From the NCBI GenBank assembly GCA_030390025.1, contig CM059431.1:123568001-123632000 (forward strand): 64,000 bases of DNA. The letters are read 5' to 3'. The position numbers were made by a program, and so were the translations under genes. Below, one piece after another: positions 1 to 64,000 of this stretch. The DNA is from Squalus acanthias (lineage: Eukaryota). A model generated the notes under the pieces. The model ran no database searches and had not been told where the DNA came from. It was given only the letters and a program-made list of their open reading frames with translations. How positions within the stretch are numbered: the stretch's first letter is position 1; every line of letters begins with the position of its first letter.

Positions 1-1033
1 GGTTTGGTGCATGGGGAATAAAGAGTATGGATTGTTTGGGCTTTAGCAAAGAAAAGATTGGCTCACTTGCCTGCGCTCTCCTTCTGTTCACAGTGGCATC
101 CTATGCAAATGAGCTATTGAGGAGACATTCATCAGAATTCATCAGCTATTAACTGTTGCCCAACTTTGATAATAATATGAAGGGTCAGTAGCCTACCTTT
201 AATTCACAGACTCTTATTAAATCAATCTGGCAAGAGTACACTCTTAACCATCTGTGAGATATAACTGTTGTGACAGTTGCTCCTTCACACAGCTATATAC
301 CCCGCAAAGTAAATTTACTATATAACAAGTGCATAAAACATTTATAAATTCACCTTTAAAATTGGTTCCAGCCTTTCCTCCCCTCCATTCACAAGTATTA
401 CAGTGTACATTGCTGGGTCTCTGGCAATTCAGGGCCTCTTGATACACTGCCCCACTCCCCCCACCTCCCCCCTCCACAACGACCCCCCCAGCCTCACCAA
501 CAAGCATCTCGGCAAAACTTGTATTACATTTTCTGTTAGCAAACCCAGGACGACAATATCCAGGAGCATGATAGCATCCTTTAGCTGAATTGAACCCAGA
601 TAAAGGGAGGGGGTGGTGGGGGTACTGTTAGAGAGAGATAGAGAAAGATCCTCTTATGGGAACGGGAACATGGTGGTTATGTTACTGGACTAGTAATCCA
701 GAGGCCTGGACTAATGATCCAGAGACGTGAGTTAAAATCCCACCACGGCAGCTGGGGAATTTAGGCCGCGATTTTATCAATGGAGGCGGGTTGGGTGCGG
801 GTTTGAGGTTCGGCGGGTTCCGGTCCCGCCTCCGCTTTCAGCCATTCAGAAAAAGTGATTTTGCCTTAAGTGGCCTACTTAATGTGTCCGTGCGCGCTAC
901 CCGGCCCAATTAGTGGGTTCGGGTCTGCTGCTCGCCTCTGCTGATGTCTGTCAGCCAGCTGTATTTAAGGGGCCCATGCAGCCTTGTTTCAAATCCTTCC
1001 TTTCCTGCTGCTTCTAATTTTGCAATTGTTGCC

Positions 1034-2937
1034 ATGACTGCTGCAAGAGCCAAGGCCTCTCCCCGCTTTGATGATGACTCCCTCCATGCTCTTGTGGATG
1101 GAGTGAGAGGGCGCCAGGAGGTACTCTTCCCCTCATCCGGACGGAGGAAGCCTCCTCAGTAAAGCAAAGCAGCCTGGCTGCAAATTGCTCAGGAGGTGAG
1201 CTCCAGGTCTTTGTGTGGTTGCACCTGGGTTCAGTGCAGGAAAAGGTTCAATGACCTGCTACGCACAGCAAAAGTGAGTATAACATCACACTTACCTTCA
1301 ATTTGCTCCCTATCTCCTCTTATCACCAGCACTCTGCATTGTCAACCTACTCCTGCACATCCCACTTTACCCTTACATCTCTTGCACCCTTAACCATCCC
1401 TCTCTCTCTATGTACAGAATCACTTCACTATTCTACTATGCACCCCTCACACTCGCTATCACTGTTATGCAATGACAACAACTAACAACGCACAGGGAGG
1501 GCCCTTGGTATTGGCACCTCACTCCATCTTTGTCTCCCTCTAAGCATCTATGCTATGGATTCTCTACACTCACTCCAACATTCTCACTCCAACTCCACTT
1601 GTGTCCCTCATTGCAGGAAAAGAGATCCCACAATAAGAGGGAGAGCGCCAGGACAGGAGGAGGACCACCTTCCATTGGCCAGCTGACCACCACTGAGGAG
1701 GCTGATCTGGACATCATCGGAGGTGCTGAGGATCTGGAAGTGGGGGACGGTCAGACGGGCACAGTAGAACAAGCTGGTGACAGAATTGATTTGCAACCCT
1801 CTCATTTACATCGCATGAGTGACTGATATGGCATCTGATACTCATACAGATTGAGTTATGATCATCTGCACAATTCGATGTGCATGATACATTAATATCA
1901 CATGTCTAACTCATGCCTTTACTCCCCCACAGGACCATCGAGAGCCCCACTCCCCACTGTCCAGGAGGAAGAGCCGGAAGACTCCTCAGAGGAAGATGCA
2001 ACCTCTGAGGGTGCAGCGTCAGCAGAATTAAGCGCACCCAGCACCAGCGCAGAGACGCACACCTCGGTGGGTCATTCCGCGATACAGTCGCGTTGTCACC
2101 TGGTGTATCACAGTGCACAAGTGAGCATCAGCAGGTGGTGGAGACAGGGACAGCAGTTGAGAGTCCTCGTCAGTGGCTGCAGGGCGCTCCCAGCTCTGCT
2201 CAGCTGCATGTGGACCCTGTGCCTCTGGGGCCATCCAGAAAGAGAGCGGTCCTGGAACTCCAGGAACAAGTGTAGGAATCTCTAGCAGGTTTTGCATCCA
2301 GGGTAAATGCGAGTGTGGAGAGGGTGGAGGAGTCCATCTCTAACATGAGCACTGCCTTTGTGGAGGCAATGGTGCATGAATGCACCACCATGGATAGGAT
2401 GGCAACCTCCGTGGAAAGGATGGCTACGGTCATGGAAGAAATAAGTCGCCAGAGTCAGGAAAACATGTTCAGGAGGAGCAATGGGCAGCTATTGAGCAGA
2501 GAGACCAGAGCTTCATGGATGTCCTTTTGAGGAGGACTGCCAGTGCAGATACGGGTCTTCCTGGCCCCACTGATGTGCAGCAAGGTGCTGTCCAGCCACT
2601 TGCTAGCACTGAAGTGCGGCTGACCCATGAGAGGGATGTTGGTGGCAGGCAACAAGGAAGTGTGGGCTCCTCTCCAAGCGCTCACACAACCATGCCACTG
2701 CGCAGCCCTTGGTCAGAGCCCCACCAAAGTCCTCACCCGACTGAGATGGCCGTCTCAGCCCCTGCAGAGCCGCAGGAGGAGCAGACTGTTGCCGAGCCCT
2801 CCCAGGCTCCAAAACCCAGAGGATGCCCACCAAAGGTGTCGAAGCAGGAGCAGCATGAAAGTAATCAAGGTGCCTCCACATCTGCTGAAGCCACAGGGGA
2901 AGCACCACGTAGAAGCACATGTAAGAGAAAGATGTAG
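1034..2937 (+). pseudogene. Harbinger Myb/SANT-like DNA-binding protein, 3 exons (1034-1273, 1617-1776, 1933-~2937)
   Basis: PRFDDDSLHALVDGV..W..IAQEV..TWVQCRKRFNDL, followed by KRSHNKRESARTGGGPP. GT-AG introns. In-frame stop at 1160 and later frameshifts. Confidence 0.85.
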
Positions 2938-3208
2938 CACCTATAGTCACAAGGGTAATCACTTGGGTGTTTTGATGTAATTCATGTTTAATATAATCAT
3001 CGCCATTTCAATTTCAATAAATAAATGCGATTTCAAACATTCAAAGTATTGGCCTATGTGTGCCCAGAAATGGAAGTGTCACAGTGAGGTGCCAGGGCGC
3101 CTTTTATCTGTAATGAAGGTGGTGAGAGTGATAGGACCCCATAGTTTATTGTACAGATGGTGTATGGTGTGTTAAGAAGGTGGCAGCCACATGTGTTTGC
3201 TTCGTCAA

Positions 3209-4429
3209 CTTAATGAATCTGGCATAGATTAATGCATCCCTTGCATCACAGTCAGCAATGTGCTCGCGTGCTGGTGGAACTGGTGAATCTGCCTCTGCAA
3301 GGTCCTCCTCTTCCTCCTCCTCATCCTCTTAGGAGGCTGTGTGCTGAGCCACTTGTTCCTCAGGCAGCGGTAAGCCACGCTGCTGTGCGTTGTTGTGCAG
3401 TGCACAGCAGACCATGATGATTCTGGAGACCCTGGCTGGTGAGTACTGTAGGGCTCCACCTGATCTGTTGAGGCATCTGAATCACATTTTCAGCAAGCCG
3501 ATGGTTTGCTCAATGATGTCTCTCTGGTGGAAATGTGGCTGGCATTGTAGCACTCTCGGCTTCGTTTGATGGCCCCCTTAATGGCGTCATTAGCCACGTC
3601 TTCAGGGGATAGCCCTTGTCTCCAAGTAGCCATCCGGAAAGTTGGGTTGGCGGATTGAAGAGCTGAGGCACAGTAGACTGCTGCAGGATGAAGGAGTCAT
3701 GGCAACTGCCAGGGTACTTTGCGCAAACATGCATGATGTTCTTCCTGTGGTTACACATCAGCTGGATGTTAAGGGAGTGGAAGCCCTTGCAGTTGACAAA
3801 TCCAGCTGGGTTGTGATGGGGTGCCCTGATGGTCACATGTGTGCAGTCTACGATGCCCTGCACCCTTGGCAAGCCTGCCATCTTTGCAAAGCCAACCGCA
3901 AATGTGGTTACACTTGCTTCATCTGTGGAGAAGTGGATGTAATTGTGCGCCTTTGCAAAGAGGCCATCAGTTACCTGCGGGATGCAAGTGTGTGTGGCTG
4001 ACTGGGAGATTCCGCTGATGTCTGCTGATGATCCCTGGAAGGACCCTCAAGCAAAAATATTAGGGCGGTGGTGACTTTGACAGCCATTGGTAAGGGGTGT
4101 CCACCCGCTCTTCTGGGCTCTAGGTGTTGCTGCAGCATTGTGCAGATGTCAGCGACTACCTCTCGTGAAAGTCTCAGCCTTCTTTGACACTGCTGCTCAC
4201 TCATGTTGAGGAAGCTCATCCTCTGTCTGTAAACCCTGTGTTGGGGGTATCTCCTGCGGTGAGGTGCAGCCCTGTGCTGACGCCCTCTGCCCTGTGCAGC
4301 ATCAGGTGGGTGAGGAGGAGGTTGGCGCTCCTGTTGTTGCTGCTGCTGTTGTGCCTGGTCCTGCTGCTGCCGCGGCTGCACTTCCTCCGAATCTGAGGAC
4401 CAGGATGAGAGGGTATAAATGGTTCCCAT
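3209..4429 (-). pseudogene. Harbinger (HARBI1-like) DDE transposase
   Basis: [43 protein letters not shown] and [14 protein letters not shown]. Frameshifted. Confidence 0.92.
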
Positions 4430-5309
4430 TCCGCTGGTATATATGTCAGTTGAAGACTAGAAGTTATAAGCGCTCAGTCAATGTGGCCAGAGGGTTTTCC
4501 AAGGAGGTTACAGAGCATATCGATCTCAGCTTCAGCACTTACAAGCTCAGTAGACCTGCAAAAAGTGTTCCAACACCTGAAAAAACAAAGTTGTGTCATC
4601 TGTAAGTCAGCCATGTTGGAGCTCCATTTTTATGCCGGAGCTGCAGCTCTCAAGAAGTCAGGCACTTGCTGAACCCGACACAATCAGCTGGCGTGGTTTG
4701 AGAAAGGCGTGGAACATGCTGAAAATGTAATAAGATTGAAATACCCTGTTAAAATCGGCTTATCCAGGCAGTTAACAAGCTGTTAACTGCCTTAAGTGTC
4801 TCTCCCGCCGCTTGGTGGCGGGACCGATCGGAACGCCCAGTGCCGGCACTTGGCAAAGTAGCGTGGAGGTGGGTTGACGGCGGGATCATAACTCGCTGTC
4901 AATCAAAAAGATTTTAACCTCTGACCCACCTCCAAACCCGCCCTCTGAGCGCCGACAAAATCGGGGCCTTAAATTCAGTTAATTAAATAAATCTGGAGTA
5001 AAAGGCTAGTATCAGTAATGGTGACCATGAAACTATCGGATTGTCGTTAAAAACCCATCTGGTTCACTAATGTCCTTTAGGGAAGGAAATCAGCCGTCCT
5101 TACCTGGTCTGACCTATATGTGACTCCAGACCCACAGTAATGTGGTTGACTCTTAACTGCCCTCTGAAATAGCCTAGCAAGCCACTCAGATGTAACAAAC
5201 CACTACAAGAAACAATAATAAGAATAAAACCAGACAGACCACCTGGCATCGACCTCAGCACTGGCTACGGACATGACAACAGAACATTCAGCCCAGTCGA
5301 CCCTGCAAA

Positions 5310-8300
5310 GTCCTCCTCACCAACATCTGGGGACTTGTACCAAAATTGGGGGAGCTGTCCAACAGACTAGTCAAGCAACAGCCTGACAGAGTAATACTCA
5401 GAATTATACATTTCAGCCAATGTCCCAAACTCTTCCATCGGCAGGACAGACCCACCAGGGGTGGCGGCACAGTGGTATACAGTCGGCAAGGAGTGACCCT
5501 GGGAGTCCTCAACATTGACTGAGGACTCCATGAAGTCTCATGGCTTCAGGTCAAGCATGGACAAGGAAACCTCCTGCTGATTACCACCAACCGCCCTCCC
5601 TCAGCTGATGAATCAGTGCTCCTCCATGTTGAACACCACTTGGAAGAAGCACTGAGAGTAGCAAGGGCACAGAATGTACTCTGGGTGGGGGACTTCAATG
5701 TCCATCACCAATAGTGGCTCGGTAGCACCACTACTGACCAAGCTGGCCGAGTCTGGAAGGAAAAGCTGCCAGTCTGGGCCTGCAACAGGTGGTGAGAGAA
5801 CCAACACGAGGGAAATACCTACTTGACCTCGTCCTCACCAATCTAGCTGTCGCAGATGCATCTGTCCATGACATTATTGGTAGCAGTGACCACCGCATAG
5901 TCATTGTGGAGACGAAGTCCCGTCTTCACACTGAGGACACCCTCCATCGTCTTGTGTGGCACTACCACCGTGCTAAATGGCATAGATTCAGAACAGATCT
6001 AGCAGCTCAATACTGGGCATCCATGAGGCGCTGTGGGCCATCAGCATCAGCAGAATTGTATTCCACTGCAATCTGTAACATCATGGCCCAGCATATCCTT
6101 CACTCTACCATTACCATCAAGCCAGGGGACCAACCCTGGTTCAACAACGAGTGTAGAAGAGCATGCCAGGAGCAGCACCAGGCGTACCTAAAAATGCAGT
6201 GCCAACCTGGGGAAGCTGCACCACAGGACTACATGCATGCTAAAAAGCGGAAGCAGCATGCTATAGACAGGGCTAAGCGATCTCACAATCAACGGATCAG
6301 ATCAAGCTCTGCAGTCCTGCCAGATCTAGTCGTGAATGGTGGTGGACTATTGAACAACTAACGGGAGGAGGAGGCTCCATGAATATCCCCATCTTCAATG
6401 ATGGTGGAGTCCAGCACGTGAGTGCAAAAGACAAAGCTGAAGCATTTGCAACCATCTTCAGCCGGAAGTGCCAATTGGATGATCCATATCGGTCTCCTTC
6501 TGAGGTCCCCACCATCACAGAAGCCAGTCTTCAGCCAATTCTATTCACTCCACGTGATATCAAGAAACGGCTGAGTGGAGTGGATACAGCAAAGGCTATG
6601 GGCCCCGAAAACATCCTGGCTATCGAGCTGAAGACTTGTGCTCCAGAACTAGTCGCGCCTCTAGCCAAGCTGTTCCAGTACAGCTACAACACTGGCATCC
6701 ATCCATCAATATGGAAAACTGCCCAAGTATGTCCTGTCCACAAAAAGCAGGACAAATCCAATCCGGCCAATTACCACCCCGTCTACTCTCAGTTATCAGC
6801 AAAGTGATGGAAGGTGTCGTCGACAGTGCTATCAAGTGGCACTTACTCACTAATAACCTGCTCACTGATGCCCAGTTTGGGTTCCGCCAGGACCACTCCG
6901 CTCCAGACCTCAATGCAGCCTTGGTCCAAACATGGAAAAAGGAACTGAATTCCAGAGGTGAGGTGAGAGTGACTGCCCTTGACATTTATGCAGCATTTGA
7001 CCGAGTGTGGCATCTAGGAGCCCTAGTAAACCTGAAGTCAATGGGAATCAGAGGGAAAACTCTCCACTGGCTGGAGTCATACCTAGCACAAAGATGATGG
7101 CTGTGGTGATTGGTGGTCAATCATCAGAGCCCCAGGACATCGCTGCAGGCATTGCTCATGGCAGTGTCCTAGGCCCAACCATCTTCAGCTGCTTCATCAA
7201 TGACCTTCCCTCAAACATAAGTTCAAAAATGGGGATGCGTGCTGATGACTGCACGGTGTTCAGTGCCAGTCGCAACTCCTCAGATAATGAAGCAATCCAT
7301 GCCCGCATGCAACAAGCCCTGGACGACATTCAAGCTTGAGCTGATAAGTGGCAGGTAACATTCACACCACACAAGTGCCAGGAAATGACTATCTCCAACA
7401 AGCGAGAGTCTAACCACCACCCCTTGATATTCAATAGCATTACCATTGCTGACTCCTCCATCATCAACATCCTGGGGGTTACCATTGACCAGAAACTTAA
7501 CTGGACCAGCCACATAAATACTGTGGCAATAAGAGCAGGTCAGAGGCTGGGTATTCTGCTGTGATTGCCTCACCTCCTGACTCCCCAAAGCCTTTCCACC
7601 ATCTACAAGGCACAAGTAAGGAGTGTGATGGAATACTCTCCACTTGCCTGGATGAGTGCAGCTCCAACAACACTCAAGAAGCTCGACACCATCCAGTACA
7701 AAGCAGCCCACTTGATTGGCACCCCATCCACCACCTTAAACATTCACTCCCTCCACCACCGGCGTACCGTGGATGCAGTGTGTACCATCTACAAGATGCA
7801 CTGCAGCAACTCGCCTAGGCTTCTTCGGCAGCACCTCCCAAACCCGCAACCTCTATCACTGTAACATTCTGAAAAGTGTAATAAAACCGCTGCTACCATG
7901 TGGAGATCGAAATTTCAAATGAATTTTAAGATGATAACGGATGGATTCAAAATGTAGGAAATCAGCATGTGTTCTTTGTTTGTGAAGACACAAAATGGCA
8001 GAAGTCAGCAGGGGTTCCTTTGCCTGGTGGTCAGTATGTGTTCTTTGTTTGAAAGGCCACATGGACAGGAAGGAAGAATATGATTGACAAGGAAGTACCG
8101 CCCCCACACATCTCACAGGAACAGGAACGTGTCATGCGGAGGGAACTCCAATCAGGGAAGGTTTGGAGTGAAACTGACCTATCAGAGGAAGGCAGAGAGT
8201 AATTTACGATAGAAGAGGCCTCATAACAGAAATAACCCAGGGGCGGGAGTTTTCAAGATCACAGAAGGAACACAGAAGACAGAGCAGAAGGAAGAATGAA

Positions 8301-8880
8301 ATGAGAAAGCTGGTCAGCCTATGTTTCGACTTACAATTTTCCTGGACCAATCACCCAGAGATAAAGGAGTACGTATGAAAGTCAGACATAAGCTTAGATG
8401 TTGTTAAAGAGGTACTTTTATGTACGTTTGAATTATTAAGGGGGTACTTTTATGTATGTTTGAATTAATAAGTTGCAGGCATATTTATTGCAGAGAATTC
8501 TTTGAATCTATTGCCAAAGGTACTTCTATTCTATGCACCCTCGAATTTTGAACAGTAGTGTGAATAAAGACCAATTTTATTGATCCCCTCCTTGTCTGTC
8601 ATTGTTAAGCTAATTCGTAATTCTCGAGGTCTGAACAAAGTAAGAGAAAGACTTACACCACCTAGAAGGACAAGGGCAGCAGGCGCATGGAAACACCACC
8701 ACCTCCAAGTTCCCCTCCAATCACACAGCATCCTGACTTGGAAGTATATCGCCATTCCTTCATCGTCGCTGGGTCAAAATCCTGGAACTCCCTCCCTAAT
8801 AGCACTGTGGGAGTACCTTCACCACATGGACTGCAGCGGTTCAAGAAGGCGGCACACCACCACCTTCTTGAGGGCAATTA
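5310..8880 (+). pseudogene. Degraded endonuclease/reverse transcriptase ORF of the LINE
   Basis: ORF fragments 5789-6361, 6379-6807, 6636-7097, 7007-7339, 7565-7864 and 8687-8881 (KSWNSLP) link by frameshifts into one EN-RT polyprotein. Confidence 0.85.
7860..8657 (+). mobile_element. Solo LTR, about 0.8 kb (family LTR-b)
   Basis: TGTAAC...TTACA termini, AATAAA at ~8563, flanks TCAC/CCAC (4-bp TSD with one mismatch). It splits the LINE 3' end. Confidence 0.8.
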
Positions 8881-9573
8881 GGGATGGGCAATAAATGCTG
8901 GCCTTGCCAGCGACGACCAGATCCCATGAACAAAAAAAAAAAGAACATAGAAAGTGGCAGAACGGGAGATGCAGAGTTGCTCTGCCAGAATAGGAGGAAG
9001 AAATGAAAACAGCTTTAAGTGTGGGTGAGAAGAGAGAGGGACACGTAACCATTGATGAGAGTGGAAGAAAACTCCCAGGAAAGAGAGACACTGATGAGGT
9101 GGAGAGCAGTGAAAGAAATCATTGATTTGGTGGGAGTGCAGGAAGACAGAAGGGGAAAAAAAACCTTTTGGGGGCGTTTCATCTCTAGCTCTGATGGGAG
9201 AAGGAGGGACGGTTGCTTTGAGAGCTCAACTTAGTTATAAAATAATGCATTCTCACACTTACCATTAGCAACTGGCCTTGATACTTACAAAAAATGTATT
9301 TTCTTGTTTTAACTTGCTTTAAGTTAATTGGTCAAATTACAAATGTCAAATTACAAGCAACATAGACAGTAAATTAGGACTCCAACCACTCATTAGTCTT
9401 TCAGATGCACAGTACATCAAATTAAAAATAAGTTGGCATCCAGCTGCCCTGTGTATCATTGTACTTTTGTTCATATTTTCATGGTAATGTAAGTGTGTTT
9501 CAATACAGTTCAAAAGCAGCATCTGTACAGACAAATAACATAAACATACATTTGCATAATGTTGGTGTAACTT

Positions 9574-10385
9574 CATAGAATCATAGAAATTTACAGCACA
9601 GAAGGAGGCCATTCGGCCCATCTTGTCCGTGCTGACCGACATAGAGCTATCCACCCGAATCCCACTTTCCTGCACTTGGTCCGTAGCCTTGTAGGTTACG
9701 GCACTTCAAGTGCATAGCCAAGCACTTTTTAAATGTGTTGAGGGTTTCTGCTTCTATCACCCTTTCAGGCAGTGAGTTCCAGACCCACACCACCCTCTGG
9801 GTGAAAAAATTTCTCCTCAAATCCCCTCTAACCCTCCTACCAATTACTTTAAATCTATGCCCCCTGGTTATCGACCCCTCTGCTAAGGGAAATAGGTCCT
9901 TCCTATCCACTCTATCTAGGCCCCTCATAATTTTATACACCTCAATTAGGTCTCCCCTCAGCCTCCTCTGTTCCAAAGAAAACAACCCCAGCCTATCCAA
10001 TCTCTCCTCATAGCTAAAATTCCCCAGCCCAGGCAACATCCTCGTAAATGTCCTCTGCACCCACTCTAGTGCAATCACACTCTTCCTGTAATGTGGGGAC
10101 CAGAACTGCACACAGTAATCTAGCTGCGGCCTAACTAGTGTTTTATACAGTTCAAGCATAACCTCCCTGCTCTTATATTCTATGCCTCAGCTAATAAAGG
10201 AAAGTATTCTGTATGCCGTCTTAACTACCTTATCTACCTGTCCTGCTACCTTCAGGGATCTGTGGACATGCACTCCAAGGTCCCGCTGATTCTCTGCACT
10301 TCTCAGTGTCCTACCATGTATTGCCTTGCCTTGTTAGCCCTCCCCAAATGCATTACCTCACACTTCTCTGGATTGAATTCCAACT
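9574..10385 (-). mobile_element. 5'-truncated CR1 LINE
   Basis: ORF 9647-10159 (LYKTLVRPQLDYCVQFWSP...RRLRGDLIEVYKI...WNSLP). CATAGAAT-type tail at ~9574. Confidence 0.9.
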
Positions 10386-10387
10386 TG

Positions 10388-10850
10388 TTGAAAGAGAAAA
10401 GAAAGACTTGCTTTATATAGTGCCTCATCTCTGAATTATCTCAAAGTACTTTGTAGAAATGAATTATTTTGAATCACAGTGACTGTTGTTACATAGGCAA
10501 ACACAGAAGCCATTTTATGCATAGCAAGATCCCACAAACAACAACAACATGAATCTTTTGTGGTAGCATTGATTCAGACAGGAATGTTGGTCAGAACATC
10601 AGAAGAGACTGTCTACTCATCAACACTTGATGCTCTTTCTCACCATGGGATCTTTAACATCCACCTAAACATTAGGCCTAGGTTTAATATCTGATCTGCA
10701 GCATAGCACTTCCGACAATGCAGTACTTCCTCGGTCTTGCACTGTAGTGTATGCTAAATTACATAATCAATTCTTGATGGGTTAAGTCCTGGAATGGGGC
10801 TTGAACACACAACCTTCCAACATACAGGTCAGAGTGAAACAAATTGATTT
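10388..10850 (-). mobile_element. Deu-domain tRNA SINE, degraded
   Basis: Similar to the better preserved copy at 24958-25746, including CATGGGATCTTT..CCACC and the AAGACTTGC tail. Confidence 0.7.
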
Positions 10851-11024
10851 AGTTACTAATTCCAATACTAATTGTCCCTAAAACATAAAAAGTTCATTTG
10901 TCTCTTATTTGAAAAATATGTGGGTTAAGATGCTTTTTTTCATATGTAGCTAAGATCCACATGTCGACAAAACATGACTTGATTAATTATCTGTTTATTT
11001 AAAACTTAAGTAGTAAGACCTCTG

Positions 11025-13315
11025 GGCCTAGAAATACAAGATCGCGAAAACCTGCCGGTGCCACCACGGGCCGGAGTTAATGGCCGCTGAAATTGGTGAC
11101 GCTGGCAAGACCAGTAAATTTGCGCTGGTTGCTAATTAACATTAGCCCAGCACTAAACTTACTGTGCAAGGCCGTTTTCATGGCGTCAGTCTGGGCAGGA
11201 GACCCAATGTAACGTGGCGGTAGCGTCATTGCAGCGAGAACAACCTTCTCTTAAAGCAAGGCTGTCATGTTAGACAGCAGTTCAGTCCTTTAAAGGGGAA
11301 CTGCCTTCTAAAATGAAAAATTAAAAATCATTTAAAAATAGGCAGTTTTTAGCCCTCACAGCTCAACTGACTTCTGAAAAATAAACCAACATTAATAAGA
11401 AGTCCCAAATGAGAGTCTTCAGCTCTTAAAGCTGAATTGCCTTCCGCACCTAAAAACATGCTAAAAGTGCTTCAGCACTAACACAAATGGCTCAGCAAGC
11501 CAGGGAAGGGGCACCCAGGGTCTTGCACATAGCACTCCAGCTTTGTGCAGGGGGTCAACACTATAAGAGAGGTTTTCTATGCACAGGGACCAGAGGTCCT
11601 CCAGAAAGAATGATGTGGGACCAGATCACCGAGATCATCACTGCCAACAGTGTCACCCCCACGACCTGGCTTCAGTGCCCAAAGAAGCTTCATGACCTCA
11701 GACCAGTGGTCAAGGTCAGTGAATGCATCTTTAAAAGCCGTCTCCTAGCAACTGCACCACTAGCCTCACACACTTCTCAATGCATGAGTCCCACCCCCCC
11801 ATCACTCACCTACCAACAATCAGTACCAACTCGAGGCACACTTCCCATTCCTAGCTTCACCTCAACCCCTTGGAGGAGATGGTGCTGGCCATTCTTGGCA
11901 GGGGCATGGCTGAGTTCTTGGCCAGCGGCAGGGCTGGAAGGATACAAGATGCTGGTATCCTCATATGTTATCATCCTTCTGGCATACACCTCTTGCTTTC
12001 CCGCCCTCCACTAACCACAACTCCACCCTTGTGCCTTCCTCATTTCACACATTCAAGAAGTGCAGCCTGCCCAGCCAGTGGTTGACCAAGAAGATGGAGA
12101 GGAAGAAGATGGAGAGGAAGAAGAACATGGAGAGGAAGAAGAAGGAGAAGGAGAAGGAGTGGAAGAAGAAGAAAAAGAAACACCATCATTCGATTTGACA
12201 GTCCCAGCCACCAACTCCTCAAGGTCGACCAGCAAGGCTACTTGCAGTGTCCCCCACTGAAAGTCAGCAGCCTTCCACCAGCCATGCTGCAGGCACTGGG
12301 GGAGCACTGTATGACATCAGTAGGAGAGGCAAAGGCACACACAAGACAGTCACTAAGAGAATGCATAAAGGTGATTAGTTGATTTCTTGATGTCATATTG
12401 GATGGATAGACATATATAGGTTGATAGGAAAGTTTGCAAGTTTGCATTGTGGTGGCTTTTATTTCAGCATTGTGGCCAAGAGGACGCTGTGATGGTCAGT
12501 AACAGAGGGAAGGTAAGGTGTGGGGCTAATGTTGAAAGGGGAATTAGGGTTGTGGTCACTGGTACCGCAAGTGGATGATTCCATCCCGGATATCCCAGCC
12601 AGAAAGGGACTGTCTGGGTTGCCTCCTTCTTTCTGCTTCCTCCTCTTCTGCTTCCTCCTCTTCTGCTTCCTCCTCTTCTGCATCTTTCTCTTCTGCATCT
12701 TCCTCTTCTGCATCTTCCTCTTCCCTCTGCAAGCAGATACTGGAAATCTGAAATAAAGCATAAAATGCTGGAAATACTCAACAGGTCAGGCAGCATCTCG
12801 ACCTGAAACGTTGACTCTATTTCTCTCTCCACGGATGCTGCCTGACCTGCTGAGTATTTCCAGCATTTTCTGTGTTCTCAGAGGCCTTCCTTTACCATCT
12901 GAGGCCCAGCAGCACTCCCTGCACACTTAAAAATATGTAACACATATTGCACCAAGCCACTACTTCAATAAAATATTAAAAATCGAGTCCAATAGCTTAA
13001 ATGTAAACTTACCTGAAAGATGTTTGTGTCCCTTTAAGAAGTGCTGACTGCATCTCTGTCAGCCTGCTGCACGCTTGCTTTTCAGAGCGAGCAAGTTCGC
13101 AGAGTGTGACATTAAGTTGGCGTTGCACGCCGACTGACGTCACGCTCTCCATATTTGCATCTCCAGGGTCAGCGCTGCTATCGGCAGCACTAAGGCCCTC
13201 ATCAAAATGCCGGCCGCCAAGTCACGTGCCAACGAAGGGCGTTAGAGTGGCAGCCGCCATTTTTTCCAGGAATGTGGCGGTAACTCGTGGCGGAAAGTAG
13301 CCCAATTTCTGGGCC
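11025..13315 (+). mobile_element. Non-autonomous Harbinger B (Myb gene remnant, transposase deleted)
   Basis: TIRs GGCCTAGAAAT and ATTTCTGGGCC, TSD CTG. Myb remnant from 11487 (WLQCPKKLHDL). Only the acidic transposase tail remains, next to a palindromic insert at ~12738-12875. Confidence 0.85.
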
Positions 13316-14388
13316 CTGGTGTCTAGAAACATCCACCAATGATAAAGCAGATCATGTTACCTCACTGTAAGCAACCTGCCACCCAGCTTGAGACTGTTAG
13401 ATATCAGTAAACATGGATCACAACAGCCTTCCAACTTTACATTCGCAAGCCTCTAACAGTTTCGAAGCATTATTATTACCAATTGTTTCATTTTAAGCTT
13501 CATCACATATGTGTAATACTGACAAGTTCAGTCGAGGTAAATATTTGTTATAACTTCTGAAAGTAGGAGATCATGAATATATAAAAGATGCTGCTTGGAA
13601 TAAAGATCGAAGAAGTGATTTTGAAGTTTACTACCATGTGACAACACATTTTGAGATGGCTACTATTGTGTGTGGCACCCCTCTCTCCTGGTGGTTTGAA
13701 GGGTAAATATCATGGGAGTGAATTTTGTCACAGTGATTTACACTGCTGTTGTGCCATTGGAAAAAGATTTGCTCCTGTGGGTGGTCACTAGAGGTATTTA
13801 TACAAGGTATCCTTGGTCAACTCATTTGGCATGAATCCCAGGTAAAATGGGTGTAATTTGCTGGAGTGCATCGAAATTAGATCACAGCCTTTAAAAAGAC
13901 AGTCCTGGCTGAACATTTCAGCAGCAAACCGAGAGACAGGTAAGGAAAGAGCAGTGCTTGGCTCTCAGATAACTTCACTACATGTCTCATCAATCTTTTT
14001 CTCATACCTTTCAAGAATATTTATAGCAGGAACTGTTGAAATAAGCAGCCAAACAAGGCAGTGAGTTATGAGACCGAAGCATAGAAGAAGAACCTAGAAT
14101 TTTATAGATTCAGACTTCCAAGTTCTCCTCGAGGAAATAGAGCTCAGGAGACATAGAGAAGGATGTGTACCAGTAAGAAGTTCAATGACCAGCCTAGGCA
14201 CCATCACTCTTTACATCATCCTAAAGCAACACTTGCACAACAAACCCTTCATAATGCACCTTGGTTAAAGGGTCTCAAACTCGGGATCTTGCACTATGGA
14301 ACCTCAGCAATTATTTACATGCACGACCCATAAATCTCTTTCTGCACTTTAACAGGTTGATACCCCTCTATTTCTTACTTCAACTCTA

Positions 14389-15070
14389 GGAACATAGGAA
14401 CAGGAGAAGGATATTCAGCCCCTCGAACCTGTTAGATTAGATCATGGCTGATCTGTACCTCAAGTCCATTTATCCGCCTTTGCTCAATATCCCTTAATGG
14501 CCCGGAATTTGCAGTCAACAGCAAAGCGAAGGCATTCGCTGCTGGCTCCGAAGTACACTTCGCACAAGGATCTTGCAATCCCTGTGTCAAGAACCAATAC
14601 AGGTAGTTGGGGGGGTGGCGGGGGTTAGTGGGGGCAACTGATGGACCAATGGTGGAAAGACTTTTGTGGGGCCAGGAGTAGCATTCATGGAGCCAAGGCA
14701 ACACGAATGGAGTTAGGATACAGATCAGCCAAGAACTCATTGAATGGCGGAACAGGCTCCAGGGGCTGAATGGCCTATTCATGTTCCTATGTTCATGGTC
14801 CCGCAAAGAGTTTCTGGCCACGTTTTCTAAGCAGCCTTTATGGACTGCTGGTTAGGCCGATCAATGCCTGGTACCAATGGGTGGAGCAACCATGCCTGAA
14901 AATTGCATAAGGGTCCTACAAACGGCATAGAACCTTAATTAACAAGACTGGTTGAAAATGACGACGGTTGGAGCAGCTGCAGGAACTTGACGGAAAGTAC
15001 CTAATTCTGACTTTCGGAGTGCTGCCGCCTATTCCTACCCAATGGAGGCCATGAAAATAATCTCCATCAG
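14389..15070. repeat. Two oppositely oriented CR1 3' tails (14389-14495 minus, ~14690-14795 plus) and a Harbinger-like MITE fragment from ~14499
   Basis: GAACATAGGAACAGG..CAGCCCCTCG is the reverse complement of AGGGGCTGAATGGCC..TGTTCCTATGTTC. TIR-like GGCCCGGAATTT at 14499. Confidence 0.55.
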
Positions 15071-16032
15071 TTTTATGCATTTCTGGTGCCTACTGGAGAA
15101 ATATTGTGCAGTCATTATGGATGCAACTGTTTCTTGAACAATTACCAACATCATAAGTGTAGATTTTTTGAGTCCTCACTCATTGTGAAGTACCTGGCCT
15201 GCCATGAGTGTTGATCAGAAAGTTGCAGGCATGCTGCCCACAACCTTCTGATCTGCGATCCCAAGTCAGGTACCTCATCATGGGCGAAGACATGGAAAAT
15301 CCGCTCTACCAACGGTAATGATATCATGCAAAATTGTGGCATGCTACAAAAACTAGAGCCAACTTTGACGATTAAAAAGAACACTGCAAGAAGAATACAC
15401 AGCATGAAACTACAATGTGAATTGATTTTTTTTATTACAAAATTGACAAGAATTGTTTCTTCTATCAATTTATATCAAGTTTAGAATACCAAATAAAATG
15501 ACTTGGAGGAACAAGTAAACACAGCTTGGTTGGAATCAAATGCTGTGCAGACAGAGAAAATCTTTTCATCACAGAATGTCTCACCAGGAAATGATGATGG
15601 ACTTGTAGCACGAAACCTGTTGTTCCTCGGAACAAAGACTCACAAAGTGTTTGAAACTAGTATTTTTCATCCTCTGAAATTTACAGTGAAAGGAGGGCTC
15701 AGTTTAAGTGCCATTATGAAAACATTTATCTTCGTGGTACTTTTCTATTTTTTTCAAATGGCAAAATCATCAGGATGACAGATGACTGCACAGGATGGGA
15801 TATTTTGTCACTTTTTGGCATCCAGTACTGACATCAAGCACTCCTGTGCCAAGTGCAGTATAGGCCAGCTGTAGAAAAGAATCTCATTTTACCCTTCCAA
15901 CCAATTAACTCCTACATGCCCTTGCTGCACTAGTTTGCACTTCCCATAGCACCCATTATTATGAACTCTGCCTAAAATCACCCAATTTAAATCACTTTTG
16001 GAAAGTTTCACTACTACCATTTTGAAGATAGC

Positions 16033-16140
16033 AGCAGAAAATGCTGGAAACACTCAGCAGGTCAGGCAGCATCGACCTGCTGAGTGTTTCCAGCATTTTC
16101 TGTTGTTAGTTCAGATTTCCAGCATCCACAGTATTTTGCT
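16033..16140. repeat. Short palindromic (hairpin) repeat. Related copies at ~12760-12872, ~16952-17065 and ~22703-22775.
   Basis: CAGAAAATGCTGGAAACACTCAGCAGGTC...GACCTGCTGAGTGTTTCCAGCATTTTCTG is a near-perfect inverted repeat. Confidence 0.8.
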
Positions 16141-16599
16141 ATTGTCTGACCATTTTGAAGATGCTTGCTGTACGTATCACTCCTAGATAATCTGTGATTC
16201 CCAATTGTTGTCTCCAAACCATCATAGCTAAATAGAAATGTAAGAGCAACGGAGTTACAAAGACTGATTCTACAGCACCTGAAGGCTACTACATACAGCA
16301 ACAAAAAGTATGGACAAATGCATTTATGCTACAGCGTCACAATCTATGTGAAGAGAAACCTTTGTGTACCAATACTACAGTTGTAGTGAAAATGTAGCCT
16401 TAAATATTAAAAAGGTAAAGGCTTAAATCCTATTGTAGGCAATCGGAATCTGAGGCTAGATAAAGGAAAGCCATTCACAATAAAAACTAGGGACTTTATG
16501 CAGATCAAAACCGTCAAATAATGGTGAAAGAACGGTGACAGCTGGTGGCGGGTCCCATGGTGTCCTCTATTTTGGATCTCCCCATAACGCTGTCGGTAA

Positions 16600-19500
16600 G
16601 TATTAGTGCCCTGCAAAAAAAAAAGGCGGATTGATGATGTCAGTCGCCGTGCAACGCCAACTTAACATCACTACGGCCAACTTTGACCCTAGCGCTGAGT
16701 TCGGCACTGGGTAATAACCACACGAGAGAAACCCAGCGTGCAAAGAGACTGACAGAGGTGCTGTCAGCACCTCTTAAAGGGATACAGACATCTTTCAGGT
16801 AAGTTTGCATTTAAGTTTTTGTTCTGTTTTTTTTTGATTTTATTGAAGTAGTGGCTTGCTGCAATAGAATTTGAAAGTTTTTTAAGTGTGTAGGGAGTGC
16901 TGCTGGATGCTTGCAAGGCCTCAGATGAAAAAGGAAGGCCTCTGAAGAAAAATAAAATGCTGCAAATACTCAACAGGTCAGGCAACATCTGTGGAAAGAG
17001 AAACAGAGTTCATGTCTCAGGTCGAGATGCTGCCCAACCAGCTGAGTATTTCCAGCATTTTATGCTATAATTTCAGATTTACAGCATCCACTCGCAGAAG
17101 GAAGAGTAAGACACATAAGGGGAGGAAGCCGAAGAGGAGGAAGCAGACGGAAAGATGCATCTCAGACAGTCCCTTTCTGGTCAGGATATCCGGGATGGAA
17201 TCATCCACCCGCGGTTCAAGTGACCACAAGCCCAATTCCCCTTTCAACATTAGTTGTAAAATTCACAATTATCGCGATTCGAAATAACGAGATAAAGCAG
17301 ATTCGTTTCATCAGTTTTATTTCAACGAAATGCTGTCATGATTAAACAGGACACAGAAGCCTGTAAAATGGCCGCCGCGCCTCGTGGCAGAAGCTGCCAG
17401 AATTTTCAGTGGGCAGACAAGATGGCGTTCGAATAAACATTTCAGTATAAGATTGGTTAATATGCAGCAAACACTGATAAAGACAGGATGCAACCTGTCT
17501 GCATTTGACACAATAGCAAAGATATAAGTGCTGGAATCATTTTCCATGCACAAGTAAGGACCATTGTAATGGGCAATCGAAGGCCCATCCAGATACATCA
17601 ATACGCAAATTCCCCACGGCTCTACAATGAGAGAGCCATTCTCGGGTACTTACACAAGTATTCGGAGGCCCCCAAAACCCCGCCAGGGAGGCTCCTAGCC
17701 GGTTCGACAATGGGAAAAACATTAACGGGTAGTTGGCCAGTTTAAGGTGCTACCGAAACCCATTACAAACAAGAATCACCCCATACTGGGAATTTTGAGC
17801 GCCAAGATTTTACGAAGGATGAACATTAAGATTTGGACAGGAGATAAGGGAACACAGCACTATAACTATAGTGAACAAATGTCCATCGGTCTCTTATCTC
17901 GCTGCTGGCTGCTGAACTCTCTTATTCCTCTGATCCTCCCGGGGCTGATTCGTTTGAACTTCGGAACGAGTCGCCTCGACGAAGACCAGTGACCGGGTGC
18001 ACCATCCCGAGGGTCGGTAAACGGTGTTCTGGACCCGAAGGCCCGAAGAGACGAGACGAGACGAGATGAGAAGAGAAGAAGAAGAATCCACGTGCCGCCG
18101 CGGTCAGTAAACCCCGACCGCGCCCGAAAATATATAGACTATTTTTGAACTCTACAGGTTACTGCATGAACTGGTCAAAGACTCTTCTTTGAATTTTACC
18201 GGCTAACTGGTGTCGGTCCAGAAAGACTTTTCTTTGAGTTCTACAGCCGGGCCCGAGCACTGTCGAGTTCTTCATGACAACGGGGAGCCCAGCCTGCTAG
18301 CTGGAGCAGAGAAGATAAACAAGTGGGGTACAGAGACCCCTTCCAACACATGACAGTCAGGTGTTGCAGCAAAACAAGCCGAGTGCCTCGTTTAAAATTC
18401 TCCGAAGTATCACGAGTGGTGAGCATGTTTCCTCGATCCTACAAATCTAGATTAGTGTAGGTATTGATAGGGGAGGGTGGTTTTATTAAGGATAAATATA
18501 ATGTGTTCCCCTTTTTACGATGTGCCGTGCGTTCCTCATTACCCTAGACCAAGTTTTATGAATGTATGTATACTTGTACTGTCATTAATTTGTGCCTATG
18601 ACGTGTACTTCATGATTTTGGACATTATGCAATAAAGATTTCCATTTCGTACTATTCAACCGGGTCTATTTGAGTTTTCTCTGCATTACTGCTCTCGCAC
18701 CTAAGTCCAGTGTTAGAACCGTAAGGGCGAGTGGGTCGAACCACTCACAGGTGCTTATTGCAACAAGGCTGGCCGGAGACCAGAGCAAGCAATAGTATTA
18801 GGCAACGAAGGCCTAACCCTGCACAAGCACCCCTGAACCGAACCCCTTACATAGTCCCGCACCTTTCCTTCCCTCTGTTGCTGACCATCATAGCGTCCTC
18901 TTGGCCACGATGCTGAAATAAAAGCCGCCACAAAGCAAACTTTCAAATCCAAATTTATACATCTATCCATCCAATATGACATCAAGAAATCAACTCATCA
19001 CGCTTATGCATTCTCTTAGTGACTGTCTTGTGTGTGCCTTTGGCTCTCCTACTGAATTCATGCAGTGCTCCCCCAGTGGCTGCAGCATGGCTGGTAGAAG
19101 GCTGCAGACTTTCAGTGGGGGACACTGCAAATAGCCTTGCTGGTTGACCTTGAGGAGCTGGTGGCTAGGAGTGTCAAATCAACCATCTTCTTGTTATTCT
19201 TCACTCTCCTCTCCCTCCTCTTGGTCACCCACTGGCTAGGCAGGCTGCATTTCTTGGGTGTGTGAAATGAGGAAGACACAAGGTTAGAGGAGGGTGGGAA
19301 AGCAAGAGGTGCATGCGAGAAGGAGGATAACATATGAGGATACCAGCATCTTGTATCCTTTCAGCCTCGCCGCTGGACAAGGGCTCAGCCATGCCCCTGC
19401 CAAGGATGGCCAACTCCATCTCCTCCAAGGGGCTGAGGTGAGGCTAGGAATGGGAGATGTGCCTCGTGATTGGTACAGATTGTTGGTAGGTGAGTGATTG

Positions 19501-20270
19501 GGGGAAGAAGTCGTGCATTGAGAAGTGTGTGAGGCTAGTGATGCAGTTGGTAGGAGACGGCTTTTGAAGATGCATTTACTGACCTTACTCAGCGATTTGA
19601 GGTCATGAAGCTTCATGGAGCACTGGAGCCTGGTGGTGGGGTGACACTGCTGGCAGTGACAGCCTTGGTGATGTGGTCCCACATCATTCTTTCTGGAGGG
19701 CCTCCTGGCCCCCTGTGGGTAGAGGACCTCTCTTGCAGTGTTGACTCCCTGCACAAAGCTGAAGTGCTGAGTGCGAGATCCTGGGTGCCCCTTCCCTGGC
19801 TTGCTGAGCCATTTGTGTTAGTGCTGAAGCACTTTTCCTATTTTTTGAGTTTCGGACGGGAATTCAGTTTTAAGGGCTGAAGAATCACATTTGGGACTTC
19901 TTCTTAACGGTAATTTTTTTATTGAAAGGCAGTATGGGCTGAAAGCTGCATTTTTTCACTGCATTGTAATTTTTATTAGTTTTGAATGCATTGCCCTTTT
20001 AATTCATAGCCCCTTTAATTGCCCACAATGCCTTGCGAACTCCCCGCAGGTTGCAAGAAGCTGCAACACTGACTGTGGACAGGAACTTCGGGTTGGAGGC
20101 CTCCATTAACGCCACCAGGAGAGCATTGTATGGTAAGTTAGTGCTGCGCTACACATCGCCAACCCCCATTGCGAATTTTTCAACGGTAGCGCTGCGGCCA
20201 TTTTCCGCGGCCGTTAACTTGAGTTGCCGGTGACGCTGGCAATTCTCTTGGCGTACACAAGTTTTTCCCC
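16600..20270 (-). mobile_element. Second, inverted copy of non-autonomous Harbinger B, interrupted by a solo LTR
   Basis: Reverse-complement similarity to 11400-13140, with the same Myb remnant (start 19812) and the same palindromic insert. Left boundary approximate. Confidence 0.8.
17255..18851 (+). mobile_element. Solo LTR, about 1.6 kb, of the provirus family (LTR-a)
   Basis: TGTAAAATT...CCCTTACA termini, TSD TAGT at 17251-17254 and 18852-18855, colinear with 44887-46587. Confidence 0.93.
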
Positions 20271-20394
20271 ATGGAACAATAAAATACTGAAAGTTCTTAA
20301 GCTAAGAAAGCACGTAATTTAGGCAACATGAAAAATGTTCCCCCCCACTAAAATCAGGACATTTTCAGAACTTATAAGTCCTACTTGATAGAAA

Positions 20395-20850
20395 GAAAAG
20401 AAAAAGGATGAACTTGCATTTGTATAGTGCTATTCCTGACTTCAGGACGTCCCAAAGCATTTTACAGTCAATTGTACTGTTGTACTGTAGAAACTTGCTG
20501 CCAACTTGCATACAGCATGATTCCACAAATGCCAATGAGACGATGACCAGATAATCTGCTTTTATGAAGTTGGTTGAGGGATAAATATTGTTCTTGACAC
20601 GACACCAGGGAGAACTTCCTTGCTCTTTCTCGAATAGTGGCATGGGATCTTTTATGTTCATCAGAGAGAGCAGACAGGGTCTTGATTTAACGTCTCATCT
20701 GAAAGACGATACCCCCGACAATGCAGCACTCCCACAGTACTGCACCAATGTTTCAACCTGGATCACGGGCGTAAGTCTTTGGAGTGGGACTTGAAGCTAT
20801 GACATTCTGACTCAGAGGCGAGAGTGCTACTGACTGAGCCAAGAATGACA
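20395..20850 (-). mobile_element. Deu-domain tRNA SINE
   Basis: tRNA-like head at ~20780-20850, Deu core and L2-like tail. Confidence 0.8.
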
Positions 20851-23800
20851 TCTAAGGCTAGATGTCATGTCGTCAATGATCGTGATTCAATTGTTGGTTT
20901 ACAACCAACGGGAGCATGATATGGAGATACAAAGTTAAACAGACTTTGAACTGGCAGTGCATGTGAAAGGAAAGGAAAAGGGAAAGGATAGTAAAGGATT
21001 AAGAAATTATATATAGGCGCAAGGTTGTCCGTGAACAATTTTAGAGCAGATTTTGCTGAGTCCTCACATGCAGCAAAGTACCTCACTCTGGGCAAAGACT
21101 TAGAAAGACTACCCTTTTCTATTAGCTCAATAAATGAGGTAAGGGTGGCCTATAGTTAGTGAGATTAATAATGACAAAGTTTTTCCAAAACATTATCACA
21201 GCAGATACAGAAGCGAATGCATGCAGTTTGTGAGTTTTTCAATTATAGTTGAGCAATTTTCTATAAAAAACTGTGCATTCAAAACTTAGATTAATGAACT
21301 TTTCAATATTTGTACTGGTCCAGTGATTTGTCTGATGCCAAGCAACATTAAATGATTTCATATGCATCCTGATTGGCTGCTATTTTCTATTCTCAAAAAT
21401 TGCATGTGTTAAGGACATGCTTTCCTGCAATTCTGCTGGCGAGTCATTAATTAGAATTAAAAATGGGAATTTCACAGACATTTTCAATAAAAGAGAAACA
21501 TCTAGCCTTAAAAAAACACTATATAGTAGAGTACAAAAATGCAGGAAAAATTCAAATTATTGGCTTAATTAGAGAGTTAATTACTTCAAATTAACTCAAT
21601 TGATATTAGTGTCATAGTACAGTCAATACAAAACTATTATCAAGAATGAGGAACAAGCAAAATATCTGCAATAAAAGGATTTTGTTTCTTCTGCTATCTT
21701 AAAATTGTACGGATGAATAGGTAGATAAAGTGAAGTGATGGCTAGGACACCTCTGTTTAGTTCAATGATAAACACAGTGATTTATTATCTTTGGTTTTGC
21801 AGAGACCTATATTTGCACTTAATAGACAATGTTAATGTGAGAGATACAAATGCTGGTACATTTGTATGGCTCAACAAAAGGCAACCAAAAAAAGCTTACT
21901 TTCCCTGCTATTGTGGCCATTAATATAATGTGTTAAAATCCTTTTGCATAAAGCAGAATAATCAACCAAGTTATACCTTGATACTAAGTACTTTTGGCAC
22001 CTTCAATACTGTGGTTGTCTTTTCCAGCTGAACCACCCCCATCAAAAAGATTGACAACAATGGATTTATTTGCTCTGATTGGTCTCGTTCCCTGAAGTCG
22101 TGTTCAATTATAATAGCTTAGTGTATTTAAGTTGGAAGGTTTTCAAAGGCTTGTGTGAGAAGAAGAAAGCAGGAGATTGCCAAGCAAAAGATAACTTAAT
22201 GAAACTTGAATCAACACACACTTCATTAAAACAGACTCAACTCGAAACATTCCTGCTAATCTACTACGACATGAAAGAGGAGAGATGAGAAATTGGTTGG
22301 TGCCATGCCTGTTTTACAGAGCACCATTTGGGGCGCCACCAAATAGGTAGGTTTGTTGAAAAAGTACTTAACTGAATGTGCAGGACTGCTCCTCCCAACA
22401 CCACTGCAGTGCCAAAAACCGTTGCCGGATCCCATTCGGCCCCTTCCCAATTGCCTTCCCGCCCTCCTGATAACGCCCCCTCCCTCCCGAGCCCAACATG
22501 CATCCACAGCTTGTCCACCTCATTTAAACGAGACCAGGGCTGAATATTGTGTGTGCCTTGGGCTTACCCGTTTCAGCGCAGGGCTCAGTCCCTGCGTCCT
22601 GTTCACATTGGCGCAAATCAGTTTCTAGGCCGAGGTATTTGTGGCGTTTAAGTTTATGATGAAGCATTCTCACCTGATGCGTTAACTCCTCTGTTCTATC
22701 CACAGATGCTGCCTGAGTATTTCCAGCATTTTCTGTTTTGGTTCAAGTTTTCCAGTATCTACAGTTTTTTCCTTTTTGCATAATTGGCAATTGGAAATCA
22801 AACTTGGGGAGGCAATTTTAACTTTGTCGGTATCGGAATTCACATCTTTGCAGTGCTACAGCTTTACTCATGTTAACCAGGGGCTGTGGCTATTTTTTGA
22901 TTGATTCTGTTTATGTGGGGTGCCAAATACTATCACATTTAAAGACCTAGACTTAGAGATAAACTCCGATCCAGTTCTTGCAGAGAATAGTGATTATTAT
23001 ATGACATTTTTGATTAATTTTTCCCTACAGAAAAGGGAAAGTGCACCGTGGCTGCAGGCAATAGAAAATGCTGGAAACTAGGAGATAAGGCTGCAAGACC
23101 TGCAGTTTGTCTAATGCCGTTTTGGAGGCCCCGGTCCAGGCCCTGGACAGGACGACCCAGTCTCCCTGTCCTCCTCACCGCCCCTCACTGGGGACAGAAC
23201 TCTCTCCAGAGAACACTTCCAAAGACAGTGGGAAGAGCTGGTTGAAGAGGTGAATGTGAGGACCTTAGCGCCCTGGATCTGTGCTGCAATGCCAAAACAA
23301 GTTTAATGACCTCACCAGGGTTGTCAACATAAGAATCCTAGCTCTCAGCTCAATTATCTCCTCATACCTACACCACCTACAGCCACACTACTCACACCAC
23401 TCCCCTCCCCGCTTCTCTGCACCCTCCTACAATCAGTGCTCCACACTTCACATCACCTCCTTCTCCTCCGACTCTCACTTTTTCCATTCTTACTTCTATC
23501 TTGCCCTGCACAGTCTGCATGACAAACAGCAGCTGCTATCAGCAGCCACTCCTGTCTCTCTGCTCTCCCTTTTTCACTAAAAGCTAATCCCTCGCTTTCA
23601 TTTCAGGTGCAGAAGATGTCAAGGCACTTGAGGAAGAGAAGGGCAACCTTCCTGATGATGCACCATCTTTCAATCTGGCCCTGCCAGCTCAGAGAATGGC
23701 ACCACGTGTATTTTAGAGTTTAGGTTAGAGGAGAGGTCTTCATCCAGTGAATCACCAGGCACAAGTGTGCAGTAGCTAGGGTAGAGGGAAATAGGATGAC

Positions 23801-24957
23801 ACAGGAACCAGTTCACCTGAGGGTTAAATCGCATTCTAGCCCTACTGCTGAGGACTCGGATGTTGATTTTGAGGGCCCAGACTGTCGAAGAACGCTGATG
23901 GCCATTCACCAGGAAATGCTAAGAAAACTAGCAAACACTGATTGAGAGCATGAAGGGGTCCAGCACCAACTTGTGTTAGGGCTTCACACAAAGCATAGAG
24001 ACCATGTTGTCAGCCATGGAGTGAGTGGTCAGCCTCATGAACAGTGCAGTGGGGCCCACCATGATGGAGCTTCTGGTGACAGCTCTGACAGCTTCCATGG
24101 CAGCTCGGACTGCTTCCGTCTCTTGACACCAATTGCCAGCCTGTGCCTGACGGTCTGGTTGGAATCGCAGTGGAACAGAGGAGTGAGGCAGGAGGAAGAC
24201 ATCATGGCTGCTGCCAGGAAATCGAGCACAGATCTGCACTATGTGCTGCCTGTGGTTGCAAACGTTGAGGAACTTGTATCCGTTTCTGTTAAGGAAGATG
24301 CCAGTCTGGTGATGGAGAGCACTCAACGAAATGTAAGTGCAGTCTATGACCTCCTGGGCACTAGGGAAGACTGCAATGCATGCAAGGAATAGTTCTTTCT
24401 CATCCTGCTTCACTTGGTCCATCAGAAAGGCGGTATACGTGTTCCTCCTGGAGAGAGACTCGGTCACCTTCCTGATACAGCGGTGCACAGCAAACTGGGA
24501 GATGTCGATGTTGTAGCCTGCTGCAGCCTGAAACTACCCCATGGCATAAATTTTAAGGGCCATGGTGACCTTAACAACCACAGGCAGTGCTGTCCATGTC
24601 CTGGTTTGGGGCTCCAGTGACAGAGCTCCATTACAGCCTCCTTGTTGAAGTGCAGGCACCTCACACAATGCTCCTCAGTCAGGTTGAGATAGGAAAAGTG
24701 TTTCCTGAAGACCTGCCGTGGGGATGGCCTCCTGCACAGTGCCCTCCTCCGTCATCTTCCTCCAGCTGTTTCTGCTCGCTCCTGTCTTTTTTGCTGCTCC
24801 CCCCTCCCCATTCAGCCCCAAAGGCAGACCTAACAGACCACCCATGAGTGAAGTCAAATATTTTCATGGCATACAAGCAGTCCAACAACATTTTTTTCCC
24901 AGAACTCACAAGTCAATAATGGAATGGAGAAAATAGACAAAAAGAAGGCCCAGAAGT

Positions 24958-25746
24958 TGAAAGAAAGACTTGCATTTATATAGCGCTTTTCATGACCACC
25001 GGACGTCTCAAAGCACTTTACAGCCAATGAAGTAGGGCAACACGGTGGCATAGTGGTTAGCACTGTTGCCTCACAGTGCCAGGGACCCGGGTTCAAATCC
25101 GGCCTCGGGTGACTGTCTGTGTGGAGTTTGCACATTCTCCCCGTGTCTGCATGGGTTGCCTCCGGGTGCTTCGGTTTCCTCCCACAGTCCAAAGATGTGC
25201 GGGTTAGGTTGATTTAGCTATGATAAATTGACCCTTAGTGTTAGGGGGGATTAAATACGTGGGGTTACGGGGATAGGGTGGGATATGTGTCGGTGCAGGC
25301 TCGATGGGCCGAAATGGCCTCTATCTGCACTGTGGGGATTCTGTGATTCTGTGAAGTACTTTTTGAAGTGTAGTCACTGTTGTAATGTAGGAAATGCGGC
25401 AGCCAATTTGCGCACAGCAAGCTCCCACAAACAGCAATGTGATACTGACCAGATAATCTGTTTTAGCGATGTTGAGGGATAAATATTGGCCAGGACACCG
25501 GGGATAACTCCCCTGTTCTTCTTCAAAATAGTGCCATGGGATCTTTTACGTCCACCTGAGAGAGCAGACAGGGCCTCGGTTTAACATCTCAGCCAAAAGA
25601 CGGCACCTCCAACAGTGCAGCACTCCCTCAGCGCTGCACTGGAGTGTCAGCCTAGCTTTATGTGCTTAAGTCCCTGGAGTGGGACTTGAACCCACAACCT
25701 TCTGATTCAGAGGCACGTGTGCTACCCACTGAGCCACAGCTGACAC
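24958..25746 (-). mobile_element. Deu-domain tRNA SINE (SacSINE1-like) with a nested V-SINE
   Basis: A box TGGCTCAGTGG and B box GTTCAAGTC on minus. Deu core GGTGGACGTAAAAGATCCCATGGCAC. Confidence 0.85.
25035..25351 (+). mobile_element. V-SINE (HE1-like shark SINE)
   Basis: A box TGGCATAGTGG, B box GTTCAAATCC, V core TGTGTGGAGTTTGCACATTCTCCCCGTG, CR1-like tail, TSD TGAAGTA. Confidence 0.85.
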
Positions 25747-28700
25747 AGGGATAACAGAGCAGGAGAGAACCCTGAACCCTTTAAATAGGATTCAGGGTCC
25801 TTGATGACTGTTCGCACCATGATTTGTTGGGTAAATTTATCACGTGACGAGTCTGGCGCTGGGGCAGACCAATTTCACACTAGTTTCCTACAACCAGCGT
25901 TTACAATGATGTTTCTGAATACTTAAGGTGTGCACCTTTGCCGCCTATGGGGATGCCTGATCCAATATGGCAGACGTCATACCCGCCATATTGGACCCTT
26001 AGGCCCCATTTCACACCTGAAAAATGGGTACGACACAATCCAATTTCTGGGCCGCAGACTTGGTAACAATTCTTAACTGCTTTTTGTTGATACTTTCCCC
26101 GAGGGAATGCCGCACATACTTTTTCTACATTTCACTGTAAAAATGCCCTATCAGCATTTAACAAGCAGTTGTTTCCACTTTTTGCTATTTGTCTTTCAAC
26201 AGTTTAATTATGGGAATAAACCACATAATGGTGGCAGCAACAGATTTGTTAGTCAACTTATGATAAAATACCCGCAGTGCTCACCAGTTTACTTGCGTCT
26301 GCTGTTTCCTGGCACTTTACTCCCAGAGGAAAATATGCCCTGTTGTGGGTTTATATCGTCACGATTACATTTTGTTCAGGATTAGCCTGTCAGAATGAGC
26401 ACAATCAGATTTTACATAATTATAAATGTAGGTTGTTTGGGAATGCAAGTTGAATTTCCATTGCTGGTTTTAAGTGCCTATATTTTCACACATATAAAAG
26501 GTATAGAACACCAGGTGCAGTTTTGTATAGCAGCTGTTTCTGCAGCACAACACTTGAAACCTATTTTTATATGCATTATAATTACTGTGGAAATTACCAT
26601 GGCTACCTTAATTGTATTTACTGTTTGTTGTGTTAACCAATATTGATCATATACTAATAAACAGCTGTTTACATGGAAATTTAAATGCTATGTATTAGCT
26701 GTAATTATTGTAATGCGGGAAAGTATTAATGAAGCAGTGCAAGCCGTGATTTTAAAATTTTCCACAGCACCAGTGACTGAAGTCACGTGACTCATACTGC
26801 AGCTGAACTGAAGACTTGAGCTCCCAGAGGTCATCGGCCATGAGCATGTCAAGGCACCCAACATGAGCAACAGAAGCCTTCCACCAGCTTTGCTGACGCC
26901 ACTTGGGAAGAACCTTGTCGGAGTAGCTGAGTTTGTAAAGCTTTTTTAAGTAAGGCACTTGGGTGAGAAATTAATTCGAGGCAGTTATTGTGTTTGGCAT
27001 TAAATTCATCTTTTCACATTTGGCACTTTGGTCTGTGGTGTAGTTTCATAGCAGCTTGTGAAAGATGGCTGAGTGGTTACAATGTTCTTTAGTGCAGGGT
27101 TATGGGAGTGGTGAAGGATGCGGTATAGACTATTAACGCAGAGTGGCTTTGTGTAACTTTTCAGGGGAGATGAATGAGCAGGTCACCTGAAGCATTCTTT
27201 TATGAATTCATCCCTGGCACCTCCAGCTTCAAGGCATGATGGTTGCCCTCCTTTTGCTTCTTTCTTGCCTTCGCCCAAGTCTTCCTCATCAGTTGATGCA
27301 TGTCACCATTGCTCTGCCTCCTCCAAATACAATCCCCTCTGCAGTGGCAGGTTGTGCAAGATGCGGCATATTGTCGGGAGCTCCCAGTCCTTTATTTCAA
27401 GAGCCCTATAGTATGCTCAATGATCATCCTGGAGGTCCCATGGCTCTGGTTGTATCTCAGTTGTTTGGCCGTGATGGGGTTGCAGAGGGTGTCATCAGCC
27501 ATATGTATTACTTGTCCCCAAGCAGCCATCCACTAACTTTCCTAAAAGGGTGAAATAATAGGGCATGGTTGACTGTCTCAGGATTAACGCATTGTGACAA
27601 CTGCCTGCAAACCTGACACAGACTGGCATGATCCTATTGCTGTAATCACAGACTAGCTGCACATTAATGGAGTGAAATTCCTTCCCATTTCTGACTGGTC
27701 TTTTAGTGTTTTGATGGCTAAATGTATGCTTCTCTTCTTAGGCAGTCCCTCGGAACCGAGGATGACTTGCTTCCACACTAAAAATGAGTTCTCAGGTGAC
27801 TGAGTCCAATGCGGGACCTACAGTCTCTGTCACAGGTGGGGCAGACGGTGGTTGAAGGGACGGGTGGGTGGGGTGCTTGGGTTGACGTGCACTCCTTCTG
27901 CTGTTTGCGCTTGGCTTCCACTTGCTCACGGCGAAGGGACTCGAGGTGTTCGGCGCCTTCCCGGATGCTTCTCCTCCACTTTGTGCGGTCTTGGGCCAGG
28001 GATTCCCAGGTGTTGGTGGGGATGTTGCACTTTTTCAAGGAGGCTTTGAGGGTGTCCTTGAAGCGTTTCCTCTGCCCACCTGGGGCTCTCTTGCCGTGTC
28101 AGAGCTCCAAGTAGAGTGCTTGTTTTGTGAGTCTCGTATTGGGCATGCGGACGATGTGGCCCGTCCATCGCAGCTGATCGAGCATGGTCAAAGCTTCAAT
28201 GCTGGGGACGTTGGCATGAGCGAGAACACTGACATTGGTGCGCTTATCCTGCCAATGGATTTGCAGGATCTTGCGGAGGCAGCGTTGGTGGTACCACTCC
28301 AGTGCTTTGAGGGGCCTGCTGTACATGGTCCATGTCTCTGAAGCATACAGGAGGGTGGGTATTAGTACTGCTCTGTAGACCATGAGCTTGGTGCTGGGTT
28401 TGAGGTCCTGGTCTTCAAACACTCTCTTCCTCAGGCGACCGAAGGCTGCACTGGCACACTGAAGGTGGTGTTGGACTTCGTCATCGACTTCTGCCCTTGT
28501 TGACAGGCTCCCGAGGTATGGAAAGTGGTCCACGTTGTCCAAGGGATCGTCATGGATTTTGATAATCGGGGAGCAGTACTGTGTGGCAGGGGCAGGTTGG
28601 TAGAAGACTTTTGTCTTATGGATGTTTAGTGTAAGGCCCATGCTCTCGTACGCTTCGGTGAAGGTGTTGACGATGGTTTGGAGTTCGACCTCAGAGTGTG

Positions 28701-29823
28701 TGCAGATGCAAGCGTAGTCTGCAAACTGTAATTCGATGACAAAGGATGGGACAACCTTGGATCTGGACTGGAGGCGACGGAGGTTGAACAGTTTCCCGTT
28801 TGTTCTGTAGATTAGCTCCACTCCAGCGGGGAGCTTACTGAGGGTGAGATGGAGCATTGCAGTCAGGATGATTGAGAAGAGCATTGGTGCGATGACACAG
28901 CCTTGCTTGACCCCGGTCCATACGTGAATTGGGTCTGTGGTGGAACCGTTGGTCAGGATCATGGCTTGCATGTCGTCGTGAAGCAGGCAGAGGATGGTGA
29001 CAAACTTTTGAGGGCAGCCGAATTTGAGGAGGACACTCCATAATCCCTCATGGTTGACAGTGTCGAAGGCCTTTGTGAGGGCAAAGAAGGCTATGTACAG
29101 TGGTTGGTGCTGTTCCCTGCATTTCTCTTGTAGTTGACGTGTGGTGAAGATCATGTCCATTGTGCCCCTTAGTGGGCGGAATCTGCATTGCGACTCTGGG
29201 AGGAGCTCTTCAGCCACTGGGAGAAGGCGATTGAGGAGGATTCTTACGATGACTTTCCCTGTGGCAGACAGCAGGGAGACTCCTCTGTAATTACCGCAAT
29301 CGGACTTGTCACCTTTCTTGAAGATGGTCACGATTACGGCATCTCTGAGATCCCCTAGCATGCTCTCCTCCTTCCAAATAAGAGAAATTAGTTCATGTAT
29401 TCGCACCAATAGTGCTTCTCCACCATGTTTTAGTGCCTCAGCGGGGATTCCATCTGCTCCTGAGGCCTTGTTGTTCTTCAGTTGTCAGATGGCCTTTTCA
29501 ACCTCATGCCGGGCTGGGGTTGTGCTGAGATGGTGGCAGGGTAGCATGCTGTGGGATGGAGTTGACGACATTCGCGTCAAAGACAGAGTCTCGGTTAAGG
29601 AGATCTTTGAAGTGCTCCTTCCAGCGGGCACTGACTGCCTCTCTGTCCTTGATGAGTATCTCTCCGTTCTTGGCCTGCAGTGGGATAGGACCTTGGGTGC
29701 TTGGGCTGTAGGTGGTCTTGACTGTGCTAAAGAATCCACGCACGTCGTGGTTGTCGGCTAGCTGCTGGATCTCCTGCGCTTTCTCCACCCACCATCTGTT
29801 CTTTAGGTCGCGAGTTTTTTGTT

Positions 29824-31977
29824 TGTAAGGTTTCCAAAATTTCCAGATCCACAAAACCTAAGGAAAAAGGACTTTGGAACTACCTCAGAGTGATAAAAAT
29901 ACATTTGGGCCTAACATAAGGAATTTAAGACCAAAACCAAGTTTTGGCATTTTAAAAACATGTCTGGGCCTGTAAAGGGAGAAAAGGCTGTGAAGGAAGC
30001 TGGGTTCGACCTCTGTAAAAGCAGTTTGGGTATTGCAGTTAATTGCAATGTCTGGGGAATTGGGATGACCTCACTCAAAGCCCCAGCAAGCATTAACATT
30101 TTGACAATAGACCCTAGGAGGAGACAGTCCCACCCAAAATAACAGGCCCCCATCAAACCGATTACAGAACCCATTAATGACATGCATAAAGCAAATATTC
30201 TATACGAAGTCCGAGACCCAGTCAAGAAACCCAAAACATGAGGACAATTCAAACTCCGATTAAACAACAGATCAACAGGATGGAGCTATCCTGAAACCAC
30301 TTCACACATTTACAAAACCAGTTAACACGCTAGTAACGTCATTACTGTTAACGAGGTCTTACAATGACCAGGATTTGATTTTGTTTTGATTAAGGCCACT
30401 TCAATTTAGTATAATTGAAGGCCCATCAAGCAGTTCAACAGAAAGCAGTAACAACAGTTTCAAGTTCGAGTTCTCCAGCAAGGAGTTCAACAAGCAGGCA
30501 GAAGGAAGGTTCCACAGTTCTGCAAGAAGGCAGTTCCACAGCTTGGAAGAAGACAGTTTAAACAGAGGCAGAGTTCAACAGAAAGATGTTCAACAAAGAA
30601 GGCCAACAGCTCCAGAAGTAGGTCGACACGCAAGAAGAGACCAGAGCGACCGCCTCAGTGACCATCGGACACCTCGCGTCAACAAGGGCCTTACGAATCT
30701 TTTTACTCAAAAGACTCTAAACCCTAAGGGGGAAAAATTCAGTTGGTTGCGCCTCCCGTTAGCGCCTTAAGAGGGCGCTAATGGGGCGCAAAGCATCTAG
30801 CGCCCAGGCGCGGCGAAGTTTGTGCCGCTCGTGAAATTAACTAGACATTTTGTGGCGGCGCTAAACACTACCGCCACGATCTCCTGCGCCGGCAGATCAT
30901 GACGTCACTCGAGTGCACAACGCCCCGGTATCGCCCCGGAGCGGATATTGAGTGGCGCACCCTGCCTTACCGCCTGACACTAGCAACGACAGGTTGAGGG
31001 GAGCGTTCTGCAGTCAAGAAGGGAAAGGGGGAGCGCTATTTAAAGGTGTCCGCTTCCTGCCTTTTATTGTAGGTGCCATTTTTGAACTATGCATTCTGAG
31101 AGAGAGAGGGAGAGACTTCTGGAGAGATTCAACGTTGTGTGAAGGAGTTTTGGGTACTGAGCAGCACTTTGCAGGTTCATTTTGATTTGCCATTCCTTGT
31201 ATCGATTTAGCAGAGAGTGTGGGGGCTGCACTCTGAGCTCTTTGCCTGGTACTCTCCATTGTTCTTTCCAGCACATTTGATGTGCAGGTCTCTCCAGGCC
31301 GAGATTCAAGGCTGCAATGAGCAGGATGTGGATGGAAAGCAAGATTAACCATCCCCTTTAAGAACTGGCCCGTGCCATTGTGTGTGTGTTCCATTGCTGA
31401 CTGACATTACATGAGCTTCGCCAGCGCTCTGAGGTAACGCCTCGCTCCTCGGCATTTGCGCCTTAAGACAGGTGTGAAGCGCCTGATATAGCGCTGCAAT
31501 CACCTCCAGGGGCGATAAAAGTCAAGTTTGCAGTCGGTGGCGATAATTAGCGCCAGGCGCTAATCTTTGCACCCGGCCGATAATTGCGCCCCAAATGGGG
31601 CGATACTGAATTTCTCCCCCTATCTCTCAACTGTCAACGATTCGTTTGGTGAACATTATCCCTGGTTCTCCAGAGTCCAACCTAGCTAGTGAAGTGGGAA
31701 TCGGAGGGGTGAAGTATTCTTCTAATGTTATTTCCCTCGCCTGTACCGTGTGTTCCCCAACCTGTGTTTAAGTATTAAGTGGGTTTTAAGATTGTTTCTG
31801 TTGTATTTACCTTTTCTTGAATAAAAGTTAAAGTTCTTTCATCAAAACCTGTTGTCTACTGCACCTTTGTTCACGACCCCTAAATAAGTCCAAGGTCTAG
31901 AACCAGGGGAGTGGGAGTGATTTGAACCGCTCACTGAAGTCAGAGGTGAAGCTGACCCGACCACGCCAGCCCCTACA
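29824..31977 (+). mobile_element. Solo LTR (family LTR-c) carrying a MITE
   Basis: TGTAAGG...CCCTACA termini, AATAAA at ~31820, short GTT duplication. Homologous to 61342-62681. Confidence 0.85.
30728..31620. mobile_element. Harbinger MITE
   Basis: TIRs GGGGGAAAAATTCAGT and ACTGAATTTCTCCCCC, TSD TAA/TAT. The empty site CCCTAACTCTC is present in the LTR copy at ~62327. Confidence 0.88.
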
Positions 31978-33619
31978 GTTGGACCTCGGCCTTCAGGCGT
32001 CTGTAGAGCTGTTTTCTTGCTCTCGAGTTCTGTTGCTGTTTCCAGATCAGGAATGCTTTGCGCTTGTGGCTTATTAGCTCCTGGATCTCCTGGTCGTTCT
32101 CTTCGAAACAGTCTTGGTGTTTCCTGGTCGAGTGACCGAGTTCTCTTCACAGGTGCTGATTATGGAGGCCTTGAGTGCAGACCAGGCGCTGTGGACACTC
32201 TGTGTCTCTGAACCACTGGGAGTCGTCAGGTTGGTTGTGAGGCGCAGGTGAATAGGGCTTTCTTAGCAGGGTCTTTGAGTGCTCCAGCGTTGATTTTCCT
32301 GCGGCATTGCTTCTGTTGCCGCCTGCTGTTTTGGGGCTACATTGATGGAGATGACAGAGTGGATTAGGCGGTGGTCAGTCCAGCAGTCGTCATCTCCTGT
32401 CGTGGCGCGGGTGATGCGGACGTCCTTGCAGTCCCTCGCTCGGACGATGACGTTGTCCAGCAGATGCCAGTACTTGGAGCGAGGGTGATGCCATGAAGCC
32501 TTGTACTTGTCTCTCTGACGAAACAAGGTGTTGGTTATGACAAGGCCATGTTCTAAGCATTTCGTTCGGAGGAGGGTACCGTTGGAGTTGACTTTCCCTA
32601 CCTCCTCTCTGCCGATCACACCTCCCCAGAGGTCTGTGTCCTTTCCAACTCTGGCATTAAAGTCACCAAGGCAGATCAGCTTGTTGCCCGTTGGGACTCG
32701 GGACAGGGATTGTTCGAGGCTGGAGTAGAATTCCTCTTTGGTCCCATCTGTGTCTTACAGTGTTGGGGCGTACGCACTGATGACTGTAGCGCACTGGTTC
32801 CGGGCTAGGGCGAGCCGTAGAGTCATGAGGCGTTCGTTTATTCCACAAGGGGAGTCTCTGAGACATTCAACTAGCTCATTTTTTATGGCGAAGCCTACCC
32901 CATGGAGGCGGCATTCTTCTTCAGGTTTGCCTTTCAAGAAGAAGGTGTAACCACCGCCTTGCTCCTTGAGCTAGGCCTTCCCTGCCTGCCGGGTCTCACG
33001 TAGGCCGGCGCCCTAAGCGAGACCCGGCAGGCAGGGGAAGGCCAGTGAGTGTGTCCCGATGTGTCTCCTTCCAGTGAGTGTATCCCGCGGTGTCTCCTTC
33101 TAGTGAGTGTGTCCCGTGGTGTCTCCTTCCAGTGTATGCAATCTATAACCCACTGCACACAAGGTAAGCCAACCACTGCTGCAATTCCCAGACATCTATC
33201 ATTTTGACCGTTGGCATCCATAGGGAAGGTGACGTATTGGTTGGTCCTGGGCATTGGTGACCTGCTTGATGCATTTGAGCACTGCAAACTGGCAGATGCG
33301 GGAGATGTTCCCTGTAGCACCCTGGAACGAGCCTCAGGCAAGGAAGTTAAGGGTGGTGGTCACTTCCACAGCCACTGGCAAAGCATGGCTACCGGCTACT
33401 CCTCCTGGTTATTCATTCTGCTGCTGTTGTTGTTGCTGCTCCTTTGCCTCCATCCAAATCAAAGCAGCATGAATGGCATCCATTATAAACTCAGAGCTTA
33501 TTCAGGGTGAGTAAGGCAAAACATATCAGAAACAAGCAATGTCCAAACTCAAACATCTCTTGAAAATCCAAAATGCACAAGAGCACGCAGACCCCTATGA
33601 TCTGAGTGCCTGCAACAGA

Positions 33620-34272
33620 GGGCGCGATCTTGCCAGCCCTGGGGAGGCGGGTATGGAGGTGGGACTGCCGGGAAAATGGCAGAATCTGGGGGCGGGTGCC
33701 CAACCCGCCCCCAACCCGCCTCCGTGCCACCTTGCCAGGAGGCGGGTAGCCGACCCGCGCCAACACAAGTGCGGGCTTCCCGAAGGCTCCGAACCCCACC
33801 AGGGTCACCGAGGCGAGTAGTGGGTCTGCGGGGGTCTGCGGGTGGCAAAAGTGCGCTGTGAAGATAAGTGATGGGTGCAAGTGTGGAGAGGTAAGCATGT
33901 GAGGTAAGTGGAAAGTGTTAGGAAAAGTTTACATACCTTTGTTTCTTCCTGCAGGCATCAAGAGTTGGGTATGCGGAGAGTCTCGCACCTCCGCGGCAGA
34001 GATGACAGATGGCTGCTGCATTCTCCAATGCAACAACCATCTAATTTCTGCAAAAGAAAGAGGTTTGATGAGGTCTTGAATTCAATCACTTACCTGGAAC
34101 TTGGAGCACTAGCCTGTACAGCCTCCTAGCGCAGCGCCAGCTCGATTATGATGAGGCCCGAGGCCCAAAATCCGGGGCTCCTCAGATCTCATCATTTGAG
34201 CGCAGGCTGTTAACATCGTGACCGGGCGGGGGTGGTGCACCCAAAAATGGGTGCTCCTGAATTTAACAACCA
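33620..34272. mobile_element. Probable Harbinger-type MITE
   Basis: GC-rich island starting GGGCGCGATCTT with subterminal CCCGCC/GGCGGG motifs as in Harbinger A. Ends poorly matched. Confidence 0.45.
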
Positions 34273-34819
34273 TTATCAGGTCATTTATCTCATTGCTATT
34301 TGTGGGGCCTTGCTGCTTGCAATTTTGCTGCTGCACTTGCCTACATAACAGCAGTGCCAAGACTTCGAAAGTAATGAATTGGCTGTGAAGGGTTTTGGGA
34401 CAGCTCGAGGATGTGAAAGAAGCTATATCGATGCAAGTTCTTTCTTTCCTGGCCTGATAGATTTTGATTGACAGCCTAGCACTCAGCTTATGGCGAGATC
34501 ATGAGGCCAGAGTCTTTACTCAAAAAAGCATTTAAAAGAACAAAGTGCCTTTTATGAGAAGGTTCCTGGAGGACTGTGCTCTGATATCAGAGGGAGAGCT
34601 GAGATGCTAAATAAGAATACATTTCTGGTCTGGAGAGGCTACAAAACAAGAGATAAAACATGTTTGATTCTTAGACTTAAAAATATTACAATAAATGTAA
34701 TTGCAACTGCTGGCAAATGTATTAATGTGGTGTTGTAAACAAGACATTATATGGCCTGAAGAGACATTCAAAAAATAAATAGAATGTGTTTGATTCCAGT
34801 AACTAAAAATGTTAATGTA

Positions 34820-35468
34820 AGCCTTGATTTTAACTCGGGGCGAGCGTGGGATTGGCGAAGCAAGCTTCAAGCTTGTCCTACCTCGCTGACAATAAGGCCC
34901 AGGCTATTTTAACCCTCAACCCTCATTTAAGTACATGAGGTCTGACTCCTGGTCAAACCCACCGTCAATGACGTTGAGCCAGCAGGCGGAAGTTGGGCGA
35001 GCACAGTGAGCTCGGCAGGAGGTTACAGCCGGTGACCCATAAGAACGGTCCCCGGCAAGGCAAGTGAGGTGAGAGGTGTGAGCAATCACAGAAAGGCTGA
35101 ACAAGGGATGCCCAAGAATTCCTTGTGGGGCCCGGAGGAGCACTTTTCCAGGGCCCAGAAGGAAACACTTAAAAAAAATAATTAAACTTTACTTACCTGG
35201 GTCTATTTTGGCCCTGGATCCACTTCCCCACAGCTTCCACTGGCATAGTGTGAAAATTGGGTGCTGGTCCTAATGCTGTCATTGGACCACAACTTTTACA
35301 TTTTATTGTGTCCCTAACCCGCCTGAGGTGAGAGCCTGGCAGGTTGGATGAGACGCACCTGATTAGAGTAAGATTGGGGTGTGGACCAGGTGAGTGCCAC
35401 ATTGCCTCTGTTTTATTCACTCGCATACCCCATTCTCAGTGCGTTTGCGGGGGATTAAAATTGAGGCT
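34820..35468. mobile_element. Harbinger-type MITE
   Basis: TIRs AGCCTTGATTTTAA and TTAAAATTGAGGCT. Confidence 0.65.
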
Positions 35469-36173
35469 TTAATATTTGGCTCGGGTTGTGTTCTGCTACT
35501 GTATGTGGAGTGGGCTCTGTTGTTCTGGCTTTCCAATTTACTGCGGTCTTAATAAACTTATTTGTCTTACTCGGCCATATGCAGCATTCCATCTGAAGCA
35601 AGTAATGAGAAAGAGGTTCAGCTGTGCCCTCAGACAATTGGACAATGAGATCATGGACCCTCACGACGCATTCATGGAGTCAATTCACTCTGCGTTATGC
35701 AGAATAAACAGCTTCTCATGGAGTGGAAAAGCCCTTCATGTTTCTACTGACAGGTCTTTCACTATGCCTAATTTACTCTTAGCATCTTGTAAAAATGTTC
35801 TTTTGGCTGACCTATTTGTGATCTGTCTCACTATCTATGGAGCCCAGTGCATCCGAAGCTTGAAACTTTCTCACTGAGCAGTACAAAACTTCAGAGTCAA
35901 AATTCACGGCACTGAAGTAGGAACTAGATTTTAGTTGCTCCGTTCTAACATCAAGTACACTCCCTCCACTATCAATTGGGTTATGCAACAGAGGTGGATC
36001 TTGCAATTAACTTAATGTGAATTTCTGCCCTTTGCTGGTCACTGGTTAGAAGATATTCGGTAACCTTTGTCATGTACCTCCATGGCCTCACCACTCCCTA
36101 GCTCTGTAACCTCCTCCAGCCCTGCAACCCTCCAGGATCTATGTGCTCCTCCAATTCTGGCCTCTTGAGCATC

Positions 36174-37182
36174 TGTAACCGGTTTCTGCGGTGGCCAATT
36201 TCCTATAGGCCCTGCTGCAATCGCCAATTATTGTAAGTGGTTTCACCCCGCCCGTAGCGAGCACGCAAACCCCCTTACTACAAGTTCTGGACGATAGGGA
36301 TTACTGAGGACAGATTGGAACGCGGACAGCATTTTCGGGCTCACCCGTACAGTGTTTATTAAGGTTGAGAAAACCACTCCACTTGCATACAGTACGAGCG
36401 GTGTGAGCACAACAGTACAGTTTAAAACAGTACAACCCTGACTTGTCCAACAAGCCCCTGCTGTGCTGACTTACCACGGCCTAAAAACACCCTCCCGTGA
36501 ACTAAACTATCACAGGACCCTTCCAACGCTAAACCCCCTCTGGTTTGGTAGGAACATACAGGCACCCCCTCACACAGCTAAGTGATCTTGTGGGTTTGCA
36601 GGCTTTGCAATGCTCACCTAGATTGCCCTTGATCTTGCTTGCAGCTTCCTCCCGTACGTCTCGGCTACCTGGTTCCGTACCGGCCTTGCGGCATGCGAGT
36701 CCCAGTCTGAGTTGAAGTCCGTCTCGGTTGGAAGAGCAAGGCTCAGCTCCTCTTGACGTTCCGTTGTGGGGAGGGCAGGAGAGAGAGAGAGAGCTATCCA
36801 AAACAGCTCTCTGATATACCCCTCCAATACACAGACCGCTGTCTGTGGTTTTAATGGACACATGGCCTCAGGGAAATGGTTTCCAGGCCTCCTCCCAGGT
36901 TTGGATGGTTTAGATCTCGTTTCGATCTCCCAGCCGATTTTACTTAACGAGCTCATCTTCTTCAGAAACAATGAGTCGCCAGCCTCGTTATTCATGACTT
37001 GGGAGTGGGCCTCTCGGGCCATTGTTCCCAAGGACAGTCCGTTACCATATGAACCTGGTTACGTCAGCCACCTTCAGCTTGAGTGTTTTTCCACAGCTTC
37101 CCCCCCAAACAGCCTGTCCAGTTTTTAATAAGGGTATATGTCCATAATATAAAAATCCATGGAGTCTGCGCTGACTGCTACA
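36174..37182 (-). mobile_element. Solo LTR, about 1.0 kb (family LTR-d), inside an L2 3' fragment
   Basis: TGTAAC...CTACA termini, perfect TSD CATC, AATAAA on minus at ~36355. Confidence 0.88.
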
Positions 37183-37559
37183 CATCCCCGATTTTAATTA
37201 CTCCACCATTAGTAGTTGTGCCTTCTGTTGCCTAGGCCCTAAGCTTCTGTAATTCCTTCCCTAAACCTTTCTGCCTCTCTACCTCTCTTTCCTTCTTTAA
37301 GACGCTCCTTAAAACCTACCTCTTTGACCAAGCTTTTGATCATCCATCCTAATATTTCCTTATGTGGCTCAGTGTCAAATTTTGTTTGTTAACACTCCTG
37401 TGAAGTGCGTTGGGATGTTTTACTATATTAAAGGTGCAAAAAAATTCAAGTTATTGTTGTTAAAGTGCATGAATAAAGATCAATTAAGTGAATTAAATTG
37501 TTAAAACTAAAATGTTCCTGAGGTGATTAAGCAAAATACAACTGATGTCAGGGACCTCA

Positions 37560-38513
37560 CAACTGCACCAATTGTAATCTGCACTTGCGTGACATGCTGA
37601 TACCCAGCTCTATTTCAATATCACCTCTCTTGACCCCTCCGCAGCCTCTAATTTGTCACGCTGCTTGTTCGACACCCAGTATTGGGTAAGCAGAAATTTC
37701 CTCCAATTAACTATTGGGAAGAACAAAGCCATTGGCTTTGGCCCCACCACAAACTCCGTTCCCTAGCCAACAATTCCATCACCCTCCCTGGCCACTCTCT
37801 CAGGCTGAACCAGACTGTTCGCAACCTCGCCATCCTCTTTGAACCTGAACTGAGCTTTCGACCCCATATTTTCTCCATCAACAAAACCGCCTACTTCCAC
37901 CTCCATAATACCACCTGTTTCTGCCCCTGCCTCAACCCGTCTGCTGCTGAAAACTTATCCATGCTTTTCTTTCCTGCAAACTCGTCTATTCCAAAGCTCC
38001 CCTGGCCAACCTCCCATCTTCTACCCTCCGTAAACTTCAGCTCATCCAAAATTCTGCGGCACAAACCCTAACTCGCATCAAGTCCCGTTCACCCATCACC
38101 CCTGTGCTCGCTGACATACATTGGCTCCCAGGACAGCAACGCCTCAAATTCAAAATTCTCATCCTTGTGATTAAATCCCTCCATGGCCTCACCGCTCCCT
38201 ATTTCTGTAATCTCTTGCAGCCTTACAAACCTCCGAGTACCCTGCGTTCCTCCAATTCTGGCCTCTTGCGCATCCCCGATTTCCTTTGCCTCACTATTGC
38301 CGGCCATGCCTTCAGCTGTCTAGGCCCTAAACTCTGGAATTCCCTCCCAAAGCCTCACCATCTCTCTACCCCTCCCCTCCTTTGAAGCTCTCCTTAAAAC
38401 CTATCTTTTGACCAAGTTTTTGGTCACCTGTCCTAATTCTCCTTTTTTGGCTCGATGTCTGATAACACTCCTGTGAAAGGCCTTGGGATGTTGTACTACG
38501 GTAACAGCATTAT
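37560..38513 (+). mobile_element. L2 LINE 3' fragment. Another fragment lies at 36078-36173 and 37183-37460.
   Basis: VRNLAILF, HITPVLADIHWLP..RLKFKIL, AFSCLGPKLWNSLP. Confidence 0.85.
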
Positions 38514-38836
38514 GGCCTAGAAAATGGATATGGCCACAAAACAGGCAGTGTTGAGGTCCAACGATGTTAACCTGCGTCAGGTCAAAATGGTCTAGGTAGC
38601 ATGCAAAATTCATGCTCAGTCCTCATTAACATGATTATAATCTTGATCTCAGCGCTAAAACCACTTCTCATTGGCTTACCACTCAACAGGTGGGCCATTA
38701 TCGGGTCCAGTCTAATTCTCAGTCATGTTCGGCACAGACTTTATTCAGTACTTAAAGGGGAAGTGCGTTGATGCTACAGCACCTCATTGTCAATTCACTT
38801 ACAACTTCACCTGGAAGAGGACAGCAGTGGAAGCAC

Positions 38837-40810
38837 ATGGCTGAGACTCAGCCCAGGGAGAGAGCCTGCAGATTCTCAGACACGGCTCTTCAGGCACTGG
38901 TCGTGGCCGTGGAGAGGAGGTGGCCTTTTGTCTTCCCGCACACTGGCAGGAAGCCCTCGTCACACACATCTCAAAGGCTCTGGCAGGAGATAGCCGCCTA
39001 TGTGACGGCCAGCACTGTGCTTCCCAGGTCGGCCATCCAGTGTCGAAAGAAGTTTAGTGACCTCACACGGCAGGTCAAGGTGAGGGAAGACTTCAGCAAA
39101 TGTCATATCCCACCATCTGCACCACAAGCCCCACACGCTGCTCAATGCACCACACCCCCAGCACTCACCTACCAACAATCTCTACCTACCACCAATCACA
39201 CCTCACAATCAGAGCTTCACTTCACACTCACAAACTTACCACTGCTGCAACACTCACACCCACATCTCACACCTTGCAAATACTGACAGCTATTCAACTA
39301 TGGCAGGCACATCGCCCAAACACATTGCACCACACTCACTCACACACTTGCCTTTCTCTTGCAGGCCAAGGTCACGCATAACAGGAGGGAGCAGCGGCAG
39401 ACAGGCAGAGGGCAAGCTGCCATCCAGACCTCTCCGACCTGGACGAGAGCATGCTGGAGATCATTGGGTGGCAGAGCATGGAGGCCATGGCAACTGACGA
39501 GGTTGAAGACGTTGGGGACAACAACGGAATGCTCATTCCTAATCCTTCTTCTCACATCCCACTTCCCCCTCGTCCCACAATCTCTTCTCACTTTCAAATT
39601 GCTGATGCTGTATGCAGGCATATCTTGCTTTCCCCCCATCCCCTCACCATAACCCGACTCTTGTGCCTTTCAGCTTTCAGATAATCAAGAACAAGCACCT
39701 GAGCAGCCTGTCCCCGAGGTGATGCAGGAGAGTGAGGGGGGAGGAGAAGAAGAAGAAGAAGACACAGCGTCGCAGACACCAGCTCAGAAACTGGCACTGC
39801 GCGTACTTTAGAGGCTAGTGTAGAAGCGGGATCTGCATAAGGTGAGGCAACAGGCACAAGTGGGCTGCAGCAAGGCCAGGGGGAAAGAGCAGCTTGAGGG
39901 CCAGCTCCCCGGAGAGTGAGTTTGACCTCGAGTTCTGCTGCACACGACTCAGATGAGGACCTTGATGGGGCAGCCTTTAGAAGAAGAGTGATGGGCATGC
40001 ACACCAAATTGCTAGGTGCAATGGCAAGCCTGCCAAAGGGCCTCTTGGCAGTGTCAAGGAGCATGGAGGTGTCCAACTCCAACATTGCACGGAGCTCTGC
40101 GCAGAGCTTGAAGTTCATGATTTCCAGGCTGGAAATGATGGAAAACTCCAAAAGAGACGGAATTGACCCAGATATGATGCTGCGTGTGGTAGGGAATGTC
40201 ACAGCTGCCATTGCAGCACAGGAGGAAGCGACTCAATGTCTTGGTGCTGCAGCAGAAGCGCAGACCGTTCTCATGAAGTCTCAGCTTGAAGTCATCCATG
40301 CTCAGACCGCTGCCTTGCAGTCTCAGCTTGATGCCACCCAAAGTTCAGACTGCTGCCATTGTGGCTGGGTTTACCAGTGTCGATCGGGGCTTGCACAGGT
40401 GTCGCAGCAGGCCAGCAATCTGCGCTCCAACAGATTACTAGGAATGCTGAGGCGCCGCCCCAGGGGGAGTGGCAGTGGGTCAGTGGAGCAGGAGCCTGCT
40501 GTCCTCTCTCAGGGTGACAGCATTCCTGTTCCCACCACTGCCACTCCGCCATTGCCCTTGCCGCTGCCTGTCAGCCAGCCAGCCCAAACTGCTGCCACCC
40601 ATGCTGAGGTGGTGCAGTCTACAGCCGGGCCTTCTAGGGCCAGAGCTGCTTGAGGTCATCCTGCAAGGCCATCTGAAGTCTCCCCCATGGAAACTCAGCA
40701 TACTTCCACCAGTCATGCTGCAGCCACTGGTGGCGCACTTTGTAGGAGCACTAGATCAGGAAAGGGCACCCGAACGACAGGCACTAAGGGATTGCACAAG
40801 GGTGATTAGT
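38837..40810 (+). pseudogene. Harbinger Myb/SANT-like protein, 3 exons
   Basis: RACRFSDTALQALV..LWQEIA..QCRKKFSDL..VK|gtgagg, then cag|AKVTHNRREQRQTG. Confidence 0.85.
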
Positions 40811-40986
40811 TCTTACCGTAAGTGTAAATATGTGTTAATTGATTTTGGATACATTTATTAATTTTGTTGAGAATCTTTTGTGGTGGCTCTCATTTCAGCT
40901 TTGTGTCCAGGAGGATGCTGTGATATTCCATGACAGAGGGATGGTATGGTGGTTATATGGTGAACAATGGGGATATGGGGTTTCAA

Positions 40987-42128
40987 TTATTGGAATTGGA
41001 GTCTGATGAGACATTCACGGACAGCCCATCTGGAAGAGAGATTGGCTGCCTGCCTCCTCCCTTCCTCCTCATCCTCTTGCTCATCTTCCTCCTCCTCCTT
41101 TCCCTTGTACTCCTTCTGAGGTGGTCCCACAATCCATGGTGGCAGGGTCTGTGCTCTCATGATGACCAAGTTGTGAAGCATGCAGCAGACCACCACAAAA
41201 TGAGACACCCACTCTGCCGAGTACTGGAGGGCTCCTCCCGAGCAGTCAAGGCAGCGGAACCGTTGCTTCAGTAGCCCGATGATCTGCGCGATGATGTTCC
41301 TGGTGGAAGCATGGCTCTCATTATGAGTGCTGGGCATGAGTGGTGGGATTGCGGAGGGGAGTCGTGAGCCAGGTGCAGAGCGGATAGCCCTTGTCTCCAA
41401 ACAGCCACCCTCGAGTTTCATGTGGTGGCTGGAAGATTGCTGGCACTCCGGACTGACGCAGGATGAAGGAATCATGACTGCTGCCAGGATAGCGGGCGTT
41501 GACCGTCAGGAAGCACTGGGCGTGGTCACACATCAACTGCACATTCAAGGAGTGGTAGCCTTTGCAGTTACAGGAGATCTCAGGATTGTTATGCAGCGCC
41601 TGCAAAGCTACACCATGGGGAAGCCCACTATCCTGGCAAAGCCACATGCGCACTCGTCCTGCTTTGCTCTGCTCAGACAGAAGAAAACATAGTCCCTGCT
41701 TCTGGTGTAAGAGCCTCAGTGACCTCCCGGATGCAGCAATGGATGGCAAATTGTGAGATCTTAGCTATATCTCCTACTGCAGACTGGAAGGATCCACTGG
41801 TAAAGAAATTGAGTGCCACGGTGACCTTGACTGCCACTGGGAGAGCTGTGGTCACCCTGCTCTGAGGCTGCAGGTCTGGTTGCAGGAGGTGGCAGAGTTC
41901 TGTGACCACCTCCTTGGTGAAGCGGAGCCTCCGAATACACTGCTCCTCGCTTAAGTGGAGATAAGAGACGTGCTCTCGGAAAACCCTAGGTGGGTAAGGC
42001 CTCCTGTTGAGAGCTGTCCTGGCCCTCCTCCTCCTACCTCTGTGCACCTCTTCTCGTCTTCTTCGCTACCTCCGCTCCCTCTCCCGAAGATACTTGAGTG
42101 TGAGGGGGACTGCCACTAGAGCCCCCAT
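40987..42128 (-). pseudogene. Harbinger (HARBI1-like) transposase
   Basis: [69 protein letters not shown]. Confidence 0.92.
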
Positions 42129-43469
42129 GACTGTGAGCAAGTGGTGTGAGCAGAAGCCATTAAATAAGAATGAAGGAGTTCTCCTCTTGCAACAACATTC
42201 CCTGGTACCTTAGAACCTTGAAAGAAGTTTATAAAGCTGGTGGGGGTTGCTTAAAGTTGCACAGAGCCAGTCAAACTGCAGAAACATGTCAGGTGCAAGT
42301 TGTTGCTGATGATCCCTTTAAGTAGAGCTGGAGCCTCCTTCCTGCTTGTTAATGTTTGCTCAGCTCATCTCACTTAAGGCATGCTGGTAATTGGAGCGAC
42401 AAAGTCGAAACTTGTAGATCGGGCATCAAGTGAACATTGCACACTCACTGATATCACGATCTTCATAATCTAAATATCCCTAGCGAGCACAGACATTGGC
42501 AGTGCTGCTGGCCATCTGAAAATGGCGGCCGCTGCGGTACCCGCAGGCAGCGGCAGAAGAGTGGCGGACGCCTTTTTTTGCCCGAAACTGGCGGTAACAG
42601 GTGGCGCTAAACCCCCGAATTTCTAGGCCAAAATAAATGCAAGTTGTTGTTGTTTGAATTCCTGTATAAGGCTTTCTAGAATGATAAATTTTAGAACCTG
42701 TGTATAGTTCATTCAATATTCTAAAACTGTATTATTTTAATCCTATCCTTAATTAGTTTTCGAAGGTTTTCCTATGACAAGTACACTCAAAATCTACAAC
42801 TGCCATTGTATTGAGAGACACATGGGGATACAGATACAAGTCGTCTTATGGTAAGCAGACAGATTACAAATAAAAAAATCCTAAACAACCAGTGGGAAAT
42901 AAGCCCGTCCAACACCATTCTGTGAAGCATGCAAAACAGGAAGATAAACACAAATTGCAATTTAAATACTCAACTGCATTTAAAATGTTTCTGGAGCTGA
43001 GACCCACACCCTTTGTAGAATCAGACCACACCATCTGCGACATCTATCTAATATCACCTCTGTAGCAATTTGGCGGAGGTTTAAAATACACTTCATTCTG
43101 TGCAACTTGTTTCAGCGTAGCAGCTGCCCTAATTCCATCAATTAGTCTATGACACAAGTTATGTTACAAATTGCTGTTCATTCGAATCTGTTTGGATGAC
43201 AGCATGGGGAGCCCAAAAGAAAAACAGGTGACTTTTATGTATTGGGCCACAGATCTTTCAAAAATTGCTGGAACAGATGAAGAAAAATAGTCCTACTTAA
43301 AGCTAAGTCTGAGCTAAAGATATCACACAAGATTGCAAGAAGTGTGCCAGGTTAGCCTCCAGTTCAGCACTGATCCCATTATTTCAAAGCACTGATACAT
43401 TGTCCTCCTTCATCCCTCCCTCACCTCCACCATTGAAACCCTTGTTGATGCTTTTGTTATCTCAAGACT

Positions 43470-44598
43470 CAATGGCTTATAATTTCCTCGGTGTGAGTTA
43501 TGCCAGCGTTGCATCTTTAAAAACAATTGCAGCTGCTGGTGGCCTACAGAGGGAGTTACGTTGAAGTTTCTTGGGTCTGCTCATTTGTATTGCCACTGGC
43601 GCAGTTATTGATGTCAGGTATAAGCAGTTGAGCTACCTGGAGACTTCTGTGCAGCCTATAAAAACACTTTAGCCTGCACTCAGCAGACTGGGGGACAAAC
43701 AGGTAAGAGACGAACAGTGTTTAGTTCTTTCACTTCTCTCACAAATAATTTCACTACATGTCTTATTAATATTGTTATTATATTTGTATCAAACTAAGAC
43801 TACTCAGACACCACCTGGTCCCAGAGGGCAAAAGGACAGGGCCTCATCCAGGAGAACAACATAGAACTTCAATGTTGCAGACCTCCAAGTCCTCCGCAAG
43901 AAGCTCAAAGGCATGAGGCACAGACTCCTGGTATGGGTGCCATCAAGCCTGCCAGGAATGTAACTCACGCCACCTGGAGGGAGGTAGCACTGCCAACTGC
44001 CTTACCCCCAGTTCTGCACAACAGTGCTGCAAAAAGTTCAACGACCTGACCAGTGCTTGAAAGGTAACATCCTTTTATTCCTTGCCCATCCTGGGCACCA
44101 GCAGACTCTTCACCCTCCTAAAGCAACATTTCCACAACTAATATTTTACACTGTACTCTGGTTAAGGACGGTTCTAACTCTGTATCCTGCACTATGGCCA
44201 TACAGCTCCACTAACACTACTAACTGTCATGCAAAACCCCAAAACCCATTCCTGCACTTTAACAGCCTCATACCCCCACATTTCTTACTTCTCCTCAACT
44301 GTTAATCTTAACCTCATATGCACTATCTTCTGGCAGATCAAATTGACACACAATGCCCACCAAAGACAGGCCAGCAGAAGGGGCATGCCCACCTTACCCA
44401 CATTGAAGAAAAGGCCATGGATTTGTTGCCATGCACGCAGCTCTTGCCATGGGAGATGGCAAGGTTGTCAGCATCTTGCTGGTGACAGTTAGTAACTGAG
44501 CACCTACGCTGTTGCCCTGGCATCCCTTTGAAGCACCACATAGATATAACCTCTCACCCATTTTTTCTGTCTATTTTATCTGAGGGGGTAATGCTCAC
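43470..44598 (+). mobile_element. Degraded Harbinger Myb fragment E, the target of the provirus. It resumes at 58942.
   Basis: QCCKKFNDL..|gtaac at ~44020-44065. Intron-like pyrimidine tract and CAG continue after 58945. Confidence 0.6.
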
Positions 44599-47500
44599 TG
44601 TAAGGGTTTTGTCGTGCCTGTGTCTCAGAGACGGTGCTGGTGCGGGGTTAGGCCTTTGTTGCCTAATACTATTGCTTGCTCTGGTCTCCGGCCAGCCTTT
44701 TTGCAATAAGCACATGTGAGTGGTTCGACCCACTCGCCCTTACGGTTCTAAAACTGGACTTAGGTGCAGGAGCAGTAATGCAGAGAAAACACAAATAGAC
44801 CCGGTTGAATAGTACGAAATGGAAATCTTTATTGCATAGCGTCCAAAATCATGAAGTACATGTCATAGGCGCAAATTAACGAGAGTTGTAAAGTTTCGCA
44901 ATTATCGCGATTCGAAATAACAAGATAGAAGCAGATTCGGTTGATCAGTTTTATTAAACGAAATGCTGTCATGATATAAAGGACACAGAAGCCTGTAAAA
45001 TGGCCGCCGCGCATCATGGCAGAAGCTTCCAGAATTACAGAGGGCAGACAAGATGGCGTTCGAATATACATTTCAATATAAGACGGGATCATACTCGATA
45101 AGCACTGATATAGACAGGATGCAACCTGTTTGCATTCGAAACAATAGCAAAAGATATGAGTGCTGGAATCGTTTTCCATGCACAAGTAAGGACCATTGTA
45201 CTGGGCAATCGAAGGCCCATCCAGACACATCAATACACAAATACCCCCACGGCTCTACAATGAGAGAGCCATTCTCGGGTGATTAAACAAGTATTCGGGG
45301 GCCCCCAAAACCAGTCAGGGAGACGATTCATACGATCCTGGATAGGCCAACAATGGGGAAAACATTAATGGGTAGTTGGCCAGTTTCAGGTGCTACCGAA
45401 ACCCGTTATTGACAAGAATCGCCCCATGCTGGGAGTTTTAAGCACCAACATTTCACAAAGGACAAACATTAAGATTTGAGGGGGAGATAAGGTGACACAG
45501 CACTATAACTATAGTGAACAAATGTCCATCGGTCTCTTGACTCTCCTATCTCGCTGCTGGCTGCTGAACTTTTATTCTCCTATTCTGATCCTCGGGTATC
45601 GCTCTGCTGGACGAGCAGCCTTCTGTGTTTTTCTCTGGACTTTAGCCACACTGGACGGTTATTCGAATGTTGGGTGGAGCTCAATTGGAACGAGTCGCCT
45701 CGACGAAGGCCAGTGACCGGGTGCACCATCCCGAGAGTCGGTAAACGGTGTTTGGACCCGAAGGCCCAACAAGACAAGACAAAATGACAAGAGAAGAAGA
45801 AGAATCCACGTGCCGCCGCGATCAGTAAACCCCGACCGCGCCCGAAAATATACGACCCATTTCTAGAACTCTACAGGTTACTGCACGAACCGGTCAAAGA
45901 CTCTTCTTTGAATTCTACCGACAACTGGTGTCGGTACAGGAAGACTTTTCTTTCAATTCTACAGCCGGGCCCGAGTGCTGTCGAGTTCTTCATGACAACG
46001 GGGAGCCCAGCCTGCGTACCGCAGCAGCGAAGATAAACAAGTGGGGTACAGAGACCCATCCAGACACGTGACAGTCAGGCGCTGCAGCGAAACGAGCCGA
46101 GCGCCTCACTTTAAAATTCTCCGAAGTATCACGAGTGCTGAGCATGTTTCCCGATCCTACAAATCTAGATGCAGTGTAGGTATTGATAAGGGAGGGTGGT
46201 TTTATTAAGGATAAAGTATAATGTGTTCTCCTTTTTACGATGTGCCGTGCGTTCTTCATTACCATAGACCAAGCTTTATGAATGTATGTATACTTGTACT
46301 CTCATTAATTTGCGCCTATGACATGTACTTCATGATTTTGGATGCTATGCAATAAAGATTTCCGTTTTGTGCTATTCAACCGGATCTATTTGAGTTTTTC
46401 TCTGCATTACTGCTCTCGCACCTAAGTCCAGTGTTAGAACCGTAAGGGCGAGTGGGTCGAACCACTCACAGGTGCTTATTGCAACAAGGCTGGCCGGAGA
46501 CCAGAGCAAGCAATAGTATTAGGCAACGAAGGCCTAACCTCGCAACAGCAGCGTCTGCGATACAAGCACGCGACAAAACCCCTTACAGAGTACAAGTATA
46601 CATACATTCATAAAGCTTGGTCTATGGAAATGAAGAACGCACGGCACATCGTAAAAAGGGGAACACATTATACCTTAACCTTAATAAAATCCACCCTCCC
46701 TTATCAATACCTACTCTACGTCTAGATTTGTAGAATCGGGAAACATGCTCACCACTCGTGTTACTTTGGAGAATTTTAAAGTGAGGCACTCGGCTCGTTT
46801 CGCTGCAGCGCCTGACTGTCACGTGTTTGGAAGGGTCTCTGTACCCCACTTGTTTATCTTCGCTGCTGCGACAAACAGGCCAGGCTCCCTGTTGTCATGA
46901 AGAAGTCGATGGACCCAAACCGGATCGTGCAGTAACCCGTAGAATAAAAAAAAAAATGAGTTCTGTATTTATATTTTCGGGCGCGGTCGGGGTTTTCTGA
47001 CCGTGGCAGCAGGTGGATACTTCTTCTTTTCTTGTCGTTTCGTCTTGTCTTTTCGGGCCTTCGGGTCCTGACACCGTTTACCGACTCTCGGGATGGTGCA
47101 CCTGGTCACTTGCCCTCGTCGGGGCGGCTCATTCCGTTTGAGCTCCACCCATCATTCGAATAACCGTCCAGTGCGGCTAAAAGTCAACAGTCAACAGAGT
47201 CCAGCCTTAAAGAAGAGCTTCAGCCCGCGATCGAGCGAGTCAAGAGAATAAGTTCAGCAGTCGGCAGCAAGATAAGAGAGCGATGGACATTTGTTCACTA
47301 TAGTTATAGTGCTGTGTTCCCTTATCTCCCGCTCAAATCTTAATGTTTGTCCTTTGTGTAATATTGGCGCTCAGCGTGGGGCGATTCTTCTCTTTAACGG
47401 GTTTCGGTAGCACCTGAAACTGGCCAACTACCCGTTAATGTTTTCCCCATTGTTGGCCCAGCCAGGATTGTATGAATCGTCTCCCTGACTGGTTTTGGGG

Positions 47501-47913
47501 GCCCCCGAATACTTGCTTAATCACCCGTCAATGTCTCTCTCATTGTAGAGCCGTGGGGGTATTTGTGTATTGATGTGTCTGGATGGGCCTTCGATTGCCC
47601 AGTACAATGGTCCTTACTTGTGCATGGAAAACGATTCCACCACTTATATCTTTGCTATTGTTTCAAATGCAAACAGCTTGCATCCTATCTTTATCAGTGT
47701 TTACCGAGTATGATCCAATCTTATATTGAATGTTTATTCGACGCCATCTTGTCTGCCCACTGTAATTCTGGAAGCTTCTGCCACGATGCGCAGCGGCCAT
47801 TTTTCAGGCTTCTGTGTCCTTTATATCATGACAGCATTTTGTTTAATAAAACTGATCAAACGAATCTGCTTCTATCTTGTTATTTTGAATCGCGATAATT
47901 GCGAAACTTTACA
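44599..47913 (-). repeat. 3' LTR (44599-44886 plus 46588-47913), split by an inverted LTR
   Basis: Colinear with 57262-58941. AATAAA on minus at ~44828-44833. Confidence 0.92.
44887..46587 (+). mobile_element. Nested solo LTR-a in opposite orientation
   Basis: TGTAAAG...CCTTACA termini, TSD GAGT at 44883-44886 and 46588-46591. Confidence 0.93.
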
Positions 47914-48317
47914 GTCACTCCTGTTGATGCGAATAACTCCGCTTATCATATCAATTAAAAAATGGTGGTGAGCAAAATTATCCCGATTCTCCACATCCAA
48001 ACACTCCCTTAACTTAAACTATCTATGGTCTCCATGCCGTCCTCATTTCCCAGGGAAATTACATTGTTTAAACTTGGACAAATCGTAGGCAGTATTGCCT
48101 TTAAACTTACATTGCGTATACGCCTTCCAGGTGCAACAGGCCGATGCCTCTCGTACCACCTGTATATGCATGTTTTTATTATACAAGGAAAAAAATAAAA
48201 TAATCAAAGCAACTATTTTAAAAATACAAAAGTTCCAAACTTATTTACACATATTCATAAACAACAGTCAATTACAAAAACACACATGGAAAAATGGAGC
48301 GGCGTCATCCTGGCCGT

Positions 48318-50668
48318 TTACGTGGTACTTTCCTCGTTCACGCGCACGTAACGTTCTATCCTCTCCCCTGTGTTCTCCTGCTTTGTGAGGCGTTTGCCTC
48401 TCTTGCAGTGCACGACCAATAGGTACACTACAATTATAACTTGGCACACAACCAAAATGTGGGAAGCTATCCTGATCCATGAAGGAACTTCAATATTGGT
48501 GAACAGATCCCACCATGGTGGGATTACTATGTCCAAAATTTCTGTCCCTATTTCTACTGTTTTCTGTTCCAGGGTGTAAAAATGTTTTTGTGATACCATG
48601 ACGGCTTTCAAAAGCTTGGTGAGGTGTTCAGGGAGAGGGGGGATGATGTATCCGAAATGCGCGAAGAATCGCTGCAAGTCTGTGAAATTCTCTTTTACTG
48701 TGAGGTGAATAGTGGATGGTTCAGGGCTCGGGACAATTCGCTGCTGTGCCACTTGAACTTCAGCCCTGGGTTTAAAACAGAAACTGCTGTCACTCACCGG
48801 ACACCGGCTGTGGTTTCCATGCTGGTAGTGTTGCGCTGCAGTGGTAACGCAATATGTTCCACCCCCTATGTATGCCACCTGCGGAGGCACATGATCTTGT
48901 GTCATTGCTTCCATGGTGCAATTCATGGGCTTCGCGCCAGCCGTTCTGAACCCACATTGTGGTGTTAAAAAGGCATTCAAGTGCTGGGGACACAGGATGA
49001 TGTGTGCTCCCTGGCCACGACAACCCGATAGGTCGGTACCTGTCATCATTTGCTCCCAGCGGATGACGTAAGGTGGGACCGCTGCGTAGCGAATGTGGGC
49101 TCCCCCCTGAATGACACCAATGTTCTCCACCCGATACACCGGGGCGGGCTTTGCTGTGTCGCCCAACACCGGCATACGTAGTACTATACCCATGATGGTA
49201 TGGTTTGACCGTCCGCAGTCCACTGGGACTGGGTATGCCTCTGAGGCTAGCCTGAGCTGGCACGGGCTTAATGCGTTCTGAAAAGGGTGGAGCGCCTGCA
49301 GGTGTTTGTTACTTATCCAGGACGAGACCAAACCTTGTTTTAAATCCTCCAAATTACTGCGGCCCTCGCCCAGTAACCACACCCCGTATAGTACGCACAC
49401 CTCGTTCTGCGCAGCTTGATCGGATGCGTTCCGATCTTCCCTGATCAGGGCATTTACCGTTCTCGCATGCTTCTCCAGCTCTGCTATAATCTCTTTTAAA
49501 TGTAGCGTCATGGCCTGGTCCCCGTGTAACTCAGACCCTACTACCTTGTTTTCGCTTGTGGGGATGCTTTTTAACTGTGTTTTTAAACCGTTGATCTGGG
49601 TCTGCAGCTCCACATTGTCTAGAGCGTTGACCACAGATGTTCCTGTATTAAAAGCAGTGAACATATCGTTCACAATACCCCTTCCTTGTCTCCCCACCTG
49701 ACCCAAAACTTCGTGTGGTGTGGTGTACAAGCTTGTTTTGTCAATCTCTGCAAAATGAAACTCGTAGAATTGTCTGAACATGTTTGTCAACAGGACCTGG
49801 TACAATTGTTCCGTCTCTTTGGGGCACCACTCTGGTAAACGCACCTCGGTGAGATTTAGAATCACCGAAGCCACCGTGTAATATACCCCCTGAAATAGTA
49901 TCTGGTCTGTTGGGACCAGTACCAGACCATTCCAGGGCCTCTTAGTGGTTTTAGGGCACCCTTCCTCCTGAGCCAAAACCACCGGAATCGTGGGCGGAGC
50001 CTTGCGTGGGCGCGTGATGATTTCAGTGGCGTTTACCAGGATCGGGGAGAATGGAGCTCCGCACCCCTTTGTGCTGACATCCCACCTCATCCCTTTCCCA
50101 TTATCCTGCCACTGGTGTACGAAAAATATGGATATACCCTTGGGGCAAACGTACTTCGATCCCCACATACAAACATATATTCCCTCATCCGGTTCCCACC
50201 ATTTGTCCCAACAGATTTTCAATTGTCCGTTAGTCCCCGTAATTATCCGATGGGTATTGTTACCCAATCGCTCCCACTCAACCGAGGAATTTCTCATAGT
50301 CTTGCTTAACTTCCGTAACCACCACCATCGGCTCAATGGGACCTTCCCATTGCATGTGAAACAAATCCTTTTGCCGACGGTGACGCTGATCCTGGGTGCA
50401 ATGATCCTGACTCTGGGGCACAGTAAAGAAGTCTCTTTGTAGGCAAATCCGGATGCGCTGGAGTATTCCGTCGAATTCGTTCCCAGCCATCCCGGCCACC
50501 TTCCCTTGTGGAAATACGTGGCGGTCTCCTCAGCCTTTCGCTCGCCGGTCCCATCCGTCGTTATGGGGCCCGTGTCCCCGGATAACCGAACACAACGACA
50601 TCCTTGGTGAGGCCCCGATAGGCCAATCCATATCCGATCGTTGCGAGCACTATCAGAATCCTTTCCAT
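48318..50668 (-). pseudogene. env: Envelope glycoprotein: signal peptide, Ig-like domain, class I F-like fusion protein, TM. One frameshift near 50570-50600.
   Basis: MERILIVLATIGYGLA signal, RQGR|GIVND cleavage site and fusion peptide, heptad repeat, Cys-rich core, TM ILVVCQVIIVVYLLVV. The 672-aa ORF is open to the stop. Confidence 0.88.
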
Positions 50669-51001
50669 TTTTCCTGGTTCCTGTGATCAGATAAAATGAT
50701 ATAGCCAGCCTCCCAAGAGTCTCTGGCTTTTGTGAAGGGTGAGCGGGTCCCTTGACCTCGTCTCACGTTAAAAGACATGTATTCTGGATAGACTTTAACT
50801 ATTCCTATCTCTAACTCCCATCATTTTACCATTTTCTTTTAAAATTAAACTACAAACTTACCAAACTTATGAAACTATAAACTTAAACTTATAAACTTAT
50901 CCTAAACTTAAAACTGTACAGTGCCGCCCGTTCCCTGGGCGGCCTACCTAAATTCTGCGAAGGCTGCCACGAGCTTTTCCCAGTGGTGGGAGGGCACTGA
51001 C

Positions 51002-51670
51002 CTATTCCTTTGATCTGCCGCAGCCTGTCGCCACTGCGCTGGGACTGGGATCTCCCTGGGCTGCCTTGACCTTGAACTTACGCCTGGGGGTGTATGGGGG
51101 ATTTGACCACGACTTCCTGGGCTGGGGTGTCCGACTTGACCTACGGAGGGCTACCTTGGGCAAGATCTCCAGAGCCGACGGACCGGGAACCGAAACTTCC
51201 ACCGTCACGGCCTGTGGTCCCACCACAGCCGCCGGCTCCGTCTCCCCTGGCTCCGCCCCCCTGAACTTGGGATTTGCAGTTTCTGACTCCACCTTACTTG
51301 TTTCCCCAGTAAGTGGAACTCCACTCGCAATCCCTATCTCCCCTATGGGCAAGACTTCCAGGGCCGACCGACCGGGTACCGAGACTTCCACCGTCACGGC
51401 CTGTGGTCCCACCACAGCCGCTGGCTCCGTCTCCCCTAGCTCTGCCCCCCTGGGCTCGGGATCTGCAGTTTCCGACTCCACCCTGTGTGGTTCTCCACTC
51501 GCAGTCCCTATCTCCCCTAAGCTTGAGTCGAGGGAGAAACCTTCATCCTCCGACCCCAGCACCTCTCCGACCGGGTCACTACCTTGATCGAGCTCCTCGA
51601 GCTCTTCCTCATCTGAATCCCAACACCAAGAAAAGATCCTACACTTTTCTAGAATGTCCTCTCCCCTCAA
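51002..51670 (-). CDS. Acidic, internally duplicated ORF, probably a frameshifted integrase C-terminal tail
   Basis: Starts where the pol frame ends. About 60-aa tandem duplication and an LRRSSRTPQP motif. Confidence 0.5.
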   Translation of the reverse strand: MRGEDILEKCRIFSWCWDSDEEELEELDQGSDPVGEVLGSEDEGFSLDSSLGEIGTASGEPHRVESETADPEPRGAELGETEPAAVVGPQAVTVEVSVPGRSALEVLPIGEIGIASGVPLTGETSKVESETANPKFRGAEPGETEPAAVVGPQAVTVEVSVPGPSALEILPKVALRRSSRTPQPRKSWSNPPYTPRRKFKVKAAQGDPSPSAVATGCGRSKE

Positions 51671-54600
51671 GCAGGCTGTGTCTGTGTGCCCTGCGGTCCT
51701 ACCCAGGGCTGCGAGTCCCCACTCGCAGTTTTGGCCCCTGTGATAGGCCCCTGTGCACCCGGTTTATACAACTTGCACTGGTTAATGTGGAACTATTTCG
51801 TGCGCCGGGGTACCTTCACGGCGTACACCATGGGACTCGCCGTATCTACAATACTGTAGGGTCCCATATACAACGGTTCCAAACTCCCTACTCTGGCATA
51901 TTTCCTAACCATGACCTGATCTCCTACTTCCCACTCCTGCTTCTTGCGGGGTTCCAGCAACAGGCGATTGCCCTGGTGCTGTCTTCCCATGTGCCCAGCC
52001 GCCTGCTCGTAAACCTGCTTCAGGCGTTCCAAGAGGGTCTGGACAAACTTGTCCCGTTTCACCTCTTGGAGCTGTACCTCAGTGAGCACCGGGGCTAGTA
52101 CATGGGTGGGGGTTCGCATGATCCACCCAGTCATCACCTCGTACGGGGAATACCCCGTACTCTTCGACTGACTGGCCCGGATCCCCATGAGGACTAGAGG
52201 CAGAACCTCCGCCCATTTTTGGGGCGAGTTCATAGTCTCTTTCCTCAGTTTCTCCTTGAGGGTCCGGTTCATGCGTTCAACAATCCCTGATGACTGGGGA
52301 TTGTGCGCTACGTGCCACTTCCCTTCAATGCCCAAAAGCATGAGGGTGTTCTGCATCACCTGGCCGGTGAAATGACTCCCTTGGTCTGACTCCACGAAAC
52401 GGGGGAGTCTCCAATGCGAGAACACTTCCCGGACCAAGATCTTGGCAGTACCCAGTGCCGTAGCTGTTCTACAGGGGAAGGCTTCTACCCATTTGGAAAA
52501 CAGATCCACCAAGACGAGGCAGTATTTGTAGCCTCCCTGGGTGGTAGGCAGGGGCCCTATGTAATCGATCTGTATCGACTGCCATGGTCCCTCCACCCTC
52601 CTGATGTGCCCCATGTGCACTTTCCTTTTCTGGGGGTCTGGGTTGTTTGCAACGCACACAAGACAGTTTGCACAGAACTTGCAGACCTGCTCCCTGAGTC
52701 CCGGCCACCATCCCGCCTGCTCTACCCGTTGCCAGGTAACCTCGGGCCCGGGATGCCCTGCCCCCGGCCTCTCATGAGCCAACTGGAGGAATTCCCTCCT
52801 GTGCTGCTGCGGCACAACCCACTGTTCCTCGCGGAACAGCATGCCTTCTTTAACGGAGCGGGTTGCCGTACTGTACGGGCCCTCTACCTGCTTGCCCTCA
52901 GTAATCGTTCTGAGAACTGCTTTTAGGGCGGGATCCTGGTTCTGGACGGTCTTAAGGTCTAGGGGCAGTGCTACCCTGGTGTTCCCGGGATTCCCTTCCC
53001 TGCCTTGGATCGCTGCCACGGGTCCGGGTCCATAGGGGTCCCAGAAAATGCCGTTACGGGCACCCTCCCTGGCTAGCGCATCCGCCTGCTGGTTGCCCTC
53101 CCCGCGGGGCTCTGTGGAGGAGTGAGCCTTCACCTTATGGATGAAAATCTCCCCTTCCTCCCCTACTGCTGCTAGGATCTTTTCCAGCAAGGGCTTCACC
53201 GTTAAAGGTCGCCTGTCCGCGGAGGTGTAGCCACGGCGGGACCAAATGGCCAGGTATTCCGTACACGAATTGCACGTAAACATACTGTCCGAACAAATCG
53301 TGTATGGGGTTGGGAAGATTTCTGGGTGGGTAACGACGTACGCCACCGCAGACAGCTCAGCCTGCTGCGCGCTCATGGTGCTGGGGAGTTTAATTGCCAG
53401 GGCAAGGTTTGCTGCAGGGTCATAAACTCCACACCCTGTGAGTCGTTCGCCAGCGGACACTGTGCTGGAACCATCAACATAAATCTCGCGACCTGTGGGA
53501 TGTTTCCCGGCCCGCAATCCTATGTTGACCTCCCACACCCCTTCCACCGAACACTGGTGGGCTGTTCCGGGGTATACCAAGTTGGCCGCGAGCTTGGGCT
53601 CGCAAAGACCTTTAACCCTAAGATCCATCTGGGAAAGGAGAATTGTCCAGCGCGCAATGCGAGCGCTGCTTACGGTCCCATCCTTAATCCTCCCATCTAG
53701 AAGCATCTTAGTTGGCGTGTGATGGGTGAGGAGAGTGATGGGAGAGAGCCCTGTGAAGATCGCTGATCTTTTCACAGCCAATGCGTGGCTAAGAGATGCC
53801 TTTCGCAATTGGAAAAACTCCTCTCCACATCCGTTAACACCCTGGCCGAATAGACAACCGGCCTCAGCTTGCCGTGACGCTCTTGGAGCAGCACAGCGCT
53901 CAAGCTGTCTCCGCTGGCAGCTACCTCCAGGAAAAACTCCTTCCCCCCATCTATGGCCCCTGAAGCTGGCGCGGTTTGCAGATCCCTTTTTAACTTCTCG
54001 AATGCTGCCTGACAACCCTCGTCCCAAGACCACTCCACTCCCTTATGGAGGAGTCGGAGCAGCGGAGCTGCTGTGGCCGCACAGTCCTCGATGAAGTCTC
54101 TACAGTAACCGGTCAGTCCCAGAAAGGACCTCACACCCGTTATGGTGTTGGGAATCGGTAACTCCTGCACCGACTCCCTCCTAGCCTTATCTATGGCTCT
54201 TTCCCCAGCGCGAATGGTCAGACCCAGGAATTTTACTTCCTGCTGACCGATACGTGCTTTCTTAGGTTTAACTTTAAATCCCTTTCTCCCTAGCAGCTCC
54301 AATAACTCGGCTAGCAGTGGTCCATGCTCCTCCCTTGAGTCCGTGAACAGGAGCAAATCATCCACGTACTGCACTATCTGATTGGGCTGACTAAACTCCT
54401 TTAAACTTCCTGCCATACACTGATGGAAAATACTGGGGCTGTTGTGGAAACCCTGTGGCAAACAGTTCCATGTGTACTGTTGTCCTTTGAAAGTAAAGGC
54501 AAACTTGTACTGGTCCTCTCGCCGCAGCGGGATGGACCAAAAACCGTTCGAGATATCCAGCACCGTGACCGTGGTCGCGGACGCTGGGATACTCCCTATT

Positions 54601-55433
54601 AGGTCAGCAACTGATGCTACTGTGGACGCGCAGGCGGGGATGTTACTGTTAAGGACTCTGTAGTCCACCGTGGCCCTCCACGAATTATCCGGCTTCCTCA
54701 CCGGCCATAATGGGGAATTCACGTGTGTGGCTATCGGCCTCAACACGCCCTGCTGCACCAATGAGGACATTGCTGTCTCCATATCGGGTTCTGCTTCTTT
54801 GGGGAAGTTATACTGCTTTTGGGGCCGGGTCATGGGGTTCCCGTCTACGCTGACCTCAAATCCGGTAACCCTCCCACAATCGTGCTTGTGGTTTGCAAAC
54901 GCGTGCATATTATCTGACACGTACGCTTGCATGTCCGTTGGGACATCCGCGACCATAAGCCCGAGGTCGTAACCTCCGGATGGCTTCATGGTACACAGGG
55001 CCCCTTTACCTTCCTTCCCCGGGATTACAACTACCTTGCCTTTCCCACCCTTGGCTCCCCAGAGACAGTGATTCCTAAGGTCCACGAGGATCCCTTGTTC
55101 CGATAGGAGATCCGATCTGAGGATACTTCTGCCACCCCCCTCTTGCCATTTCATCAGTATGCACTTCCATGTGGTGTGGAGTGCTCCTAAATGAATGGAG
55201 AGCGGAATGGAGAATGCGCCAGCCTGCTCTTTTCCCGTGAACCCCGCTAATGCGAATGGAACCTTGGTAGACAGTGGTGAGTCAAAGGGGCTATCCGAAT
55301 GAATCACGGTGCATGAAGCTCCCGTGTCCAACAAATAACTACCCTTCTGCTTCTCTACCTCCATCTCTACCAGGGGTCTTTTCCACGCATCATAGCTGAG
55401 CGGACACAGGTAAACAGGCTGCGCGGGCTCTAG
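51667..55433 (-). pseudogene. pol: pol (PR-RT-degenerate RNase H tether-RNase H-IN). One frameshift at ~53780 and one stop at 51793.
   Basis: LLDTGA, LPQG, YVDD, FLEVAAS tether, YVDGS/AQQAEL/SDS/GNQQAD RNase H, HHCC, IDY/SDQG/VERMN DDE, GPY. The frame continues past the TAG as FHINQCK. Confidence 0.93.
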
Positions 55434-57257
55434 TCATTGGGTACCGGTGGACGGGGTTGTGGCATCTGTGGGGCCGGTAGCGACTGCCACCCTCCCTTGC
55501 AAAATCATAAGGGACCGCATTGCTCCCAACATTGATTCTATCGCATCGGGATGGATAGGCACACCGGCTACTTTCTCAGAGACAGGCGCTTGGGTTCGGG
55601 CTGCGGGAGTTTTAATCCTGGGGTCCTTCCAGGGGTTCCTGCAGTTTTTATGCCAGTGACCTGTCTTCCCGCACTCGTAGCAAACACCACTGGTTTGTGG
55701 GGCGCGATTACCCTCCTGATGCCACTCTTTCTGAGCCGGGGCTGCGGGCCGTGCCTCATGCACCTTTCCCTTAAGGGGATGCGCTCCCGTGCTCCTAGTG
55801 TTCCGATACCCTATGGTGAGTCGATTTAGGACCGACTCCTCTGTTGTGGCGGGGTTAGTGGGATCAAACCACGCTTTGGCCTGCTCCCTGATGGCTGGCA
55901 AGCTGTTGGCTACTAAACACCTGAGCCAATGAGCTTTCCCGGCGCCGTTCAGAAAGGCGCACGCTGGCGCACCTGGGCAGCTACGTTGGTATACTGGCCA
56001 CAGTCTGTCGGCGAAAACCTTCGGGGGTTCTCCCTCCATCTGTATGGTTTGACTCAATCTGACGAACGGACCTTCGTCATCTGCCCCTAACACTTCTAGG
56101 ACCTCGTCCCGTAACTCCTCATAGGTTTTATTTCCCTTCTTGCTCTCGTCTGAGAGACACTGGAGGATGGAGCTATCTAGCGAGAACAGCAACATTTTGG
56201 TCTTTTCCTCATCGTCGCAGCCATTAATTGCTGCGGTCTGTTCTACCTCCCTAAAGTGTATGGAAGGGTCGTCTGACTCAGACAGCTTCCGTACATGGCT
56301 AATCATTGCTCTCAGCTGGTGTGAGCTGTGAGGCAATACAAGCTGGTTCAGGACATCCCCCTCATCCCCATTGGCTGCGTTCGGGCCTCTCTTGTGACCT
56401 CAGAGCGGACACATCGGTCCCGGGCTCGACTCTACCTCCGGGGATTGTCCTACCTCGGGGACCTCCTTCTCTATTTCCACCACTTCCTCCCTTACCCAGG
56501 TTGCCGAATAGCTGGGTGGCGCGGAGGGCACAGTGGCAAATACCTCCTCTGCTTTGTCTGGTAGGGATTTGGGGAATTCCCTACCCACCTGTGGCTGGTT
56601 TGCTGACAGGCTGATGAGGCACACCAAGCCGTTTGCCTTATTCAGGGCCTCTCTTAGGTTCCCTATCTCCTTCTGGCAAACACTGTGGTCGGCTCCCTCA
56701 GGCCTATCCTCGAGGGCCATCTTATATGCCGCCCTAACTCCCTTCAAGCTTTCTTCCTGGGCTTTTATCTGGTTAGCTAGGCGGGCACACCGTTCTCTAA
56801 TCCTACCCTCGTTTAATTTTGCTTCCGTGACCTGACATTCGAGGGAATCAATTTTAGCCTCATGGTGGTTGGCTACTATTTGGCGTTTGTGATGTAACGC
56901 ATTCAATGATGCAATGAGTTTTTGTCCTCCAGTGATCTTTTCCTCCATCTCTACCTCCAGTTCCCTGATCTGAGCTGCCTGTGCCACAATGACCTGGTCC
57001 GAAAGTTGGACTTGCTTCTTGTAGCACATCAGCCAGACCGCTTTCTCTACTGACTTCTTATGCTCTTTACTGCCTGTCCATTTGATGGCGGCGTCTAGCG
57101 GACGCTTATCCATCAGTAGGTCACTTATCCACCTTTTGGTTAAGTTAACCTTCCCAAACACATAGTCGGCTACCCTCTCATCCATCACATTTCGCCTATT
57201 CAAACCAGGGTCTAAAACATTACTCTCCTGCTGCCAATGTCCTGCCACGGTCGCCAT
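55434..57257 (-). pseudogene. gag: gag with coiled coil, late domains, capsid-like region and CCHC knuckle. One in-frame TGA at 56400.
   Basis: ORFs 56400-57395 and 55434-56336 share a frame. CYECGKTGHWHKNC and PSAPPSY motifs. Confidence 0.88.
57239..57256 (-). promoter_or_regulatory. Primer binding site, tRNA-Arg(TCG)-like
   Basis: TGGCGACCGTGGCAGGAC, 5 nt after the 5' LTR, complementary to the vertebrate tRNA-Arg 3' end GTCCTGCCGCGGTCGCCA with one G:U pair (recalled, not searched). Confidence 0.8.
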
Positions 57258-57261
57258 TTTC

Positions 57262-58941
57262 TGTAAGGGTTTCGTGTGCCTGTGTCTCAGAGACGGTGCT
57301 GGTGCGGGGTTAGGCCTTCGTTGCCAAATACTATTGCTTGCTCTGGTCTCCGGCCAGCCTTTTTGCAATAAGCACCTGTGAGTGGTTCGACCCACTCGCC
57401 CTTACGGTTCTAACACTGGACTTAGGTGCGAGAGCAGTAATGCAGAGAAAACTCAAATAGACCCGGTTGAATAGTACGAAATGGAAATCTTTATTGCATA
57501 GCGTCCAAAATCATGAAGTACATGTCATAGGCGCAAGCAATAGTATTAGGCAACGAAGGCCTAACCTCGCACCAGCACCATCTGCGATACAAGCAGGCGA
57601 CAGAACCCCTTACAGAGTACGAGTATACATACATTCATAAAGCTTGGTCTATGGAAATGAAGAACGCACGGCACATCGTAAAAAGGGGAACACATTATAC
57701 CTTAACCTTAATAAAAACCACCCTCCCTTATCAATACCTACACTACGTCTAGATTTGTAGGATTGGGAAACATGCTCACCACTCGTGTTACTTCGGAGAA
57801 TTTTAAAGTGAGGCACTCGGCTCGTTTCGCTGCAGCGCCTGACTGTCACGTGTTTGGAAGGGTCTCTGTACCCCACTTGTTTATCTTCGCTGCTGCGACA
57901 AACAGGCCAGGCTCCCTGTTGTCATGAAGAAGTCGATGGACCCAAACCGGATCGTGCAGTAACCCGTAGAATTAAAAAAAAAATGAGTTCTGTATTTATA
58001 TTTTCGGGCGCGGTCGGGGTTTACTGACCGTTGCGGCACGTGGATTCTTCTTCTTTTCTTGTCGTTTCGTCTTGTCTTTTCGGGTCCAGACACCATTTAC
58101 CGACTCTCGGGATGGTGCACCCGGTCACTTGCCCTCGTCGGGGCGGCTCGTTCCGTTTGAGCTCCACCCAACATTCGAATAACCTTCCAGTGCGGCTAAA
58201 AGTCAAGAGTCAACAGAGTCCAGCCTTAAAGAAGAGCTTCAGCCCGCGGTCGAGCGAGTCAAGAGAATAAGTTCAGCAGTCTGCAGCAAGATAAGAGAGC
58301 GATGGACATTTGTTCACTATAGTTATAGTGCTGTGTTCCCTTATCTCCCGCTCAAATCTTAATGTTTGTCCTTTGTGTAATATTGGCGCTCAAAACTCCC
58401 AGCGTGGGGCGATTCTTCCCTTTAACGGGTTTCGGTAGCACCTGAAACTGGCCAACTACCCGTTAATGTTTCCCCCATTGTTGGCCCAGCCAGGATTGTA
58501 TGAATCATCTCCCTGACTGGTTTTGGGGGCCCCCGAATACTTGCTTAATCACCCGTCAATGTCTCTCTCATTGTAGAGCCGTGGGGGTATTTATGTATTG
58601 ATGTGTCTGGATGGGCCTTCGATTGCCCAGTACAATGGTCCTTACTTGTGCATGGAAAACGATTCCAGCACTTATATCTTTGCTATTGTTTCAAATGCAA
58701 ACAGGTTGCATCCTGTCTTTATCAGTGTTTACCGAGTATGATCCAATCTTATATTGAATGTTTATTCGACGCCATCTTGTCTGCCCACTGTATTTCTGGA
58801 AGCTTCTGCCACGATGCGCGGCGGCCATTTTTCAGGCTTCTGTGTCCTTTATATCATGACAGCATTTTGTTTAATAAAACTGATCAAACGAATCTGCTTC
58901 TATCTTGTTATTTTGAATCGCGATAATTGCGAAACTTTACA
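57262..58941 (-). repeat. 5' LTR with an ~80-bp remnant (57533-57614) of the inverted nested LTR
   Basis: TGTAAAG...CCCTTACA on minus. The remnant ends CCCCTTACA|GAGT exactly as at 46587. Confidence 0.93.
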
Positions 58942-59039
58942 TCACCCACCTTCCTACTTTCCTTTCCTGCAGATCCCCCACAGCATTGGGGGCTGGGGGT
59001 GGGGGCTAGAGAAGGAGGGAGATGCTATTGAGGAGGAGT

Positions 59040-59431
59040 CCAAAAGCCATGGGTGTAAGCCCCACTCCAAAGACATAAGCACATAATCTAGGTTGATACT
59101 TTAGTGCAGTACTGAGGCACTTTTTTTTGAAGAGATGTTGAACCTCAGAGGTGGATGTAAAAAGATCCCAACCATCATTATTTGCAGAAGAGCAAGGAAG
59201 TTCTCCCCAAGTCCTGGCAACCATTTGTTCCTCAACCAACACCACTAAAACAGATTTTCTGATCATTTGTCTCATTGCTGTTTGTGGGACCTTGCTGTGC
59301 ATAAATTAGCAGTCACATTTGCCGACAGTATAACAGTGACTATACTTCAAAAAAAGCAAATTATTGACTGTGAATCACTTTGGTACATCCTCAAGACATC
59401 AAATGTGTTATATAAATGCATGTTCTTTTTC
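59040..59431 (+). mobile_element. Deu-domain SINE, degraded
   Basis: GGTGGATGTAAAAGATCCCA core and ATAAATGCA tail. Confidence 0.7.
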
Positions 59432-60235
59432 TTAAACATTTGAAGCTTCGGAAGATACAAGGTTTTCAGGTGAGAGCATAGTAGTGTGATTAGTTTTGGA
59501 TTGTTCTAGCAAAGAGCTGGTACAGATATAATGGGACAAATCTCCTCCTGTGCTCTAATCATCTTTGGTTCTATTATACATTAGCCCACATTCGCTTGAT
59601 TTCATAGAATACAAATAAACCTCTGGAGTCAGCATAATGGCTTTGCAATTGTTTTACTGGGACAGAAAGAGTTGGATTATTGTCTGTCTAATTGATTTAT
59701 CAACACATTTGCCCTAGCATTCATAAGTGATTGGGTTAATGAATGCCTATTTCAGAAGGTAATGGGAGTAATCAACTTTTATTAGCAAAGGTTAAGCTTG
59801 AAATACCTCTGAGTCCCTGTTTCGTACAAGCATAATATTCACTTCACATGGTACAATGCAAACTTGCATTTTGTATATGTTTATCTTTTCTAAATTGTCG
59901 AGGCAATTACAGCCGTGGTTGACAGATTTATTCATAATATTGGCGTGCATCAATATATGGAAACCATTCCATGAAGAGTGATGGTTCTGGCTGTGAGAAT
60001 TTTCATGAGTTTTATAGTTTCCCCAGAAGAATTCAAATGATAGACCTGAACACGCATGCTGGAAGAGGCATAATTATTCACAATCACTTACTTATCAAAT
60101 ATTTGTTCTAACACAGTTGAATCTTTTGATGGCTTTCTAATATTTGATTAATATATCACTGGCCTCTTTAAAGTAATAATAATGTGTAATTTTTACTAGA
60201 TGTACTGTGTGCCTTCTTTGTGGTGTAAATTAATG

Positions 60236-60605
60236 ACATAAGAACATAAGAAATAAGAGCAGGAGTAGGCCATACAGCCCCTCGAGCCTGTTCCGCCATT
60301 CAATAAGATCATGGCTGATCATTGACCTCAACTCCACTTTCCCGCCCCATCTCCATATCCCTTGATTTCCTCATGAGTCCAAAAATCTATTTATCTCAGC
60401 CTTGAATATACTCAAAGACTCAGCATTCACAGCCCTCTGGGGCAGGGAATTCCAAAGATTCGCAACCCTCTGAGTGAAGAAATTCCTCCTCATCTCAGTC
60501 TTAAATGGCCTACCCCATATCCTGAGACTATGTCCCCTAGTTCTAGACACTCCAGCCAGGGGAAACAACCTCTCAGCATCTACCCTGTCAATCCCCTTCA
60601 GAATT
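60236..60605 (-). mobile_element. CR1 3' fragment
   Basis: SRTRGHSLRI..FFTQRVANLWNSLP and CATAAGAA tail. Confidence 0.88.
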
Positions 60606-61228
60606 AGTTCCTTATTTTATGTTTTAATGTTCAACTTTCTGAAAGTTGGTGGGGTTTAGTTTATGAATTATTATTTTTTGCTGTTATCCAGCTAATCACA
60701 GCTTTTACCAAATTATTATACTGTTACTATCTGGTAAATCTTAAATTGAAATAATTGTGTTCTGGATTATGCATTGGATTCCATATGACTGCACTCAGAT
60801 CTATTCAGATTTAGGTTTTATTTTCCCCACAAAATTGTATAGTTATTGCTTCTGTTAAACCCAGTGTTCAGTTAAGCTATGGAGAGGGGATATGATTGAC
60901 TCTTAACATCTAATCAAGGGCTCAGGGGAATAGGAATGGTTGCTAGGCACTACAGCCCTCAAAAGGAGGAAGAGTACAATAAGCTGAAGTCTGCATGAAG
61001 ACAAGATAATAAGGCTGCTTTCTGCTGACAACATTTAGTCTGAGGGATGTAAGAAAACAGAATTTTTACTATTTAATTCATATGAGAAAACTAGTGTCTG
61101 ATGTACCACACTAACGGACGTACTAGGAGTCGTTTAAATGCATTCTGCCCGATACAGATTAACATATGAAGTAATTGTATAGCATACAAATTGAACATGC
61201 TTTTTCATAGTTAGCATTCAAAGATAAT

Positions 61229-63279
61229 GGGGGGAATTTTAATCCCCCGAGAGGGGCTGTGAGGGGCTTAAATTCTTAAAAAGGCAAACCGAACCCCAAC
61301 CCGCCGCGAACGCGCCTACTTCCGGTTTAACCGGGACGGAGTGTAGGCTTCGCAAAATCCCCCAGAAACTCGAACAGAACCCTAAAGGGAGTGACTTTTG
61401 GACCTTTCATACAAACTTGGGATGATAGGACCTAAGTGAAGTGATTTGAGGTAAAAACCTCAGTTTTGGACATTTTAGAGATCAGGGAAGAAAAAACCCT
61501 GAGGAAAATGACTTTTGTATCTTACTGTTGGGAAAGACACCTTTCACAGACACAGACAGGCTGCGGAGGGGCATGGCCAGGCAATGGACAGCTTTGGGTA
61601 TTGGGGCCCATTCAAGCTGTCTGGGATTTGTTTACACTGCATTCCTACCAAGGAGGAAGAGACAAACCCAAAGCATCACACACACATCGAAATATGAATA
61701 ATCCAAAACCTCTTTTGAAATTCCCAGGCCCAAACAGGATACCAGAAGCCTGAAATCAATAAAACATTTAGTACCCCGATTACTTCATCAAAAACCAATC
61801 AACCAGGTATCCACAGGGACAGATTTACAAGCCTGCCAAAAAACCTAGGACAATAGGGACAAGATTTGGCGTGCAGATAAAGGCGCTGCCTAAATGGGAA
61901 ACATCGGTAGCCATCAGGACATGTTTAACACCAAGTTAAAGCCATCAAAACTGACAAGCCCGCCAAAACTAAGACAATGGAATAAACAGGGCTCATTTGA
62001 AATCTAAAGGAAACCGATTTAGTAAGGGGTTTTGGGCGCGAAAAGGACAAAGGGGCTGAACAGTATAATTGGGGACCTATTCCCCCAAGACTCTCTCTCT
62101 CTCTCTCTCTCTGGACTCTCTGACAATGCTCTCAACGCTCGCACAGCTCTCTCTCAGCTCTGTTCCAGCAAGACACCACAAGCCACGAGCAGTAGGAGGA
62201 AAGAAGGCCAACAACTTCACAAGCAGACCAACAAGCAAGAAGAAACCAGAGCGACTGCCTCAGTGACCATCGGACACCTCGCGGCAACAAGGGCCTTACG
62301 AAACCTTTTACTCAAAAGACTCTAAACCCTAACTCTCAACTGTCAAGGATTTGTTTGGTGAGCATTATCCCTGATCTCCTGAAACCAAAACCTAGCTAGA
62401 TAGTGGGATTTTTGGGAGGGATATGTTTTTTTTTGTATATTGTCATTCTACCTCGCCTGTACCGTGTGTTCCCCAACCTGTGTTTAAGTGTTAAGTGTGT
62501 TTTAAGTTTGTTACCTTTTTCTTTTAATAAAGTCAAAATTCTTTCATCAGAACCTGTTGTCTACTGCATCTTTGTTCACAACCCCTAAATAAGTCCAAAG
62601 TCTAGAACCAGGGGTGTGGGAGCGATTCAAACCGCTCACTGAGTCAGAGGTGAAGGCTGACCCCACACACCACCCCCTACAGGTTGGTGGTCAGGCGAGT
62701 AACCTAGTCTCAAGAGGCGGGTCAGGAATTATAATATTTAAATGAGTCTGCGTGCCTCATATTTCAGCAGCCATGTGGATTTAACTGCTGCAGGCTGGGT
62801 TTCCCAGGGCTTGGAAATCCAGCAGTTGAAGGGAGGTGAGAACTGCCGGATCAAGCAGGTAAGTGCTTTGTCAGCATTACTTGTGGACCAGGAGGAGCAG
62901 GAGTGCTTCCCCCCGGCCGCTCAAGCTTACCTGCAATGGTCCGTCTCCCTCCCGGCAATCCGATCTTCGCCCCCCACACCCACCCCACCCGCCCCCCAAG
63001 ATCCTATACTTGCCCGCAATCTCTGCCCCGCGATCTCTTTCTCCCCACGATCCCCTCCCCTGCTATACCTGGCTTCCGTCTTCACCGCAGGCCTTCCCAT
63101 CTGACAGCCGACCAGCTTCTAAATCTGGCTGGCTGCCAGGCGGGAAAAGGAGAAAAGAAATTCAAATGTGGCCCTGTTGTTAAATTCATCAGGACCTCCG
63201 CTTTCCCCGTACTTCCAGGTTTCCTCGCTGCTAAAGTTGCTCGTGCTCCCTCCCCCACCTTCTTGTAAATATTGGGGCC
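61229..63279. mobile_element. Probable Harbinger-type MITE interrupted by LTR-c
   Basis: Degenerate TIRs GGGGGGAATTTT and AAATATTGGGGCC with GC-rich subterminal motifs. Confidence 0.5.
61342..62681 (+). mobile_element. Solo LTR-c
   Basis: TGTAGG...CCCTACA termini, AATAAA at ~62526, 3' half strongly similar to 30630-31977. TSD not clean. Confidence 0.82.
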
Positions 63280-63344
63280 ATATTCTACAGAGGCTCTGCT
63301 ACACGGCCAATCTACTTTTTGACAAATGTATAGCATACAATCTT

Positions 63345-63635
63345 ACATAGGATTACATTGGATATACGGCACAGAAACAGGCCATTCGGCTCAACCAGTC
63401 CATGCCGGCGTTTATGCTCCACACGAGCCTCCTCCCGTCTTTCCTCATCTAAATCTATCAGCATAACCCTCTAATCCCTTTTCCCTCATATGCTTGTCTA
63501 GCCTCCCCTTAAATGCATCTATACTATTCGCTTCAACCACTCCCTGTGGTAGCGAGTTCCACATTCTCACCACTCTTTGGGTAAAGAAGTTTCTTCTGAA
63601 TTCCATATTGGATTTCTTGGTGACTATCTTATATT
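63345..63635 (-). mobile_element. CR1 3' fragment
   Basis: GCACAGAAACAGGCCATTCGGC tail stem and GAGTTCCACATTCTCACCACTCT (WNSL region). Confidence 0.8.
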
Positions 63636-64000
63636 GATCTGTCTTCTTGTGAAAAATATAATTGGATCCTGCTTTGAAGCCAAATTAGAGGTATCAAACA
63701 CAGATAATATGAAGATTGTAGAAACTTCAAAACAGAATTATTGATATGGGAGGTCAAGATGTGAGAGACCTTTCTCAGGAACGTGAGGAAGACACCTTTC
63801 TTTAGCATTGTAGTCACTAAGTTTCAAGAAAATAAACATTAAAAAACAGCTGTATATCAGTTACAGAAATATTAATGATTGATCAAATTTTAGAGGAATT
63901 ATACCAAATATGGGGAGAAGGTATGGTAATGTTTTGTAATGATAGATGAAGTGAATAGTAATGGCTTGTTTAGCTGTTTTAGTTATGTGAAATGCATCTT

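What the first reader, a model, noticed from the sequence alone, without database searches (positions are those of the whole stretch)
57533..57618. Both LTRs carry the same inverted LTR-in-LTR insertion, collapsed in the 5' LTR
Seen: the 3' LTR holds a full 1.7-kb inverted LTR with TSD GAGT. The 5' LTR has, at the identical site, only its last ~80 bp ending CCTTACA|GAGT, joined through a GCAA microhomology (GGCGCAA/GCAAGCAATAG). The matching outer TSD (TCAC) indicates one integration event. Inference: a provirus with a composite ~3.3-kb LTR was reverse transcribed and reintegrated, copying the insertion to both ends, and one copy then lost most of the fold-back. Gene conversion between LTRs is the alternative.
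Basis: partly seen in the sequence, partly recalled or inferred. Interest (0 to 1): 0.75.

Follow-up and report, generated by a model that had tools for sequence, protein, structure and literature searches.

The report
Backwards LTR nested in both LTRs
An old, broken retrovirus copy in a shark-like genome carries the same backwards end-repeat inserted at the same spot in both of its own end-repeats (whole in one, an 82-base stub in the other), most likely because a copy with this odd, self-folding end was once reverse-transcribed and reinserted, a neat fossil of known copying rules rather than a new system.

Summary
Observation confirmed to the base. A 14.3-kb provirus (44599-58941, minus strand, TSD TCAC) has a 3,315-bp 3' LTR holding an inverted 1,701-bp LTR of a sister subfamily (TSD GAGT). 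The 5' LTR holds that insert's last 82 bp plus GAGT at the same site, joined through GCAA. Public contigs show the uninterrupted site in the family, including the exact single-GAGT form. New here: the site lies between a TATA box and AATAAA, so probably in R. The stub differs from the insert at 5 of 82 bases against 38 of 1,592 for the host LTRs, so it is not younger than the provirus, and no conversion tract shows. Best reading (about 0.62): one reverse-transcription round copied the insert into both LTRs, then a microhomology deletion removed one fold-back arm. Gene conversion remains (0.28). A replicating composite subfamily is unsupported: no genome was available, and none of 15 listed joints (of 110) changes strand. 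The scan's notes showed no earlier both-LTR case. The host is an ERV with an F-like Env; lokiretrovirus versus snakehead-like is unresolved.

The parts
44595..44598 (+). outer target-site duplication TCAC (left)
44599..47913 (-). composite 3' LTR of the provirus, 3,315 bp
44599..44882 (-). host 3' LTR, part downstream of the insertion (end of R with AATAAA at 44828-44833, and U5)
   Evidence: R/U5 assignment inferred from motifs
44883..44886 (+). inner target-site duplication GAGT (copy 1)
44887..46587 (+). inverted solo LTR of a sister subfamily, 1,701 bp, TGT...ACA; 5.5-8.2% mismatches plus many indels against the host LTRs; carries the uninterrupted target site itself; adds three AATAAA in the host's sense (44950, 45571, 46201)
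46588..46591 (+). inner target-site duplication GAGT (copy 2)
46592..47913 (-). host 3' LTR, part upstream of the insertion (U3, GC box, TATAAA at 46968-46973, start of R)
   Evidence: promoter inferred from motifs
48318..50762 (-). env open frame (814 codons stop to stop); C-terminal 538 residues fold like paramyxovirus/pneumovirus F
51793..55433 (-). pol: protease, RT (YVDD), tether RNase H, RNase H, integrase; split over two frames near 53.8 kb, so broken
55434..57257 (-). gag frame with zinc knuckle near its end; interrupted by an in-frame stop at 56400-56402; ends in a stop in frame with pol
57239..57256 (-). 18-nt primer-binding-site-like stretch starting TGG, 5 nt after the 5' LTR (arginine tRNA by recall, not tested)
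   Evidence: isotype recalled
57262..58941 (-). 5' LTR, 1,680 bp, with the stub; TATAAA 57995-58000, AATAAA 57490-57495
57533..57536 (+). GCAA microhomology at the deletion junction
57533..57614 (+). 82-bp stub: U5 end of the inverted inner LTR; folds back on the host U5 end (about -95 kcal/mol for 57262-57618 as DNA, no shuffle control)
57615..57618 (+). GAGT, the one surviving copy of the inner TSD in the 5' LTR
58942..58945 (+). outer target-site duplication TCAC (right)
   Evidence: junction in contigs of X1, X3, X4
17255..18851 (+). independent solo LTR of the same family, TSD TAGT, target site uninterrupted (used as outgroup)

Best explanation
A fossil of one round of ordinary LTR regeneration acting on an unusual template. 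(1) A provirus of a sister subfamily integrated backwards into the R region of an LTR of a parent provirus elsewhere (TSD GAGT; insertion shown, parent inferred). (2) It collapsed to a solo LTR by LTR-LTR recombination (inferred). (3) The parent was transcribed, packaged and reverse-transcribed. Minus-strand DNA ran through the 1.7-kb insert, either from a 5' R that carried it or by an early strand jump onto a 3' R that carried it, so both new LTRs were templated from the composite (inferred from textbook reverse transcription). (4) The DNA integrated here (TSD TCAC; shown). (5) The 5' LTR lost 1,635 bp through a 4-base microhomology, which removes one whole arm of the 1.3-kb fold-back (shown). 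This happened either during plus-strand strong-stop synthesis, which builds only the 5' LTR, or later in the chromosome (not resolved). The product is a dead end, probably single or few in number.
For: Same base, same orientation and same subfamily U5 end in both LTRs, with one outer TSD. The site lies about 380 bp downstream of a GC box plus TATAAA and upstream of the only conserved late AATAAA, so in the part of the LTR present in RNA. Stub versus insert 5 of 82 differences; host LTR pair 38 of 1,592. A copy made at integration is 3.0-4.4 times likelier than one made at a uniform later time, and 13-28 times likelier than as the third of three later events. No homogenised tract beside the site: 2 mismatches in the 200 flanking bases, 4.8 expected, P=0.14; the nearest mismatch is 6 bases from the junction. 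A conversion route needs a break or gap within about 8 bases of the site (inference). One deletion end is 12 bases from the base of the long fold-back and the other lies in its loop. Proviruses with unequal LTRs arise during reverse transcription in HIV-1, 26 of 88 (PMC9278108, passages), and complex elements with one TSD arise by template switching in grasses (PMC1950507).
Against: No parent locus or second composite copy was found; no genome was held. The age argument rests on five differences (Fisher P=0.056 for an excess) and assumes even rates, yet the 3' LTR has more private changes than the 5' LTR (19 versus 7, P=0.03). Conversion soon after integration would look the same. The RNA would have to pass three extra sense AATAAA and long double-stranded arms. 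No A-to-G excess marks passage through double-stranded RNA (host stem 4 A>G versus 5 T>C; inner 8 versus 5). In HIV-1, 24 of 26 asymmetric proviruses had the deletion in the 3' LTR and only 2 of 26 in the 5' LTR, so the 5' polarity here is not good evidence. Intra-element conversion is common in large plant genomes (PMC5751070, abstract). In 12 plant genomes none of 26 look-alike nested pairs shared an insertion site, and the authors concluded that nested pairs are probably not co-mobilised (PMC6911290, passages). The U3/R/U5 borders rest on motifs only.
Confidence: 0.62

Rival explanations
1. Insertion in place, then gene conversion. The inverted provirus landed in this 3' LTR after integration and became a solo LTR. 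A break in the 5' LTR was then repaired from the 3' LTR 11 kb away: either one-sided copying of 82 bases closed by the GCAA microhomology (abortive gap repair), or full conversion followed by deletion.
For: Needs no second locus and no RNA through a fold-back. Microhomology-closed partial copies are typical of abortive gap repair (recalled). Intra-element conversion is frequent in large genomes (PMC5751070, abstract). Flanks of the site are slightly more alike than average, 2 of 200. The host family has hundreds of copies, so self-insertion in place is plausible. No A-to-G signature.
Against: The stub should be younger than the LTR pair but is more diverged, 5 of 82 versus 38 of 1,592. No significant tract (P=0.14). 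One-sided capture needs a break almost exactly at the site (inference).
Confidence: 0.28
2. Two independent insertions of the same subfamily at the same base and in the same orientation in each LTR (a target hotspot), one later deleted.
For: The stub differs from the insert by 6.1%, more than the LTR pair. Self-insertion into the same family is known (PMC6911290).
Against: The family's three TSDs in the window differ (GAGT, TAGT, TCAC). Joints with the site uninterrupted reach hundreds of times single-copy depth, and none of 15 listed joints (of 110) changes strand, so no hotspot is visible.
Confidence: 0.05
3. Assembly artefact: reads from the two LTRs or from other family copies were mixed around a fold-back.
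For: High-copy family with long inverted repeats; internal junctions were not seen in the listed read rows; no long reads.
Against: Both TSD pairs are exact; the stub has 5 differences from the insert; the LTR halves differ steadily by 2.3-2.9%; the exact single-GAGT empty site exists in the family and the right flank junction is in two samples.
Confidence: 0.04

Closest known systems
Nested solo LTRs and same-family 'autoinsertions' in plant LTR retrotransposons (Jedlicka et al. 2019, PMC6911290; Sabot and Schulman 2007, PMC1950507)
   Same: A solo LTR with its own TSD nested in another element of the same family.
   Different: Here the nest is inside the LTR (the least hit region in PMC6911290), inverted, and present at the same base in both LTRs; that study found no nested pair copied with an identical site (0 of 26 look-alikes).
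Complex three-LTR elements formed by template switching (Sabot and Schulman 2007, PMC1950507)
   Same: Extra LTR inside one element, single outer TSD, outer LTRs alike, origin argued from reverse transcription.
   Different: Their third LTR is direct and lies between two internal domains; here it is inverted, lies inside the LTR and has an integrase-type TSD.
Asymmetric LTRs of HIV-1 proviruses (Joseph et al. 2022, PMC9278108)
   Same: One LTR carries a large deletion that the other lacks, attributed to misalignment during reverse transcription.
   Different: Mostly 3' LTR deletions (24 of 26) with no nested insert; here the 5' LTR is the short one.
Inserts in U3 or R of retroviral vectors copied to both LTRs ('double-copy' and R-region vectors; recalled, not found by my searches)
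   Same: The mechanism proposed for step 3.
   Different: Engineered, non-self inserts; here a natural 1.7-kb antisense copy of the LTR itself.
Lokiretroviruses (Wang and Han 2020, PMC7947760) and snakehead-retrovirus-related ERVs (CmiERV lineage I, PMC4422223; clade Huo, PMC6001957)
   Same: gag-pol-env with tether plus RNase H; F-like Env; nearest named Pol relatives are labelled NYNRIN-like in frogs and coelacanth.
   Different: Placement between the two groups was not resolved here; the loki paper's text does not mention sharks.

Membership tests
Endogenous retrovirus (provirus) | Two LTRs with TG...CA ends and a short TSD | tested here: met
   TGT...ACA ends, TSD TCAC, LTR halves 2.3-2.9% apart
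Endogenous retrovirus (provirus) | pol with PR, RT, tether plus RNase H, integrase | tested here: met
   Pfam RVP, RVT_1, RT_RNaseH_2, RNase_H, Integrase_H2C2, rve; best solved-structure hits are MLV-type and foamy RTs (E 6e-56, 4e-53) ahead of Ty3 (2e-39)
Endogenous retrovirus (provirus) | env after pol | tested here: met
   814-codon frame; model pLDDT 71; all 39 listed Foldseek rows are viral F proteins, best E 1.5e-11
Endogenous retrovirus (provirus) | tRNA primer-binding site and polypurine tract | tested here: inconclusive
   TGG-starting 18-mer 5 nt after the 5' LTR; only a weak purine run before the 3' LTR; tRNA isotype recalled, not tested
Nested solo LTR (integrase-made insertion, then LTR-LTR recombination) | One complete LTR flanked by a TSD of a site that exists once in empty copies | tested here: met
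   GAGT both sides; single-GAGT empty form in X1, X4, X12
Insertion copied to both LTRs by reverse transcription | Same junction and orientation in both LTRs under one outer TSD | tested here: met
Insertion copied to both LTRs by reverse transcription | Two copies of the insert as old as the LTR pair | tested here: inconclusive
   5 of 82 versus 38 of 1,592; compatible, likelihood ratio 3-28, few sites
Insertion copied to both LTRs by reverse transcription | A parent or sister locus with other flanks | not testable with these tools
   no genome; short contigs, 15 of 110 joints listed
Intra-element gene conversion | Tract of raised identity around the transferred segment | tested here: not met
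   2 of 200 flank mismatches, P=0.14; stub itself more diverged; low power for an old event
Autointegration inversion product | Inverted LTR identical to the element's own LTR | tested here: not met
   inner LTR 5.5-8.2% mismatched with 21 gap openings in the long segment
Lokiretrovirus | Env similar to Mononegavirales F | tested here: met
fold match; by sequence, 0 of 23 scanned relatives (of 47) hit PF00523.
Lokiretrovirus | RT inside the loki clade, sister to other retroviruses | tested here: inconclusive
   21-row RT tree holds no named loki or snakehead reference; only the pairing with P0048 is supported
Lokiretrovirus | Integrase closest to CGIN1/NYNRIN | tested here: inconclusive
   4 of 19 Pol hits carry the automatic name NYNRIN-like; integrase tree not built
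Snakehead-retrovirus-related ERV (clade Huo) | RT groups with snakehead retrovirus | tested here: inconclusive
   no reference could be fetched; same tree as above

The most novel reading that the evidence does not exclude
The composite is not a one-off. A small subfamily of this shark-type retrovirus replicated with a 3.3-kb LTR holding an antisense copy of itself in R, so its polymerase made multi-kilobase strong-stop DNA through long double-stranded RNA, and the stub-bearing 5' LTR records a deletion made during reverse transcription itself. Such copies would be built-in sources of hairpin RNA against a family of hundreds of copies.
Probability: 0.12. Interest if true: 0.65.

Novelty: new variant of a known kind. 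Interest (0 to 1): 0.42.

Why it matters
If the best reading holds, it is a natural record that a retroviral reverse transcriptase can carry a 1.7-kb antisense self-insert in R into both LTRs, a case of a nested pair moved as one unit, which a plant survey did not find (0 of 26 look-alike pairs). It also warns that LTR length asymmetry and LTR-based dating can be misread. Each step is a known process and the locus is a single dead copy, so the reach is limited unless sister copies exist.

Tried and rejected
Whole-genome junction search: no genome held. Junction pattern in metagenome contigs: 0 matches, but a control pattern from the ordinary LTR also gave 0, so this says nothing. Pol relatives in viral contigs: 3 stretches matched a pattern, 0 confirmed; phage records: no match. 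Sequencing runs: 24 listed, no holder on record as RNA; 4 of 24 laid, all short contigs, so no transcript ends, no strand and no direct view of the internal junctions. X12 is RNA only by guess and is not used as evidence of expression. A-to-G editing test: no excess on any branch. CpG-decay dating: private decays 7 (3' LTR), 1 (5' LTR), 6 (inner), 11 (solo); too few and confounded by source lineages. Autointegration rejected because the inner LTR is a different subfamily. Recombination between two unrelated proviruses rejected by the matching TCAC. Env by sequence: no Pfam, no solved-structure hit, Atlas best score 0.76, a lead only. ARAGORN: no tRNA in the window. Paper searches for this arrangement gave 0 papers; one search gave 3 listings (not read); one search gave 12 listings, none about a natural LTR-in-LTR by title or abstract start; one search listed 30 of 462, of which I opened 2. 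The library lacks most subscription papers and I read no supplements, so absence from print is not shown. Earlier scan notes by sequence gave nothing for the LTR or pol.

Full report
1. What is there. The finding lies in the 5' LTR of a 14,343-bp provirus on the minus strand, 44599-58941, bounded by TCAC on both sides. The 9,348-bp interior holds gag, pol and env. Pol has protease, RT, a tether RNase H, a second RNase H and integrase. Gag has an in-frame stop and pol is split over two frames, so the copy is dead. The host looks like a cartilaginous fish; that rests on earlier scan notes and my recall of a shark SINE, not on a call of mine.

2. The observation. The 3' LTR (3,315 bp) contains a complete 1,701-bp LTR on the opposite strand, 44887-46587, between two GAGT. 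The 5' LTR (1,680 bp) has, at the same base, the last 82 bp of that insert and one GAGT (57533-57618). The join runs through GCAA, shared by host and insert; chance about 0.016. The stub is of the insert's type: 5 mismatches and no gap against the insert, against 7 mismatches and 3 gaps against either host U5 end. The insert is a sister subfamily, 5.5-8.2% from the host LTRs, which are 2.3-2.9% from each other. The site is uninterrupted in the insert itself and in a solo LTR at 17255-18851 (TSD TAGT).

3. Outside evidence. No genome was held. Of 24 listed runs, 4 were laid on 56900-60200; they come from at most 3 samples, and one may be the source of the assembly. The unique flank has depth 8-18. 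Joints that skip the stub sum to 11,616, 9,867 and 3,447 in X1, X3 and X4, some 300-900 times the flank; the tool warns that this is no copy number, so I read it only as 'hundreds of empty copies'. Among them is the exact single-GAGT form (X1, X4, X12), which confirms GAGT as a true duplication. The composite would show as a joint that changes strand. None of the 15 listed joints does, though listed rows go down to depth 12-35; 95 were not shown, so this is weak evidence for low copy number, not absence. The right outer junction is in X1, X3 and X4 at single-copy depth with 10-29 letters on the LTR side.

4. Where in the LTR. In sense orientation the host LTR has a GC box and TATAAA at about 930-947 and the insertion at about 1,324; the conserved AATAAA follows. 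The GC box and late AATAAA are at matching places in the inner and solo copies. The insertion is therefore probably in R (inferred; no RNA ends were available). This matters because R is at both ends of the RNA. By established reverse transcription (steps as in PMC12789967, passages; PMC1950507) one minus strand templates both LTRs. An insert in the parent's 5' R is copied with the strong-stop DNA; one in the 3' R is copied if the first jump happens early (recalled). The second route leaves the parent's promoter and 5' poly(A) control intact, which retroviruses need (PMC3694450, abstract), but requires read-through of three extra AATAAA in the antisense insert.

5. Copying at integration or conversion later. 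Under conversion the stub is younger than the LTR pair. It is not: 5 of 82 against 38 of 1,592. A simple Poisson model gives ratios of 3.0-4.4 against a uniform later date and 13-28 against the third of three later events, over rate multipliers 1-2. No tract is evident (2 of 200 flank mismatches, P=0.14). Against this: five sites are few; rates are uneven (19 versus 7 private changes in 1,291 aligned columns, P=0.03); at two of the five sites the stub agrees with the host U5 end, which could be fold-back-templated correction; and conversion soon after integration cannot be told apart. I put copying by reverse transcription at 0.62, conversion at 0.28, double insertion at 0.05 and artefact at 0.04.

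6. The deletion. The composite LTR can form a 1.3-kb stem (44887-46302 with 46587-47913, 87-93% alike, loop about 284 nt) or a 290-bp stem (44599-44886 with 46298-46588). The deletion runs from 12 bases outside the base of the long stem to its loop, removing one arm. It could date from plus-strand strong-stop synthesis, which builds only the 5' LTR (inference), or from later repair. That the full fold-back survived in the 3' LTR for the whole age of the locus favours the single-stranded stage a little; the age is 5-54 million years for rates of 2.2e-9 to 2.2e-10 (the lower rate is the assumption in PMC4422223). The HIV-1 data cut both ways: asymmetry from reverse transcription is common (26 of 88), but 24 of 26 cases shorten the 3' LTR. 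The stub pairs with the U5 end next to the primer site, which would probably hinder further copying (inference).

7. Family. The C-terminal 538 residues of Env, folded with 30 of 47 relatives, match only paramyxovirus and pneumovirus F proteins in the 39 listed rows. With the dual RNase H this fits lokiretroviruses (PMC7947760, parts 1-2 of 4 and a term search). Earlier notes on this genome favour a snakehead-retrovirus-like branch, known in elephant shark (PMC4422223, part 1 of 2; PMC6001957, passages). My RT tree had no named reference and does not decide. The finding does not depend on this.

8. Novelty. Nested solo LTRs, same-family insertions, LTR regeneration, LTR asymmetry and microhomology deletions are all known. 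The combination, an inverted self-type LTR at the same base in both LTRs, did not turn up in my searches, and a plant survey found no co-mobilised nested pair with an identical site (PMC6911290, passages). Earlier scan notes include inverted Ty1-in-LTR nests in yeast but no both-LTR case among 8 of 17 listed. Papers seen: PMC7947760 (half the text), PMC1950507 (abstract and part 1 of 2), PMC4422223 (part 1 of 2), PMC6911290, PMC9278108, PMC6001957, PMC12789967 (passages), PMC5751070 and PMC3694450 (abstracts); no supplements, which could hold unlisted cases. Verdict: real, a new variant of known processes, interest 0.42; 0.65 if sister copies exist (probability about 0.12).

Noticed in passing
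window 17255-18851: Solo LTR of the same family (1,597 bp, TSD TAGT) inserted into a repeat whose uninterrupted inverted paralog lies at about 11290-13081; it has a shorter U5 end than the other copies.
   Followed up: partly
window 44599-47913 versus 57262-58941: The composite 3' LTR carries 19 private substitutions (7 at CpG) against 7 (1 at CpG) in the 5' LTR, P=0.03; the fold-back may raise methylation or mutation, or the 5' LTR was partly converted by other copies.
   Followed up: partly
window 51002-52098: Between pol and env: a degenerate tandem duplication of about 189 bp (51157-51519) inside a 253-codon acidic open frame on the minus strand with no Pfam match; possible accessory gene.
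   Followed up: no
window 57239-57261: The primer-site-like 18-mer starts 5 nt after the LTR, and the first in-frame ATG of the gag frame overlaps its start.
   Followed up: no
window 30595-31982 and 62200-62687: Two related repeat copies (82-90% alike) with LTR-like look (TATA-like and AATAAA motifs near 62060 and 62527), apparently another family.
   Followed up: no
window 28099-29484: 461-codon minus-strand frame with an RVT_1 match (E 8e-34), probably a LINE fragment.
   Followed up: no
   Followed up: no
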